From: an uncultured delta proteobacterium
Lineage (GTDB): Bacteria > Desulfobacterota > Desulfobacteria > Desulfobacterales > SG8-13
Direction of reading: 5' to 3'
DNA length: 64,000 nt
NCBI GenBank assembly: GCA_963848135.1
Contig: CAWKCK010000018.1
Span: 324,938-388,937 of the forward strand
Shown: positions 1-64,000 of the stretch, one piece after another
How the letters are laid out: each line of letters begins with the position of its first letter
Position numbering within the stretch: the first letter of the stretch is position 1
Program-made: the position numbers and the translations under genes
The notes under the pieces: generated by a model
Database searches by the model: none
Seen by the model: the letters and a program-made list of their open reading frames with translations, nothing else
What the model was told of the DNA's origin: nothing

Positions 1-1422
1 CCTCTTCCCCTCAAGAGCTGTATCAATCAATCGATCGACCACACCACTCGTGGGGTCCGTTATTCCCCCGAAACGACAGGTAAAATGAAAGGTGCAGCCT
101 TTTCCGGGATCACATTGCACCCACATCTCCCCCCCCATCAGTCGCACAAGTTGATCGGAAACAGCCAGGCCAAGACCGGCGCCTCCATATCGGCGCGAGG
201 TGGCGGCATCAGCCTGAGAAAAAGCCTTGAAAATGTCGCCCAGTTTGTTTTCGGGAATGCCGGGACCGGAGTCGGAAACCGAAATATGAAGCAAGTGATC
301 GGCCTGCGGGTCTGTTTCACGAACCATATAAACGACCACTTCACCCTTATCGGTAAACTTGTAGGCATTGTCCACCAAGTTGAGCAGAACCTGTCGAAAC
401 CTCGCAGGATCACCGTGGAGGATTTTGGGGACATTCTGGGCGATACGGCAAATCAGTTCCAATCCTTTCACCTGGCATCTCATGGCCATAATCCGTATCG
501 ATTCTTCGAGGATCTCCCGCGGGTCGAATGCCGTTTCTTCCAGATCCAGTTTACCGGCTTCAATTTTGGAAAAATCGAGAACATTGTTTATGATGGCCAA
601 CAGTGCATAGGCGGCCGATATAACAACATCTAGATCTTGCCGCTGTTGCGGCTTGAGATTCGTATCAAGCATCAACTCCACCATGCCAATGATGGAATTG
701 AGAGGAGTGCGGATCTCATGGCTCATTTTGGCTATGAAATCGCTTTTGGCGCGGTTGGCGGATTCAGCCGATATTTTGGCCCGCAGCAGTGCTTCGGCCT
801 TTTTGCGCTCGGTAACATCGCGCATGAATCCGCTGAATCCTGTTGTCTTTCCCTTGATGTCCAGTAGCAAGGACACGGAAGACTCAACAAAGCAACGGCT
901 GCCGTCTTTACGAATGAGTTCCCACCCCAATGACTTCACCGGTTTGCCGGTTTTGAATACTGTTCTAAAGGCGCGCAGAACTCTTTTCCGGCTCTCCGGG
1001 TCCAACGGAATCCGGCTGTCCATCACGGACAACTCCTGCCGGGTATAACCAACTATGTTGCTCATGGCATCGTTGAAAAAGACCAGTTTCCCAGATGTGT
1101 CCACTTCATAGTAACCATCTTCCGTGGTTTCGATAATCGTTCGGTATTTTTCCTCGCTTTCTCTCAATGCTTCTTCGGCAGCCTTGCGCTGGTTGATTGT
1201 GAATTGCGCATGCGATCCGAGAAGTAGTAGCAGAGCCAATATTGTCAGACGCGTCCAAATGACGCTGATGTCCGGGCCAAACAGCCGCCTAAAAAAATCA
1301 ACATCATAGGAAAGAAATATATAAAGCACCGAGTCGAAGATCGTGTAAAATACCGCCAGGGCGATGCCGATCAAGACCATCTGGTCCCATAGGTGAACTC
1401 TAATTTTTGGCTTGTCTATCAT
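1..1422 (-). CDS. Membrane PAS hybrid sensor histidine kinase (partial, runs off left edge)
   Basis: Not in the ORF track because there is no stop in the window. Manual translation from ATG 1422: 2 TM segments, PAS, H-box MSHEIRTPLNSIIG, N-box NLVDNAYKF, G2-box YGGAGLGL; ends ...LEGKR, probably the start of a receiver domain. Confidence 0.9.
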   Translation of the reverse strand, partial: MIDKPKIRVHLWDQMVLIGIALAVFYTIFDSVLYIFLSYDVDFFRRLFGPDISVIWTRLTILALLLLLGSHAQFTINQRKAAEEALRESEEKYRTIIETTEDGYYEVDTSGKLVFFNDAMSNIVGYTRQELSVMDSRIPLDPESRKRVLRAFRTVFKTGKPVKSLGWELIRKDGSRCFVESSVSLLLDIKGKTTGFSGFMRDVTERKKAEALLRAKISAESANRAKSDFIAKMSHEIRTPLNSIIGMVELMLDTNLKPQQRQDLDVVISAAYALLAIINNVLDFSKIEAGKLDLEETAFDPREILEESIRIMAMRCQVKGLELICRIAQNVPKILHGDPARFRQVLLNLVDNAYKFTDKGEVVVYMVRETDPQADHLLHISVSDSGPGIPENKLGDIFKAFSQADAATSRRYGGAGLGLAVSDQLVRLMGGEMWVQCDPGKGCTFHFTCRFGGITDPTSGVVDRLIDTALEGKR

Positions 1423-1731
1423 CTGGGGCCCAACGGTTGCAGCTCGCAAGGTTTTCATTGAGTGCCTGCCTGATGCGTTGGTTCGGCGTGCTGACAATTA
1501 TTTAAATAAAGGATATCAATTCGGCAAACCACGAGTTGCAGTGCTGCGATAATTGCCCCGGTGGCAATACGTATTTATTTGAGCGCACGGGGGATAATTG
1601 TTGAAACGGAAGGAAAGATCAGCGTATGCAGAACGCAAACTCATTCATGAGGGCGCACGAAGAATTACGGCATTCCATCAAAACACAAGGCCTGTATGAA
1701 TGAGGAAAGATGCCAGACCAGTCCTTACCCT

Positions 1732-1956
1732 TCATCCGCATTTGTAACGGGGGAATCTTCGACGGTCTTCACGGTCACGCCGGTCTTTTTTCGCTCTTCT
1801 TTCCGGAAGGTGAATGGAATATGAATAATTTCTGCGGTCGCCGCCGGACCGTCTGCCGCCGTTGTCCACCATCTTGAATTTTTCATATGGATTGGTGACA
1901 ACCTTTGAAACGCTGGCTACTGTTGACATTAGATGATCCTTTTCAAAACCGGTCAT
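1732..1956 (-). CDS. Small Arg-rich protein with repeated (D/E)RR motifs
   Basis: RRSGGDRR...ERRAKKDRRDREDRRR; real start may be ATG 1873 (MVDNGGRR). Confidence 0.6.
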   Translation of the reverse strand: MTGFEKDHLMSTVASVSKVVTNPYEKFKMVDNGGRRSGGDRRNYSYSIHLPERRAKKDRRDREDRRRFPRYKCG

Positions 1957-2391
1957 GTCATGGTCATCCTAAACAGTTCAAAATTAATGCAATTTGCCAA
2001 TTATCGGCGCCAACGATTGTATCTGTTGCCAATTTCTCATTAAAAGGTCAACTAAAATCGATACACCTCGCAGTCGCCACACAAGATTAAATGTGTAGTG
2101 CACATAATATGCCAGTTGCCCCCAATATTTACGTCCGGAAACCGGTTGCAGGCCAAATTATAAAAACCCCATAATTACAGAAACTTGACCGAAAACCGCC
2201 TGTGATCAACAATGGTTGACCGTACTTAAATTTTGGTATTGTATGAAAATCAGGTTTGAGGAAAAAGAAGCGTATTACATATTTCGAGGTTTACCCAATA
2301 TCCGCGCCTTATTGGAATCCACCCGGATGTTTCATCCGGCAGAGACGCCCGATGACCAGCGCTGAAAAGACCATTTAGGTTTGGGCACAAA

Positions 2392-3444
2392 TTAAAATTC
2401 TTGATCGAGATTGGCACCATTCGGCGGTTCGATCTCTAAGTCTTTAATTTTGTATAGTAAGGTCTTGTAACTGATCTTTAAAATCTTGGTCGCTTTGCTG
2501 CGGTTCCAGCCCGTCTTATTCAGGACAAACGCTATAACCTCTCTTTCAACCCGGTCGAGAACTCTTTTTCTAACCTTTTTAAGTGACAAAGAATTTAGAT
2601 TGTCATCGTTATTACTATCGAGGTTCAAAATTTCGCTGTGAACCAGAGGTTCTAAATTTCCTGGACTGCCGTTGGCCGGAAATCCATGTCCTTCAGAAGT
2701 CTGCAGAAGATCTGCGAGGCTCTCTTCCGAGTCCCCTAAAATCATAATTCTTTTCAGAACGTTTTGCAGTTCTCGAACGTTTCCGGGCCATGAATAGGCG
2801 AGCAGCTTTTTCATCACGCCACTGCTTGGTTTTTTAATTTGCTTGTTTTTAAACTGTAAACTGTATTCCTCGAGATAATGGTCGATTAGAAGCGGAAGGT
2901 CTTCAGACCTTTCCCGCAGCGGGTTTATCGATATCTTAATCGTGCTGAGCCGATAAAAAAGATCGCCGCGGAACTTCCCGTTTTTCATATCACTTTCAAG
3001 CTCGTGATTGGTTGCGGCGATGACCCAGGTATCACTTTTGACATCTTTCTCCGAACCCAGGGGCGAAAATTGACCGCCCTGAAGAACATGAAGCACTTTG
3101 GACTGCAAAGGCAGCGACATGTCACCGATTTCATCCAGAAAAAGCACGCCGCCATGCGCCAATTCAAACTTACCCCGCCTTCGGCGTTGGGCACCGGTAA
3201 AAGCACCCTGCTCGTAACCGAACAACTCGCTCTCTAACAGTCCGTCCGGCAGGGCCGCGCAATTGACCTTTATAAACGGTTTACCCATCCTGTCGGAGCG
3301 TTCGTAAAGATTTTGTACAACCAATTCCTTGCCGACACCCGTTTCGCCGCAAACGAGGGTATTCAAGCCGGTATCGGCCACCTGGTTTATCAGTTCTTTG
3401 ATCCGTTCGATATTTGGACTGACTCCGATTATTTCAGTACCCAT
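2392..3444 (-). CDS. Sigma-54-dependent Fis-family activator (bEBP) without N-terminal sensory domain
   Basis: Walker A GETGVGKE, GAFTGA loop, LFLDEIGD, WPGNVRELQN, C-terminal HTH. Start put at ATG 3444 after GGGAG; the ORF track extends to TTG 3513. Confidence 0.92.
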   Translation of the reverse strand: MGTEIIGVSPNIERIKELINQVADTGLNTLVCGETGVGKELVVQNLYERSDRMGKPFIKVNCAALPDGLLESELFGYEQGAFTGAQRRRRGKFELAHGGVLFLDEIGDMSLPLQSKVLHVLQGGQFSPLGSEKDVKSDTWVIAATNHELESDMKNGKFRGDLFYRLSTIKISINPLRERSEDLPLLIDHYLEEYSLQFKNKQIKKPSSGVMKKLLAYSWPGNVRELQNVLKRIMILGDSEESLADLLQTSEGHGFPANGSPGNLEPLVHSEILNLDSNNDDNLNSLSLKKVRKRVLDRVEREVIAFVLNKTGWNRSKATKILKISYKTLLYKIKDLEIEPPNGANLDQEF

Positions 3445-3509
3445 GCTCTCCCAATCAACTCGTGTATGTGCGTACGGCCGCCCGAAAAAAAACACCTCAT
3501 CGGCGGTTT

Positions 3510-3899
3510 TCAACTCTTGCTCGTATTCCGTTTCACCAGCAACGTTGTAATGGATTGCTCAAGTTCTTCCAGGTCAAAGGGCTTCTCAAGCACCAGGTCC
3601 GCATTGGCTTCTATCGCCAACGCTTCCGGATGTTCACCCCAGCCGGTAATCGCAACGACCGGCGTTCCGGGGAACTCTTTTTTTAGTATGGATATGACGC
3701 CGACCCCGCTGACATACGGCATGACAAGGTCCGTGATGACGAGGTCAAATCCGCCTTTTTCGGCCTTTAGTAACTTGATGCCTTCCAGACCGTCTGTGGC
3801 AGTAACGACATCAAAGTTCTTTTTTTTCAGATACTTATCGAGCGCGATCAAGATTTCCTGACTGTCATCGATTACAAGTAATTTGTATGTCCGGTCCAT
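3510..3899 (-). CDS. Single-domain response regulator (REC)
   Basis: LLVIDD, DLVITDLVMP, AITG, KPF motifs; 129 aa. Confidence 0.93.
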   Translation of the reverse strand: MDRTYKLLVIDDSQEILIALDKYLKKKNFDVVTATDGLEGIKLLKAEKGGFDLVITDLVMPYVSGVGVISILKKEFPGTPVVAITGWGEHPEALAIEANADLVLEKPFDLEELEQSITTLLVKRNTSKS

Positions 3900-4057
3900 T
3901 AATCGTCATCCTAAACGTTGCGGGTTATCCTCGATTAAGGTGTGTAATGATATCCACTTACACATAGTATGTAAAATAGGTTACAGTGTATTATAACAGA
4001 TGATTTGAAAAATATACAATCGGAATTTATTATCAGGTCCAGCGATACGGAATAAAG

Positions 4058-4216
4058 GTAAGCATTCACAGGTCACCGCATCTGCTTTGTTGTCGGACAC
4101 TTGAAGTACAAAAGTACGCCTGCGCGCCCGACGCCTTGCATCTGCGTCACCCTGTAAATGCTTACGAATAGGTGGCTTGAGGCACATTGTGACGTTGCAA
4201 CCTTGTGAACGGCTAC
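4058..4216 (+). repeat. Dispersed ~158-bp palindromic repeat, family A copy 1 (MITE/REP-like)
   Basis: GTAAGCATTCACAGG...CCTGTAAATGCTTAC 108-bp imperfect inverted repeat plus a ~50-bp tail ending TGTGAACGGCTAC; near-identical copies at 28870, 39283 and 51518. Confidence 0.92.
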
Positions 4217-4294
4217 GAATAAAGAGTGTGCATCCGCTAAAATGTGATGCCACAATTAGGGAGGAATATCCATGAAATCGTCAGAATTGCATTT

Positions 4295-5194
4295 CTACGG
4301 CGGCGTTTCAGCGGATATTACCAATTGGAGATTGTGGTGGATTTCGGTCAAGTCATTTGTTTCACCCAAATGGTCAATGACCCATTCCGGTGATCGATCA
4401 TATTGCTGGGCCAGTGATTTGACGGCTTCGTCAAGCGTGCGGTACTTGGAATCGGCAGCAACCCAATATTTGTAAGTTCTGCGAGGATCATAGAAAAGAA
4501 TCCCTGCCGTATCTTCCGTAACCTTTGTTTCGGCCTCCGTTTGCTCTACTGTGCGGTTAAGATTGATGTAAATCTGCCCCAAGTCATTGGTATTTCCCAG
4601 GTTCTGACCGACCCAGTAAGGGTCCTTGTCAAATTTGGCCGCCAGATCGTCAATCGCCTCATTGAAGGTGTGAAATTTCGTGTCAGGCCCTGTCTGGTAT
4701 TTAAAATCTCGCCTGGCACTATAAAACTGGATTCCTGTTACAGATTCCACCAGTGACCTATCGATATCAATATCAGTTGATGCATCGGATAGGCTGTTTG
4801 CCGGACCCGCACTGTCGCCCGAAACCGCGGTCGCGCTCTTTTCGATAGCGGGTGCATTTAGATTATTTTTGATTGCCGGTGCGATTTCGGCCGTCTTCTC
4901 GTCGCTATCAGGCCCATTCCCATCTGCCGCGCCCTGATTGCTCTCAGCCTCCTGGTGTCCCCGATCAATCCGTTCGACGATCTCCTTGGAATAGGTAATG
5001 ACAATCCCCTCATAATTCGGAAGGGTAAATCGCACCAAGCCATTATCTTCCCAGACCTTTTGAGCCTCTACCTGGGTACCGTCCTTTAGAAAAATCAGGT
5101 CCGCTCCGCCCTTCTCCGGAAGCATCAGAAGCATCAGAAAGAGAGCAATTGGTAACCTTTTGAAGAAACACATACGGTAAACTCGATGACTCAT
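4295..5194 (-). CDS. Putative secreted protein with two ~59-aa internal repeats
   Basis: Signal-peptide-like N-terminus, low-complexity linker, duplicated GIxFYxxRRxxKY...LGxTNDLxxIxxNL unit. Confidence 0.75.
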   Translation of the reverse strand: MSHRVYRMCFFKRLPIALFLMLLMLPEKGGADLIFLKDGTQVEAQKVWEDNGLVRFTLPNYEGIVITYSKEIVERIDRGHQEAESNQGAADGNGPDSDEKTAEIAPAIKNNLNAPAIEKSATAVSGDSAGPANSLSDASTDIDIDRSLVESVTGIQFYSARRDFKYQTGPDTKFHTFNEAIDDLAAKFDKDPYWVGQNLGNTNDLGQIYINLNRTVEQTEAETKVTEDTAGILFYDPRRTYKYWVAADSKYRTLDEAVKSLAQQYDRSPEWVIDHLGETNDLTEIHHNLQLVISAETPP

Positions 5195-5223
5195 TCGATT
5201 GGGACCGACGATTTGAAACCCGG

Positions 5224-6789
5224 TTATTGTCCTGATTGTCTATTGAATTCAATTTCGACGCGACGGTTGAAACTTCGGCCTTCAGCGGTATCGTTGGAGG
5301 AAATCGGATTTTCAGGGCCCATACCGGTTGCGGAAATTCTGGTTGGATCGACACCTTTGCCAACCAAATAACTTTTAATAATGTTGGCGCGAAACTCGGA
5401 AACGCTCATGTTATAGCTCAGCACACCAAGGTTGTCTGTGTAACCCTTGACGACAACGGATATATCCGGGTTGGCCAGCAGTGCGGCTGCAAACCGGTCC
5501 AGCGATACAAAGGCCTCATCCGGCAATTCATTCGAGTTGCTGCCGAATCGAATCACGACCTTCTTTATCTTTGAAAGATTGAAAATGGTATCTTGGGTCT
5601 TTACGGTGGTGTTGTTTGCAACGCTGCCAATTTCATTGGCCTCTGTCGATCGAACAGCGTCGCCTGGTTTGTTTTGCATGTCTTTGGGTTCGGTGCTTTC
5701 CACCGAAGGCTGGCTCCCAGGATCAAGCTGTTCGGGTTTTGGCGCAGTGACGACCGGCGTCCGCTGGGGCGCGAGTTCATCTGGTGACCATGGTGCACTT
5801 GTTTCCTGTTCACCGGTGAACATGAAGTATCCAGCGGTTCCAATGGCTGCAGCGATGAGGACTGCCACCATAAACGAAGATACCGAGGACTGCCTTACCG
5901 GTGGCTTCTGTACCGTTGCTGGTGCCGCAACCGGCACCGTGGGTATAATCGGTACTTGTACATTCACAGGCAGGGTAGGATTTTCATTGGGAAGCCTTAT
6001 TTCTTCAGCACATTCTTTGATCGTGTCGGCGTCGATAATTTTGCGTTCGGCCGCGTATCCGCTAAGTAAGGCATGATCACAAATAATATTGGTCAGACGC
6101 GGGTTACCACCTGTAAAGGCAAAGATCTCTTTTATGGCCGGCGCTGCAAAAACCTTATGCGTACCCCCAGCCACCTTAAGTCGATGCAAAATATATTGAG
6201 TCGTCTCTTCCTCATTAAGGGGTTCAACCTGATAGCGGACGGCAATGCGCTGGCGCACGGCTCTGTTTCGGGGCTCCAGCAGGATATGATTGAATTCGGT
6301 CTGGCCGACAAAAAAAATGTTGATCAGCTTCCGGTTTTCCATTTCTATGTTAGAGAGGAGCCGGATTTCTTCCAACAAATTGTGATTCAACCGTTGGGCC
6401 TCATCAACCAGAAGCAATACCTTTCTCTTGGTGGCTTCGGCCTTGATAAGAAACTTTTTGAGCAGCGCCAGGAATTCACCTTTGCTCTTTATCGCCCGGC
6501 CGAATCCAAAAGTGGCGGCGAGAAAGTTGAAAAAATCGAGCAAGTCGAGTCCCGGATCCGGTACGGTGGAGATAATCGACTTTAGTTCTATGTTTCTCAC
6601 CAGGCTGTTGATCAAAACGGTTTTACCCGTACCGACATCGCCGGTAAGTAAAAGAAACCCTTTGTCCTCCCGGATTCCGTATTCCAGAGTCGCCAGGGCT
6701 TCTTTGTGTTTTTCACCGAGCCATAAAAAATCGGGGTCGACCGTGATTTCAAAAGGCTTCCGCTTCAGATTGTAGAATGAAAGATACAT
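5224..6789 (-). CDS. ExeA/GspA-family AAA ATPase with TM and C-terminal OmpA-like peptidoglycan-binding domain
   Basis: MYLSFYNLKRKPF start, GDVGTGKT, LLVDEAQ, GGNPRLTNIICD, TM; OmpA motifs GYTDNLG...N..VSEFRA...NRRVEI. Confidence 0.9.
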   Translation of the reverse strand: MYLSFYNLKRKPFEITVDPDFLWLGEKHKEALATLEYGIREDKGFLLLTGDVGTGKTVLINSLVRNIELKSIISTVPDPGLDLLDFFNFLAATFGFGRAIKSKGEFLALLKKFLIKAEATKRKVLLLVDEAQRLNHNLLEEIRLLSNIEMENRKLINIFFVGQTEFNHILLEPRNRAVRQRIAVRYQVEPLNEEETTQYILHRLKVAGGTHKVFAAPAIKEIFAFTGGNPRLTNIICDHALLSGYAAERKIIDADTIKECAEEIRLPNENPTLPVNVQVPIIPTVPVAAPATVQKPPVRQSSVSSFMVAVLIAAAIGTAGYFMFTGEQETSAPWSPDELAPQRTPVVTAPKPEQLDPGSQPSVESTEPKDMQNKPGDAVRSTEANEIGSVANNTTVKTQDTIFNLSKIKKVVIRFGSNSNELPDEAFVSLDRFAAALLANPDISVVVKGYTDNLGVLSYNMSVSEFRANIIKSYLVGKGVDPTRISATGMGPENPISSNDTAEGRSFNRRVEIEFNRQSGQ

Positions 6790-6952
6790 AAGACGATTCT
6801 CTGTATTTTTATTAAAAAATTCAAGGATCTTCCCTTGGAGCCATAGCATTAAGAGTGGCTAAAAACAAGAATAATGCGGGGAGCATCTATTTGCTGAAGT
6901 TTCCAAGGGATTATCCAAATTCTATCTTCAATATTGGATATCTCGTTCATCC

Positions 6953-7534
6953 CTACCCGTGTCTTTTGATTAATCCCCTGCTGTAGTAAATATACACCAC
7001 GATCCATAGCAGAAAGAAAAAAACGATGTAGGCTGTCCGTTGTCTCAGCAGGATTTTTTGCTTTTTAGCCACCAAATTGGCCGAATTTTTTAGCTCCCTT
7101 TTGACGATTTCAAGCTCATTGAAAAGTGATTTCAAATCTGAAAGGTCTGAATACGATACCAACTGTTGCGCCTTATGCTCGAAGTCGCGCACATTGAAGG
7201 CGTCGAACATGATCTTCTGTTTTTCAGTCAGGTAAGAGATATCATGAATTTCTTTGGCCAGTTCCGCACAGAAAAATTTTCTGTAGGGGTTAATTTCCGG
7301 CACTTCGCCCAGTTCCTTAAGCCGACTGTCGATTCCCGTTTCCAGTTCTGTGTTAATCTCTGCGTACATATTTTCCAGTTCTTTGATCATTTCGGTATTT
7401 TTTTTCAAGTCGGTTCCGCCCAACGCTGAGATGAAGAATATCAGGAATCCAGCGGTCAGACCGCTGAGAATGATTTTAAATATGACAATAAAATCTCTCT
7501 TCAGCGCGGAAAACTTGTCCTTGAAAAAAGCCAT
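6953..7534 (-). CDS. Hypothetical membrane protein (TM, helical/coiled-coil region, TM)
   Basis: Hydrophobic segments at both ends; AAGGA upstream of ATG 7534 (ORF track start 7597). Confidence 0.7.
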   Translation of the reverse strand: MAFFKDKFSALKRDFIVIFKIILSGLTAGFLIFFISALGGTDLKKNTEMIKELENMYAEINTELETGIDSRLKELGEVPEINPYRKFFCAELAKEIHDISYLTEKQKIMFDAFNVRDFEHKAQQLVSYSDLSDLKSLFNELEIVKRELKNSANLVAKKQKILLRQRTAYIVFFFLLWIVVYIYYSRGLIKRHG

Positions 7535-7755
7535 GGCATCATTCCTTTCATCAACCGAGCAATGGAGCAGAAAGTGTCTCCGTACCAGGTAAGCCATTTA
7601 AATTACATATAATACAAGTTTTGAATTGTATATGATTTTCCAGCACCTGTCAACAGATCAAGGACGCCGGCGGTGGAGTGTACCGATAGCCCATACTCTG
7701 ACTGCCGCATCTGCATGTGGTCACCCATTAATTCCTGAATGATCTCAAGGAATTT

Positions 7756-9750
7756 TCAGGATAAATAGGTTGTATCCAGGACTTCCCGAATTTTTTGGGA
7801 AAGCGCCACCGTATCGAAGGGCTTTTGAATAAAGCCTCCGCATCCTCTGTCCATGATTTCCTGGGCTTGGCCCTTGATGCTATATCCGCTGGCCAATAGC
7901 ACCTGTACGTCAGGGTCGGTTTTTTTCATCCGGTCAAACACTTCTTTCCCGCTCATGTATGGCATAATCATATCCAGTATGACCAGATCAATAGAATCGT
8001 GTTCCTTGTTGAATATGGAAATGGCCTCTTTGCCGCCTCTGGCTGTCAAGACTTCATAGCCAAGGCTATCCAGCATCTTTTTGGTAACCTCGATAATCAA
8101 CTTCTCATCGTCTACAAGCAGGATGGTCTCACTGCCCTTGAGGGATTCCTGGATCGGATTCGAAATCTCGTCCCTCCCCTTGGCGTATGCTGGCAGATAG
8201 ACGTTGAAAGTCGTTCCGATGCCGACGGCGCTGTAACAGGTAATAATTCCACCATGGTTCTTAACGATTCCGTAGGCAGAGGCCAATCCGAGGCCGGTTC
8301 CCTGCCCGATGGCCTTGGTCGTGAAAAAAGGTTCGAAAATCCGTTGTTGCACGCTCTCATCCATTCCGAGGCCGGTATCAGTGATCGATATTTTGACATA
8401 CCGTCCCGGTTTGACATCGAAGGGCTTGGCAAAGATATAGGCCTTATCGAGATGGACATTATCGGTTTCAAGATGCAGATCACCGCCGTCAGGCATGGCC
8501 TGCCACGCGTTGACATAGAGATTTAACAACACCTGTTCTATCTGGCCGATATCGACATTGACGATCCATATATCTTTTCGGTATCGCCGGTGAATTTTTA
8601 TCTCCCTGCGGGTACGGCCGAAAATATGTGCCGTCCGGTTCAGCACCTCGTTCATATAGGTCGGTTTTACCACGTACTTACCGCCCCTGGCGAAACCGAG
8701 GAGCTGTTTGGTTAGATTGGACCCGCTTTTGACGCAGCGCTGGATACTCTTGATGTTTTCATGCAAGGGGTTCTCAGGGGGTATATCCAGAATCATGACC
8801 GATGCATTCCCCTGAATGCCCATCAACAAATTATTGAAGTCATGAGCGATACCACCGGCAAGGGTCCCGATAGACTCCATCCGCTGGGCCTGGTGAAGCT
8901 GAACTTCCAGAGCTTTCTGGTCCGTAATGTCTCGCAGAAAATTAAGCGCGGCAATTTTCTTCTCCCAGTTAATCAATACAGCATTGATTTCGACCCAATG
9001 TTCCCCTCCGGTGCTATCGACCAATTTGAACGTATACGTACCAGGGGTATCGCCACCTTTCAAACAGCGTTTGTACCATCGCAGAACCGCATCCTTGTCA
9101 TCCGGGTGGATAAAATCGAAAAACGGCTGCCGGCTGATATCAATCTTCATCTCACTGCTCAACAGCCGTGCTTTCGGATTGGGGAATGTCACCTGACCGT
9201 CCTGAATGACAAAAATGGCATCGTTGGAATTCTCGACCAGAAGGCGGTACTTTTCTTCCGACTCCCGCAATGCCCGCTCCGAGCGTTTGCGCTCGCTTAT
9301 TTCTTCTCTCAGTGTATCGTTGGCCACCACAAGCGCAGCCGTACGCTCTTCTACCAGCTCCTCAAGGTGGCTGCGGTATTGGTCGAGTTCTTCTTCTTTT
9401 TTCTTGAGATTGTTAATCGTGTATTGAGCATGGGAGCCAAAGATGACGAACAGGCAAAGGATGATTATTCGAATGTAGATTTCATACCGGTCCTCGCCGA
9501 TAGCATTTGTGATCAGATTGAACCGGTCGGAGTAAAAGACATGCAGTATCGTATCAAGGGCGAAATAGATGATAGCGATGAATATCCCGACCAGCACCAT
9601 CGAGTTGAATATTTTCTCCGTTCGGACGTCTTTTCGACTTTGCTCATTATCACTACGCTCGTGCCGATCGGCTCGGCTGCCGCGGCTGATAAGCTTAGGC
9701 ATGGTCACTGTAAATGTCATGTTTTTTCCTATCGGCGATTTCGTCCGCAT
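7756..9750 (-). CDS. PAS hybrid sensor histidine kinase/response regulator
   Basis: 2 TM, PAS, H-box AGGIAHDFNN, FFTTK, GTGLGL, C-terminal REC (ILLVDDE, DMIMP, KPF). True start may be further downstream. Confidence 0.93.
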   Translation of the reverse strand: MRTKSPIGKNMTFTVTMPKLISRGSRADRHERSDNEQSRKDVRTEKIFNSMVLVGIFIAIIYFALDTILHVFYSDRFNLITNAIGEDRYEIYIRIIILCLFVIFGSHAQYTINNLKKKEEELDQYRSHLEELVEERTAALVVANDTLREEISERKRSERALRESEEKYRLLVENSNDAIFVIQDGQVTFPNPKARLLSSEMKIDISRQPFFDFIHPDDKDAVLRWYKRCLKGGDTPGTYTFKLVDSTGGEHWVEINAVLINWEKKIAALNFLRDITDQKALEVQLHQAQRMESIGTLAGGIAHDFNNLLMGIQGNASVMILDIPPENPLHENIKSIQRCVKSGSNLTKQLLGFARGGKYVVKPTYMNEVLNRTAHIFGRTRREIKIHRRYRKDIWIVNVDIGQIEQVLLNLYVNAWQAMPDGGDLHLETDNVHLDKAYIFAKPFDVKPGRYVKISITDTGLGMDESVQQRIFEPFFTTKAIGQGTGLGLASAYGIVKNHGGIITCYSAVGIGTTFNVYLPAYAKGRDEISNPIQESLKGSETILLVDDEKLIIEVTKKMLDSLGYEVLTARGGKEAISIFNKEHDSIDLVILDMIMPYMSGKEVFDRMKKTDPDVQVLLASGYSIKGQAQEIMDRGCGGFIQKPFDTVALSQKIREVLDTTYLS

Positions 9751-9973
9751 CCTTCAGGTGTCGCATGCGCCCATTTTGCATGACGAACACCTGGTTTGTT
9801 ATGAATAACACCATTTCAAGATATTTATAAAGGCCCAAGGTGGTCTTGTGAGCCTGACCATAATGCAAGTATCTTATTAAATATACCGCCATTTTTCGTT
9901 CGCCAGCGCCGGATTCAGTCCGACCCTGGATTTCTGCAATCATCTCTACACGCTACACCTTAAAATATTTACG

Positions 9974-12900
9974 CTATTTATCTTTTTGCGAGATATTTTT
10001 CAACCGGTCGGCAGCGTCCAAAGCCAAGCTCAATAATGCAGGGATAAGAAATAGTGTAAACACGGTTGAGACGAGCAACCCGCCGACCACGACACTTCCC
10101 AGGCCGCGGTAGAACTCCGACCCGGCGCCGGGAGCCAGAACAAGGGGCAGCATGGCCATCAATGTGGTGATACTGCTCATGTAAATCGGCCGAATCCGTG
10201 ATTTTACCGATTCTGCAATAGCCCGCCGGTGCGGCATACTGCCATGGCGGATGTTATTGAGCGCCTGATGGACAATCAAAATAGCATTGTTGACCACGAT
10301 TCCCACCAGGATCACGAAACCGAGCATCGTAATGATATCGAAGAATTGGGATGTCCCCTGCAGCAGCGTCACATAGACGTTGACCAGCGCCAGCCCCACG
10401 AATCCGCCGGCAGCTGCCAACGGAACACTGAACATGATGATCAACGGATAAAAGAAATTTTCGAAAAGGGCGGCCATAAGCAAGTAACTGATGATGACCG
10501 CCAGAATAAAATTCCATTGCAGGGCCTTGCGGGTGCGGGTCAAATCATCGGCTGTGCCACCCATGTCGATCGCGTAAAGATTTGACAGGTTGCCCTTTGT
10601 CTTTATTGGTGTAACCACTTTTTCGCGAATGGTGTCCATCGCAACCTCGAGCGGAATATCTGCTGGCGGTTGAACCACCAGAGTGATGGCCCGTTGCGAG
10701 TCAATGTGATTAATCTGAGTCGGGCCTTCCTCCAGGCGAATGTCGGCCAAGGACCCTAAAGTGACCTTCTCGCCACCGGGCGCGATGATCGGAAGGTTCA
10801 GTAAATCCTGGGTTCTATCGAGTTTGCCTTCCCTGTTTTTGACGATCAGATCAATCTCATCACCATAGAGCCGATAAATGCTGGCCTTGGCGCCATCCAC
10901 CAGGGCATCGACCGTAACGCCCAGATCAGGAGTTGTGATGTTGAGTCGGGTCATGCGGTCACGGTTTGGAAATACCCTCATTTCAGGATTGCCCAGGTCA
11001 AGACCCGGTACAGGTCGAATACGGGCGCCGGGTAAAGCCTGAGCGGTCATGCCGTAGATTTGTCGCCCAAGACCAATCAATCGGTTCAGATCCGGCCCCT
11101 TGATCTGAATCTCGATCGACCGCCCCGTGTTGCCCCCCCGGGAAAAAAGGCTCGGTTGAAAGACAAATGGAATCATGCCCGGAATTTTACCTAAAACGCC
11201 ATAAGCAAATGGCAGAAGTTCACGGGTGCGTTCCTGCACTGCAGAAACAATGCCCATAAACACTTGCTGCCCCCAGGCAACATAGAAAAAGTTTTTTACC
11301 GGTGGCAGCTCCCTTTTGGCCGCATCCGCTGGCGGAGTGTCTCCGGGAATCAGAGGTAAAACCTCTCCTTCGATGATTTGGCCGATGCTCTCGAGTTCCG
11401 AAAGGTTGTAACCCGGAGGCGGCAAAAGCAGTCCGAATAACAGTTCGCGGTTTCCCTCCGGCAGATACTCCGTTTTGGGCATCAAAAAAATAACCAGGGA
11501 TAGCGACAGGGCCGTAAGGATGAAAGCCACGCCCAGCCGTGTCGAATACCGGCCGCACATCCAGAACACGAACCGGGCGATGCTATCGGTGAAACGGCGA
11601 GCCAGGTCCACCAGAGGGTTATAAAACTTCAGGCCAGAGCGATTGTTGTCAATGTTGCCTAATATTCTGGCCGACATTGTCGGGATAACGGTGATGGCGA
11701 CGATCAGGCTCAAAGCCACGGCACTGCTGATGGCAATCGCGATGTCCCTGAACAGCTGTCCGGCCTCTTCTTCCACAAAAATAATGGGAAGAAACACGGC
11801 AATGGTTGTCAGCGTGCTGGCCAACACCGCGCCCCACACTTCCACGGTGCCATCATACGCCGCCTCAATACGGGATTTTCCGGCTTCCCGATGGCGGAAA
11901 ATATTTTCGAACACAACAATGGAATTATCCACCACCATCCCGATGGCAAAAGATAGGCCGGCCAGGCTCACCACATTGATGTTGCGTCCCAAAAGGGTCA
12001 TAACCAAAAAGGTACCGATGGCGCTGATCGGAATCGAGACGGCGATAATTAAAGTGCTGGCAAAATTCCGGAGAAACAAAAGCAGGACAATAATGGCCAG
12101 AACGCCCCCGACAAAAATGTTTTCACGCACCAGGTTGATGGCACTGTATATGTAACCGGTTTCATCATAGACTTGCTTGACGGCGAGATCTCTATCAATC
12201 AGCACACCGGAATTGAGTTCAGCCAGTGCCGCTTTGAGTTCGTCCATGACCTCAAGAACATTGGTACCGGGTTCACGCACGGCATTGAGCACAATTGTGG
12301 GCGTGCCGATGTGGCGCACGACAACGGTGGGGTCTTTATAATCCAGCTGCACCCGTGCCACATCCGCCACAGTGACCGCGATGCCGTCCACTCTCTTGAC
12401 AATGACGGCTTCGATATCCTCCGGTGAAGTGTATTCACCGACCGTACGGGCGATATACCGGCGTTTGCCTTCGTCAAAATCTCCGGCGCTGATGTTGCTG
12501 TTCTCGACATCCAGGGCGCGGATGAGTTCCGGGATCGTTACCTTTCTCGCCGCCAATGCATCCGAATCGACAATGACCTGCATTTCGCGTTCTCTGCCAC
12601 CGTATATATTGACGGATGCCACACCGGCAATCCGTTCGAGGCGCGTTTTTACATGCTCGTCGATGAAATCATACTCTTTCTTGAGGTCCCCTGAATAACC
12701 CTTCTCGGCCCGGAGTACCATCCAGGCAATGGCCTGCTCGCGACGACCGCCTGACTTGATGACGGGCTTGTCAACACCCGATGGGTAATTTTTGACCTGG
12801 TCGAGTTTGTTGGACGCCCGCAACAAGGCATCATCGGTATTGGTGCCAATGTCAAACATAAGGCTGATATATGCATAACCATCCCGGCTTTCACTTTTCA

Positions 12901-13138
12901 TCTCATTCAGGCCATCGAGGTTTTTGAGTTGCTCTTCCTGAACATCGATGATCTCATTTTCAACTTCAAGCGGGCTGGCACCCTCCCAGCGGGTCTCGAT
13001 CGATATTTCTGGCAAATCTACATTGGGAGTCAACTGGATGGGAATTCTGAAAAGCGAGAGAGTGCCGAACAATAGTATCAGTATGACACCAACGCTGACT
13101 GAAACCGGTTTTTTTATGGCGGTGTCGACGAGTTTCAT
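9974..13138 (-). CDS. RND efflux transporter permease (AcrB/AcrD/AcrF family)
   Basis: 1054 aa, typical RND TM pattern, GMVVDNSIVV, SRIRPIYMS. Confidence 0.95.
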   Translation of the reverse strand: MKLVDTAIKKPVSVSVGVILILLFGTLSLFRIPIQLTPNVDLPEISIETRWEGASPLEVENEIIDVQEEQLKNLDGLNEMKSESRDGYAYISLMFDIGTNTDDALLRASNKLDQVKNYPSGVDKPVIKSGGRREQAIAWMVLRAEKGYSGDLKKEYDFIDEHVKTRLERIAGVASVNIYGGREREMQVIVDSDALAARKVTIPELIRALDVENSNISAGDFDEGKRRYIARTVGEYTSPEDIEAVIVKRVDGIAVTVADVARVQLDYKDPTVVVRHIGTPTIVLNAVREPGTNVLEVMDELKAALAELNSGVLIDRDLAVKQVYDETGYIYSAINLVRENIFVGGVLAIIVLLLFLRNFASTLIIAVSIPISAIGTFLVMTLLGRNINVVSLAGLSFAIGMVVDNSIVVFENIFRHREAGKSRIEAAYDGTVEVWGAVLASTLTTIAVFLPIIFVEEEAGQLFRDIAIAISSAVALSLIVAITVIPTMSARILGNIDNNRSGLKFYNPLVDLARRFTDSIARFVFWMCGRYSTRLGVAFILTALSLSLVIFLMPKTEYLPEGNRELLFGLLLPPPGYNLSELESIGQIIEGEVLPLIPGDTPPADAAKRELPPVKNFFYVAWGQQVFMGIVSAVQERTRELLPFAYGVLGKIPGMIPFVFQPSLFSRGGNTGRSIEIQIKGPDLNRLIGLGRQIYGMTAQALPGARIRPVPGLDLGNPEMRVFPNRDRMTRLNITTPDLGVTVDALVDGAKASIYRLYGDEIDLIVKNREGKLDRTQDLLNLPIIAPGGEKVTLGSLADIRLEEGPTQINHIDSQRAITLVVQPPADIPLEVAMDTIREKVVTPIKTKGNLSNLYAIDMGGTADDLTRTRKALQWNFILAVIISYLLMAALFENFFYPLIIMFSVPLAAAGGFVGLALVNVYVTLLQGTSQFFDIITMLGFVILVGIVVNNAILIVHQALNNIRHGSMPHRRAIAESVKSRIRPIYMSSITTLMAMLPLVLAPGAGSEFYRGLGSVVVGGLLVSTVFTLFLIPALLSLALDAADRLKNISQKDK

Positions 13139-13268
13139 TATTCCTGATCTATTCTATTTGGCAATAGTACCAAGTGGCCCGTTGAATCGAATGACTATTC
13201 TATTCGTAACGTTATGATATTGAGTCAATATTGAGATCTGCTGAAAAAAGTTTTACGAAACATACCGG

Positions 13269-14399
13269 CTAAGGATTCTGAACGATGACGGTCTGACCCG
13301 GCCGCAGCCTTTCGTTGCCGCGGATGACCACCCGGTCACCGGGCTTCAAATGGCCATCTACAGCAACATCGCCGTCATAATATCCCTTGACTATGACAGC
13401 CACCGGTTGGGCCTTGCCATCTAATATGGTAAAAACAGACCGATTGTCCCCGGAAGTGACGATCGCATCTTTCGGCACCAGAAGAACTAGTCGTAAATCG
13501 TCGAGACTGAAGGTGACCCTGGCCTCCATTCCGCTTCGTATCTTGAATGTTGGATTGTCAACCTGCACTTTTACGGGAATCGTCCGGGCTGCCGGGTTCC
13601 CTTCGGGGAGGATGACATACGGATTTCCTATCAACATTTCCTCCGACAAACTTCGTATCATAACATCGGCAGACCCATTCGGCTGAAGTTTCACCGCATA
13701 GCGTTCCGGCACGTCGACGGTGACCAGCACCTGACCGAGATCGATCAGTGTGACCACAGGGCTACCGGTGGCCAACCACTGCCCGATTTGAGTGTGCTCA
13801 TGGGCCACGTGGCCTGAAAATGGTGCTGTAATCGTCGTTTGGGATATTTCATAGACGAGCTGCTCTATTTCCGCTTCGTTCTGCAGCAACTCCTGTATGA
13901 GCCCCCTATGGGCATAAAGCGCTTCATCATATGCTTTTTCAGCCACACTGTTGGTGTCTCTGAGTTTTGAAACCCTGGCAAGCTCTTTCTCTGCGTTTTT
14001 GAGGTTGGCCAACACCCGCTCTCGAGCTGCGCGAGCCCCTTTCAATCGAAGGTTGAGATAGGTGGTACGAAGTTTAGCCAGCAACTGACCCTTTTTGACG
14101 AAATCACCTTCTTTTATCGGATATTGTTCTACGATACCCGGAATTTCCGCCGCAACCGTGCTCTCGGCAACGGCCGCTGTCGTGCCGATCAGGGAAATCT
14201 GTTCGGAAACCTGTCTGTTCTCGACCGTTGCCACCTGGACAGGCTTCCCCTGCTCGTTGCCCGGAGACGCGGAGCCTGCCGCGGTGGCAGCGCTGGGTTT
14301 CGTGATCAAAAAAATTACGGCGATAAAGCCGCAGACAATTTCGACATGACGGGGTTTTCTGTAATGCATAGGTCCCTCATCTCGGAACAGCATGTTCAT
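13269..14399 (-). CDS. RND periplasmic adaptor (membrane fusion protein)
   Basis: EGDFVKKGQLL lipoyl-like motif, ITAPFSG, VPKDAIV, LKPGDRVVIRG; upstream of the RND permease. Confidence 0.93.
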   Translation of the reverse strand: MNMLFRDEGPMHYRKPRHVEIVCGFIAVIFLITKPSAATAAGSASPGNEQGKPVQVATVENRQVSEQISLIGTTAAVAESTVAAEIPGIVEQYPIKEGDFVKKGQLLAKLRTTYLNLRLKGARAARERVLANLKNAEKELARVSKLRDTNSVAEKAYDEALYAHRGLIQELLQNEAEIEQLVYEISQTTITAPFSGHVAHEHTQIGQWLATGSPVVTLIDLGQVLVTVDVPERYAVKLQPNGSADVMIRSLSEEMLIGNPYVILPEGNPAARTIPVKVQVDNPTFKIRSGMEARVTFSLDDLRLVLLVPKDAIVTSGDNRSVFTILDGKAQPVAVIVKGYYDGDVAVDGHLKPGDRVVIRGNERLRPGQTVIVQNP

Positions 14400-14738
14400 T
14401 TTACAGTGTAATAGGATGGGGTATTTATCGGGCGAAATCGACGAAATTTCCAGGTTATTGACTTGATTAAATATTCAGAATTGCCCTAAGCGTCAACCAT
14501 ATTCAAACCAAAGCCGTCGATAATTGCCAAAAGAAGATCGGATCTCTATCGAGTCTACAAAATTTGGAGGAAATCAAATAGACTTCTAAAACGCCGGACA
14601 GCTTTGCATCGCCAAGGGTTATTCTTGACAATCCGGGTGGTTTGTGAGTTAATTAATATATTTATCGCCCATCGGGGATGGCTAAAAAACAAATAAATTG
14701 GGCTTCTTACTGCATATTGGTGACATCGGAGAGTCGTT

Positions 14739-16646
14739 TTGGCGAAACAGGACGAAATTTCCTCAACCGAAAAGCTTCTTGAACTGATCCGTAACAACAA
14801 ACGCACTCAAGAAATAGAGTCGACCGAACCCTCAACGATAGAACCCAACGAGACAGAATTCTCGAGTGCCAATAAGGGTTTCAAAAGCGCCGTAACAAGA
14901 GGAAAAGCTGCGAGTGTCGGCGTTGATATCGGCTATGATGACCTGAAGCTGGTCAAAATTCACAAGGCCTCAAACCAAAAGCGCGAGTTGTTGGATTACC
15001 TGCGCGTCCCCTTCGAACCTGACCTTTATCCGGGTCATCCCGAATTCTACAAATTCCTTAAAAAGAATCTCATACGCTTTTGCGGGTCCTCCAAAAACCT
15101 GGAAATCTGGAGTTGCATCTCTTCAGCGCGGGTTGAGTTGCGTTACCTGCGAATTCCCAAAGTTCCACAGAAACAAATCGCCAACGCGGTTTACTGGTCT
15201 CACAAAAAGGTCGCTCCCTATAAAGACGAGGGCGCGATTTTTGATTTCGAAATTTTGGGCGATATTGTCGAAGATGGTGCTACCAAGACCACTGCCATTT
15301 CCTTCACCGCACCGGACAAGGAAATCCAGCGCCATAAAAACCTGTTTGCAAAGAGCGGTTTTCCCCTCAAAGGGGTTACAATCGTCCCCTTCTCTTTTCA
15401 AAATATTCTACGCAGCCACTGGCTCCGCACGAACGTCAATACGATATCTTGCCTGTACATTGGTCGCGATTGGTCCCGTATCGATATATACGCAGGCGAA
15501 AATCTCGTCCTTTCCCGCGGTATAAAGGCTGGTATAAAAACCATGAACGAGGCCATGCGTGGTGAGCTGATCGAATCAGAATCAAACAACGGGCTTGAAA
15601 TCGTGCCGGAAATGATCGATTCGCCAGAACTGATGCCGCAAAAACCTCAACCTGACCCTCCGAAATTCGATCCGGAAAAAGCGCAAAAAATCTTCTTCGG
15701 TCTGATCCATGACATTTCACCCAAAGCAGAAGAGCAGACCAAGCTGTTGCCGGAAGAAGAAGAAATATTCCGCATGATCCTGCCGGCACTCAAACGCCTG
15801 GTTCAGCAGGTCGAAAGGACTTTCGATCATTATACCGCCAACTTCGACAACCGGCGGGTGGAAAAAATTTATATCTCCAGTACCGTTCGTCCCCACCGCC
15901 GTATCGTCGATTATATCGGTGATGAGCTTGGGCTGCCACGGGAAACTTTCGATCCTTTTGTCACCGACCCTGGTTTTCTCGAAAACGTGACCATTCCGTC
16001 TTCGGAAGCTGAGAGAGGCTCCTATGCACCGGCTATTGGTATGGCCCTTTCATCCAATTCACATACCCCGAACTTCCTTTTTACGTATAAAGAGAAGGAA
16101 AAGGCCGCCAGGAGCCGGTTTGCCAATAAAGTGACGCTGATTGCTGCCCTCGTCCTTTTGGGGCTCTGTGTCGGAATTTACGGTTGGCAAAACCATGTTA
16201 TTGATCTAAAAATGTTTGAAATCAGCAGGTTGAAAAGCAAGCTGGATTCATACACGGTAGCGGTCGACCAGAAACTGATCCTCAATCTGGTGGACAAGAA
16301 CAAAGAAAGAGACACAGAGTTCCGTGAGTTCAGCCGCAAGTACCTCGGGATGGTCGTTTTGACGGAAATATCGAATCTTACACCTTCGAATGTCCGTCTG
16401 AACAGTATTTATGTATTACTCGATAGCGACACATCCAGCGGTGGAAAGGCATCTGACTCAAAGAATGTGATCCTTGAGGGCATCATACTGGGAGATAGAA
16501 CGGCCATGGAAGCTACATTAGCCGGATATCTGATTCAACTCAGTGGATCTCCCCTCTTCAAACAACCGGTTATCAACCAAAAGGAACCGGGATTGTTCAT
16601 GGACAAAGAAGTCCTGCGGTTTACCGCCCAATTAAAATTGATATAG
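14739..16646 (+). CDS. Type IV pilus PilM-PilN fusion (MshI/GspL-like alignment protein)
   Basis: Actin-like PilM motifs (VGVDIG, AIGMAL), then PNFL, TM and a PilN-like periplasmic domain (LTEISNLTPSNVRL...FTAQLKL). Confidence 0.8.
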   Translation: MAKQDEISSTEKLLELIRNNKRTQEIESTEPSTIEPNETEFSSANKGFKSAVTRGKAASVGVDIGYDDLKLVKIHKASNQKRELLDYLRVPFEPDLYPGHPEFYKFLKKNLIRFCGSSKNLEIWSCISSARVELRYLRIPKVPQKQIANAVYWSHKKVAPYKDEGAIFDFEILGDIVEDGATKTTAISFTAPDKEIQRHKNLFAKSGFPLKGVTIVPFSFQNILRSHWLRTNVNTISCLYIGRDWSRIDIYAGENLVLSRGIKAGIKTMNEAMRGELIESESNNGLEIVPEMIDSPELMPQKPQPDPPKFDPEKAQKIFFGLIHDISPKAEEQTKLLPEEEEIFRMILPALKRLVQQVERTFDHYTANFDNRRVEKIYISSTVRPHRRIVDYIGDELGLPRETFDPFVTDPGFLENVTIPSSEAERGSYAPAIGMALSSNSHTPNFLFTYKEKEKAARSRFANKVTLIAALVLLGLCVGIYGWQNHVIDLKMFEISRLKSKLDSYTVAVDQKLILNLVDKNKERDTEFREFSRKYLGMVVLTEISNLTPSNVRLNSIYVLLDSDTSSGGKASDSKNVILEGIILGDRTAMEATLAGYLIQLSGSPLFKQPVINQKEPGLFMDKEVLRFTAQLKLI

Positions 16647-16654
16647 AAATATTT

Positions 16655-17191
16655 ATGGCCCAATTTAATCTCACATCGTTACCGACCAAAAGCCTTCTGC
16701 GTGTATTTTTTTTCGGCGGCGGGATCCTCCTTTTTATTCTCTTGGCCATTTTACCGTCACTGAAAGAATCTAAAGCGCTTGATAACCAAATAGTTGATAT
16801 CAATGCCCGTATTAAAGAGCAGCAGCTATTGTCGCCAGTTTACGACAGCCTCCTGAAAAAGTCGAAAATGAAACCGCCTTTGGGGCTGAATGTCGTCCCA
16901 TTAAAAAAATTGAAACGCAACGAAACGGATAAGGTCGCGCAGGTATTTCTGGAAATGGCCCGCCAAAGTAAACTGCAACTGGCAGATTATGCTCCTGAAA
17001 TCCAGTCACTGATCGGCGACACGGAGACGATGAAAGTTAATGTGCTGCTGAAAGGGGAATTTATCGACCTGCAGCCGTTTCTAAATCAGCTGAGCCAATT
17101 GCCTTACCTGGTAAAGATGGAAGAGATTACAATCAAATCGGTTAAAGACGCCAAGGAGATGCATTTGCGTTTGTGGCTGGCCCGCGAGTAG
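16655..17191 (+). CDS. PilO/GspM/MshJ-like protein
   Basis: N-terminal TM, coiled coil, LKGEFIDLQPFLNQLSQLPYLV motif; position after PilMN. Confidence 0.75.
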   Translation: MAQFNLTSLPTKSLLRVFFFGGGILLFILLAILPSLKESKALDNQIVDINARIKEQQLLSPVYDSLLKKSKMKPPLGLNVVPLKKLKRNETDKVAQVFLEMARQSKLQLADYAPEIQSLIGDTETMKVNVLLKGEFIDLQPFLNQLSQLPYLVKMEEITIKSVKDAKEMHLRLWLARE

Positions 17192-17339
17192 ATGACAGCC
17201 ATTAACATCGCGTCCATAGAATTTTCACAATTATTGTTAATCGGCACTGATACGGTAGTACAGGCAGACAATCGCCCTGTATGTTCAAAACGGTTGTCCA
17301 TCGTCGGGTGCCGCCGACGCTATCATCGAGGCCTCGGGT

Positions 17340-17840
17340 ATGTCAAAGCGTGAAAAAATAATTCTCATTATCATGGCATTGACCATCGTTTACGGCTTTT
17401 ACGCTTTATTCCTGGAAAATCCGATGCCGGTGGGGAATAAACTGGCGTCATCCGGGAACAAACTGGATGAATTCAGCAAATTCATAACGAACGTGGCCGC
17501 TCTGACCAAAGGGGGCCTTTCGGAGGAAGACGCGTACATAATTGAACGCATTCCTGTTAAATGGACCAAAGATCCCCTGCTGAATACACGACAAAGCTTT
17601 GCCTTCAAACCCGAAGAGGAAACAAAAGAAGCCGCCGTTGAAAAACTGGGAATCACTTATACCGGATATTTAAGGATGGGAAACAAGAGCCTCGCGATCA
17701 TTGATGGCCTCGAATACGAAATCGGAGATGAACTCCCCGAAAGCGGTCATACCATCGAGAAGATTGACGCCAACAAGGTGGTCGTCGTCACACGTGGCGG
17801 TCGCAAGAAAATAACCGTCCCACTGGAAGAAACGCAATAG
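17340..17840 (+). CDS. PilP/GspC/MshK-like protein
   Basis: N-terminal TM, WTKDPL, C-terminal beta domain TGYL...AIIDGLEYEIGD; directly before the secretin. Confidence 0.65.
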   Translation: MSKREKIILIIMALTIVYGFYALFLENPMPVGNKLASSGNKLDEFSKFITNVAALTKGGLSEEDAYIIERIPVKWTKDPLLNTRQSFAFKPEEETKEAAVEKLGITYTGYLRMGNKSLAIIDGLEYEIGDELPESGHTIEKIDANKVVVVTRGGRKKITVPLEETQ

Positions 17841-17854
17841 AGCAGCAGGTAGCA

Positions 17855-19447
17855 ATGGCACCCAAATTCAAAATTGACAAACGGCTAACGGGCCTGATCG
17901 GCATTTTCGTGATGGCAGCAGTGGTAATCGGTTGTGCCAACACCCCGGAGGAGCCTGAGAAAAGCTTTTTTGACGAGTGGAAAGCCAGAGTGGCCGAATC
18001 ACAGGCCTATACACCACCGCCTAAAAAGCATCTGAAGGACCCCCTCAAGGAGGAAGGCGAACAGGGTCCTTCGGCGGCAGACACTTTGATACCGCCGGCC
18101 GAGAAACAACTGCCGACCCAAAAAATAACAATGAAAATGAGTGATATCGATGTGGCCGTATTGCTGCGGGCCCTGGCCAAGGTCGCCAATCAGAATATCG
18201 TTCTCAACGATAAAATCGCCGGCAAGGTTAACATCAATATTACCGAGGCCCCCTGGGATGAGGTATTCAAAAGCCTGTTGCGCACCCAGGGCCTGACCTA
18301 TGCCTGGACCGGTGACATCATTCGCATTTTGACGGTCCAGGATATGGAAAACGAGCTACAGCAGGAGAGCCAGCGGATCGAGCTCAGTAAAGTCGAACCA
18401 CTGATCACCCGGGTGGTAAAGATCAGCTACGCCCAGGCAGCCAAGATGCGCGAAAACATGCAAAAATTTCTTTCAACCGGTCGAGATGGAAACCCGCTGG
18501 GAACCGTGCTGGTTGACGAACACACCAACTCGCTGATCATTCAGGCGATCCCCAGAGATCTCAGCCGGATGATCGATGTTGTCGAACTACTCGACCGACC
18601 GACGTCTCAGATCCTTATCCAAGCATATATCGTAGAGACCACCAATGACACGGCCCGGGCATTGGGTGTACAGTGGGGTGGGGCGCTCCTCGCCAGCTCC
18701 AACGGGAAGAACGCCTGGTTGGGTCCCAACGGCGTCGACTATAATGAAAGAAGATCTCTTATAGACGATAACGGTGACGACATCGAGTATCTGTGGCCGG
18801 TGGGCAACGTCTCCAACTTTCCGGTCCCTCTTCCGGACGACATCGGCCTGTCATTGGGATTCATGTATCAGAATATCGGCCGGGGCCTTCTCTCGCTCCA
18901 GCTCCAGGCGCTTCAGGATGAAGGTAAACTGAATATCCTATCGAGCCCGTCCATCACCACGCTCGAAAACCAGATCGCCCTGATTGAAGCCGGTAGCCGC
19001 ATCCCCACCCAGACGGTGGAAAACGGCGAGGTCAACATCACCTATATTCAGGCGGTCCTGCGGCTGGAGGTCACACCGAATGTCATCGATTCGGAGACCC
19101 TCAAACTGAAAATCCTGACCAATAAAGATGAGCCTGATTTTACCAGAACGGTCGCCGGCAACCCCACCATTATTACCAAAAAAGCGGAAACCAATGTTAT
19201 CCTGTTTAATGGGCAAACAACGGTTATCGGCGGCTTGAGTAAGGAAACGAAAGCGGATTCCAGTGCCGGTATCCCTTTTGTGAAGGACGTACCGGGCCTG
19301 GGCTGGTTTTTCGGTAACCGATCGCGAATTAGCGCCATGGAAGATGTGTTGATATTCATCACACCTTACATACTGGAAGAAAAGCCGTTGGATCAGATTT
19401 CGAGCGCTTCCGGCAAAACGATTCAAACCGAAAATCCGCCGCAATAA
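17855..19447 (+). CDS. pilQ: Secretin (PilQ/MshL-like), predicted lipoprotein
   Basis: Lipobox VIGC, STN/N domains, QILIQAYIVE, LSSPSITTLENQ, GIPFVKDVPGLGWFF, IFITPYI. Confidence 0.9.
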   Translation: MAPKFKIDKRLTGLIGIFVMAAVVIGCANTPEEPEKSFFDEWKARVAESQAYTPPPKKHLKDPLKEEGEQGPSAADTLIPPAEKQLPTQKITMKMSDIDVAVLLRALAKVANQNIVLNDKIAGKVNINITEAPWDEVFKSLLRTQGLTYAWTGDIIRILTVQDMENELQQESQRIELSKVEPLITRVVKISYAQAAKMRENMQKFLSTGRDGNPLGTVLVDEHTNSLIIQAIPRDLSRMIDVVELLDRPTSQILIQAYIVETTNDTARALGVQWGGALLASSNGKNAWLGPNGVDYNERRSLIDDNGDDIEYLWPVGNVSNFPVPLPDDIGLSLGFMYQNIGRGLLSLQLQALQDEGKLNILSSPSITTLENQIALIEAGSRIPTQTVENGEVNITYIQAVLRLEVTPNVIDSETLKLKILTNKDEPDFTRTVAGNPTIITKKAETNVILFNGQTTVIGGLSKETKADSSAGIPFVKDVPGLGWFFGNRSRISAMEDVLIFITPYILEEKPLDQISSASGKTIQTENPPQ

Positions 19448-19613
19448 GCGCATCTGGCGACCAACCGGTATGCAGCAAAGGCTGTATTTCTCAAGGTCAT
19501 TAGGGTCCAAAAAAAAACGGTACAAAGCGCTTTTTCTTCACTCCATCTGATTGGTGAAATATCCGGGAAATACCCCAGTAAGCAGTACTTAAAGAAAAAA
19601 CTATAAATGTGAA

Positions 19614-21317
19614 ATGGATTATTTCAACGTCGTCAATCTTGATAGGGAGCCGTTCTCAAACTCCCCGGATCCGGATTTTTTCTTCGGCTCCAACCAGCAT
19701 CTTGAATGCCTTCAGAAGCTCGAGCTCGCCCTCCGGCTGCGCCGTGGCCTGAATGTCGTCATCGGTGACGTCGGGACCGGTAAGACCACTCTCTGCCGCC
19801 AACTTATCCGCCGTTTTTCCGAAACCGAAGATTTTGAAACTCATCTCATACTGGACCCGGATTTTTCCAGTTCGACGGAATTCTTGTTCACCGCCATCAA
19901 AATGCTAACCGGCAAGAAACCGCCCGGGCATTCCAAGGACTGGCAATTGAAGGAGGTTATCAAAAACTACCTCTTTCGCCGGGGTGTCGATGAAAAAAAG
20001 ACCGTCATCCTCATCATTGATGAGGGGCAGAAAATTCCTCTCTACTGCCTGGAGTTATTGCGCGAGTTTTTAAATTATGAAACCAACGAGCACAAGCTTC
20101 TGCAAATCGTTATTTTCGCTCAGAAAGAATTTGAAAACACAATTGAGAGTTATGCCAATTTTGCCGATCGGATCAATCTGTATCACTATTTAAAACCGAT
20201 GAATTTCTCCGACACCCGGGCCATGATTCGGTACCGACTCGAAAAATCGAGTAAAAACCTAAAGGCCTATACCTTTTTCAGTTTCCCAGCACTTTTGGTT
20301 ATCTATCTAACTTCCAGGGGGTATCCAAGAAAAATAATTAATGTGTGTCACCGTTGCATCTTGACGATGATCATTCAAAACCGCTCGGCGGTCAACTTAT
20401 TCCTGGCCCGAACCTGCAGCCGGAGAGTTTTTCCACACCGCAGCCATCGACACCGACGGATCGCTTTGTTGGTCGGCATCCCTCTTCTGCTTGTTATCGT
20501 CGGATTGAATGTCATTGGCATTGGGAGTTTGAATCGACCGTTCAGACGACAACCTTCAGCTACAGAATCAGCCAATGTCGCCTATGACACCCCCAGTTTC
20601 AGAAAAATAGAGACGCAATCGCCTCAAGTCATACCGGCCGTGCTACCCGAGCGAACAGCCGCCGCAACCGTCAACGATCAGATGCCGGCCCTTCGGCGGC
20701 AGAATGATCAAATGAATAGTCCCGCTCCGGTAAACATTGCCGTAACCGCCGAAACCGCAAAGATTGGGCCCTCGACCGAGAATCCGATGTCCCCTGGTGC
20801 GATGCAAACGCAACCGAATACCCTCGGCCAGGTCGTCATCATGCGCAACGAAACCCTCTACAATCTGATCGAAAATGTCTACGGCGACTATAGCTCTAAA
20901 CTATTCAGATCATTGATACTGGCCAATCCCCAGATCGAGGATCCTGATGTGGTCAATGTGGGGCAGATTATCCAGGTACCGGCAATCCCGGTTGATATCC
21001 GTCCACCGATTAATCCGGCCTGGTGGGTCAGCGTCGCTCGTGCCAAAAGTCTGGATGAAGCCTATGGTTACCTGCGTGCACTGCCTCGAGGTACCCCGAT
21101 GATACGTATCCTGTGCTACTGGACACCACAGCGAGGAATGCATTTCGATCTCATGCTGAACCAGTATTTTACCAGCGCTGAAGAGGCTCAAAACCATCTT
21201 CTGCAGTTACCGACGGCCTACTCCAAAAACAGCCGGGTCGTATCTATTTGGTCACATGACACGGTTTTTTATGCCAACCCGTTTTTTGAACGTCCCAATC
21301 GCCAGCAAAAGGGCTGA
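19614..21317 (+). CDS. ExeA/MshM-like AAA ATPase with TM and LysM-like domain
   Basis: REPFSNSPDP, GDVGTGKTT, IIDEGQ, GYPRKI; LysM-like ETLYNLIENVYG...ANPQIEDPDVVNVGQIIQVP. Confidence 0.85.
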   Translation: MDYFNVVNLDREPFSNSPDPDFFFGSNQHLECLQKLELALRLRRGLNVVIGDVGTGKTTLCRQLIRRFSETEDFETHLILDPDFSSSTEFLFTAIKMLTGKKPPGHSKDWQLKEVIKNYLFRRGVDEKKTVILIIDEGQKIPLYCLELLREFLNYETNEHKLLQIVIFAQKEFENTIESYANFADRINLYHYLKPMNFSDTRAMIRYRLEKSSKNLKAYTFFSFPALLVIYLTSRGYPRKIINVCHRCILTMIIQNRSAVNLFLARTCSRRVFPHRSHRHRRIALLVGIPLLLVIVGLNVIGIGSLNRPFRRQPSATESANVAYDTPSFRKIETQSPQVIPAVLPERTAAATVNDQMPALRRQNDQMNSPAPVNIAVTAETAKIGPSTENPMSPGAMQTQPNTLGQVVIMRNETLYNLIENVYGDYSSKLFRSLILANPQIEDPDVVNVGQIIQVPAIPVDIRPPINPAWWVSVARAKSLDEAYGYLRALPRGTPMIRILCYWTPQRGMHFDLMLNQYFTSAEEAQNHLLQLPTAYSKNSRVVSIWSHDTVFYANPFFERPNRQQKG

Positions 21318-21545
21318 TGACGCTCTGAGGCGGGTAAAAAAACTATACGCAGACTTTATTACTGCGCAGCTGGCGAATCTCCCGCGAGGCTGAGATTCCG
21401 GCACTGTTACGGCAAGACCGGGGTGCCTTATAAAATGTGGAATTGGTTCGTGACACGCAGCCACACCCGGAGATAACAACTTTCATTTACAGGATGCCGC
21501 TTTAATAATTAAGACTGCACCTGTAACCCACACGAGAAAAGAAAA

Positions 21546-23249
21546 TTGAAAATCAAAAAACGATTGGGAGAGATTCTGATAGAAGGCGGGCTGTTAACCC
21601 GCATGCAGTTGGAAGAGGCGCTGCCGTATCAAAAAAAGTCCGGCCTCAAGCTGGGGCAGTTCCTGGTGCGCGAAGGGATCGTTAGTGAAGCCCAGATCGT
21701 CGATATGGTATCCAACCAGCTGAATTTGAGAAAATATACGTCTGGGAAATATCAGATTGATCCGGAGCTATCCAATGTCATTCCGGCCGAAATGGCCTTC
21801 CGGTACCAGTCTGTCCCGCTCAAAAAAAACGGACTGCTTCTGACAGTTGCCATGACGGACCCGATGGACATCAATGCCGTGGATGCCATCGAAGTGTATA
21901 CCAACAACGAAGTTGAAACGATTATATGTACCGAACAGGATTTGAATCAACTGCTGAGCAGCCTCTACGGCACCTATTCCGGCATCGATGGCGTACTGGA
22001 AGACATGGAGGACATGCAGTACGACAAAGAATCCGAGAAAGCACCGATCACCGAGGATGTGGAGGTCAGTTCGTTGCAGGGAATGGCCGAAGAGGCGCCG
22101 GTTGTTCGTCTGGTTAACTCCATTTTATCGCAGGGCGTGCGTGAAGGCGCCAGCGATATACATATCAGTCCTGAAAAAGATTTTGTTCAGGTCCGCTTTC
22201 GGGTCGACGGAAAATTACATGAAGTGCCGGCACCGCCCAAATCCATGTTCCTGCCGATCGTCTCACGACTAAAAATCCTGGCCAACATGGATATATCCAT
22301 ATCGCGTATTCCCCAGGACGGTCGTTTCACGGTTAAAATGAAGAACAAGGAAATTAACATCCGGGCGTCTACGATTCCTTCCATATACGGCGAAAACATG
22401 GTCCTGCGTTTGCTCGACACCAGCAGCGGCGTATATTCCCTGGAGCGTCTCGGTATGTCACAAACGGACCGCGACAAGATTGTCTCGGTCATCAATCGTC
22501 CCTACGGTATGATTTTAAGTACCGGGCCGACGGGCAGCGGCAAGAGTACAAGCCTGTATTCAATCCTAAAGACAATCAATAAACCGGACACCAATATCAT
22601 TACCGTCGAAGACCCGGTGGAATACCGAATCGAGAAGATTTGCCAGGTCCAGCTCAACCGCAAAGCGGGAATGACATTTGCAGACGGCCTGCGGTCGATC
22701 CTGCGTCAGGACCCGGACGTCATCATGGTGGGCGAGATCCGCGACACGGAAACCGCCACCATTGCGGTACAGGCGGCCTTGACCGGTCACAGGGTACTGA
22801 GCACGTTGCATACCAATGATGCCGCCGGCGCGATTACCCGCTTTATCGACATGGGCATCGAGCCGTTTCTAGTTGCCTCGACCATGATCGTATCCTTTGC
22901 CCAGCGCCTGGTCCGCACCATCTGTCCCCAATGCAAGGCCCGCTATGAACCGCCTGAGGAGGCCTTGCATTTCTGGGGCCTGACGGGTAAAGACGGGACC
23001 AAGCTGGTGCATGGAACCGGCTGTTTCAATTGCATGCACACCGGCTACAAGGGCCGTTCCGGCATTTTCGAAGTCTTGCTGATCGATGATTTGGTGCAAA
23101 ATATGATTCTCAAAAAACGATCTTCACATGAAATCAGCAGAGCCGCAAAAGAAGCGGGTAAACTATCGACGCTAAAAGAGGACGCTGCGCAGAAAATATT
23201 GCAGGGAATCACGACAATTGAGGAGGCGGCATCGGCGGTACTAGCATAG
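21546..23249 (+). CDS. pilB: Pilus extension ATPase (PilB/MshE/GspE) with N-terminal MshEN motif
   Basis: RLGEILIEGGLL...Q, ASDIH, GPTGSGKS, EDPVE, LRQDPDVIMVGEIRD, CPQC/CFNC. Confidence 0.95.
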   Translation: MKIKKRLGEILIEGGLLTRMQLEEALPYQKKSGLKLGQFLVREGIVSEAQIVDMVSNQLNLRKYTSGKYQIDPELSNVIPAEMAFRYQSVPLKKNGLLLTVAMTDPMDINAVDAIEVYTNNEVETIICTEQDLNQLLSSLYGTYSGIDGVLEDMEDMQYDKESEKAPITEDVEVSSLQGMAEEAPVVRLVNSILSQGVREGASDIHISPEKDFVQVRFRVDGKLHEVPAPPKSMFLPIVSRLKILANMDISISRIPQDGRFTVKMKNKEINIRASTIPSIYGENMVLRLLDTSSGVYSLERLGMSQTDRDKIVSVINRPYGMILSTGPTGSGKSTSLYSILKTINKPDTNIITVEDPVEYRIEKICQVQLNRKAGMTFADGLRSILRQDPDVIMVGEIRDTETATIAVQAALTGHRVLSTLHTNDAAGAITRFIDMGIEPFLVASTMIVSFAQRLVRTICPQCKARYEPPEEALHFWGLTGKDGTKLVHGTGCFNCMHTGYKGRSGIFEVLLIDDLVQNMILKKRSSHEISRAAKEAGKLSTLKEDAAQKILQGITTIEEAASAVLA

Positions 23250-23426
23250 TTTCCGTCCATAAATGGCCCTTTTCAGCAATTTCGGCGTCAATTGGCGGAA
23301 TCGCTTATGCGGCCTACAGGAGTACGCCTCCGCGCAATTCCTTGATTTTCTTGAACTTGCAGAAAATTGCTCATTTCTGAATCGGAAACGAATCAGTGCC
23401 CTTAATGAAACCGTGGATGGGTACTA
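23249..23426. repeat. Long palindromic intergenic element, family B
   Basis: Inverted arms GTTTCCGTCCATAAATG (23249) and CATTTCTGAATCGGAAAC (to 23389), apex CTAC-AGGA-GTAC, tail ending GGATGGGTACTAG; 21-bp direct repeat at 23237-23257 and 23420-23440. Confidence 0.7.
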
Positions 23427-23630
23427 GCATAGTGTCCGTCAACGAAAGGATGATGGATCGATTGAGTGCCCAATTCATAAATTAGAATTTTCACTAAAGC
23501 GGGGGTAGGCCCCCCGGTTCAGCGTTTAACGCCGTATTGTCAAGCACAATCGTTTTTCAATAGCCTGTTAAGCCCGATAACGATTAGCGACCGTGAATTC
23601 ACCTAAGTCGCACCAACTGTTGAGGCGAGA

Positions 23631-24848
23631 ATGCCGAAATTTGCCTATAAGGTCATCACTGAAACCGGAGATGTAAGCGCCGGCACGATCGAAGCCGAAT
23701 CGGTGGATGCCGCCAACAGCAAGCTTACAGCCCAAGGATATATCCCCACCCAAGTCCGGGAGGTAACGATAAACGCCGGCCTCGACCTAAAGGCCCTCCA
23801 AGACAGGCTAACGCCAATCAGGGTTCCCGAGATCATCCTGTTTACGAAACAGTTTCGCACGATGATACGCGCCGGTGTTTCGATGCTGAATCTGCTTTCG
23901 ATTCTCGAGGACCAGACGGAAAACGTAAAGCTGAAAAAAGTCATTTCCGAGATGCATCAAGCCATCAATCGGGGTGCGAGCTTGACGGAAGCTTTCCAGA
24001 ATCATCCACGGGTTTTCTCGCCGCTCTACTGCAGCATGGTGCAAGCCGGAGAGGCCAGTGGAGCGTTGCCTGAAATCCTGCAGCGCTTGACCTACATTCT
24101 GGAGCACGAGCAAAAGGTAAAAAACGACATTAAATCCGCACTCCAATATCCGGCGATCGTTGTGACGTTTTTGATTATCGCGTTCATCGTGTTGTTGACA
24201 TTTGTCATTCCCAAGTTCGCCAATATTTTCCAGAGTGCCGGCCTGAAACTGCCACTGCCGACAGTCATCTGTATGAAACTGTATGAATTCATGTCAAGTT
24301 ACTGGCTGCTGATCGTCGGTGCCATTATCGTCGGAATCATTGTCCTGCTGTCATATTTCAAGACGCCACAGGGCCGCTTCGTCCGTGATACCGCCATGCT
24401 CAAGTTGCCAATCATCGGTATTTTGCTCCAGAAGGCCGCAATTTCAAGGTTTGCAAGTATATTCTCGATCCTGCATGCCAGCGGGGTGGACATTCTCGAA
24501 TCGATGAACATTCTTTCGGGCACTATTGGTAATGAAGCCATTGCCAGTGACCTCGATGCGACAAAGGGATTACTCGAAGAAGGCCGGGGAATTGCCAGCC
24601 CCCTATCGGGTTCAAAATATTTTACGCCGATGCTGATCAACATGGTTGCCATTGGCGAAGAAACCGGTAACCTCCAGGAAATGCTCCAGGAAGTCGCCGA
24701 TCACTACGACTCTGAAGTCGAATACGCTATGGGAAAGCTCTCGGAGGCCATCGGGCCCTTGTTGACTATCGGTCTGGCAGCCGTGGTGGGCTTCTTTGCA
24801 TTGGCGATATTTTTGCCGATGTGGGATCTCACGACCATGGTCAAATGA
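23631..24848 (+). CDS. pilC: Inner-membrane platform protein (PilC/MshG/GspF)
   Basis: MPKFAYK start, AGEASGAL, ALQYP, GEETGNL, IFLPMWDL. Confidence 0.95.
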   Translation: MPKFAYKVITETGDVSAGTIEAESVDAANSKLTAQGYIPTQVREVTINAGLDLKALQDRLTPIRVPEIILFTKQFRTMIRAGVSMLNLLSILEDQTENVKLKKVISEMHQAINRGASLTEAFQNHPRVFSPLYCSMVQAGEASGALPEILQRLTYILEHEQKVKNDIKSALQYPAIVVTFLIIAFIVLLTFVIPKFANIFQSAGLKLPLPTVICMKLYEFMSSYWLLIVGAIIVGIIVLLSYFKTPQGRFVRDTAMLKLPIIGILLQKAAISRFASIFSILHASGVDILESMNILSGTIGNEAIASDLDATKGLLEEGRGIASPLSGSKYFTPMLINMVAIGEETGNLQEMLQEVADHYDSEVEYAMGKLSEAIGPLLTIGLAAVVGFFALAIFLPMWDLTTMVK

Positions 24849-24874
24849 GCGCGTCCATAACTCGAATATCATAG

Positions 24875-26239
24875 ATGATCCAAAATTATTTCAAAGATAT
24901 CAAAAACCTTCCGCGTTTTCATATCAGCCTCTACCTTATCATTCCCTTCATTATCATGGGATTCACCGTTTTGGCGGCTCTTGTAACGCTGAACCTGACC
25001 CGTTACCACCTCGTATCTCAATTTGGTTTTGGCAGCCCTTTATTCTGGGCCGTTGCGCTCATTGCCATGTCGGCTTTCATTGCCGGTGTTCTCCTCGTAA
25101 GACTCATTTTGAAACCGGTCGAACGCTTTGTCGAAAAGGCCAGACAACTTACCCCTCGATCGGATGAAGACCAATCGGTACGACCGCAGACTGACGGTGA
25201 CCAGATTCAACAGTTCACTTACGTCTTCGATCAGGTGACCAGTGTTCTGAGTCGAATGGAGTCGCGTCACTTTTTTCCAAAACTCATCGGCGAAAGTCTG
25301 CCGATGAGAGGACTGATGAGTCTGATAATGAAGGTGTCTCAAACCGACTCAACCGTGCTCATTCTCGGGGAGAGTGGCACGGGAAAGGAACTTGTGGCGA
25401 CAAGTATCTATGAAAACGGACTGCGCAAAACCAAACCGTTTATCAAGCTTAACTGCGCCGCCATTCCCGAAGAACTATTGGAGAGTGAGCTTTTCGGCCA
25501 TGAAAAAGGTGCTTTTACAGGTGCCACAGCGTTAAAGCCGGGAAAGTTCGACATGGCCGACAACGGTACCATCTTTCTCGATGAAATCGGTGACATGCCG
25601 TTCAGCCTGCAGTCCAAGATTTTACGAATTATTCAGGAAAGAGAATTCTACCGGGTCGGGGGCAGCAAAACCATAAAGGTCGATGTCCGATTCATTGCCT
25701 CGACAAACAAGAACCTGGCACAAATGGTTCGCGACGATAGCTTTCGGGAAGATCTATTTTACCGCTTGAACGTATTCACACTTCACCTACCGCCATTAAG
25801 GGAGCGTAAAGAAGATATACCGGCGCTGGTGGACCACTTCCTGGAAAAAAACGCTAAGAAAGTTGACATATCGTCGATGGCCCTCCAAATGTTGATGACC
25901 TATTCCTGGCCTGGAAATGTGCGCGAACTCCAGAACACTATCGAACGTGCCGCGGTCATCTGTGAGGACAGCTATATTGAACCGGCTCATTTGCCGCCCG
26001 ATATCACCCAGATCTTCGATCGCGGCGATACTGAGGCTATACCGCCCCTGCCAGCGAACTATACTTTGGATGAACGTCTGTCCGAAGTTGAAAGAAATAT
26101 GATCCTCGAAGCGCTGCGTAAAACCGGTGGCGTTCAGATACGCGCCTCCGAACTGCTGGGGATCAATCAGCGCAGTTTGTGGCATCGAATTAAAAAACAT
26201 AATATTGACGTCAGACGCATCAAAAATGGAAATAATTAG
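24875..26239 (+). CDS. Membrane-anchored sigma-54-dependent activator (2 TM + AAA+ + HTH)
   Basis: Two N-terminal TM segments, HAMP-like linker, GESGTGKE, GAFTGA, WPGNVRELQN, HTH; no REC domain. Confidence 0.9.
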   Translation: MIQNYFKDIKNLPRFHISLYLIIPFIIMGFTVLAALVTLNLTRYHLVSQFGFGSPLFWAVALIAMSAFIAGVLLVRLILKPVERFVEKARQLTPRSDEDQSVRPQTDGDQIQQFTYVFDQVTSVLSRMESRHFFPKLIGESLPMRGLMSLIMKVSQTDSTVLILGESGTGKELVATSIYENGLRKTKPFIKLNCAAIPEELLESELFGHEKGAFTGATALKPGKFDMADNGTIFLDEIGDMPFSLQSKILRIIQEREFYRVGGSKTIKVDVRFIASTNKNLAQMVRDDSFREDLFYRLNVFTLHLPPLRERKEDIPALVDHFLEKNAKKVDISSMALQMLMTYSWPGNVRELQNTIERAAVICEDSYIEPAHLPPDITQIFDRGDTEAIPPLPANYTLDERLSEVERNMILEALRKTGGVQIRASELLGINQRSLWHRIKKHNIDVRRIKNGNN

Positions 26240-26247
26240 AAGATTAC

Positions 26248-26262
26248 CTACATAATATGTAG
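26248..26262. promoter_or_regulatory. Candidate bEBP upstream activator sequence
   Basis: Perfect palindrome CTACATA-A-TATGTAG about 120 bp upstream of the sigma-54 promoter. Confidence 0.5.
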
Positions 26263-26381
26263 CATATCCCAACGGTAGTGGCCGTGTTCCTGCCGGGTTT
26301 CGCGGTCCAGAAAAAAATCAACCTATTTGAATTATTAGTCTTTTTTTGATATCGGTTTGCCGGGAAACTTTTCTTTGACAC

Positions 26382-26398
26382 TTGGCATGGTACCTGCA
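26382..26398 (+). promoter_or_regulatory. Sigma-54 (-24/-12) promoter of the pilin genes
   Basis: TTGGCATGGTACCTGCA: GG-N10-GC spacing, about 190 bp upstream of pilin ATG 26585. Confidence 0.8.
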
Positions 26399-26584
26399 TA
26401 ATTTTGAGTGTGTTGAATTTTGTCTGATGTGATCACAGAGCGCCAGGGCGACGATGATTGTTCATAGTCTGACTTTACTACCATTGGCGTCACAGAACGA
26501 TTTTGAATGTTTTCTTTGCTAACAACGCTTTTTTGACAGGCGAACACTATTAACCGCCTGACAAAAAAGGAAAGGAGCTAAATT

Positions 26585-26983
26585 ATGGAACCTATAACCA
26601 AACATTTGAGGAATGAAGAGGGTTTCACGCTGGTCGAGATCATCGCAGTCTTGATTATATTGGGTATCCTGGCCGCTGTGGCCGTGCCGCGTTACATCGA
26701 CCTTGAAACCAACGCGAAAAAGAGGGCTATCGATGCGGCAGTTTCAGAATTGAACGGACGCGAAAACCTCACCTGGGCCAATGTGAAAATCAGTCCTGCA
26801 GCGCCAGCCGATCCGGAGACGGCTGTCTGGCCACTGGACAGTAATCTCGGTGCTGATTACGAATGGAATGGTGGGCCGGCGGCCACAGGAGGCCAACTTC
26901 GATTCAAGCAAGGGGATTGGGTGACGCTAAATCGGACCGTTTCTCTATCCGATCGACCGGGCAACTGGGTTCTCAGCAATTAG
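26585..26983 (+). CDS. Type IV pilin, probable major pilin (MshA-like)
   Basis: Strong RBS AAGGAG; class III leader EEG|FTLVE; VPRYIDL. Confidence 0.92.
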   Translation: MEPITKHLRNEEGFTLVEIIAVLIILGILAAVAVPRYIDLETNAKKRAIDAAVSELNGRENLTWANVKISPAAPADPETAVWPLDSNLGADYEWNGGPAATGGQLRFKQGDWVTLNRTVSLSDRPGNWVLSN

Positions 26984-27110
26984 GCAAAGCTGGGTGTATA
27001 AGCGCTCAGCGGAAGATTCGGTTATGAAAGGTCTGTGGTCTGCAGATGGGTTTTATGGCCGGCTGATGCAATTTCAGATGTGTGTGGTTGTTCATCTCTC
27101 ATAGGACTGG

Positions 27111-27554
27111 ATGTCAAACGTGGGCGAATCGGAGAAAACAAAAACCACATCACTTGTCAAGTGGCTCCCTCACACCATAAGCAGCCGTGAAGGGTTTACA
27201 CTGATTGAGATTATTACCGTTCTGATCATTCTGAGCGTGCTGGCCGCTATTGCCGTTCCCAAATATATTGATCTCGATGCCCATGCCAAGGAACATGGCA
27301 TTGACGCTGGCATCGCCGAAATGAACGGCCGGGAGAGTTTGGTGTGGGCCAACATCAAGCTGGCCTCACCTTCAGGCTGGCAGAGCGATGCTCAGGTTTT
27401 TAGCTATATTGACGATAATTTAGGCCTCGATTACACGTGGTCTGCCGGACCGGATGCGGCCGGTGGTACCTTGACGTTCCAAACGGACGTTACGGCCGAA
27501 CTTGAACGCAGCCCGTCTGAAAGCGTAAAACCAGCACACTGGTCCAGGAAATAA
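27111..27554 (+). CDS. Type IV pilin paralog 2
   Basis: REG|FTLIE, VPKYIDL, EMNGRESLVWAN. Confidence 0.9.
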   Translation: MSNVGESEKTKTTSLVKWLPHTISSREGFTLIEIITVLIILSVLAAIAVPKYIDLDAHAKEHGIDAGIAEMNGRESLVWANIKLASPSGWQSDAQVFSYIDDNLGLDYTWSAGPDAAGGTLTFQTDVTAELERSPSESVKPAHWSRK

Positions 27555-27601
27555 TATGAAACCTGAGGCCTGTTTTTTACACAGACGGATAGGAATCTTG
27601 G

Positions 27602-28009
27602 ATGGAGATGAACCAACGGCTGAAGTTTAGAATATCAAAAGAAAGCGGTTTCACGCTGATTGAACTGATGGCCATTTTGGTTATCATTGGCGTTATCGCC
27701 TCTGTTGCCGTCAAGAAATACACCAACATCAGCACCCACGCTGAAAAACGGGCCATACTTGCCGGAATTGCCGAACTGAATGCCAGAGAGACCCTTTTTT
27801 GGGCCAATCATCTGATTGCCAATGGCGGATATAGCGGCGATGATCCCATCTGGTTACTGATGGCGCTAAACACTGACCTCGGTTCGGCCTATCAGTGGAC
27901 GATCGGACCGACCAAACTTGGCGGTGAATTATCCTTTGGTAGCCAATCGGAAACCCTCAATCGAACCACGTCAACACAGTTATCAGCTGCAAAATGGTCC
28001 AGTACTTAA
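27602..28009 (+). CDS. Type IV pilin paralog 3
   Basis: ESG|FTLIE, ELNARETLFWAN. Confidence 0.9.
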   Translation: MEMNQRLKFRISKESGFTLIELMAILVIIGVIASVAVKKYTNISTHAEKRAILAGIAELNARETLFWANHLIANGGYSGDDPIWLLMALNTDLGSAYQWTIGPTKLGGELSFGSQSETLNRTTSTQLSAAKWSST

Positions 28010-28303
28010 AGTATTGTTTCACTCATCAAATGTTGACGGCATCATCACCGCTACCCATACCTTTACACTCACCGCCAACATTTCGCCCCTCCGGCATATG
28101 CGCCTTTTGCGCCCAGACCGCCACCTCCAACGAAATGATTTCGATCGCCCTTCAATAGATACGGAATTTGTCTTGCAATACGTTAGACGGTGTTATTATT
28201 TTTAATTTTGATAACTACTGCAACTGTCAATCTTTGGAATTTCCCCCGCAAAGTTGAGGGCATCCGATGATTACTATGCTGAAATAATTGTGACTTTTCG
28301 TAC

Positions 28304-28867
28304 TTGCGGTTGTATATGAATTACGATGAACACGATATCCGTGTCATCCTGCAGGTCCTCCGGGGGGACCGAAACGCCTATGCCGATATCGTCGAACGAT
28401 ATAAAAGCCCCGTTTACAACCTGGCCATCCGACTCACCGGTAATCTGGCCGATGCTGATGATCTGGCCCAGGATATCTTCATCCGGGTATATGAACGTCT
28501 GGACCGTTTCGATGTCACCAAACGTTTTTTCCCGTGGATGTACACCGTTGCACTGAATGTTATTCGCAACTACAATAGAAAGAATAAATCGATATTTCTG
28601 AGATTCCATAACAACAACTCCGCGGATAAGTGGCTGAAGCATTCGGAAACACCTGAGAAAAACGTTGCTGAAAATCAGCAGCAAAATAAACTTGCCCGCT
28701 GTATCCTGAAACTGCCGATAATACAGAAAGAAGCCGTGGTTTTGCGCTACTATCAAGGTCTGACTTTTGAAGAAATCGCGGAAGTGAGTTCCTGTTCGCT
28801 GAGTGCTGCAAAAATGCGCGTCTACCGCGGTTTGGAGCAACTCAACCGGCTCATGCAAAGTCCCTGA
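28304..28867 (+). CDS. ECF sigma-70 factor (SigW/RpoE-like)
   Basis: DADDLAQDIFIR (region 2), FPWMYTVALN, LRYYQGLTFEEIAE...AKMRVYRG (region 4). Start may be ATG 28316. Confidence 0.92.
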   Translation: MRLYMNYDEHDIRVILQVLRGDRNAYADIVERYKSPVYNLAIRLTGNLADADDLAQDIFIRVYERLDRFDVTKRFFPWMYTVALNVIRNYNRKNKSIFLRFHNNNSADKWLKHSETPEKNVAENQQQNKLARCILKLPIIQKEAVVLRYYQGLTFEEIAEVSSCSLSAAKMRVYRGLEQLNRLMQSP

Positions 28868-28869
28868 TA

Positions 28870-29027
28870 GTAAGCATTCACAGGGCACCGCATCTGCTTT
28901 GTTGTCGGACACTTGAAGTACAAAAGTACGTCTGCGCGCCCGACGCCTTGCATCTGCGTCACCCTGTAAATGCTTACAAATAGGTGGCTTGATGCATATT
29001 GGATGTTGCAACCCTGTGAACGGCTAC
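28870..29027 (+). repeat. Family A repeat copy 2
   Basis: Near-identical to 4058-4216; starts 3 nt after the ECF stop codon. Confidence 0.92.
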
Positions 29028-29057
29028 CCCTGATAAATCACTGTCTGAAAGCAAAAT

Positions 29058-29723
29058 ATGCCGCATCAAGATAAAAACCTCGTCCCGCACGGACATACAA
29101 CTGAATTAACGGATGACATTGAAAGTACAGTGGCATTTGAATTCATCCTAAACTTATTAAAATCCTCAGCTACCGTTACGCCGCCGCCGGACTTCACCCC
29201 CAAAGTCATACAATGCTTGTCACAACTGAACATCGATCCCCGCCGGTCATCCGACCGCAATTCCCTCAACGACCGGCTGCAGGATGCAATCGGAAACCTG
29301 ACTTCGCCCGCTACGGCAATGGAAATGGCGACGTGTTTTTTTCTCAGCGGCTTTTTCTACCTGGTACTGGGCATCAGCCTGCATCTTGGGCTGAAATCAC
29401 TGGGCGTCAATCCCCAAGCGACGGGCTGGATCTATTACCAACCACACCTCGCCGTGCTGATCGCCATGGGCTTCTCAACCGTGGGGTTTTTATTTTTGAA
29501 AAACAGCCACCGGGCATTCCGAATCGCCAATCTGACAACCATTGTCTATATTCTGTTTTCGATTTTCAACAGCGTGCAAGTGCAGTTAATTTCATCGAAT
29601 CCCTTCAGCATAAGCGCTGTGCTCTGTTTCTCAGCGGGAACCATATTCGTGGGCGTTTTTCTGGCCGTGACCGTAAATAATTTTAAACGCTGGGCATCTC
29701 CGTCGCGCATTGGCTCACCCTGA
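29058..29723 (+). CDS. Probable anti-sigma factor, 4-TM membrane protein
   Basis: PPPDFTPKVI motif resembling RsiW-like anti-sigmas, four hydrophobic segments, follows the ECF gene. Confidence 0.6.
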   Translation: MPHQDKNLVPHGHTTELTDDIESTVAFEFILNLLKSSATVTPPPDFTPKVIQCLSQLNIDPRRSSDRNSLNDRLQDAIGNLTSPATAMEMATCFFLSGFFYLVLGISLHLGLKSLGVNPQATGWIYYQPHLAVLIAMGFSTVGFLFLKNSHRAFRIANLTTIVYILFSIFNSVQVQLISSNPFSISAVLCFSAGTIFVGVFLAVTVNNFKRWASPSRIGSP

Positions 29724-29840
29724 GTCTTTACAGTGCCCATCTTTGAAAGGCAGATAGCATGTCTCATGATTGTTATGGCAAATTTAAACCCTGCAGAAAA
29801 ATTTCTATGTAATATGCGGGAAAACAAGAAAGAAGCATCT

Positions 29841-30329
29841 ATGGTCAAATCAGAGTCAGGATTTACCATCTTTGAAATCTTGGTCGTGCTGATCATTTTG
29901 AGCATAATCATGGTATTTGCCATCGGGCGGGGAAGGGTTACCGGTGCGGATGTGAAAGTTCAAACCGAGGTGTTGAAGAGCCAGCTGAGGCACGCCCAGG
30001 CCAGGGCCATGAACGACAATAATTCCTGGGGCATTCAAACCGACAGTTCCGGTGGCGCCTACTGGTTATTTCGATATGACGGCAGCTTCAACCAGTTCCG
30101 TCTTCCGGGCGAGGATGCACTAACAATTAATCTCGCTGTAAAAGGCCTGAGTATGACGCCGGGGATCTATTCCTTTGATCCTGACGGCACCCCCCACTTT
30201 GATTCTGACCCGACAGCGAGTCAACCGTCGACGGCCGTCCTGCCGTCACCGGGTCAGCAAATCACAATCTCCGATGGCACCGATAGCTACATCATCCTGC
30301 TTACCAGAAACACGGGATTCATTCAATGA
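29841..30329 (+). CDS. Minor pilin (MshC/FimT/GspH-like)
   Basis: ESG|FTIFE, LRHAQARAM, FDPDGTP, TGFI. Start set at ATG 29841 (ORF track 29733). Confidence 0.85.
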   Translation: MVKSESGFTIFEILVVLIILSIIMVFAIGRGRVTGADVKVQTEVLKSQLRHAQARAMNDNNSWGIQTDSSGGAYWLFRYDGSFNQFRLPGEDALTINLAVKGLSMTPGIYSFDPDGTPHFDSDPTASQPSTAVLPSPGQQITISDGTDSYIILLTRNTGFIQ

Positions 30330-30772
30330 AACGGTTGTTATCAAAAATAGGTACTCAAAACGGATTCACGCTGCTTGAGGTCATCATCGCCATGATTGTT
30401 GCCGCCATATTGGGGGCCATTCTGCTCGAATTCATGGGCCATACGGTACAGAAAAGCTATCAACCCATCCAGATGGCGCGTGAGAATATGGAACTCAACG
30501 AAATTGTTGAGAAGATGAATGCCGACTACAAAAAGCGCCTGCTTCTCTCTCCCGATCCGCTGGTTGGCTTCAAAAGCGATGTTGAGGCGGGCAATACGGC
30601 CTCTCCTCTGCCCTACTATGGAGATTACTCGGTGACGACGTCCTGGATTGCCTTCGACGGAGCTGGCCAGGAAATCGCGGACACCAACCCGATGGACCCT
30701 TTACACCAAAGAATTCTGAAAGTTACCGTGGTTAGGGGCCAGCATGAAATCACGACTCTTTACACGAGGTAG
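30326..30772 (+). CDS. Minor pilin (MshD/PilV-like)
   Basis: QNG|FTLLE; ATGA overlap with the upstream gene; C-terminal LKVTV...TLYTR. Confidence 0.85.
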   Translation: MKRLLSKIGTQNGFTLLEVIIAMIVAAILGAILLEFMGHTVQKSYQPIQMARENMELNEIVEKMNADYKKRLLLSPDPLVGFKSDVEAGNTASPLPYYGDYSVTTSWIAFDGAGQEIADTNPMDPLHQRILKVTVVRGQHEITTLYTR

Positions 30773-30829
30773 AAAGGCCCTATAGCCACGTTAGATTCAA
30801 CTGCCGGGATCGCCTTCAGGAATGTAATT

Positions 30830-33238
30830 ATGAAAACACCGAGTGCCGGATTCACACTGGTTGAAGTCATCGCGTCACTTTTGATCGTTGGAATACTTGG
30901 CGCCATCGCCGGGATGGGAATGGTCACCGGCATGCAGGGGTATATGCAGACCAAGGAAAATGCCCACCTGGTTCAGAAAGCCCAGGTCTCGATGGACCGC
31001 ATTAGTCGTGAACTGATAAAACTGACTGATGTTGTTGCCCGTGACGATGGTTCCGACCCCTGGGTCATATTCGATAACATTACTGAACGACAGGCCTTGG
31101 CTAAGGTGGGTGACACTCTGCAGCTTTTCAGGCTTTCTGCCGGGGCAACAGACCTTTCGGGGGTGACGGGAGACATCCTTGTCGACCAAGTGGACAGGTT
31201 CAGCGTAACTTACAAAAAAGGCCCCTTGGACTGGATTATCTCAGACGGTGTCGACCTGCTCTCAGCCATTAGAGTGGAGTTAGACCTGCAACGATTAGAA
31301 TCTAGCGGTAATATAATTACATTTGCCAACACCATAAATCCACGCAATACCAGAAATTCGAGCGGGGCTTCCACTACGGTACAGGAACCTTACACGGCGC
31401 CCCAATATCAGTGTTTCATTTCAACTGCCGCTGCCACCGGCACCTCGCCGCCGATGAATGGGTATCTTGTACCCATGCTTTTGATTGCTGCGACGCTTGG
31501 ACTCATGAGTATCGTAACGTATTGTCTGCGCCGCAGTAGAAGCCGGCCTTGGCACACGCAATCGCGAAGGACACAGTGCTGGAACCCTGCCGGCGGTATC
31601 AAGTCAGCGACAGAAGAAAGAGGCAATGTGTTGGTCGGGCTTGTGGTCACCATGCTGCTATTTGCGGCTCTGGGGGCCGGTATGGTGACAATGACCGGCA
31701 CCTCCTCAACCAGCCAGGTGGTCGGCAACACCTCTGTCAGGGCCTACTATGTGGCCGAATCCGGTTTCCGCTATGCCGCCAGCCGCTACCTCAACACCAC
31801 CGATGCCAACAACCGCTACGAATCCAAGGATGAAAAAAACCAGACCCTGGAAGCCTTGGACAATCGTACGCATACACTGTCCAACGACGATGGCAGTTTT
31901 CGCCTGAGAATATTCCCTTATTATCTTAGCGTACTCGCCGATGCCAACGCCAATGCCACCTCTCTGTATACAAAGTTTCCGGGCAGCCAGCCGAATGGAT
32001 TCACTTTGCCGCCAGCCGGCCTCATCGCGCGGATAAAAATCGGCAATATGGTTCACACCTATGGCAGCTACAATAGCGGGACCGGCCAATTCAGCACGAT
32101 CTCACCCCCTTTACTGGATAACGTTTATCAGAACGCGACTGTCAAACTGGTCGGCATCCCTGCCGGAAGCACCGTACTCTCCCAAGGCGGCGACCTGTCG
32201 CTCGCCAGTGCGAGCTTTTTCCCGCAGCTTCAAGGGCGTATAAAGATCAATGGCGTCGCCTACAGTTATATCACCAGTGACGTCAGCACCAACACCCTGC
32301 AAGACATTTATCAGGTCGACGACCCGAGCGCGGCTTTCAACATTGCGGTGGATACCACCACAGATATCGTCCTCGAACCCTTCGTCCAGGTGCGGTCTAT
32401 CGGAACCGTCGGCACCGGCGATCTGACCGCCACACGCGAAGTCGTCTTTAACACCCCATTGCCGGAAAAACCGGGAACGGTGGAAGCCGAAGAATTCAGG
32501 GATGAGTTTAGCGACCTGAGCCACTGGAATGCCGCGACACTTGGCTCTTTCGCCATCGCAAATGTCGGGGGCGAAAATGTCCTGGCCGTCACCAATGTCG
32601 AACCCGGGTTCGGCATCCTCAAAGCCAGCCTCATCGGTTTCGATTGGACCACGACACCCATTAACTTTGCCTCGACCCATCGCACGGCCGGGTATTATCT
32701 GAGCTACGACAGCCAGGTGAAAATCGGCTTTGATACCGCCCCCTTTCCGGAAACCGGCTGGGGACCGGAGGGATCCCCCATTCCGAAACATTTCGCTGCC
32801 GGTCTTTCTTTCCGGCTGGACGAGAACCAGAATTTCTACGGCCTCTCCTTCATGCGCGGCTGCACGGGTTCAGAAGGGATAGACTGCAGTCCACCGGATA
32901 GGATAGACGACCCCATCGTCCCGGTAGACGATGTCAAGGTTGTCGTTTTGTGGCAGCAAACCGGCGACGGCTCGGACCGGCAGTGGTTGGCCTACAGCGA
33001 GTTGGGGCTGCTTTTTTCAGATGGCGCCGAACTGGAGCCACCGCCGGGCAAATGGACGGCCGACGACGATCATCCTGGCGATCCGCTCTGGACGAGGGCC
33101 GACAACTATGCATTCAGCGGAACCTACTCTTGGTCAACGAGCCCGGCCGGTACTTACACCGACCCGCCCTCCGGCGAAACCTGGAACGATTCCCTGACCT
33201 CGGAGGTGATCGATCTTTCCAATGCCACAAGCAGCTGA
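30830..33238 (+). CDS. Minor pilin (MshO/PilW-like) fused via CFI motif + TM to a PilX/MshP-like pilin-adhesin; N-terminal part of a frameshifted gene
   Basis: SAG|FTLVE leader; CFISTAA at aa 195; TM; second leader ERG|NVLVGLVVTMLLF...AYYVAESG at aa 265; beta-rich C-terminus broken mid-domain. Confidence 0.85.
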   Translation: MKTPSAGFTLVEVIASLLIVGILGAIAGMGMVTGMQGYMQTKENAHLVQKAQVSMDRISRELIKLTDVVARDDGSDPWVIFDNITERQALAKVGDTLQLFRLSAGATDLSGVTGDILVDQVDRFSVTYKKGPLDWIISDGVDLLSAIRVELDLQRLESSGNIITFANTINPRNTRNSSGASTTVQEPYTAPQYQCFISTAAATGTSPPMNGYLVPMLLIAATLGLMSIVTYCLRRSRSRPWHTQSRRTQCWNPAGGIKSATEERGNVLVGLVVTMLLFAALGAGMVTMTGTSSTSQVVGNTSVRAYYVAESGFRYAASRYLNTTDANNRYESKDEKNQTLEALDNRTHTLSNDDGSFRLRIFPYYLSVLADANANATSLYTKFPGSQPNGFTLPPAGLIARIKIGNMVHTYGSYNSGTGQFSTISPPLLDNVYQNATVKLVGIPAGSTVLSQGGDLSLASASFFPQLQGRIKINGVAYSYITSDVSTNTLQDIYQVDDPSAAFNIAVDTTTDIVLEPFVQVRSIGTVGTGDLTATREVVFNTPLPEKPGTVEAEEFRDEFSDLSHWNAATLGSFAIANVGGENVLAVTNVEPGFGILKASLIGFDWTTTPINFASTHRTAGYYLSYDSQVKIGFDTAPFPETGWGPEGSPIPKHFAAGLSFRLDENQNFYGLSFMRGCTGSEGIDCSPPDRIDDPIVPVDDVKVVVLWQQTGDGSDRQWLAYSELGLLFSDGAELEPPPGKWTADDDHPGDPLWTRADNYAFSGTYSWSTSPAGTYTDPPSGETWNDSLTSEVIDLSNATSS

Positions 33239-34316
33239 GCTGACTTTCAGAACCCGATACCGCATCGATTCCTGCGAGGACAATGGATTGGTTGAAATTT
33301 CTGGTGATGGAGGTTCAAATTGGATTCCATTGAACGATAATATATCGCAACACTGTGGCGGATCAGAACCTGACGATTCGAGTGAAGCCCGCTACACCAG
33401 CAACAGTGATGAAATAACGGGAAATATTAACGGCTGGCTGAAAAAGTCCCTCGACATCAGCAGTTACGCCGGCAACCCCAACGTCCGAATCCGGTTCAGA
33501 TTCGAAAGAAACCCCTCCAATACCCGCGACGGCTGGTGGCTCGACGATATCCGGGTCATCCAGGATTTTGATATCAACGACGCCACCCTGCTGGTGCGGA
33601 TCTACGAAGCGACCCTGGTCGAGTTCGACAGCGGCGGCCGAACGGTCGGCCCGGACACGATCGATATCGATGCCGGGGATATCGTTTACCAGTCCAACGG
33701 CGCCAGGGGCCGGGTCATCGTACCGCCGATCCTCTCCTCGGGCAGCTGGTCCGGTGGTACCGCCGATGGAATGCTGTGGCTCAACAACACCTCTGATGAC
33801 GATTTTTCAACGAGCCTGCCGCTGAGCGTCGTGAAGGTGAGCGGATCGAATATTGCCAATGTCACAAATGTCAATATGCGCAAAAATTTCATTCAGGCCT
33901 TCTACGGGGCTCAGAATGGCGTCAGTCCACCGACCAGCCCCGATCTTGCCGGCTTATACCAATATGACCAAGAACGCCTGAGTAACCTGTTCGGTACGGC
34001 CCACTGGCCCCCGAATCCGATCTATATTTCCCCTCCCGACCCCCCATATAGCGGTACAAACGACTATTTTACCCTGGTGCAATGGAACGATGTCGTGCAA
34101 GGCGCCACCCGCATGGCGGATGAAAACGACAAATATACGATCATCGCTTCCAGTCAGGCGGATCTCTTCTCACCCGTGGACACCTACTTTCCCTATACCC
34201 GTCCCGAACTCGGCCTGCACGCCATTGGTCACGGCGCTGCCAACGTTTATTACAAGGACTTTGCCATCCGGGCCGGTATGGCCGTGCAAACCGGGCTGAT
34301 CCCGATACAACAATAA
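33222..34316 (+). CDS. C-terminal part of the pilus adhesin (+1 frame continuation of the 30830 ORF)
   Basis: LTSEVIDLSNAT (upstream frame) continues into AELTFRTRY...VEISGDGGSNW...VRIRFRF...DGWWLDDIRV, one jelly-roll domain. Confidence 0.8.
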   Translation: MPQAAELTFRTRYRIDSCEDNGLVEISGDGGSNWIPLNDNISQHCGGSEPDDSSEARYTSNSDEITGNINGWLKKSLDISSYAGNPNVRIRFRFERNPSNTRDGWWLDDIRVIQDFDINDATLLVRIYEATLVEFDSGGRTVGPDTIDIDAGDIVYQSNGARGRVIVPPILSSGSWSGGTADGMLWLNNTSDDDFSTSLPLSVVKVSGSNIANVTNVNMRKNFIQAFYGAQNGVSPPTSPDLAGLYQYDQERLSNLFGTAHWPPNPIYISPPDPPYSGTNDYFTLVQWNDVVQGATRMADENDKYTIIASSQADLFSPVDTYFPYTRPELGLHAIGHGAANVYYKDFAIRAGMAVQTGLIPIQQ

Positions 34317-34324
34317 AATTTATC

Positions 34325-34352
34325 CGTTGCCCACAATATTCCGTGGGCAACG
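34325..34352. terminator. Stem-loop after the pilus cluster (terminator or REP-like)
   Basis: CGTTGCCCAC-8nt-GTGGGCAACG perfect 10-bp stem; no U-tract on the + strand. Confidence 0.5.
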
Positions 34353-34513
34353 TGAAAAGGTTAAGTGGTTTGCATAAATCCTTTCATGCATTATATTTCC
34401 CTTGTTTGTTTTCCAGTACGCGAATCTTCGCATTCCATGATTATCTTTTTGCAGTTTCTATAAACAACGCTATATAATTTTCTACCCGAAAATTATTTTG
34501 AAAGGAAAATAGT

Positions 34514-35269
34514 ATGAAACTGGCGGTAAGCGGTAAAGGCGGGGTCGGCAAAACGACATTCGCAGCCCTACTCATCCGGACCTTGAATCAAGAGGGCAAA
34601 CGGGTTCTGGCCATCGATGCCGACCCGGACGCCAATCTGGCAGCCGCACTCGGTATTGCCGACGGAGATAAGATTACCCCGATATCCGAGATGAAAGACC
34701 TCGTCTTCGAACGGACCGGTGCACAGCCCGGTATCGTCGGGGGCTACTTTTCACTCACGCCCAAGGTCGACGACCTGCCGGAATCCCTTTCGGCCAGGCT
34801 TGAAAACATTAAACTGATGCGCCTGGGCGGCGTTTCCAAAGGCGGCGCCGGGTGTATCTGTCCCGAAAGCAGCCTGCTCAAGGCGCTGGTGCGGCACGTC
34901 GTACTGCAACGGGACGAGGTGGTGGTGATGGACATGGAAGCCGGAATCGAGCACCTCGGTCGCGCCACCGCCAAGGCGGTCGACAAGCTCATTGTGGTGG
35001 TCGAGCCCGGCCGGCGCAGCATCGACACCGCTGGTCATATCAAACAACTGGCATCTGAAATCCAGCTGAACAATATTGCCGTTGTCGGTAACAAAATTCG
35101 CAGTTCCAAAGATGAAGCCTTTCTAAAGAACCATCTTTCCGATTTCGATTTCCTCGGTTTTATGCCTTATGACGAGGCTCTCATTGAAGCGGATCTTGAG
35201 GGAAAATCGCCGTTCGATGTCGACTCTACGGCCAAAAGCATAATGAAGGAGATGATCAGCCGACTCTAA
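34514..35269 (+). CDS. cooC: CO dehydrogenase/ACS nickel-insertion ATPase CooC
   Basis: GKGGVGKTT, DADPDANL, GAGCICPE, DMEAGIEHLGR. Confidence 0.9.
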   Translation: MKLAVSGKGGVGKTTFAALLIRTLNQEGKRVLAIDADPDANLAAALGIADGDKITPISEMKDLVFERTGAQPGIVGGYFSLTPKVDDLPESLSARLENIKLMRLGGVSKGGAGCICPESSLLKALVRHVVLQRDEVVVMDMEAGIEHLGRATAKAVDKLIVVVEPGRRSIDTAGHIKQLASEIQLNNIAVVGNKIRSSKDEAFLKNHLSDFDFLGFMPYDEALIEADLEGKSPFDVDSTAKSIMKEMISRL

Positions 35270-37408
35270 TGGCCCGACGCGCAGCATCACCACATCCCCA
35301 CCGCCACTCGAAACGCAGACAAAAAAAAAACTTCCATGGGGCGCGTTTGCAGCGCCTGAAAGCCGGGGCGGATAAAAAACTCACAAAGGTTTTTGCGGGC
35401 ATCGGCGTACCGCCCCAAAAACCTTTTAAACCGGACCGGTTTCAAACCGAGGCTGTTGCGGCCATTCAGCAGTCGGACTGCCTCGTCACGGCGCCGACCG
35501 GCGCCGGTAAAACCTGGATCGCCAGGCAGGCGATCGCCCGCCTGCTCAAAAACAACGGCCGGTCTTGGTACGCCTCCCCCCTCAAAGCGCTTTCGAATGC
35601 AAAATATGCCGAATTCACCGAAATTTTCGGTGACGGACCAGGTCGGTATCCTGACCGGTGATAGAAAAGAAAACCCGGAAGCCCCTGTGATCGTCGGTAC
35701 GACCGAAATCCTGCGAAATCACCTTTACGATGCCATGCACAGCGGCAAAAGCATGCATACCGATCTGGTCATCCTCGACGAAGCGCATTATCTGGGTGAT
35801 CCTGAACGCGGCGTCGTGTGGGAAGAAATCATGATTTATCTTCCCGTCCGCATCCCTCTGCTCCTGCTTTCCGCCACCATCGGCAATGCCGGGCAGATTG
35901 CGGACTGGTTGGCCGGAATGCGCAATAGAAAGTGCACTGTCGTGGCAGAAAACAAGCGGCCGGTGCCGCTCTACCCCCTGTTTTTGCATCCTTCAGGCAC
36001 GCTATTGCCCTATCTGGCGCCGGCTGCCGCCGGTAAAAAACCAACCGTTTATAAAAAATTGAATGACTTTATTAACCTGCGGCGCAGACCGATGATCTCA
36101 CCACCGGGCAAACTGCCGCCTTTCGGTGATATGCTGGGAGTATTGAAAAAATTCAATCTCCTCCCGGCCATTTTCTTTCTAAAATCTCGCGCCGACTGCG
36201 ACCGGGCCCTGCAACTCTGCCGGGACAATCAACAACAGAGCCGCGGTCAGAAAGACAACCGCATCCATCGGATTCATGAACTGGTATCCGAGAGCCCGCA
36301 TATTATCCGCCACCGTCAGCGATGGTCTCTGGAACACCTGGCGGTGGGCTCCCACCACAGCGGCCAATTGCCGGCCTGGAAACTTGTGATAGAAACCTTG
36401 ATGGTTGAAGGGTTGCTCGATGCCGTGTTCGCAACCAGCACGGTGGCGGCCGGTGTCAATTTTCCTGCCCGCACGGTTGTTTTTTTTAATTCCGATCGCT
36501 TCAACGGTGTGGAATTCAAGCCCCTGACTCCGACTGAATTTCATCAAATGACCGGCAGAGCCGGCCGCCGAGGCATGGACAACATCGGTTTCTGCGTCGC
36601 GGTACCGGGCCGATATATGGATTTGCGCCTCACCGCACGACTTCTCCATGCAGCTCCGTCCGATGTCATCAGCCAGATCAAAGTTAATTTTTCCATGGTG
36701 CTTAATCTGTTACTGTCGCACACCCCGGAGCAGATTGAAAATCTTCTGGCCCGCTCTTATGCGACCTACCTGTTACGAAACCCTTCTTCGGGTCGATCCT
36801 CCCGATCTTTTCCTAAGACATGGCAGCCGACAGAAACCGCTCTCTGGCAGGATTTTCTGCGCCACTTGGCTTTTCTTAAAGACCACGATTATGTCACCCG
36901 CGACGGCGGATTGACGGAGGACGGAAAGTGGGCATCGAAGCTTCGGGTTGACCAACCCCTGTTGATCGCTGAAGGACTTCGAAAAAACGTATTCCCTCAA
37001 AATGACCCCCTCCTGATGGCGGCCATCACTGCGGCATTTGTCTACGAAAGGGAATCTGATGACCGGATGGAAAAAGCGTGGCTGTCAAAGCCCCTGATGA
37101 AGGTTATCACCCATCTGAGAAAGGCTTTGACACCTTTTGTACAGGATATGATTGCCAAAGGATTTCATGTGCGGCCCCTATACTTGAAACCGGCTGCTGC
37201 GGTTCACGCCTGGGCTGCGGGCGAAACCTGGGAAAGGACGCTGGCGATAGCTGAAGCGGAGGAAGGTATTCTGGCGGCCCTGATTCTGCGGACGGCCGAC
37301 AATCTGAGGCATATCAAAAATCTGCAGGCGATATTTCCTGAAGCCGCTGAAACGGCGGCAATTGCCACCGACCTCATTCTACGAGATCCGGTGGCACTGT
37401 ATTATTGA
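35269..37408 (+). pseudogene. Ski2/HelY-like DEAD/DEAH helicase with +1 frameshift near 35632 (pseudogene or sequence error)
   Basis: Q motif, APTGAGKT and SPLKALSN in the frame of 35269; VGILTGD, DEAH, SAT and QMTGRAGRRG in the frame of 35393. Confidence 0.85.
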
Positions 37409-37449
37409 AATGAGCGCAGGTAAAATACGCCATTGGCTTTGCTAACGGA

Positions 37450-39234
37450 TTAGTTCTGATCAAGTATCTCCCGCAATTTCAACGAAAGTTCGCGCAGTTT
37501 GAAGGGCTTTTGGATGAAACCGTTGCAGCCGCGATCGAGGATTTCCGTGGCCTGGCCACTGAGACTGTAGCCGCTGCAGAGAAGAACGCTGATGCCGGGA
37601 TTGATTTTTCTCAACCGGTCGAAGGTCTCCCCCCCGCTAAGGCCCGGCATGACCAGGTCGAGTATGACCAGGTCGATGCCATTCCAGCGTTCTTGAAATA
37701 TATGCAACGCCTCATGTCCGTTGGTGGCGACAATGACTTTGTACCCGAGGGCCCTGAGGATCTCCTGGCCGACTTCGATGATCATATGTTCGTCATCAAC
37801 CAGAAGAACAGTCTCATTGCCCCTGAAAAGCGCTGATTGGTTCTCCCCTTCCTCAACGACCACTTTTTCCGACGCCGGCAGATATACACGGAAAGTGGCG
37901 CCCTCACCCGAGGCGCTGTCCACTTCGATAAAGCCACCATGATTCTTGACAATCCCGTACGCCGATGCCAAGCCCAGGCCGGTACCCCGGCCCATCTCCT
38001 TGGTCGTGAAGAAAGGTTCGAAAATACGCTGCTGGGTCGCCAGGTCCATGCCCACACCGGTGTCGGTAATCGATATGCACACGTAAGGCCCCGGTACGAC
38101 GCGATAAGGCCGAATGCCCTTCCCGTCGATATCGACGTTTTCGGTCCTTAAAAAAAGTTCGCCGCCACCGGGCATGGCATGCCATGCATTCACGAATATG
38201 TTCAAAATAACCTGGTCGATCTGGGCTTGATCGACTTCAACCGACCGGACTTTTTTAAGCGCCGTGCTGTGTATCTGGATTTCTTTTTTCGTCCGGCCGA
38301 ACATGCGGGCCGTTTTGAGTAAGAGATCATTGGGGTCGGTCACCTTGACTTCGTATCTACCGCCCCGGGCAAACCCCAACAGTTGTTTTGTCAGGGCCGC
38401 ACCACCCTCAACATAGCGCTCGATCGTTTTGACTTTCTCGAAATGGGGATGATCTTCTTCCATATTCAAAAGCATGAGAGACGCATTGCCCTGCATGCCC
38501 ATTAAAATGTTGTTGAAGTCATGGGCAATACCGCCGGCCAAATTACCGATGGCTTCCATTTTCTGGGCCTGCATCAACTGCTTTTCCAGTTTCCTTTTCT
38601 CGGCATCAGACTTTATTTTCTCGGATATATCCCGAATCATACCCCGCAGGCCGATCGGCTGTCCGGCCTCATCCTTCATCAGATAAATGGACATCTCGAC
38701 GGTCACGACAGCGCCGTCCCGGCGCTTTACCCTGAAATCCGACAACCTGTCTGATTTACCCGTACGGCGCACACGGTCCGTGATGCGATTCATCCTTTCT
38801 CCATCCGCCGGATCCGTGCAAATGGTATTGTTCTTGCCGATAAGTTCCCCAGAGCTATAACCCAGAATGCTGCTTACCGAATTGTTGACGAAAGTAAAGT
38901 GCCCTTCGAGATCCATTTCGAAGAAACCTTCATCGATGTTCTCGACGATTAAACGATACTTCTCGTCCTGCTCCCGCAGTTTTTCGTATGCCTTTTTTCG
39001 TTTCTGATTGTCCTGCTGCACATGCGACACGAAAATGACGAAAATGCACAAAACCAATAACCGCGTCCAGACTTCAAAAAGATCAGGCCCTAAAAGATGA
39101 TGAAAAAGGTTGGCTTCGGGTGCCAGGAAAAAAAACATGAAGGATTCACACACCCAGTAAAGGGCGGCCAGCCCAACACCGGTAACGATAATCGAGTCCT
39201 TCCAACGGGTTTGTGTTTTTGAGGTTCCGGGCAT
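37450..39234 (-). CDS. PAS hybrid sensor histidine kinase/response regulator
   Basis: 2 TM, PAS, AGGIAHDFNN, FFTTK, GTGLGL, REC; clear paralog of 7756-9750. Confidence 0.93.
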   Translation of the reverse strand: MPGTSKTQTRWKDSIIVTGVGLAALYWVCESFMFFFLAPEANLFHHLLGPDLFEVWTRLLVLCIFVIFVSHVQQDNQKRKKAYEKLREQDEKYRLIVENIDEGFFEMDLEGHFTFVNNSVSSILGYSSGELIGKNNTICTDPADGERMNRITDRVRRTGKSDRLSDFRVKRRDGAVVTVEMSIYLMKDEAGQPIGLRGMIRDISEKIKSDAEKRKLEKQLMQAQKMEAIGNLAGGIAHDFNNILMGMQGNASLMLLNMEEDHPHFEKVKTIERYVEGGAALTKQLLGFARGGRYEVKVTDPNDLLLKTARMFGRTKKEIQIHSTALKKVRSVEVDQAQIDQVILNIFVNAWHAMPGGGELFLRTENVDIDGKGIRPYRVVPGPYVCISITDTGVGMDLATQQRIFEPFFTTKEMGRGTGLGLASAYGIVKNHGGFIEVDSASGEGATFRVYLPASEKVVVEEGENQSALFRGNETVLLVDDEHMIIEVGQEILRALGYKVIVATNGHEALHIFQERWNGIDLVILDLVMPGLSGGETFDRLRKINPGISVLLCSGYSLSGQATEILDRGCNGFIQKPFKLRELSLKLREILDQN

Positions 39235-39282
39235 CAGTGAGTTTCCAGCATCATCTGCAATGCCTTCATGGTTAAATGGGAC

Positions 39283-39440
39283 TTAGTTGTTCACAGGGTT
39301 GCAACGTCCAATGTACATCAAGTCACCTATTTGTAAGCATTTACAGGGTGCAGCAGATGCAAGGCGTCGGGCACGCAGACGTACTTTTGTCCTTCAAGTG
39401 TCCGGCAACAAAGCAGATGCGGTGCCCTGTGAATGCTTAC
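39283..39440 (-). repeat. Family A repeat copy 3 (inverted)
   Basis: Reverse complement of 28870-29027 with scattered substitutions. Confidence 0.9.
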
Positions 39441-39751
39441 AATGGGACTCATAATATTTCTGGCCAGAGACACAAGTTATATATTATTTTAAGGGTAATA
39501 TCGGGCCCAAGGTATGCGTCCCACGACAAGAATACCCCCTTTTTACCGGATGACAGAACCGTCTGTCTAAATTTTACCGCAAAATTAGATTTTAGTAAAG
39601 AATTAAAGGTGTTAAAATTAAGAAGGTCGAATCGAATGGATGTTTCAGCGGAAAGTTGAGGTCTGCTTGGTCTACTCAGACACCCAAGTGACCACGATAT
39701 TGTGACCACCGGGAGTTTTTTTTAATGTTAGATGACTCGCAGAGGGGTTAG

Positions 39752-40153
39752 ATGAAAAAGAAAGGGCTTCTGGTTATCGGCATCTGCGTTATCATTGGCG
39801 GCTCAGTTATTGGGTTTTCCTATCGGCATAAGGTCCCTCAGCCAGCGGGAAAACTTAATAAGACTGATCGGCTGACAGATGAACTGAGTCAATGGATGGA
39901 TGAAAGGGGTAAGTCGAAGCTGCTGGAGGATATAGAAGCCGAGAAATTAAGGACAAAGGCTTTTCTCCTGGCACTGGATCACTATCGGTATGTTATCAAA
40001 TCTGATTCCTCCATCGAAGAAGCCAAACAGTACGCTAGTTCCCACTGGAATGAATACGTAAACCGGCGCGACGAAAAGGAGATTGCTGATAAAGTTCAGT
40101 TTGAAAAGGATATTAGGAAAGCAGAGCGGGACGAAAAGTTGAAAAAAAAGTAA
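39752..40153 (+). CDS. Hypothetical protein with N-terminal membrane anchor
   Basis: GAGGGG RBS, N-terminal TM, charged helical body. Confidence 0.65.
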   Translation: MKKKGLLVIGICVIIGGSVIGFSYRHKVPQPAGKLNKTDRLTDELSQWMDERGKSKLLEDIEAEKLRTKAFLLALDHYRYVIKSDSSIEEAKQYASSHWNEYVNRRDEKEIADKVQFEKDIRKAERDEKLKKK

Positions 40154-40190
40154 TGGACGGACACTGGTTAAGAACTGCAAACTTAACGCT

Positions 40191-40214
40191 GGCTCCATCG
40201 ATAGGGCCTTTTTT
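40191..40214 (+). terminator. Probable intrinsic terminator
   Basis: GGCTC...GGGCC stem followed by a T-tract, after the 40153 stop. Confidence 0.45.
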
Positions 40215-40442
40215 GTTTTGCTTTTCAAACCAATCTGACGCCGCCAATGAGCCACCCTTCTGGATAGATTTTTCTTGCAATTCCAGCCGGTCTCTGACAA
40301 ATATCAGACGATAAAAATACGTTTTTTAAAGGTCTTTATGTTGGATTATGGGGGAAGTTCGCATAAATTAATCAATCAGATTCTCACGCAATAAAAAAGA
40401 AAATCTCGTAATTATCAATATAAGGCGAAAGGAGAATTTAAA

Positions 40443-40655
40443 ATGAAACGGATGAAAACGACCGTCGTACTCGTGCTTTTGCTTTTTTGCGCGAGCTTTA
40501 TAAGCTGCGGCGGGGGTGCAAAGGTTCAATCTGAAATAACCACAACGTCTCTGGGGCAGGAGTTGACGGATCTGGAAAAAGCCTACAAAGCCGGTGTGAT
40601 CAATAAGACGGAATACGATAGAGCCAAGAAAGGTCTCATGAAGCGATACAAGTAA
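40443..40655 (+). CDS. Small lipoprotein with SHOCT-like domain
   Basis: AAGGAG RBS, lipobox FISC-GGG, LGQELTDLEKAYKAGVINKTEYDRAKKGLM. Confidence 0.85.
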   Translation: MKRMKTTVVLVLLLFCASFISCGGGAKVQSEITTTSLGQELTDLEKAYKAGVINKTEYDRAKKGLMKRYK

Positions 40656-40688
40656 TACTTGGATCTTGCGTGAATATTAAAAGGAGAT

Positions 40689-40910
40689 ATGGAAATGAAA
40701 CGATTGGGAATTACTGTGATGATTGTATTCTTTATGGTTGGCGGCGGTCTCATTGGTTGCGGGGGCGGTGGCGCAAGTGTAAAAACCACGACAACCACGG
40801 TCACGCTGGGGCAACAGCTTATGGACCTTGACCAGGCATTTAAAACAGGCGCGCTTGACGAGAAGCAATTCAAAAAGGCCAAAAAGGACCTGTTGGACAA
40901 ATACAAATAA
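40689..40910 (+). CDS. Small lipoprotein with SHOCT-like domain (tandem paralog)
   Basis: AAGGAG RBS, LIGC-GGGG, LGQQLMDLDQAFKTGALDEKQFKKAKKDLL. Confidence 0.85.
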   Translation: MEMKRLGITVMIVFFMVGGGLIGCGGGGASVKTTTTTVTLGQQLMDLDQAFKTGALDEKQFKKAKKDLLDKYK

Positions 40911-41056
40911 AACGCCTGGCCGGAAAATATAGTGGAATCATGTCGGGGTTGGATATGAATGCCCTCTCGTATCGATCATATAGTCCGATCTCTCTTCCTC
41001 CATCGTAGGAAATCGAGAAAACCGTGCCGGTGGGGTTGATTTCGGTTCCAAAAAGA

Positions 41057-41082
41057 AAGAGGTTGCAGGTTTGCAACCTCTT
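41057..41082 (-). terminator. Terminator hairpin downstream of tRNA-Leu
   Basis: AAGAGGTTGCA-4nt-TGCAACCTCTT, followed by TCTTTTT on the minus strand. Confidence 0.7.
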
Positions 41083-41091
41083 GATGGTTTT

Positions 41092-41178
41092 TGGTGCCGG
41101 AGGGGAGAATCGAACTCCCATGACCAAAAGGTCGGAGGATTTTGAGTCCTCTGCGTCTACCAGTTTCACCACTCCGGC
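41092..41178 (-). tRNA. tRNA-Leu (CAA)
   Basis: GCCGGAGTGGTGAAACTGGTAGACGCAGAGGACT-CAA-AATCCTC...GTTCGATTC...CCGGCACCA; 87 nt with long variable arm. Confidence 0.97.
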
Positions 41179-41296
41179 AAAACGTATCCCTTAAACCTTA
41201 AGTATATCCGGTTCAGGGAAGCATTTTGGTTCTCATTTACAGAAATCGAGTCCATTCGTCAATAAGAAATGGTCATTTACGCACGGCACGATCGTT

Positions 41297-41938
41297 TCAG
41301 CTCAAAGCGGCCAGAATTTCCTGCCGCGATATCGCCCCTTCGCGGACAATGACCGGACGGTGGCCGGTGACATCGACAACCGTTGACCCCCGTCCTCCGC
41401 TCAATGGACCGGCATCAAGTATCATATCCAGCTGCGCAGCCACCCGCCGGTCAAGGTCTTCGATCCGATAGCAGCCCGGGTGGCCTGAAATGTTGGCGCT
41501 GGTGCCGGTAATCGGCTTGCCGAACATCGCACCCAGGGTTCTTGCCACCGGGTGTCCGGATACGCGCACACCGATCCGTCCCGATCCGGCAATAAGATTA
41601 TCGGGTAGTCTCGAAAGCGCTTTGAGTATAATCGTGACCCTACCCGGCCAGAACCGATCCATCAGCGTCAATGCCGCTGAGGGTACCTCCGCGGCCACTT
41701 CCCAAACAGCGTCTCGATTGGGAACCAGGACCAGAAGAGGATTGCCCGGAGCACGCTGTTTGATGGTAAATACCCTGTCGACGGCCACCTTGTTGAATGC
41801 ATCTGTGCCCAATCCATAAAGGCCTTGGGTCGGAAAAGCAATGACCCCGCCGCGATCGAGGATGGCAACGGCCGCGGCCATCTGCACCGGCAGCGGGTTC
41901 CGGGGATCGATCGGTTCGATATTACTGGTAATTTTCAA
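41297..41938 (-). CDS. tsaC: L-threonylcarbamoyladenylate synthase (TsaC/Sua5/YrdC)
   Basis: GGVIAFPTQGLYGLG, IKQR, FWPG, GTSANISG, STVVD. Start set at TTG 41938 overlapping the purE stop; the ORF-track extension to 42274 overlaps purE. Confidence 0.88.
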   Translation of the reverse strand: MKITSNIEPIDPRNPLPVQMAAAVAILDRGGVIAFPTQGLYGLGTDAFNKVAVDRVFTIKQRAPGNPLLVLVPNRDAVWEVAAEVPSAALTLMDRFWPGRVTIILKALSRLPDNLIAGSGRIGVRVSGHPVARTLGAMFGKPITGTSANISGHPGCYRIEDLDRRVAAQLDMILDAGPLSGGRGSTVVDVTGHRPVIVREGAISRQEILAALS

Positions 41939-42455
41939 GCTTTTTTGCTTTTTCATCGACCTTGGCAGCCATCTCAGCCTTATAGGCAGCGAGTTTGTCG
42001 GCCAGGCTCTGGTCACTGACCGCAAGGATCTGAACCGCGAGTATTCCGGCATTGGTGGCGCCTGGTTTGCCGACGGCGACAGTGGCAACCGGAATTCCCG
42101 GAGGCATCTGAACCGTTGACAGCAGGGCATCCAAACCCTGAAATGCCGAGGAATCGATCGGTACGCCAATGACCGGAAGTGTCGTCTGCGCGGCCATGGC
42201 CCCGGCGAGATGTGCGGCGTGACCGGCACCGGCAACAATGACTTTGATCCCGCGATCTTTGGCCTTAGAGGCAAATTCTGCCGCCCGCAAGGGCGTCCGA
42301 TGGGCCGACGCTACCGTGATCTCGAAAGGCACGCCAAACTTGCGCAGGATCGACACCGTTGCTTCCATAACCCCCAGGTCCGAATCACTGCCCATGACGA
42401 TCCCCACCTGCGGTAGCCGTTCGTTACCGATTGATCCACTTCCTCCTGAGCTCAA
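41922..42455 (-). CDS. purE: N5-carboxyaminoimidazole ribonucleotide mutase
   Basis: VGIVMGSDSD, SAHRTP, AGAGHAAHLAG, PVIGVP, QMPPGIPVATV. Confidence 0.97.
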   Translation of the reverse strand: MSSGGSGSIGNERLPQVGIVMGSDSDLGVMEATVSILRKFGVPFEITVASAHRTPLRAAEFASKAKDRGIKVIVAGAGHAAHLAGAMAAQTTLPVIGVPIDSSAFQGLDALLSTVQMPPGIPVATVAVGKPGATNAGILAVQILAVSDQSLADKLAAYKAEMAAKVDEKAKKLENYQ

Positions 42456-42542
42456 GGCCGCCTCCTTCTCGTTTTTGATTTAATACGGATAGGTCACTTG
42501 TGTAATATGGCATGACCGGATAGAACTGCTTCGAGCCGATAG

Positions 42543-43301
42543 TCAATCACACGCGACAATGGATTGTGCGATTTGTTCAAGCAACTCTTTTTTTCTCTTC
42601 TCCAACTCTTGGCGTCCTACCAGAGCGCCCTTTATACCACCGTCAAGGGCGATCTCAGAGAGATAGAAACTTCCGTCTTCAAGCACCAACAAATCCAGGT
42701 GGGCATACGGAAACCGTGCGCGCCGCATGATATCCCCACACAATTTCAATTGTTCGCTGTCGGGTTGGTGCGGACGGCTGCTGCCGCCAACGGCTAAATT
42801 CATTCGAAAGTTGACGTTGTTGCGCCGGACGTAGGCCTCGACATAATCTCCGACCACGATAAACCGCAAATCTGAAAACTCCTGCTGGTAGGGCTGAAGA
42901 ACGAAAGGGAAAGAAGATTTATTGAAAGCGACGGTATTATAGAGGGTTTCGATACTCTCCCAACGACGAATGCCATGGCCGCAATGCATCCGGTCTTCTT
43001 TGGTGATCACCGACCCGATACCCTTTCTTTGATATGCGCCCATGGCTTCGAATAAATCCGCCCGGCGACGTATCACGCGGGTCTGCGGCAGCATCCATTG
43101 CGCCAGCAGCGTGGATTGGGCCGCCTTTGATCCATTGAGTGTTTGCGCCAAGGGTGCGGGAAGGCAATGCACGCCTCTTTCGAGAAGGTCGATCAAAAGG
43201 GTGTGTCTCAGATGACCGGTGGGGATTCTACCGATGAAAACATCTCCAGGATTCAACTGGCTGTAAAGCTGCAAGAGCTTCGTGGCACCCCTTATGATCA
43301 T
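42543..43301 (-). CDS. RimK-like ATP-grasp protein
   Basis: VLQPY, DLRFIVVG, FRMNLAVGG, AHLDLL, YLSE. Confidence 0.75.
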   Translation of the reverse strand: MIIRGATKLLQLYSQLNPGDVFIGRIPTGHLRHTLLIDLLERGVHCLPAPLAQTLNGSKAAQSTLLAQWMLPQTRVIRRRADLFEAMGAYQRKGIGSVITKEDRMHCGHGIRRWESIETLYNTVAFNKSSFPFVLQPYQQEFSDLRFIVVGDYVEAYVRRNNVNFRMNLAVGGSSRPHQPDSEQLKLCGDIMRRARFPYAHLDLLVLEDGSFYLSEIALDGGIKGALVGRQELEKRKKELLEQIAQSIVACD

Positions 43302-43305
43302 AGCG

Positions 43306-44265
43306 TCAGCGACCGGTTTTGTGATCTTCCAGGCTCAGCTCGATCAGGCGATCCATCAATTGCCCAAAAGGGAGACCGGCGGCGGCAGCGGCCTGGGGGA
43401 AAAGGCTGGTGGCGGTCATTCCAGGTATTGTGTTCGTCTCGAGCACAAAAAGATCGCGGCCTTTGAGCATCATATCCGTTCGACTATAGCCACGGCAACC
43501 GAGGACTTCGTGAGCCATTACGGCATAGGACTGGGCTTTACTGGTCAACTGTTCGTCGATGCGAGCAGGACAGATTTCCTTGGTGACACCGGGGGTATAT
43601 TTTGCCTCGTAGTCAAAAAATTCGTGACTCTTGTCGGGTATAATTTCGATTAACGGTAGTGCGTCGGGATTATCATTTCCGAGAACGCCGCCCGTAACCT
43701 CAACACCGTCGATATATGCCTCAATCATGACCTCTCTGTCATAGGCAAAGGCTTTTTGGATCGCCTCTTCAAGGTCATCTTCGTTTCGAACGATCGACAT
43801 GCCAACACTCGAACCGCATTGCACCGGTTTAATCACTACCGGTAGTCCCAACCGCGCGGCAATATCACCGGTATTGAATGAATCATTGGTTTTGATGACG
43901 ATATACGGAAGGATAGGCAAACCGGCCTTTTCGTATAACTGCTTCGAAACCACCTTGTTCATGGCAATCGCACTGCCCATCACGCCGGATCCCTGGTAGG
44001 GGATGCCAAGCAGGTCAAGCATCCCCTGAACCGTACCATCTTCTCCGTAGGGCCCATGAAGGATTATCAGGGCAGCGTCAATCTTATGAGCATCGGCAAC
44101 AAGACGCGCCAGATCGGTTTTTGGATCGTAACGGCGCACGTCGTATTTTTCCTTATCGAGTGCTTCGTACACCTGGTTGCCGCTGTTCAGAGATACTTCT
44201 CTTTCCGACGATATGCCGCCGGACAGCAGGGCCACGGTCAACTTTTTCATGGATTTTCCCTCCAT
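43306..44265 (-). CDS. ddl: D-alanine--D-alanine ligase
   Basis: GGISSEREVSL, LHGPYGEDG, GSSVG, FDYEAKY, ETNTIPGMT. Confidence 0.96.
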   Translation of the reverse strand: MEGKSMKKLTVALLSGGISSEREVSLNSGNQVYEALDKEKYDVRRYDPKTDLARLVADAHKIDAALIILHGPYGEDGTVQGMLDLLGIPYQGSGVMGSAIAMNKVVSKQLYEKAGLPILPYIVIKTNDSFNTGDIAARLGLPVVIKPVQCGSSVGMSIVRNEDDLEEAIQKAFAYDREVMIEAYIDGVEVTGGVLGNDNPDALPLIEIIPDKSHEFFDYEAKYTPGVTKEICPARIDEQLTSKAQSYAVMAHEVLGCRGYSRTDMMLKGRDLFVLETNTIPGMTATSLFPQAAAAAGLPFGQLMDRLIELSLEDHKTGR

Positions 44266-44287
44266 TCAGCCATTACCTGAAAAGATT

Positions 44288-44704
44288 TCATGAACGTTTT
44301 GAACTCGTCCTCCTATTCGCCGTCTCGAGTCGATCGATCAGCTTGTCGGCATAGTGCTGGGGAACATCGAACTCAATCGATCCGGTGCGCATATTGTTCA
44401 GCTTCATGATGAGAAAATTGAGTTTTTTGATGGTTTGGTATTTCTCTGCTTCATCGATCATACCCTGCAGTAGGTCTTCAGTCCGGCGGATTTCTTTCTT
44501 GAGTTCGATCTCCGGCGGAATCATATCGGCATTTTTCAAAATTTTGTAGGCCAATCGCAGATCCTCCGGGATGTGGGCGTCATCGCTCAGATCCAACGGT
44601 TTACCGGATCCGGGGAGTTTTTCAAAATCTCCCCGCAGCTGGGCGCTGCGGATTCTTTCTTCCACTATCCTATCGAATCCCGGAAACATCCGTTTCCTCC
44701 CCAT
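44288..44704 (-). CDS. DUF1992 (YhdN-like) protein
   Basis: EERIRSAQLRGDFEKLPGSGKPL...LRLAYKILKNADMIPPEIEL. Confidence 0.85.
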   Translation of the reverse strand: MGRKRMFPGFDRIVEERIRSAQLRGDFEKLPGSGKPLDLSDDAHIPEDLRLAYKILKNADMIPPEIELKKEIRRTEDLLQGMIDEAEKYQTIKKLNFLIMKLNNMRTGSIEFDVPQHYADKLIDRLETANRRTSSKRS

Positions 44705-45213
44705 CTATTGGCGCAATTTTATGCTCATTCAATGACCGCCGTTAAGGCCGAAGAATGGCCTGAAAACTGCTCAAGGTGGTCCTTTTAGTGGTTGTCAAAA
44801 AAACGTGCCGTTATTCGAACGTTTTCCTCTACAACCACTTATACCACCATTTTATATTTCGAGAATAATTTTCGATAAGCGGTATAAAATTATTATTTCA
44901 GTCAACCAACCGGTCATTGAATTAAAAAAAACCATCGCCTCAGGATGTCAGGAACTCCTGGAAATGGCAAACGTTGGGAGTCTCCACAGAAAAGCTGGAG
45001 GAGTAGCGATGATTATTATATTTTATAGTACAAACCGCCTATGGTTTTCAAGGATGAATCGTTAGTTCCGGTTTGCCCGGCGCACCGAACCGATACTTTA
45101 TCATGGCTGAATCGTTCCCGTTTTCGCGGTTTTCAATAAAATTAATAATTTGACCCTAAGCGCTTCGATCTGATACACGGTACAACCAAAACCGACCCGA
45201 AAGGACTTGGCAC

Positions 45214-46719
45214 ATGAAAAAGATTGCCTTCGCCGGCACAGACGGACGAACGGTATTGTCGGCCCTTATCGTTTCCACCGCCATAAGCGAGTCGAACCCT
45301 AAAAAATATCAAGGACTTGTCGTACGGGGGACACCGGCTATGCCGGCATTCGCGGAAATGATGAATTGGCCGATTCGCTTTGTTCCGACAGTCAGCAACA
45401 CAGTCGATGACTATGCCGATAGTCTGATTCAGGCCATGCGCGATGATGAAATCGACTGTGTGGTTCCCATGCCGGAAGCGTTACTCTTCGACGGGTTGGT
45501 GGACAAGGTGGAAGCGGCGGGATTCGGTGACCGCATCATCGGCCTCAGCCAGGCCGGCGCTTTTATCGAAGGCGACAAGCTCAGGTGTAAAAAATTGTGC
45601 CGGGATGCCGGCATACCGGTCGCTCCCGAATGGTTCGAAGCCGATGCCCGCGATTACAAGGGTGTGCTAAAAATTTGCCTGAAACTGATGGACACTTATG
45701 GTGGTGCGGTTCTGAAATATCCATACAGTGCCGGCGGCAAGGGCGCCCGAATCATCCGCAACGCATGGCAGATCAGAGAGGTGTACGAGACTCTGATCCA
45801 TGACTACAAAGAACCCTACCGGGCTCAGTTCGGCAAAAGAGGTCCCTGGCCGCTTCTCATCGAGTCCCTGATGTCCGGAGCGGAGATCAGCTTCACCATG
45901 CTCGTGGATGCCAAGGGTGATTTCCAGATTCTGCCCACCGCCATGGATTACCCGGAACGCTTCGAAGGCCCGGCGGGCAAGGACAACCCCATTACAGGCG
46001 GTGTCGGGGCCATCTCGCCCCACCCCATGGAATCCCTCCAATTGATCGAAATGGCTGGGAAGGTCATCGCCAGGCCGTTAATCGAAGCCCTGAAAGCAGA
46101 GAACATCCTGCGCGCCTGCATTCTCTACCCAGGATGTTTCGTTTCTCTGGACCAGGACATGAAACCAACTCGGATCCGGGTGTCCGAAATCAACATCCGG
46201 CCCGGCGAGCCCGAGGCCCAGCCGGTCGCCCGGCGGATCCGCAACCTCGGCGCTTTGATAGAGGCCACCGCCGAAGGCCGCCTCAAAGATGTCTGCCCGG
46301 AAGTTCGCGATGACCAGTTGGCACTCTGCATCGCCCTTGTCACCGGTCCCGGTGGACCTGACAATCAAAAAGGTTATCCCTGGTCCTGCACCAAAGGCGA
46401 ACCGTTAGAAATCGATTTCAAATATCTCAAACGCAAGGCCATACAGGTCATACCCTCGGCGATGACGGTAGCCGACGATGGCGATGTCTTCAAATCCGAC
46501 GGCACCCGGGTGGCCTATCTCAATGGAAATGTGACTTTAAAAGATAACGATAAACCGGGTCTTGTGGCGGAACGCCTGCGAAACAAACTGCTGGCCGCTT
46601 TCGACAACGGCAAAATACGGGTTGTCCCCCGCGAAAACCCGGACGGCAACCGGCTCGATCTGCGCCGCGATATCGGCCTGCATTACGGGCAAGCGGAAAA
46701 TATCTTTCCACGGAAATAG
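45214..46719 (+). CDS. purD: Divergent phosphoribosylamine--glycine ligase (PurD-like ATP-grasp)
   Basis: VPMPEALLFDGLVD, IEGDK, AGGKG, GAEIS, NPITGGVGAISP, EINIRPGEPE, RRDIG. Confidence 0.75.
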   Translation: MKKIAFAGTDGRTVLSALIVSTAISESNPKKYQGLVVRGTPAMPAFAEMMNWPIRFVPTVSNTVDDYADSLIQAMRDDEIDCVVPMPEALLFDGLVDKVEAAGFGDRIIGLSQAGAFIEGDKLRCKKLCRDAGIPVAPEWFEADARDYKGVLKICLKLMDTYGGAVLKYPYSAGGKGARIIRNAWQIREVYETLIHDYKEPYRAQFGKRGPWPLLIESLMSGAEISFTMLVDAKGDFQILPTAMDYPERFEGPAGKDNPITGGVGAISPHPMESLQLIEMAGKVIARPLIEALKAENILRACILYPGCFVSLDQDMKPTRIRVSEINIRPGEPEAQPVARRIRNLGALIEATAEGRLKDVCPEVRDDQLALCIALVTGPGGPDNQKGYPWSCTKGEPLEIDFKYLKRKAIQVIPSAMTVADDGDVFKSDGTRVAYLNGNVTLKDNDKPGLVAERLRNKLLAAFDNGKIRVVPRENPDGNRLDLRRDIGLHYGQAENIFPRK

Positions 46720-46720
46720 A

Positions 46721-46743
46721 TCAGCCCCCGGAACGGGGGCTGA
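46721..46743. terminator. Hairpin between convergent purD-like gene and tRNA-Met
   Basis: TCAGCCCCC-GGAAC-GGGGGCTGA. Confidence 0.65.
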
Positions 46744-46757
46744 ATTGACGCTGGAAT

Positions 46758-46834
46758 TGGTGGCGATGCAGGGATTTGAACCCCGGACACTGCGGATATG
46801 AGCCGCATGCTCTAACCGACTGAGCTACATCGCC
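46758..46834 (-). tRNA. tRNA-Met (CAT), elongator type
   Basis: GGCGATGTAGCTCAGTCGGTTAGAGCATGCGGCT-CAT-ATCCGCA...GGTTCAAATCC...CGCCACCA; the G1-C72 pair argues against initiator; Ile2 not fully excluded. Confidence 0.93.
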
Positions 46835-47040
46835 AGAATGAATTCAACCGAAATATAAATCATGATCGCTGATAATTAAACAGATAATCGGCGACTAAAT
46901 CACAAGAAGACAGCCGAATCCTCTACGCCATCGGCATCGGCTCTATTAGCAACTCCCCTCCCCTTAGTCAAGCGGAAAACCGTCGCACACCTCCTTAGCA
47001 GGGCACATCATCTGCCCGAAACATCAACAAAAGAATGCTA

Positions 47041-47083
47041 AATTCAAAAACCGGCACCCAAACAAAATGCCGGTTTTTGAATT
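47041..47083 (-). terminator. Intrinsic terminator-like inverted repeat
   Basis: AATTCAAAAACCGGCA...TGCCGGTTTTTGAATT, 16-bp perfect arms, downstream of the 47125 gene. Confidence 0.75.
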
Positions 47084-47124
47084 TAGTTTATATGTATCGG
47101 CAGCGACCGCTCTGCGAACCGCGT

Positions 47125-49542
47125 CTATTTTTTCGCTTTGACGGAGCCGGCCACCTCGACGGTGTATTCGTCTGGATCTTTCGGTAAATTAGAGAACACG
47201 ATCATAAATGGCAGTACTGCACCCTTTTTTAAGTTAAAATTCGACCGGTCTTTCCCCATTCGATTTCCCATTTTTTTGTCGATCCCGACTTTATCCAGTC
47301 CGACCAGTTCGGCATCAGACAGCACGTTTCCGGCATAAACGGTTTTTTCTAATTGCAGTTTGCGCCCTTTAGAATAGAGCTTTCCGGTAATCTGAATAAA
47401 GCTGCGCGGATGATCGTAGTCATTTTTTACTTTGCCGCTGACGACGTACAACAATCCCTCTTTGGTGTCGGAAACGAAATGGCCGTCGACATCTTTTTCA
47501 ATGATGGTGATCTTGAGGTTGCCGGCGTCCTGCGCCTTCGCGCCCAGCATATCGCTAACGTAAGGAATATTGAGGTCTTTGACTTTATCCAGGTATGGTA
47601 TATCAATGCCGAAGTACTGCGCGCCGACATAGGCCCCATAGGCACCGCCGATCAGCAAAACCAGAACGAGGAGTGTTTTCATCAGGCCGCCGACCCGCTT
47701 CTTTTTTGCTTTTGTCGGCGTGGTATCCCGGTCTTGTCCGACCCTGGCCGGCGTGTCGTCTTCAGCCTCACCGGCTTCATCATCCGTCTCGGCCATTGTC
47801 CCCATGCCGAATCCGTCGGAACCGCTGGCAGCCGCAGTCGCAGCAACTGCAGCAACCTCTGCAACGTTGTTATCCGTTACCTCTTCTTCTTCGACTTCGA
47901 ATTCAAGGTTCGCTTCTCCCGCGTTATCCGCAGTGGTCACCTCTCCCAAATCTAGATCAAGATCAAACTCTTCTTCTTCATCAGTCACCTCAATCTCAGG
48001 GCTGTCTTCAATCTCGAGCATGTCGTCCAAATCGGAAAGATCAAAGTCGTCTTCATCCTCATCTTCTCCGGCATCGCTGATCTCGGTGCCAGACTCACTC
48101 TCGAGGTCGTCATCGAGCACCAAATCAAAATCACCACCGTCATCATCGGCCGCTTCCGAAGGTGCCAGTTCTTCCATCTCAATATCGAGCATGTCGTCAA
48201 GCGTGACATCACTTTCATCGCTGCCATCGCCGCTCCCCGAATCAAGTTCCTTGTTAGCACTGCCGACTTCCACGTCTGCCTGGTCATTTGACTTCTCGGG
48301 ATCATCATCGAGTTCCAGCAAATCATCCAAACCGGTAAGATCAAAATCGTCGGTAATTTCTGTTTCTTCCGCAGCAGCGCTTTCAATATTTCCATCTACG
48401 ATATCAGCATCCCGATCAATTCCGAGGTCGAGTTCGTCGACTGTGGAATCGTCACCGGTCTGAAATCCGTCGCCCTCTTCACTTTCGATCATCTCCTCCA
48501 AATCTGCCAAATCCAGCTCATCGGTCGACTCCAACTCGTCAGTCTTGTTATCAGGCGCATCTACCGCATCAATCGGATCCAAATCGAGTTCGAACTCGAG
48601 GTCTTCGCCACTGGAATCCGATCCGAAATCTTCCTGGTCACCGTCCACTTGGGTACCGGCTTCCTGCCCAAAATCAAGGTCGATATCCAAACTTTCAGTG
48701 GCCTCGTCTGAAACGGATTCTTCAACACCTTTGTGTCCCAAATCGAGTAAGCTGTCCATGTCCGACAGATCGAGTTCCTGGGTCTCGTCGAATTCTACGC
48801 CTGAGTCGGCGACGACCGATTTTTCGTTTTGATCGAAGTCCATACCGGCAACCGGTGCCTCCGATCCGGTCTGGTCAGCCACTTCGTCATCCAGATCCAA
48901 ATCGAGCTGGAATTCAAGATCATCCGTTGTGTCATCACCGGTAAGCGCATCGACACCTTCGGGGGTCTCATCGAGATCCCCGTCAAGGTCAAAATTGAGA
49001 TCATCGTCCCCAGCGGCCCTCTCGGCGACAGCCGGCTCATCATCGAGGTCAAGGTCCAGTTGAAAGTCCATGGTTTCCGTTGCCTCGGCAGCCAAATTGG
49101 CTTCGCCCGTGTTGGCATCGGCGTTGGCATCGAAATCCAGATCGAGATCGAAATCGAGTTCATCTGTGCTTTCCAATGAGGCCTCGTCGCCATTGACCGC
49201 CGCAACGATATCGTCATCCTCGAAATCGAGATTCAGCCCGGCATCCTCAGGCACACCAACCGTAGCTGTCTCTTCTTCTGGTGCCAGATTTGGATCCAGA
49301 TCGAGAGATTTTTCAATCGCGTCGAGATCCAGATCGTCAAGACCCGCAGCACCGGCAACCGATGTTTTTCCGGATAAAGATAATTCGGATGGGACGTCCG
49401 GCTCGGCCTCCGCAACAGATGTCGGCGGTACGACGACAAAGATGTGTCGACACTTGGAGCATCGTACTTTTGATCCGGAACTTTTGATCAGATTTTCATC
49501 AAAACTGAAACTCGTGTCGCACTTTTCGCATGTAAGGATCAT
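47125..49542 (-). CDS. Zinc-ribbon + acidic repeat + TM + DUF3426-like protein (ZitP-like architecture)
   Basis: MILTCEKC-x19-CSKC (MJ0042-type finger), >500-aa Asp/Glu-rich region, KAKKKR then TM, C-terminal VSGKVKNDY...LPFMIVF domain. Confidence 0.82.
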   Translation of the reverse strand: MILTCEKCDTSFSFDENLIKSSGSKVRCSKCRHIFVVVPPTSVAEAEPDVPSELSLSGKTSVAGAAGLDDLDLDAIEKSLDLDPNLAPEEETATVGVPEDAGLNLDFEDDDIVAAVNGDEASLESTDELDFDLDLDFDANADANTGEANLAAEATETMDFQLDLDLDDEPAVAERAAGDDDLNFDLDGDLDETPEGVDALTGDDTTDDLEFQLDLDLDDEVADQTGSEAPVAGMDFDQNEKSVVADSGVEFDETQELDLSDMDSLLDLGHKGVEESVSDEATESLDIDLDFGQEAGTQVDGDQEDFGSDSSGEDLEFELDLDPIDAVDAPDNKTDELESTDELDLADLEEMIESEEGDGFQTGDDSTVDELDLGIDRDADIVDGNIESAAAEETEITDDFDLTGLDDLLELDDDPEKSNDQADVEVGSANKELDSGSGDGSDESDVTLDDMLDIEMEELAPSEAADDDGGDFDLVLDDDLESESGTEISDAGEDEDEDDFDLSDLDDMLEIEDSPEIEVTDEEEEFDLDLDLGEVTTADNAGEANLEFEVEEEEVTDNNVAEVAAVAATAAASGSDGFGMGTMAETDDEAGEAEDDTPARVGQDRDTTPTKAKKKRVGGLMKTLLVLVLLIGGAYGAYVGAQYFGIDIPYLDKVKDLNIPYVSDMLGAKAQDAGNLKITIIEKDVDGHFVSDTKEGLLYVVSGKVKNDYDHPRSFIQITGKLYSKGRKLQLEKTVYAGNVLSDAELVGLDKVGIDKKMGNRMGKDRSNFNLKKGAVLPFMIVFSNLPKDPDEYTVEVAGSVKAKK

Positions 49543-49749
49543 GGTATACCCCACCGAATTATAATTAATGGCTTCGACATTCGCTTATTTGCCGCGATGC
49601 TTTCCATCCTGTCGGGTTGCCCGTCGGGTGAGGCGTACCCCCCAGAACAAACCCCAAAAAAATTTTATCATGCTTTTCAATGTCGACAAACCCTGGCACG
49701 GCGATACGGCACAAATTGACTTTCGCGACGGCCCCGCGATTTGGGTGCA

Positions 49750-50286
49750 TTATAATTTAAGATCGTAGATGGCTGGCAGGTGCCGATATTGCTCGGCGTG
49801 ATCCAACCCGTAGCCGACAAGAAAACCTTGTTCAACGATACATCCAACATAATCGATAGTAAAATGCCTGTCGCGCCTCTCGCGCTTATCGATCAGGGTG
49901 CAGAGCCGCACACTTTTGGGTGCCTTTGATTTTAGATGTTCCAGTAGGAATTCCAGCGAAAGGCCGGTATCGATGATATCTTCAACCACGACAACATCCC
50001 GGCCAGTGATATCGATCTCAAGTTCTTTGGTCAGGCAGATGGAACCACTGGTCTCGGTATGACATCCGTAACTGGATAGCCGAACAAAATCAACTTGAAC
50101 AGGAATGGAAAGATATCTGACGAGATCGGCGAGAAAAATAAATGCGCCCTTCAAAACGCCAACGAAAACAACCTCACGATTCTGATAATCGTTCGATATT
50201 TGTTGCGCTAATTCGGCGACCGCCTTCTCGATTTCTTCCTTGCTCAGGACGGGATTCAGATCAGGCATTTTAAAAGCAGTTTCCAC
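49750..50286 (-). CDS. hpt: Hypoxanthine phosphoribosyltransferase
   Basis: VLKGAFIFLADL, SSY, VVEDIIDTG, FLVGYGLD. Confidence 0.96.
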   Translation of the reverse strand: METAFKMPDLNPVLSKEEIEKAVAELAQQISNDYQNREVVFVGVLKGAFIFLADLVRYLSIPVQVDFVRLSSYGCHTETSGSICLTKELEIDITGRDVVVVEDIIDTGLSLEFLLEHLKSKAPKSVRLCTLIDKRERRDRHFTIDYVGCIVEQGFLVGYGLDHAEQYRHLPAIYDLKL

Positions 50287-50378
50287 ATCGATTCACAGAC
50301 AGCACACGAAACGGTGACAATGTAATACGACACTAAGGATGCCATATAAAGATCCTTCTTGTCAATAATTTTAAAGAA

Positions 50379-51290
50379 TTACAGCCCCGTTGCGGCTAAT
50401 TTACGAATCAGATTCTTTTGCTCGCTATTCAGGTGTTTGGGCATGAGGATGTGAATGCGGACAAACAGGTCACCGCGTTTACCGCCTTGCATGTTGGGAA
50501 GACCATTTCCTGCAAGCCGCATTTTGGTTCCGTGGCGGGTGCCGGGAGGAACTTTTAAGTTGAGTTCTTTGCCATCCGGCGTCGGTATGGAAAGGGTCGC
50601 GCCCAGGAGTGCCTCGCTCAATTTGATCTCGCGATTGGTAATCAGGTTGTGATCGTCGACACTAAAAACAGGGTCATCAATGAGTTTTGCCTGAATGAAA
50701 AGATCTCCGGCGGGTCCGCCGTAAGGGCTCGCCTCTCCCTTACCGGCGAGCCGTAACTTTTTGCCTGCAACCATGCCTTTGGGGACCTTTACGGTAATTC
50801 TTTCCGACTGGCCTTTGTGGTCGAAACTGACCGCTTTGCGGGTGCCCGTCAATACTTCCTGGAGAGTCAGGGGGAGTTCATAGACCAGATCCGAGCCTTT
50901 GACCTGGGGTTGCTGCCCGCCAGGATTCCCGTAGGGCGATCCCGCGCCGAAGGGACTTCCTGATCCAAAAGAGAACCGCACGCCACCGCCGCGACCACCG
51001 AATCCAAACTCTCTCAGGATGTCATTGAAGTCAAAATTCCTAAATATATCCTCCTGGGAGAACCTCTGACTGAACCCTTCAGAACCGAAAGTATCGTACT
51101 GTTTTCGTTTCTCCTTGTCGCTCAATACGGCGTATGCCTCGCTGATCTTCTTGAATTTTTCTTCCGAAGCTTTGTCTCCCTTGGCATGATCGGGATGATA
51201 TTTCAACGCTAGCTTGCGATAGGATTTTTTTATCACCTCTGCTGACGCATTTTTTTTCACACCCAATATGTCGTAATAGTCTTCGGCCAT
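50379..51290 (-). CDS. DnaJ-class chaperone lacking zinc finger (CbpA-like)
   Basis: DYYDILG, HPD, G/F-rich linker, C-terminal substrate domains; no CxxCxGxG repeats. Confidence 0.93.
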
Positions 51291-51517
51291 AGAGTTTATT
51301 CCTTCTGTATAATTGACTCGGATGCTCGCATCGGCACCCGTTGGTCAAATAACTGCGTGATGGTGCTCACACACCTGTAACTCGTTGAAAATATTTGAAT
51401 CGGAAGAGATAAATATAATTTTTTAAGCCTAACGTGTCAAGGTGTGTTGCCACATAAAGAAATCCCCGGCCACGTTAGTTCAGCCTCCGTGGTCAGCCGT
51501 GGTGGGATGAACTTTTT

Positions 51518-51675
51518 GTATCGGCTCACAGGGTTGCAACGTCCAATGTGCTTAAGACCGCAGAATTGTAAGCGTTTACAGGGTGCCGCAGATGCAAGGC
51601 GTCGGGCGCGCAGATGTACTTTTGTACTTCAAGTGCTCGACAACAAAGCAGATGCGGTGCCCTGTGAATGCTTAC
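51518..51675 (-). repeat. Family A repeat copy 4 (inverted), supplies the mnmG stop codon
   Basis: Reverse complement of the family A sequence; its terminal GTAAG overlaps the mnmG TAA (51672-51674). Confidence 0.9.
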
Positions 51676-53537
51676 GAACTTTTTAGTGCGATCATCAGGA
51701 CTGAAAGCGCTGCCGGGGTGATCCCGTCGATACGGGAAGCTTGTCCAAGAGACACCGGTCGCACCGCGGAAAGCTTCTCCTTCAGTTCATTCGACAAACC
51801 GTGGACCGTGGCATAATCGAATCCTTCCGGTATTCGCTTGCGTTCAAGGTTCTTAAATTTTTCAATTTCCCGCTGCTGGCGTTCGATATAGCCCTCATAC
51901 TTGACCTCGATTTCCACCTGCCGCGACACTTTTTCCCCAATCGGCACCGGACTTGATGCCATCGCATCCACTGCATCGTAACCGAGCTCGTTTCTTTTCA
52001 GTAGCTGATCGAGGCGAACCCCGCTTGTGATCGGATTGGTCCCCTTTCCTGCCAGATAGGCATTCACTTCAGGAGTCGGTTTGACGACCGCCTTCCGTAT
52101 GCGGCCGATTTCGGCGTAAACTTGCTGCCACCGTTCCTTGACTTCTGCCAGCGCATCGCCACCGATGAGTCCCAAGGAATGGCCGATTTCCATCAATCTG
52201 ATATCGGCATTGTCTTCTCGCAACATCAGCCGGTATTCGGCTCGAGACGTAAACATGCGGTAGGGTTCGCGGGTTCCCCGGGTGACCAGATCATCGATCA
52301 TCACGCCGATGTATGCCTGCGATCGATCAAGGATAAACGCCGGTCGACCCTGGACTTGGCAGGCGGCGTTAATGCCGGCCCACAACCCCTGGGCGGCAGC
52401 CTCCTCATACCCGGACGTTCCATTGATCTGTCCCGCAAGAAAAAGACCACCTATCCGTTTGGTTTCAAGAGTCGGCCTCAATTGGATCGGATTGACGTAG
52501 TCGTACTCGATGGCATATGCCGGTCGCATGATTTCAGCGTCTTGCAGCCCATCCACCGAACGGACGATCTCGTATTGAATCTCGAGCGGCAGGCTATTGC
52601 CGAGACCGCTGGCATAAATCTCTTCGGTCTCGAGCCCCTCGGGTTCGAGTATCACCTGATGTCGCTCTCTATCGGGAAACCGGACGATCTTATCTTCCAA
52701 TGAGGGGCAATATCGGGCGGAAACACCCTTGATGACCCCGCCATAAAGGGCTGAACGATCCAAATTGCGCTGCACGGCACCGTGAACCCTGAGGTTTGTG
52801 TGCCCAATATAGCTCGGTACCTGAGGCAACTGGATCTTTCGGGTAAAAAGGGAGAATGGCACCGGGGATTCATCGACCTCCTGGATAGCAAATCGGGTAA
52901 AATCGATACTTGAACGTCTCAACCGGGGCGGTGTTCCCGTTTTCATCCGCCCCAGCTGAAAACCGAGCTGTTTGAGATGCGCCGGAAGACTGTATGAGGC
53001 AAACTCACCGGCCCGCCCCGCCTTGAAAGATTTGAAACCGATGTGCACCAGACCGCTTAAAAAGGTCCCCGTTGCCAAAACGACCGTTGCGGCCTGATAA
53101 CTGAATCCGGTTGTGTCTTCAACCCCAACGACCTTATCGCCTTCGGTGACAACTCGCTCAACCATGGCCTGCCGCAGCTCGATACCGGGTTCGTTTTCGA
53201 TGATATGTTTCATCACCGTGTGATAGCGGTTCTTGTCGTTCTGGGTGCGTGAAGAATGGACGGCCGGACCTTTCTTGGTATTCAGGGTCTTATACTGAAT
53301 GGCGGTCTTGTCGGTTGTTCTGGCCATTTCTCCGCCCAGTGCATCGATTTCCTTAACCAGTTGCCCTTTGGCCATGCCACCGATGGACGGACTGCAGGGC
53401 ATGGCAGCGATTTTATCCAGATCAATGGCCATCAGCAGCACGCGACAACCCATCCGGGCAGCCACAAGCGCCGCTTCACACCCCGCATGCCCGGCACCGA
53501 CAACAATGACCTCGTATTTTGGTGAACTGAACGTCAT
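51672..53537 (-). CDS. mnmG: tRNA U34 modification enzyme MnmG (GidA)
   Basis: VVGAGHAGCEAA, KTGTPPR, RYCPSLEDK, AGQINGTSGYEEAAAQG, RMFTSRAEYRL. Confidence 0.98.
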   Translation of the reverse strand: MTFSSPKYEVIVVGAGHAGCEAALVAARMGCRVLLMAIDLDKIAAMPCSPSIGGMAKGQLVKEIDALGGEMARTTDKTAIQYKTLNTKKGPAVHSSRTQNDKNRYHTVMKHIIENEPGIELRQAMVERVVTEGDKVVGVEDTTGFSYQAATVVLATGTFLSGLVHIGFKSFKAGRAGEFASYSLPAHLKQLGFQLGRMKTGTPPRLRRSSIDFTRFAIQEVDESPVPFSLFTRKIQLPQVPSYIGHTNLRVHGAVQRNLDRSALYGGVIKGVSARYCPSLEDKIVRFPDRERHQVILEPEGLETEEIYASGLGNSLPLEIQYEIVRSVDGLQDAEIMRPAYAIEYDYVNPIQLRPTLETKRIGGLFLAGQINGTSGYEEAAAQGLWAGINAACQVQGRPAFILDRSQAYIGVMIDDLVTRGTREPYRMFTSRAEYRLMLREDNADIRLMEIGHSLGLIGGDALAEVKERWQQVYAEIGRIRKAVVKPTPEVNAYLAGKGTNPITSGVRLDQLLKRNELGYDAVDAMASSPVPIGEKVSRQVEIEVKYEGYIERQQREIEKFKNLERKRIPEGFDYATVHGLSNELKEKLSAVRPVSLGQASRIDGITPAALSVLMIALKSS

Positions 53538-53648
53538 GAATCCAACCCTATCAAATTTTTCACGTTTTACAATTTATTCTCAACCCGTTATATTCGTGAA
53601 TAGAAGAATCAGCCCAAAGAAATACCGAAACAATACCCTGGCCGGATA

Positions 53649-54578
53649 ATGACCCCTCCCACGACATACAATGACTTGAATACCTATCTGCGCGAAATGT
53701 TCGGATGCCGCGTCCAGAAAATCACCATTGACGCAGGGTTCTCTTGCCCCAACAGGGACGGAACGGTCGCAACTGGTGGCTGCATTTATTGCAATGACCG
53801 CGGTTCGGGAAACGGTGCCCATGCGCAGGGTATTTCCATAACCGAGCAATTGCTCAAGGGCAAAGCGAAGTTGTCGGCAAGATACAAGGCCAAAAAATTC
53901 ATTGCCTATTTTCAGTCGTTTTCCAACACGTACGCACCGGTTGCCACCCTGAAACGATTGTATGATGAAGCCGTGGCCGTCGATGACATCGTCGGGCTCT
54001 TCATTGGAACCCGACCGGATTGCATCAACAGTGCCGTATTCGATCTATTGGCCGGATATGCCGCCGATCACCTGGTCTTTATCGAATTTGGCCTGCAGTC
54101 CGCCCACAACAGCACCCTATCTCTGATTAACCGCGGCCACGATGCCGAATGTTTCAAAACGGCCGTTTCGGAAGCACACAAAAGGGGGCTGAATGTCTGC
54201 GCTCACGTCATTCTGGGGCTGCCAGGCGAAACCCGGCAGCACGCAATCGAAACGGCTCATTTTTTGGGCGATCTTGGCATTGAGGCGGTAAAGATACATC
54301 TTTTATATGTCATCAAGGGAACCAGACTCGAAACCCTCTATCGGCAGGGGAGTTATCGTTGCCTGTCCCAGGAGGCGTATGTCGCACTGACCTGTAACTT
54401 TCTGGAACATCTGCCTCGCCGTGTGATTATCCAGCGGCTGACCGGTGATCCGCATCCCGCAGAGTTGGTGGCCCCCGGCTGGTCTCTGCGCAAAACCGAA
54501 ACCTTGAACCTGATCAGGAAAAGGCTGGAAGAGCGGGGAACGTGGCAGGGAAAGGCCGTCGGCAATCGCGATCATTAG
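53649..54578 (+). CDS. Radical SAM protein, TIGR01212/YhcC family
   Basis: GFSCPNRDG...GGCIYC, YFQSFSNTY, GTRPDC, AHVILGLPGE, QRLTGD. Confidence 0.92.
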   Translation: MTPPTTYNDLNTYLREMFGCRVQKITIDAGFSCPNRDGTVATGGCIYCNDRGSGNGAHAQGISITEQLLKGKAKLSARYKAKKFIAYFQSFSNTYAPVATLKRLYDEAVAVDDIVGLFIGTRPDCINSAVFDLLAGYAADHLVFIEFGLQSAHNSTLSLINRGHDAECFKTAVSEAHKRGLNVCAHVILGLPGETRQHAIETAHFLGDLGIEAVKIHLLYVIKGTRLETLYRQGSYRCLSQEAYVALTCNFLEHLPRRVIIQRLTGDPHPAELVAPGWSLRKTETLNLIRKRLEERGTWQGKAVGNRDH

Positions 54579-54690
54579 AACCCATCTCAAAAATATTCTA
54601 AGCGCCCATGGCGGTGTTACGAACCGGCTCAAAATTCTCACGTACTGAATGTTTGCTGCGCTTTGGTCCGCAGAAACCTCCGGGCCAAAG
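54576..54690. repeat. Degenerate hairpin-repeat relative between convergent genes
   Basis: Begins at the radical-SAM TAG; minus strand reads GCGCAGC..AC-ATTCA-GTAC...AACACCG, resembling the family A/B skeleton. Confidence 0.35.
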
Positions 54691-54723
54691 CGGTAAAACG
54701 TCCCTACACGGCAATAATCCCGC

Positions 54724-56370
54724 CTACTGCGGTTTGTATCCCTGGGCAATCGGATATCGCCGACCGTATCCGAAGGCTTTCGAGGTCACCTTCAGCCCCG
54801 GGGCTGCCTGGTGGCGCTTGTATTCGTTTCTGTTGACCCTGGCGACAACATCTTCCACCAATTGTCGATCGAATCCCGACTTCACGAGATCAGACACACT
54901 CCGGCTGTCCTCGATGATTCCTTTCAAGATCGGATCCAGGATTTCATATGGCGGTAAATCGTCATCGTCCCGCTGATCGGGCTTCAATTCCGCGGACGGC
55001 GCCTTTTTAATGATGCGCTCGGGGATGACACCCGCTTCCCGGTTGATAAAGTGCGCCAACTCATAAACCATTGTTTTCGGCACATCGGATATGACCGACA
55101 ATCCGCCGCTCATATCACCGTATAGCGTGCAGTAACCGACCGCCAGTTCGGACTTGTTGCCTGTGGAGAGCAATAAGCAGCCCCGATGGTTGGAAATGGC
55201 CATGAGAATGGTACCCCGAACACGGGCCTGAACATTCTGTTCCGTGATACCGGGTTCGCGAGCGTCAAATGAGGGGTCCAGAAGATTGACAAATTCCTGA
55301 AAAATGCTGTCGATTGGAATCGTTTCCAAAGTAACGCCGAGATTGCGGGCCAATTGCTGTGTATCCTCGTAATTGTCGGCAGACGTGTAGACGGACGGCA
55401 TGAAAACGGTGGTCACATTTGCCGGTCCAAGCGCCCGGACGGCAATGGCGGCTGTCAAGGCCGAATCGATACCGCCGCTCAATCCGATAACGGCAGTGGT
55501 GAACCCGCACTTTCGCACGTAATCCCGGGTGCCCATAACCAGCGCCTTGACGACGGCCTCGGCCTCGGAAGTTGCTATCTCTCGTATTTCGGCCGCCCCT
55601 GAGTCCGTGTCGTAAATGATCAGGTCCTCCTCGAAATCCTGGGATCTGGCAACCATGCGACCCTGCCTGTCGAAGACCGCACTGATCCCGTCGAAAAGAA
55701 GGCTGTCATTGCCCCCGACCTGGTTCACGTACACCAGACCCACGCCGTATTTTCGCGCTATGGCGCTGTGCATGTTTTTTCTAAAGTCTATTTTGCCCGT
55801 GTGAAACGGAGAGGCGGATACATTTATAATCAACCCCGCACCGTCCTTCACCAGCGCATCGAGGGGATCGAGATGATACATCCGGCGTTGAAAGATGTCC
55901 TTGTCATTCCAGAGATCCTCGCAAATCGTGAGGCCAATCCGTTGTCCCTTGTAATTGAAGGTCCGGCAATCCGTTCCGGCTTCGAAGTAGCGGCTTTCAT
56001 CAAACACATCGTAGGTCGGCAAAAGACGCTTGTATACCTGGTGCCGAATCTGCCCGTCTTCAAACAGCACGGCGGAATTTCTCAACCGTTTCCCATCTGC
56101 TGCGGGATTAAAGTCAACCAGGCCGCACACGACACCGATTCCACGAATATCTTTGAGCATCCGGTTCAAACAGTCGAGATTTGCGTTCACAAAATCGTTT
56201 TTCTCGAGCAGATCATGCGGCGGATAGCCGGAAACGACCATTTCTGAGAAAACCACAAGATCGCAGGATCGGGCGACGGCCTTTTCGGCATACTCTCGGA
56301 TCCGCTGGTAGTTGTATTTGAAATCACCGACAATCGGGTTTACCTGGGCCAGAGCAATCTTCATCTGCAT
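54724..56370 (-). CDS. nadE: Glutamine-dependent NAD+ synthetase
   Basis: N-terminal nitrilase domain (ICEDLW, SASPF), LSGGIDS, STGNKSE, PSAEL, NEYKR. Confidence 0.96.
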   Translation of the reverse strand: MQMKIALAQVNPIVGDFKYNYQRIREYAEKAVARSCDLVVFSEMVVSGYPPHDLLEKNDFVNANLDCLNRMLKDIRGIGVVCGLVDFNPAADGKRLRNSAVLFEDGQIRHQVYKRLLPTYDVFDESRYFEAGTDCRTFNYKGQRIGLTICEDLWNDKDIFQRRMYHLDPLDALVKDGAGLIINVSASPFHTGKIDFRKNMHSAIARKYGVGLVYVNQVGGNDSLLFDGISAVFDRQGRMVARSQDFEEDLIIYDTDSGAAEIREIATSEAEAVVKALVMGTRDYVRKCGFTTAVIGLSGGIDSALTAAIAVRALGPANVTTVFMPSVYTSADNYEDTQQLARNLGVTLETIPIDSIFQEFVNLLDPSFDAREPGITEQNVQARVRGTILMAISNHRGCLLLSTGNKSELAVGYCTLYGDMSGGLSVISDVPKTMVYELAHFINREAGVIPERIIKKAPSAELKPDQRDDDDLPPYEILDPILKGIIEDSRSVSDLVKSGFDRQLVEDVVARVNRNEYKRHQAAPGLKVTSKAFGYGRRYPIAQGYKPQ

Positions 56371-56715
56371 AACTTTTCAGTTAAAGGTTTATATGGTGAC
56401 ACGGGTTGCTATCAAACGGCCACCTTTAACAATCAATTGGGTCGCCGTCAACGCCCACCTGCATCGGCCGCCTGTCGCTTGCGGCCCGATGCGGAATGCT
56501 GTATGTGTGATATAAATCCGGAAAATTCTACCCGCTGTGGACCGTCTAACCCGAATATTTCATGAAACATCCAGGCTAAGAATATTGATATTGCCCGCAA
56601 TTATAAATTAAGCCTTTAAGCCGGTGATTACCAGACGAATGGCGGCCACCCATTTCAAGTCTCCAATCTTGAGCTCGTAACCGGGCTTTCAACACCGTAT
56701 GGAAAGGGGCAACCG

Positions 56716-59700
56716 GTGAACAGTGTCGACGAGCAAAATCACCAAAGCACCACTCGCATAGATGAATTTGATCTGTCCTTCAAGATCTTTCATGAGCTGA
56801 TGGCCAAAAAAGTCGGCAATATTCTCTTGGTGTCGACGCCGTATGATGCGTTTATCATGGAAGAAGAAGGCCGTTTGGCAGAGCGTATCATTCATGAATA
56901 CCGCGGGCTGAATCTATCGAGGCCGCCACATTTGACCTGGGTGTCGACAGCACGTGAAGCCATCACGACCCTGTCGCGAAAAAAATTCGATCTGGTCCTT
57001 ACCATGCCCCGTCTCGACGACATGGACGCCTTCGGGCTTAGCCGTCACATCAAGGAAATCTATCCCGCCCTGCCGGTTTTTCTTCTGGCGCATCGGACCA
57101 ATCGCCAGCTTTTCGATTCAGAAACTCGTCTCAATCGCTCCATCGACAAGATTTTTATCTGGACCGGGAACACCGATCTACTGTTGGCGTTGATCAAAAA
57201 TGTCGAAGATCGCATGAACATTGAACACGACACTCAACGGGCCAAAGTCAGAGTCCTGATTATGGTGGAGGACTCCCCTCTCTACTATTCATCCATTTTA
57301 CCGCTGCTCTACAAGGAGATCGTACTGCAGACCCAGGCGGTCATGGAGGATTCACTGAACGACGAGCATCGAATTTTGCGCATGCGGGCCCGTCCGAAAA
57401 TTCTGCTGGCAGAAAATTTTGAAGAAGCCGAGGATCTTTACCGCCGGTTTCGGCCATATCTTCTCTCAATATTCTCGGACGTTCGCTTCCCTCGCAACGG
57501 GGTCATTGACGACGAAGCCGGTTTTTCTTTATTGAAAATGATTAGAAATGAAACAGCGGATATCCCACTTCTAATGCTCAGTTCCGAGGAAAAAAATCGC
57601 CTCAAAGCCGGTACGATTCCCGCGGTCTTTTTGAACAAAAATGCACCCAATCTGCATGAAGAAATCCGCTCGTTCTTTAAGAAACATCTCGGTTTCGGAG
57701 ATTTTATTTTTCGGTTGCCCAATGGCGCGGAAGTCGGCCGGGCCTCAAGCCTAAGGGAGATGCAGAAAATTATTCCTTCCATACCGGACGAATCGATATT
57801 CTACCATGCCGCTCACAATCACTTCTCCAGCTGGTTGATGGCACGCTCTGAAATTATGCTGGCCAGCAAGCTCAAACCGATTAAACCAACGGTGTTTGGT
57901 TCGGTCGCTGAATTAAAAAAATACCTGGTGCACTGCATCGAAGAACGGCGGAAGGGGCGCCAGAAAGGCATCATTGCCCAATTCGATCCCGACCATTACG
58001 ATCCCGATGCCGAATTCGTCAAAATTGGCCAAGGATCCCTGGGCGGCAAAGCCCGTGGTCTGGCCTTCATATCGATCCAATTAAAGGAAAACCACGATTT
58101 TAATGCCCGGTTCGAAGACATCGACATTCACATCCCCCAATCACTGGTTATATCCACCGAAGCCTTCGACGAATTCATCGCGGAGAACAATCTCAAGGAA
58201 ATTCCCATGGGCGATCTCAGCGATGCCCAAATTTCGGAAAAATTTCTCAACGCCCGAATGCCTGAGGGTTTGCAGCGCCATTTGAAACTGGCCCTTGCCA
58301 ACCTCAGATACCCCCTGGCGGTGCGGTCCTCGAGTCTGCTGGAAGACGCCCAGTTTCAGCCTTTTGCCGGCATATACCGCACCTACATGCTCCCCAACCA
58401 GCATCCAGATATCAACCTGCGGTTGAAACGTCTCGTTCAAGCCATCAAGATGGTGTACGCCTCAACCTTCATGGAAGCGCCGCGTGCCTATGCCAGGAGC
58501 ACGATGCACCGCACCGAAGACGAAAAAATGGCGGTTATCATTCAACAGTTGACCGGCGATTTTTATGACAACACATTCTATCCGGCCATTTCAGGCGTGG
58601 CGCAGTCCTATAACTTCTACCCTATCAATCACATGAAACCTGAAGAAGGCATCGCCCACATCGCTCTGGGACTCGGGAAAATGGTTGTCGAAGGCGGAAC
58701 CTCCCTTCGGTTTTCACCCCGTTACCCCCAACTGATGCCGCAGTTCTCAACTGTCGATGATATTCTCCGCAATTCTCAACGGTACTTCTATGCCTTGAAC
58801 ACCAAACATTTCCCGGAAAATTTCAGTACTCCAGAGAATTTCGCTGACGATGTAACCCTGGTGAAAATCGACATAGATGCCGCCATTGAGCATCCTGTCG
58901 TTCGCCAAATGTGCAGCACATATAATCCGCAAGAACACCGCATCCGGGATGTCTTCAGCCCCCAGGGTCACCCGGTACTAACCTTTGCCAGTATCCTGAA
59001 GTATCAATCGTTTCCATTGGCGGAAATACTGAACGATATACTGGAAATCGGGCGACAGGGGATGGGCAGTCCTATCGAAATAGAGTTTTCCGTCAACCTG
59101 CCACTCAGCGGACAAGGTAAAAAAGAATTCGCACTGTTGCAAATTCGACCGATGGCGGTCAGCCGGAATGATCGCGTAATCGACATCACCACCGAAGACA
59201 TCAGCCGGGCTTTCTGCTATTCGACCATGGCATTGGGAAACGGCCGATTCCGCGATATCAGCGACATAATCTTTGTACGGCCCGAATCGTTCGAACCGAA
59301 GGACACCGTCGAGATTGCCAGGGAGATCGATGGGCTCAACCGACAACTGGTTGCAGAAAACCGCAAATATCTTCTCATCGGACCGGGCCGCTGGGGATCG
59401 GCCGACCGCTGGCTGGGAATACCGGTAACCTGGAGCGACATTTCAGGGGTCGGTGCGGTTGTGGAAACGTCTGTAGAAAAGTTGAAAGCCGATCCTTCCC
59501 AGGGGTCTCACTTTTTCCACAACATTACTTCTCTGGGAATCAGTTATCTCACCGTTGTTGACAACAGGGACAATTTTATCGACTGGCACTGGCTCGGAAG
59601 CCTTCAACCCAATAGCGTCACGCCACATGTAACCCATGCCCGTCTCGATCGACCGCTAACAATTAAAATCGACGGTAAGACCTCGCATGCCGTTTTATTG

Positions 59701-59733
59701 CATCAGACACCACCGGAGGACGCTGAATCTTAA
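56716..59733 (+). CDS. Receiver-domain-fused PEP synthase/PPDK nucleotide-binding-domain protein
   Basis: Two REC-like regions, then GSLGGKARGL, LAVRSSSLLED, FAGIY, EIEF, LLQIRP, GPGRWGS, SQGSHFFHN. Confidence 0.85.
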   Translation: MNSVDEQNHQSTTRIDEFDLSFKIFHELMAKKVGNILLVSTPYDAFIMEEEGRLAERIIHEYRGLNLSRPPHLTWVSTAREAITTLSRKKFDLVLTMPRLDDMDAFGLSRHIKEIYPALPVFLLAHRTNRQLFDSETRLNRSIDKIFIWTGNTDLLLALIKNVEDRMNIEHDTQRAKVRVLIMVEDSPLYYSSILPLLYKEIVLQTQAVMEDSLNDEHRILRMRARPKILLAENFEEAEDLYRRFRPYLLSIFSDVRFPRNGVIDDEAGFSLLKMIRNETADIPLLMLSSEEKNRLKAGTIPAVFLNKNAPNLHEEIRSFFKKHLGFGDFIFRLPNGAEVGRASSLREMQKIIPSIPDESIFYHAAHNHFSSWLMARSEIMLASKLKPIKPTVFGSVAELKKYLVHCIEERRKGRQKGIIAQFDPDHYDPDAEFVKIGQGSLGGKARGLAFISIQLKENHDFNARFEDIDIHIPQSLVISTEAFDEFIAENNLKEIPMGDLSDAQISEKFLNARMPEGLQRHLKLALANLRYPLAVRSSSLLEDAQFQPFAGIYRTYMLPNQHPDINLRLKRLVQAIKMVYASTFMEAPRAYARSTMHRTEDEKMAVIIQQLTGDFYDNTFYPAISGVAQSYNFYPINHMKPEEGIAHIALGLGKMVVEGGTSLRFSPRYPQLMPQFSTVDDILRNSQRYFYALNTKHFPENFSTPENFADDVTLVKIDIDAAIEHPVVRQMCSTYNPQEHRIRDVFSPQGHPVLTFASILKYQSFPLAEILNDILEIGRQGMGSPIEIEFSVNLPLSGQGKKEFALLQIRPMAVSRNDRVIDITTEDISRAFCYSTMALGNGRFRDISDIIFVRPESFEPKDTVEIAREIDGLNRQLVAENRKYLLIGPGRWGSADRWLGIPVTWSDISGVGAVVETSVEKLKADPSQGSHFFHNITSLGISYLTVVDNRDNFIDWHWLGSLQPNSVTPHVTHARLDRPLTIKIDGKTSHAVLLHQTPPEDAES

Positions 59734-59796
59734 TCCGGCATCGCCCAACTCAGCCGCGATGCGGCCCATGAGTAAAGAATCAACTTTCAATGGATG

Positions 59797-62328
59797 CTAG
59801 CTCAGGCCCTCAAGGCACTGCTCGATTTTACGCACGAGCTTTCCGGCAGATTTGAGACGTTTCTCAGGCTCTTTGATGAGAAGTTTTTTGACAATTTGAC
59901 TGCAGCACACCGGGACGTCCGGCAGGACTTTTTTCACCGGTGGGTATGTGGTATGGGCAATATTGTACATCAGGTGAGCCACGTTATCGCCTCTGAACGG
60001 TCTTTCTCCGGTAAGCAATTCATATAGAACCACGCCCAGAGAAAACAGGTCCGAGCGTCCATCTACGTGCAGGCCTTCTACCTGTTCGGGCGACATATAG
60101 TTGGGCGTGCCGAGAATGATGCCGGTTTGTGTTTGAGAAGCACTCACGACCCGCGCGATACCAAAATCAGCCACTTTCACCTGATTGCCATCGACCAGGA
60201 TAATATTGTCCGGTTTTATGTCCCGGTGGACGACACCGTGGGTATGGGCATAATCGAGTGCTTCGGCTACGGTAGCGACAAATCCGAGTGCTTTGGCTAC
60301 CGGCAGAAGATTGCTCTTTTGACAATATTCCGACAATACACGGCCCTGGATCAACTCCATGGCCATATAGGCCATATCGTGCTCTTCTCCAACATCGTAA
60401 ATCGTCACAATATTCGGGTGAGAAAGTCTTCCGGCGGCCTCGGCCTCACGCAGGAAACGGTCTTTGATCTCATCCAGCTTGCCTTCGTCCACGTTTGCGT
60501 AGCTCAGGGTTTTGATTGCCACCTCACGATTTATCTTGGGGTCCCGCCCAAGATACACCGTTCCCATGGCCCCTTGTCCGAGTTCCTTGATAATCTCATA
60601 GCGGCCGAGTGTCGGGCGAGTGGTGGCTTCGTCCAGATGGAGCGCCCCGTTTGGTTTTACGGCAGTCGGGTTAACCGACTCGCCCAAACTCTTCAAGGTA
60701 TCGATGCGTTGTTGAATATCTCTGAAACGACCGGCTTTCTGCATATGGTAATACACCGCCAGCGCCTTATTGAACATCCGTTTGCGTTCGAAATCCTGCC
60801 CCAGGCTGTAAAGCAGATCGCGCACTGATCCGTTTTCCACCGGGCATTTGCGGAATTTTTCAAATGCCATATCCAACATGCCCTTACCTTGAAATGAAAG
60901 CCCAAGCATCTTGTTCAGCTCGATACTCTCCAACTGTTTTTCGATGGCAAATCGGCGAAAACCAGCCACGGAAAATCCAATAAGTGTAAGAATCAGCGGC
61001 GCAAAAAGTTTCAGCCAGTATCCGAACGCCATGAAAAGAACGCCTGCGAAACACACCCAAGTCACCAGAAAAATGCTTAGGATCAGAGCACCATCGCGTG
61101 GCTTTACACGCGGGATGACAAAAACCAGGAAGAGACCGAAGTAAACGACAACCAGTATTTCCAGCACGTTGGCCCAGACCGGGCGAGACAAATGCCGGCG
61201 GCTAATAATATTTTCTATGGCAGCGGCCGTGATGTCGATGTTGCTCAGACCATCGTAGCCGGCTGAACGATAGCGTGGCGTACGTCCCGGCAACTCTTCT
61301 CCGAGCAACACGATCTTGCCTTCGAACATATCTGCGGTTACATTCCCATTGTAGACGTCTGCGAATGAAATGCGCTGAAGGTGTCGACCGATACCCGCGC
61401 AATCGATCAACATTTGGAATGCACCGTCCGTTGGGACACTCGCGTTTTTGAACGAAATGCCGGCATCACTGCGTTGGATGTCCCTCAGGTCGGCCTTTAA
61501 GTATCGGGCAGCGACTTGGAGAGCAAAAGAAGGAAAATACCGATCCCGGTACTCGATGAACAGCGGCACCTTCCGAATGGTTCCATCACGATCGGCAGCC
61601 ACATTGATATGTCCCAGGGCACTGGCTTTTCTGGCAAGATGTTCGTATGTTGGGATGACCGAAAATACTGATATCGGTTGATCTCCTGGGCGCAGATACA
61701 ATAGAGAATCGATGGCAGAGGCTGAAACACGCCGGGGGTGAAATCTTTGATTCTCAAGTGAATGGCGAACCAACCAATCGGGTAGTGTCCCGGAGGTTAC
61801 CGACATATCAGTGGGTTCAGTGGTAAAAAGAACCGGCAGAACGGCATTGACGGAATAATTTATCGCCGAAATCAACTCTGCATCGTGATCCAACCTTTCG
61901 GCGGCATCTGAGAGGAGCTGATCCACTTTAGTACGGTTTTTTTGTTGCTTGGGGAATATTTCCGTCCGGAGCTCCGTCCGCAGATCCTGAATCTCCGACA
62001 GCGCCGGGTTGATTTCAGGTCCGGAAAAAAGGAGCTGGATCGCCATGACCCTGGGACTGAAGTCCGACAGCTGATTGACAGCTTCTGCGATTATCGATCG
62101 CGGCCAAGGCGGTGCACCAATCGCGCGCAGAGTGTCGTCATCGATCTTGACAACGACCACCGCATCCGATGCGGAGGAGCTTCGCAAACGGCAAAGAGAA
62201 TCATAGGCCTTGTGCTCGATGAACTGCAAAGGATAAAAATTCACCAACATCCCCGCTATGATTCCTGCGGTCAAGATGGTGCATATCAACCAATTAGAAA
62301 GAAGGATTTTCTTTAAGTGATATTTCAT
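59797..62328 (-). CDS. CHASE2-domain Ser/Thr protein kinase
   Basis: CHASE2 (VVVKIDD, PWPRS, DGTIRK, GKIVLLG), 3 TM, kinase LGQGAMG, HRDIKPDN, DFG, GTPNYMSPEQ. Confidence 0.93.
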   Translation of the reverse strand: MKYHLKKILLSNWLICTILTAGIIAGMLVNFYPLQFIEHKAYDSLCRLRSSSASDAVVVVKIDDDTLRAIGAPPWPRSIIAEAVNQLSDFSPRVMAIQLLFSGPEINPALSEIQDLRTELRTEIFPKQQKNRTKVDQLLSDAAERLDHDAELISAINYSVNAVLPVLFTTEPTDMSVTSGTLPDWLVRHSLENQRFHPRRVSASAIDSLLYLRPGDQPISVFSVIPTYEHLARKASALGHINVAADRDGTIRKVPLFIEYRDRYFPSFALQVAARYLKADLRDIQRSDAGISFKNASVPTDGAFQMLIDCAGIGRHLQRISFADVYNGNVTADMFEGKIVLLGEELPGRTPRYRSAGYDGLSNIDITAAAIENIISRRHLSRPVWANVLEILVVVYFGLFLVFVIPRVKPRDGALILSIFLVTWVCFAGVLFMAFGYWLKLFAPLILTLIGFSVAGFRRFAIEKQLESIELNKMLGLSFQGKGMLDMAFEKFRKCPVENGSVRDLLYSLGQDFERKRMFNKALAVYYHMQKAGRFRDIQQRIDTLKSLGESVNPTAVKPNGALHLDEATTRPTLGRYEIIKELGQGAMGTVYLGRDPKINREVAIKTLSYANVDEGKLDEIKDRFLREAEAAGRLSHPNIVTIYDVGEEHDMAYMAMELIQGRVLSEYCQKSNLLPVAKALGFVATVAEALDYAHTHGVVHRDIKPDNIILVDGNQVKVADFGIARVVSASQTQTGIILGTPNYMSPEQVEGLHVDGRSDLFSLGVVLYELLTGERPFRGDNVAHLMYNIAHTTYPPVKKVLPDVPVCCSQIVKKLLIKEPEKRLKSAGKLVRKIEQCLEGLS

Positions 62329-62601
62329 CTTGTCATAGCACCGTTATATTTCAAGATCATGACCCATAAGAAAGAAACAACCCTGATCCGCAGTGAGCCG
62401 GTTGAAACGGATTTCAGTCATCGCAGAGTGATATGTTATTGGTGTATTATATTTGTATCACTTTGTAATTCATTGCCCCAAAAAAAATGCCAGCAAATGA
62501 TTAGCCAGCAAAAACCCGGGCAATGTGCTCATTATTATACGAAACAATCGCCGTTCATGTCAAAAAAAAGCCACTGGGCGTCGCTCCGCATTTTTCACTA
62601 T

Positions 62602-62690
62602 TCGCATTCGTTCATTTACAAGGCATTCAGTGGCGCAGCTGTACTTTGGTACCGCAACCCTCTGATAACGCAGTAAATGGGCGAATGCGA
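62602..62690 (+). repeat. Long imperfect hairpin, relative of family A (family D)
   Basis: TCGCATTCGTTCATTTAC...GTAAATGGGCGAATGCGA arms; internal CAAGGC-ATTCAG...GTAC-TTTG-GTAC...CTGAT-AACGCAG. Confidence 0.7.
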
Positions 62691-63285
62691 TTGGCCCCAC
62701 GGGTGAATATTTTTTAGCCTTTTTTCAGATCGTTGGAGTACAAAATGTACACTAAAATTTAGCGGCAGGATAAGGTTTATGTCACTTGTTTTATGTTTAA
62801 TTTACAAGTTTGCTGAAAAATATCCATCGCGGGGTAGCCCCACCTGTTAATTACCAAGCTTGCATGAGAATTTTTCACCAAGGTCGAATTTGGATACCAC
62901 CATATAGTGTATAAGTATTACCTAAAGTGAGCGTTTCAAATTTTAAATGGAGCGGGAACTGCTTTATTTATAAGGAATTCTATCATCGTTTGATTATAAA
63001 ATTTGAACCCCATCGGGATGGCATTTGACGCCGTAGATGCGGCAAAATCGGCAATCCCTCAAATTAGGTATTATTGATAATCAAACGAGCGGGTCACCTT
63101 GTATCATTGCCAAACTGCATCTTTGAAGAATATTATCGACCCTTCGGACGCGTCCACTGCGTCCCTTGCATGATTCGACAGACCGATTCAGGACCGGTAG
63201 TTGACTGGAAAAACGGACCAGGGCCGAAAGCCTTTACTTCCACTCGATTTAATGGTTTCATGGGGTGAGAAATGGACCGGTGAAT

Positions 63286-63618
63286 ATGAGCAAAGAAAAT
63301 GATATCGTATTGATATATCTCGAAGATCAGCCGCTGAGCTTTGCCCGGATAGAGGAAATCCTACCGGATTCAAAACCCGATTGGTATCATGTGCGATTGT
63401 TGCTCCTGCATGTGCCTTTGCAAGTGGTCACATGGATTTTAAAAGACGTTTATATCAACGGTGACGAATTTACCATGAACGGCAAGCGGATGCGCTTGGA
63501 GGCGGTTAAGGCGCCAGAAGAAGATGATATATCGGATAATCCGAACACCGGAGATCATCTCGAAAAAGGACCCCACGAGGGTAAAGTGATTTCCTTCAAA
63601 GACTTGAAAAAAAAGTAA
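63286..63618 (+). CDS. Hypothetical protein
   Basis: 110-aa ORF with protein-like composition, ending GKVISFKDLKKK; start set at ATG 63286. Confidence 0.75.
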   Translation: MSKENDIVLIYLEDQPLSFARIEEILPDSKPDWYHVRLLLLHVPLQVVTWILKDVYINGDEFTMNGKRMRLEAVKAPEEDDISDNPNTGDHLEKGPHEGKVISFKDLKKK

Positions 63619-63644
63619 CCAAACAGCATGCGAATACATTTAAA

Positions 63645-64000
63645 ATGGTTGAAATCACGCTCAAAATCCCCCAGATCGTCCTTTCCGCCTCCAGGAGAAC
63701 AGACATTCCGGCCTTCTATTTATCGTGGTTCATGAATGGAATTGACCGGGGCTACTTTGATGTGACCAATCCATACAATCAAAAGGTTAGACGCATACCG
63801 GCCGGCCCGGACGCAGTGCATACGATCGTCTTTTGGTCCAAAGATTTCAGCCGCTTTCTGGCAGAAAATGCCGGAGAGACATTACAGCGTAGAGGATACC
63901 ACCTCTTTTTCAATTTTACCGTCAATTCCGAATCACCGTGGCTCGAACCGCACGTCCCACCGCTGGTTAACCGGTTAGATCAGTTTGATGAGCTCAGCCG
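63645..64000 (+). CDS. DUF1848 family protein (partial, runs off right edge)
   Basis: Manual translation MVEITLKIPQIVLSASRRTDIPAFY...NPYN...IVFWSK...FTVN...LEPHVP; not in the ORF track (no stop). Confidence 0.85.
   Translation, partial: MVEITLKIPQIVLSASRRTDIPAFYLSWFMNGIDRGYFDVTNPYNQKVRRIPAGPDAVHTIVFWSKDFSRFLAENAGETLQRRGYHLFFNFTVNSESPWLEPHVPPLVNRLDQFDELS

Follow-up and report, generated by a model that had tools for sequence, protein, structure and literature searches.

To our knowledge, every description of the minor pilins priming type IV pili and type II secretion pseudopili gives each of them its own gene and a single N-terminal class III signal, and the only link that we know of so far between sorting tags and type IV filament biogenesis concerns type II secretion cargo. 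The tip initiation complexes named in the available part of PMC13533445 are GspI-J-K, PilV-W-X (+PilY1) and MshD-O-P (+MshQ), and the same part describes CpaL of the Caulobacter Tad pilus, in which a minor-pilin-like domain and an adhesin form one protein. According to the accessible portion of PMC10191384, a class III leader invariably ends with Gly or Ala, and the tip complex is capped by a subunit lacking Glu5. As to sorting tags, the available text of PMC11980579 names the CPBP protease MrtX as the enzyme that cleaves MYXO-CTERM, a Cys-bearing tripartite tag, and reports that an internal MYXO-CTERM in MXAN_5598, a protein thought to come from the fusion of overlapping genes, has been proposed to be processed.

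The window considered here, that is, the whole stretch of 64,000 nucleotides analysed (contig CAWKCK010000018.1 of assembly GCA_963848135.1, from an uncultured, sediment-dwelling delta proteobacterium), contains an MSHA-type type IV filament cluster. Between 14739 and 28009, Pfam matches were found for an MshEN-bearing ATPase, a platform protein, a secretin, an AAA_22 (MshM-like) ATPase, PilM/PilO-like proteins and pilins. We take the gene order to be msh-like, a naming that draws in part on the available text of PMC13533445. The tip-pilin operon, on the forward strand, starts with a GspH/FimU-type minor pilin gene at 29733..30329 (TIGR01708 gspH, E 3.4e-9, and PF12019 GspH, E 0.0014, both below their cut-offs), followed by a PilV/GspI/MshD-type minor pilin gene at 30326..30772 (N_methyl 28 bits, with weak PilV, GspI and ComGE matches). 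Homologues of these two genes lie upstream in 67 and 70 of the 80 related loci, respectively, while the genes downstream of the pilin gene discussed below are not conserved (8-11/80 loci). As in the initiation complexes of the accessible text of PMC13533445, the order in the window is H-like, I-like, J-position, K-like and then a large adhesin-like part, with a cap subunit that has no Glu5. Unlike in those complexes, however, the J-position and K-type subunits are one polypeptide with a membrane hairpin.

The preliminary description of this gene placed a prepilin leader, a CFI motif, a helix, a basic loop and a second leader in a single ORF, 30830..31800. All five elements were found where it had put them, and the single frame was confirmed, but the end near 31800 was not, as the frame continues to 33238 (802 aa). 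Both other forward frames are closed by stops across 31200-31800, and the junction is therefore a single real frame. Leader peptide 1 (MKTPSAG, M1-G7, 30830..30850, forward strand like all features below) belongs to a stretch, residues 5-27, that is matched by PF07963 N_methyl with 23.0 bits (cut-off 21.2) and by TIGR02532 with 19.2 bits (cut-off 16.3). Site 1 (G7/FTLVE) is a type IV prepilin class III site, with a Gly-ending leader, a hydrophobic run and Glu5, and G7, F8, T9 and E12 are invariant in an alignment of 41 family members. It is followed by module 1 (residues 8-192, 30851..31405), which from its operon position is a minor pilin of the MshO/PilW/GspJ place, consisting of alpha1N and head and carrying Glu5. 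Next come YQCFISTAA (residues 193-201, 31406..31432, Cys195 lying at 31412), with which a short tail of the CFI type begins; the hydrophobic helix 2, GYLVPMLLIAATLGLMSIVTYCL (residues 211-233, 31460..31528), predicted to run from periplasm to cytoplasm; and the Arg-rich loop RRSRSR...EERG (residues 234-265, 31529..31624, with Gly265 at 31622), which doubles as leader 2. Module 2 opens with a second hydrophobic segment, alpha1N-like and without Glu5 (N266-M288, 31625..31693). Its N-terminus (31625..31765) ends with AYYVAESG (residues 305-312, 31742..31765), and its body runs on to what is most likely an artefactual stop (31766..33238). The claim that this topology is self-consistent holds up, since the positive-inside statistics fit a helix 2 that returns the chain to the cytoplasm: the K+R content per residue is 0.20-0.24 between helix 2 and the Gly, compared to 0.08-0.11 before helix 2, and in 130 of 141 proteins the loop has a net charge of at least +2.

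The fusion is genuine and conserved, beyond chance. A homolog search yielded 1238 representative proteins at E<=1e-3, with lengths of 950-1380 aa for most of the top 150. Both the fusion and the internal CFI motif recur, the former in 53 of 80 species-level loci. The same junction is present in dozens of assemblies made independently of one another, some of them complete genomes of cultured strains, and the cultured carriers include Desulfosarcina alkanivorans PL12, whose fused gene is DSCA_09150, Nitratidesulfovibrio termitidis and N. liaohensis. Among the close genomes the junction lies in one uninterrupted frame in 13 of 41, and two more have a different linker; one locus, L012, was not caught by the motif filter used for the relatives. 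The high-quality genomes of the class (>=90% complete, n=201) include 20 with the fused and 24 with the two-gene form. Separate-gene homologs, which the preliminary description had regarded as a sign of a local read-through or assembly artefact, thus do exist, but they are a minority state, and they give no indication that the window copy is an accident.

The two-gene relatives are informative about the joint. The module 1 gene of G155 closes with CFI-spacer-helix-RRSRNG-stop, and an overlapping ATG, whose Shine-Dalgarno sequence lies inside the Arg codons, opens module 2 with MDSKG/SILIG. L058 is arranged in the same way, but with a full CFI-box-CTERM. Four other two-gene relatives (L070, L083, G062 and G183) keep a CFI stub and have no helix, so the motif may, as far as the sequences tell, serve some purpose other than tail removal. 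A selenocysteine at the CFI Cys was also considered and rejected, the TGA inside matches being ordinary stop codons of two-gene forms. On a 72-row tree, which leaves out five cut or frameshifted loci and which, like the other tree calculated, is a quick search, at least 4 switches between the fused and the two-gene state are found (10 by parsimony). The simplest explanation of this repeated switching is that both states yield identical mature products.

We now turn to the second leader-like site. It has a hydrophilic stretch, a Gly or Ala and then a 23-residue hydrophobic run, on the predicted cytoplasmic side, which is the class III pattern. The residue before the second helix is Gly in 79 of the 80 loci and Ala in the remaining one, which matches the leader rule in the available part of PMC10191384. 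In the fused proteins, Gly is found at this site in 125/125, Arg or Lys at -1 in 87/125 and Leu at +3 in 119/125, and Glu at +5 is absent from all 125. The end of the loop follows [QEN]-[RK]-G. The Gly is followed by Asn, Ser or Ala, in place of the Phe or Met that is usual after a leader Gly. The N_methyl and IV_pilin_GFxxxE models give no match at site 2, and residues 5-27 are the sole stretch that they recognise in the 802-aa ORF; such a miss is to be expected because this would be a Glu5-less cap pilin.

The preliminary description had further assigned the second module to the PilX type. This is supported for the N-terminus by hhalign, in which the comparison of 41 family members with 9 PilX_N proteins from the same order gives a probability of 93.6% (E 2.1e-7, 64 columns), with the site 2 Gly placed on the leader Gly of the canonical PilX_N proteins. 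It is not supported by the Pfam scan, in which PilX_N (PF14341) reaches 8.6 bits in the window (E 2.5, cut-off 25.5), colinear over profile positions 1-51, and 0/41 family members at E<=0.01. Like PilX_N, module 2 has a leader Gly, a hydrophobic helix and AE[AS]G in the same order; unlike it, it falls below the PF14341 cut-off, and the two canonical PilX_N genes of the genome sit on another contig (C9). Module 2 is most likely, judging from these sequence features, an MshP/PilX/GspK-type cap without Glu5 fused to a roughly 850-residue adhesin-like body. It resembles in this respect MshP and MshQ in one chain and also, by the description in the available part of PMC13533445, CpaL, in that a PilK/PilX-type N-terminus is joined to a large body with its own conserved C-terminal end. 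CpaL, as described there, differs in having no preceding pilin or sorting tail in the same chain.

The reading that we favour, with a probability slightly better than even, is that the gene encodes a precursor of two tip subunits that is cut by prepilin peptidase at Gly265 and whose tail may be handled by a Cys-dependent sorting protease. The product would be a three-helix inner-membrane precursor of two MSHA-type pilus tip (initiation-complex) subunits, in which the joint is a shortened CFI-type sorting tail, whose cytoplasmic end continues in frame into the next gene's cytoplasmic leader. Prepilin peptidase would cut after Gly7 and again after Gly265. The latter cut would release module 2 with the N-terminus found in the two-gene relatives, and module 1 would be left ending in an ordinary CFI tail. 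This tail would have to be taken off, or handled in some other way, for module 1 to leave the membrane, the likeliest agent being a Cys-dependent sorting protease of the type that acts on MYXO-CTERM. Points that weigh against this reading are the atypical residue after the Gly, the missing N_methyl match at site 2, the failure of NF041770 in the window and in the genome, the outcome of the search for a CFI-specific enzyme, the Cys-less linker of P0090 and the CFI stubs of some two-gene relatives. The more specific proposal, that prepilin peptidase is an internal endoprotease and that a Cys-dependent sorting protease, CPBP/myxosortase-like or new, trims or lipidates the C-terminus of an MshO-like pilin, is possible and put forward here tentatively. 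If it is true, pilus-tip assembly would be coupled to a C-terminal protein-sorting pathway. Taken as a whole, the preliminary description is thus partly supported: it was right about the fusion, the topology, the CFI descent and the PilX-like N-terminus, while both cleavages, and the enzyme for the second, are what we infer.

The mechanism had been called undescribed, and within the literature that could be searched it is. We found there no description of fused minor pilins or internal prepilin sites, no paper on the CFI-box-CTERM domain or its motif strings, nothing relevant on prepilin peptidase acting on polyproteins or on minor pilins with a C-terminal transmembrane helix, and no earlier case of prepilin peptidase processing a leader that is attached to a helix on its upstream side. 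As a widespread natural precursor with a probable internal class III site, the fused protein would make it possible to test whether prepilin peptidase cuts an N-terminally tethered leader, and whether 1:1 delivery of J-type and K-type subunits matters for priming. It also opens the role of the unstudied CFI-type sorting tail to study, with the fate of the substrate and its entry into the fibre being easy to score.

The alternative that survives best is that the chain is never cut at the joint, the modules acting as a covalently linked pair on one polypeptide with three membrane helices. The pair would either stay at the inner membrane and serve there for priming, as a platform, or take helix 2 and the loop along into the tip. 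Cleavage is, after all, something that we infer, the Arg or Lys at -1 (87/125) could replace a free amino terminus, and the PilK-Cbeta fusions in the available part of PMC13533445 mean that tip complexes tolerate some covalent joining. We nevertheless consider an uncleaved tether unlikely. The Gly or Ala is kept in 80/80 loci although the surrounding loop varies freely, a tip complex still attached to the membrane would be held back there during growth of the fibre, and the switches between the fused and two-gene forms would imply that subunits repeatedly went from tethered to free and back.

The linker itself consists, in the window, of CFI, a 13-aa spacer, a 23-aa uncharged helix and RRSRSR. 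This is the tripartite layout of Cys-bearing tags of the MYXO-CTERM type, with a motif containing Cys, a helix and an Arg cluster, and it is shared with the pilin tail of G155 and with four true C-terminal tails in the same genome. The four ORFs in question end GGGGCF[IV]-spacer-helix-basic-stop, each right after a choice-of-anchor U domain. Among the two-module proteins, CF[IVL] is present in 138/143, Cys with two hydrophobic residues in 4 and no Cys in 1; P0090 is a fused relative that has no Cys in its linker. It is important to note that the invariance of Cys and Phe in alignments A1 and A2 is circular, because these had been pre-filtered on CF[IVL]; in A3, which is unfiltered for the motif, both are conserved to at least 90%. 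The identity to relatives is 14.5% for helix 2 (n=10) and 17% for the loop, against 82.5% for the second alpha1N, and the linker length is bimodal, with about 90-110 or about 155 residues. At the level of sequence the linker is disposable, helix 2 and the loop evolving freely.

Its likeness to CFI-box-CTERM (NF041770), suggested in the preliminary description, is borne out by the relatives and the layout, but not by a scan of the window. NF041770 gives no match on window residues 185-270 even at E<=10, nor anywhere in the genome at the cut-off of 40 bits. It does match internally in 16 of 41 fused relatives, and those with long linkers match the whole 69-position model at 71-83 bits against the cut-off of 40 (G024, 71 bits). 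Of the domain, the window linker has retained the Cys-Phe-Ile head, a single helix and the basic cluster; it is missed by the model because a roughly 55-residue middle region is deleted. The other difference is in the location: the canonical domain is truly C-terminal in 6/6 ORFs checked, with the stop 103-120 residues after the Cys, while the window piece is internal and has about 900 residues downstream of it. These comparisons support the view that the CFI piece of the window descends from a CFI-box-CTERM sorting-type domain, of which it would be a short form.

Compared to MYXO-CTERM, as covered by the accessible parts of PMC11980579 and 10.1101/2023.06.07.544157, the window tail has the same short motif with an invariant Cys, helix and cytoplasmic Arg cluster, and it is likewise linked to a type II secretion/type IV filament machine. 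The motif is different, CFI having 0 occurrences in the available text of the preprint 10.1101/2023.06.07.544157, and what follows the tail is a pilin that carries a class III leader, in place of the barrel with a Sec signal in the available account of MXAN_5598 (PMC11980579). As for candidate enzymes, the genome has an A24 prepilin peptidase gene (C2:127260-127586), and three Rce1-like genes, one of which is MrtS/MrtJ-like, though below the cut-off. An orthologue of this best CPBP candidate is found in 18/20 fused, 17/24 two-gene and 68/157 other genomes, and this candidate does not discriminate, since it is present across all three groups. A co-occurrence seen among close relatives (14/17 fused versus 0/4 two-gene) vanished in the class sample. 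The 8-kb flanks of five CFI-bearing genes have only regulators in common and yielded no candidate CFI enzyme.

We have also considered the case in which a sorting-type protease cuts only at or near the CFI tail and prepilin peptidase does not cut there, so that module 1 is freed while helix 2 and the loop stay on module 2 and anchor it as an N-terminal hairpin. The fit of the linker to a tripartite Cys-bearing tail agrees with this, as does the ability of sorting tags to act internally (available text of PMC11980579). Such a scheme, however, leaves the invariant Gly and the PilX-like leader end unexplained, and module 2 would be anchored by two helices and could not enter the fibre; we regard it as improbable.

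Another option is that module 2 is made from an internal start, GTG at 31628 behind AAAGAGG, the fusion frame being incidental. The window does have AGAGG 5 nt upstream of this GTG, and in a few relatives an in-frame Met precedes the Gly by 13 residues. However, the AGA-GGC Shine-Dalgarno look-alike is found in the window only, the Arg codon being CGC or CGT elsewhere, and the +2 codon at site 2, which is GTG, GTT, GTC or GCA among the relatives' loci listed, is one of the last three in 8 of those 17. Moreover, most relatives have no Met in the loop, and the 893-aa 'unfused' proteins that begin at that Met belong to a contig, L034, that breaks off within module 1. With the codons varying in this way there is no conserved internal start of the kind that the preliminary description had named as a refutation of its own reading, and we consider this option very improbable. 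Finally, a lost stop or an assembly error that joined two genes in this genome only, or a decaying gene, is hardly credible: at least one indel error does occur in this same gene of the assembly and broken frames are seen in relatives from similar assemblies (G001, G006 and G008), but the junction recurs in dozens of independent assemblies and the other frames are closed, so that an artefact is refuted for the fusion itself and concerns the break at 33229-33231 only.

This break consists of one extra base at 33229..33231, a probable assembly error. The full gene runs to 34316, about 1166 aa, and continues past 33238 in another frame, 33222..34316, which encodes the remainder of a MAM-type domain and a conserved C-terminal region whose last residues are TGLIPIQQ. 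The MAM-type domain is thereby divided between the two frames, and PF20773 InhA-like_MAM is matched in the downstream piece with an E of 7e-10, starting at profile position 64. The base is missing, at 33229 (run X3) or 33231 (run X2), from 2/2 covering public contigs, which come from two different studies. Intact relatives have 1100-1225 aa in one frame, and P0001, a 93% identical protein, reads straight through the break site. Because both covering contigs lack the base and P0001 reads through, an assembly error at a polymorphic site is the most likely origin of the stop at 33238. The contigs of the public runs X1-X4 resolve the frameshift; they leave 31444-31567 uncovered and therefore give no information on the linker. 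No RNA runs carrying the gene were found among the public runs searched.

As for the identity of the two modules, the relatives of module 1 are named PulJ/GspJ family by NCBI, and its ComGF matches are weak (11/41 members). The ESM Atlas model of the relative P0009 (pLDDT 0.59) resembles PpdB-type pilins below the naming bar, and is a lead only; for module 2, the ESM Atlas offers nothing usable. GspK (NF037980) is matched in 1/41 members (E 0.0016), and GspJ (TIGR01711) is absent from the family matches. Compared with the E. coli proteins, the family profile gives a probability of 2.6% for GspK and 77.9% for GspJ, both covering the N-terminal 30 columns only. For the globular parts there is no significant match to GspJ, GspK, PilW or PilY1 models, and for the first 547 aa of module 2 no family match. 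A PilW profile made from genes upstream of PilX_N genes was dropped, as the set mixed PilV-like and PilW-like proteins. Against solved structures, the family profile finds a MAM domain and pilin N-termini only. The family shares the C-terminal consensus GFLxPIQQ, with the penultimate Gln conserved to at least 90%. A conserved extreme C-terminus of this kind is what would be expected for a donated beta-strand (a predicted role), as in the tip initiation complexes in the available part of PMC13533445.

Translation of the window's plus strand confirms two pilin modules in a single ORF (30830-33238, 802 aa as assembled), the arrangement that had been described as a polyprotein. The ORF opens with a class III leader, MKTPSAG|FTLVE, which scores 23.0 bits with PF07963 and 19.2 bits with TIGR02532, in each case above the cut-off. 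Between this leader and the CFI motif lies the pilin head of module 1, of ca 185 residues. The motif itself, YQCFISTAA (residues 193-201, with Cys195 at nt 31412), is followed by a 13-residue spacer, an uncharged helix of 23 residues (helix 2, residues 211-233), an Arg-rich loop ending in EERG (residues 234-265), and then NVLVGLVVTMLLFAALGAGMVTM (residues 266-288) and AYYVAESG (residues 305-312). Stops close both other forward frames across 31200-31800. The residues and coordinates in the preliminary description proved correct.

The extent assigned there to the gene, 30830-31800, is too short, however, as the ORF reaches 33238 and the gene probably continues further. Relatives' versions of the fused gene are single frames of 1100-1225 aa, and a MAM-type domain is picked up again, from profile position 64, by the next ORF (33222-34316). 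A 93% identical protein, P0001, runs uninterrupted (...SNATTAELTF...) through the window's frame break at 33229-33231. Both public contigs spanning the break, from two studies, have one base fewer than the window, at 33229 or 33231, and either deletion restores the frame. Two alleles (..ACA GCA GCT.. and ..ACA ACA GCT..), each found separately in public contigs, appear to be mixed in the window sequence here. In our interpretation, an assembly error created the stop at 33238, and the gene spans 30830-34316 and encodes ca 1166 aa. Broken frames are also seen in three relatives from similar assemblies (G001, G006 and G008).

We now turn to the spread of the fusion. The junction lies in one uninterrupted frame in 13 of the 41 close genomes, the window's own genome counted, and with other linkers in two more (G024 and G034). 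With residues 1-357 as query, an exhaustive search matched 1238 representative proteins at E<=1e-3, and the top 150 are mostly 950-1380 aa long. Both modules are present in 143 of the 215 proteins collected, and the Cys motif is CF[IVL] in 138 of these, Cys plus two hydrophobic residues in 4, and lacks the Cys in one (P0090). The relatives are encoded at 166 loci of species-representative genomes. The best 80 of these comprise 33 fused loci with a long linker, 20 fused loci with a short one, 22 two-gene loci and 5 that are cut or frameshifted. The fusion and its internal CFI motif are thus conserved in other genomes (53 of the best 80 loci, and the 138 of 143 proteins), a point the preliminary description had left to a homolog search. 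In an even sample of the class (201 genomes, each at least 90% complete), 20 genomes have the fused and 24 the two-gene form. Carriers of the fusion include Desulfosarcina alkanivorans PL12 (complete genome) and several Nitratidesulfovibrio species, where the NCBI names are PulJ/GspJ family, type II secretion system protein and, for one fragment, CFI-box-CTERM domain-containing. No description of a fused minor-pilin precursor or of an internal class III site was found in the literature searched.

The conservation is very uneven along the protein. Between the window and 10 relatives, the identity is 74% in the first alpha1N, 55% in the pilin head, 60% in the CFI motif, 14.5% in the spacer plus helix 2, 17% in the loop and 82.5% in the second alpha1N. 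This pattern points to a disposable linker and suggests that site 2, the ERG| junction at Gly265, is the end of a leader. The loop has 0.20-0.24 K+R per residue, compared to 0.08-0.11 before helix 2, and its net charge is at least +2 in 130 of 141 proteins. At the second junction, Gly is found in 125/125 fused proteins, with R or K at -1 in 87, Leu at +3 in 119 and Glu at +5 in none. Over 80 loci the residue is Gly in 79 and Ala in one (four misregistered rows were read by eye), and in an alignment without the CFI-motif filter the Gly is invariant, while Cys and Phe reach at least 90%. A class III leader, according to PMC10191384, "invariably ends with Gly or Ala", and the filament tip is capped by a subunit without Glu5; the pattern at site 2 matches this rule at the sequence level. 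Another option considered was an internal start for module 2 at the GTG at 31628, which is preceded by AAAGAGG, but it can be rejected, because the relatives have CGC or CGT as the Arg codon and GTT, GTC or GCA at +2 in 8 of the 17 relatives' loci listed, and most of their loops lack Met.

The linker had been likened to CFI-box-CTERM, a C-terminal sorting-type domain (NF041770). The model does not match the window's linker, and no canonical copy was found in its own genome; what holds is the layout. Four ORFs of this genome (L023-L026; C3:260353-262800, C4:115816-117795, C17:469415-472012 and C18:712685-714751), encoding large, secreted-type proteins with a choice-of-anchor U domain directly before the tail, end with GGGGCF[IV], a 10-20-aa spacer, a 17-22-aa helix, a basic cluster and the stop. 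The linker in the window follows this layout, with a 13-aa spacer, a 23-aa helix and then RRSRSR, and can therefore be regarded as a shortened CFI-type tail inside the protein. NF041770 also misses the short tail of the four ORFs, which may deserve its own model. In long-linker relatives the whole model is matched internally (16 of 41 fused members), with 71 bits in G024, where the internal copy is the sole CFI-box-CTERM of a 100%-complete genome. In the order, canonical copies stand at the very C-terminus; in 6/6 ORFs checked, the stop lies 103-120 residues past the Cys. In a quick tree, the window falls in a 13-row short-linker clade with long-linker forms among its nearest neighbours, which suggests that the short linker arose from the long one by deletion.

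Overall, the polyprotein interpretation is plausible. Prepilin peptidase would cut the precursor at Gly265, a step that we consider slightly favored. Module 1 would then remain a pilin with a second helix, and since this helix holds it, it would be barred from the fibre unless the tail is removed. Given the cut at Gly265, the chances that the CFI tail is removed as well are about equal either way. The linker shares its layout with Cys-bearing tripartite tags. Of these, MYXO-CTERM is cut Cys-dependently by the CPBP protease MrtX, and MXAN_5598 has an internal copy for which processing is proposed (PMC11980579); the Haft preprint (10.1101/2023.06.07.544157) extends this to three more tags and makes no mention of CFI. 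The window's own genome has three Rce1-like genes, of which one is MrtS/MrtJ-like but below cut-off. The orthologue of this gene occurs in 18/20 fused, 17/24 two-gene and 68/157 other genomes and so does not track the fusion. The gene neighborhoods (80 related loci and the flanks of CFI-bearing genes) gave no candidate.

In most of the two-gene forms (17 of 22 by script and one by eye), module 1 stops directly after a PRN motif, without CFI. A CFI stub without the helix is found in L070, L083, G062 and G183. At locus L058, a full CFI-box-CTERM closes module 1 and the next gene begins MRARSFPLPSPGKG|S. In genome G155, module 1 is closed by a short tail, ...CFITSLGQQKMD-helix-RRSRNG-TAG, and module 2 starts as MDSKG|SILIG with its ATG overlapping the module 1 stop (ATGGATAG); the tail Arg codons (AGG AGG) double as the Shine-Dalgarno AAGGAGG of the next gene (L121, G155:C93, ca nt 959-1000). 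From such an overlap, a one-base shift would give the fused form, and the topology would be kept because the tail ends on the cytoplasmic side, where the next leader also lies. At another locus (L018, G035:C28), the ca 110-nt spacer between the two pilin genes is a short tandem repeat, in frame repeated ...RKTADG-stop units. On a module 2 tree of 72 rows (quick search, five cut rows left out), 10 changes between the fused and the unfused state are required, and strongly supported branches make at least 4 of these unavoidable. The easiest account of this frequent switching is that both states give the same mature products, in which case the leader would be removed at the Gly whether or not the genes are fused.

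The window carries a complete MSHA-type type IV filament cluster (14739-28009), followed by minor-pilin genes. The order is PilM-like and PilO-like proteins, secretin, AAA_22 ATPase, T2SSE ATPase with MshEN domain, T2SSF platform protein, sigma-54 activator, three pilins, ECF sigma factor, a 221-aa membrane protein, GspH-like pilin, PilV-like pilin and the fused gene. Upstream of the relatives, a GspH-like gene is found at 67/80 loci and a PilV-like gene at 70/80. By position, in the scheme of PMC13533445, module 1 would correspond to an MshO/PilW/GspJ-type subunit and module 2 to an MshP/PilX/GspK-type cap with a large MshQ/PilY1-like body. Model-based membership of both modules is weak: among 41 family members, the GspJ, PilW and PilY1 models have no match and GspK has one (E 0.0016). 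For the PilX-type second leader proposed earlier, the PilX_N model stays below cut-off on module 2 (8.6 vs 25.5 bits), but a profile-profile comparison of the 41 members with nine canonical PilX_N proteins of the same order supports it (probability 93.6%, E 2.1e-7, 64 columns), placing the internal Gly on the PilX leader Gly and AYYVAESG on FYxAEAG. The conserved extreme C-terminus of the family, GFLxPIQQ, would fit the donated C-terminal strand of PilY1, MshQ and CpaL.

Just upstream of the minor-pilin genes (28304-29723) lie the ECF sigma factor and the 221-aa protein, which has four helices and no family match. The pair is upstream at 24-25 of 53 fused loci vs 0 of 22 two-gene loci, and downstream at two of the latter; this link may be a matter of phylogeny, or the pair may provide a dedicated regulator or partner. 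Elsewhere in the genome there are two canonical PilX_N genes (C9:35211-35360 and C9:43594-43743, L133), so ordinary unfused minor-pilin sets are also present. Finally, a second A24 prepilin-peptidase-like match (L022, C5:132644-132946), with an in-frame TAG inside a 150-aa frame, is possibly a broken paralogue.
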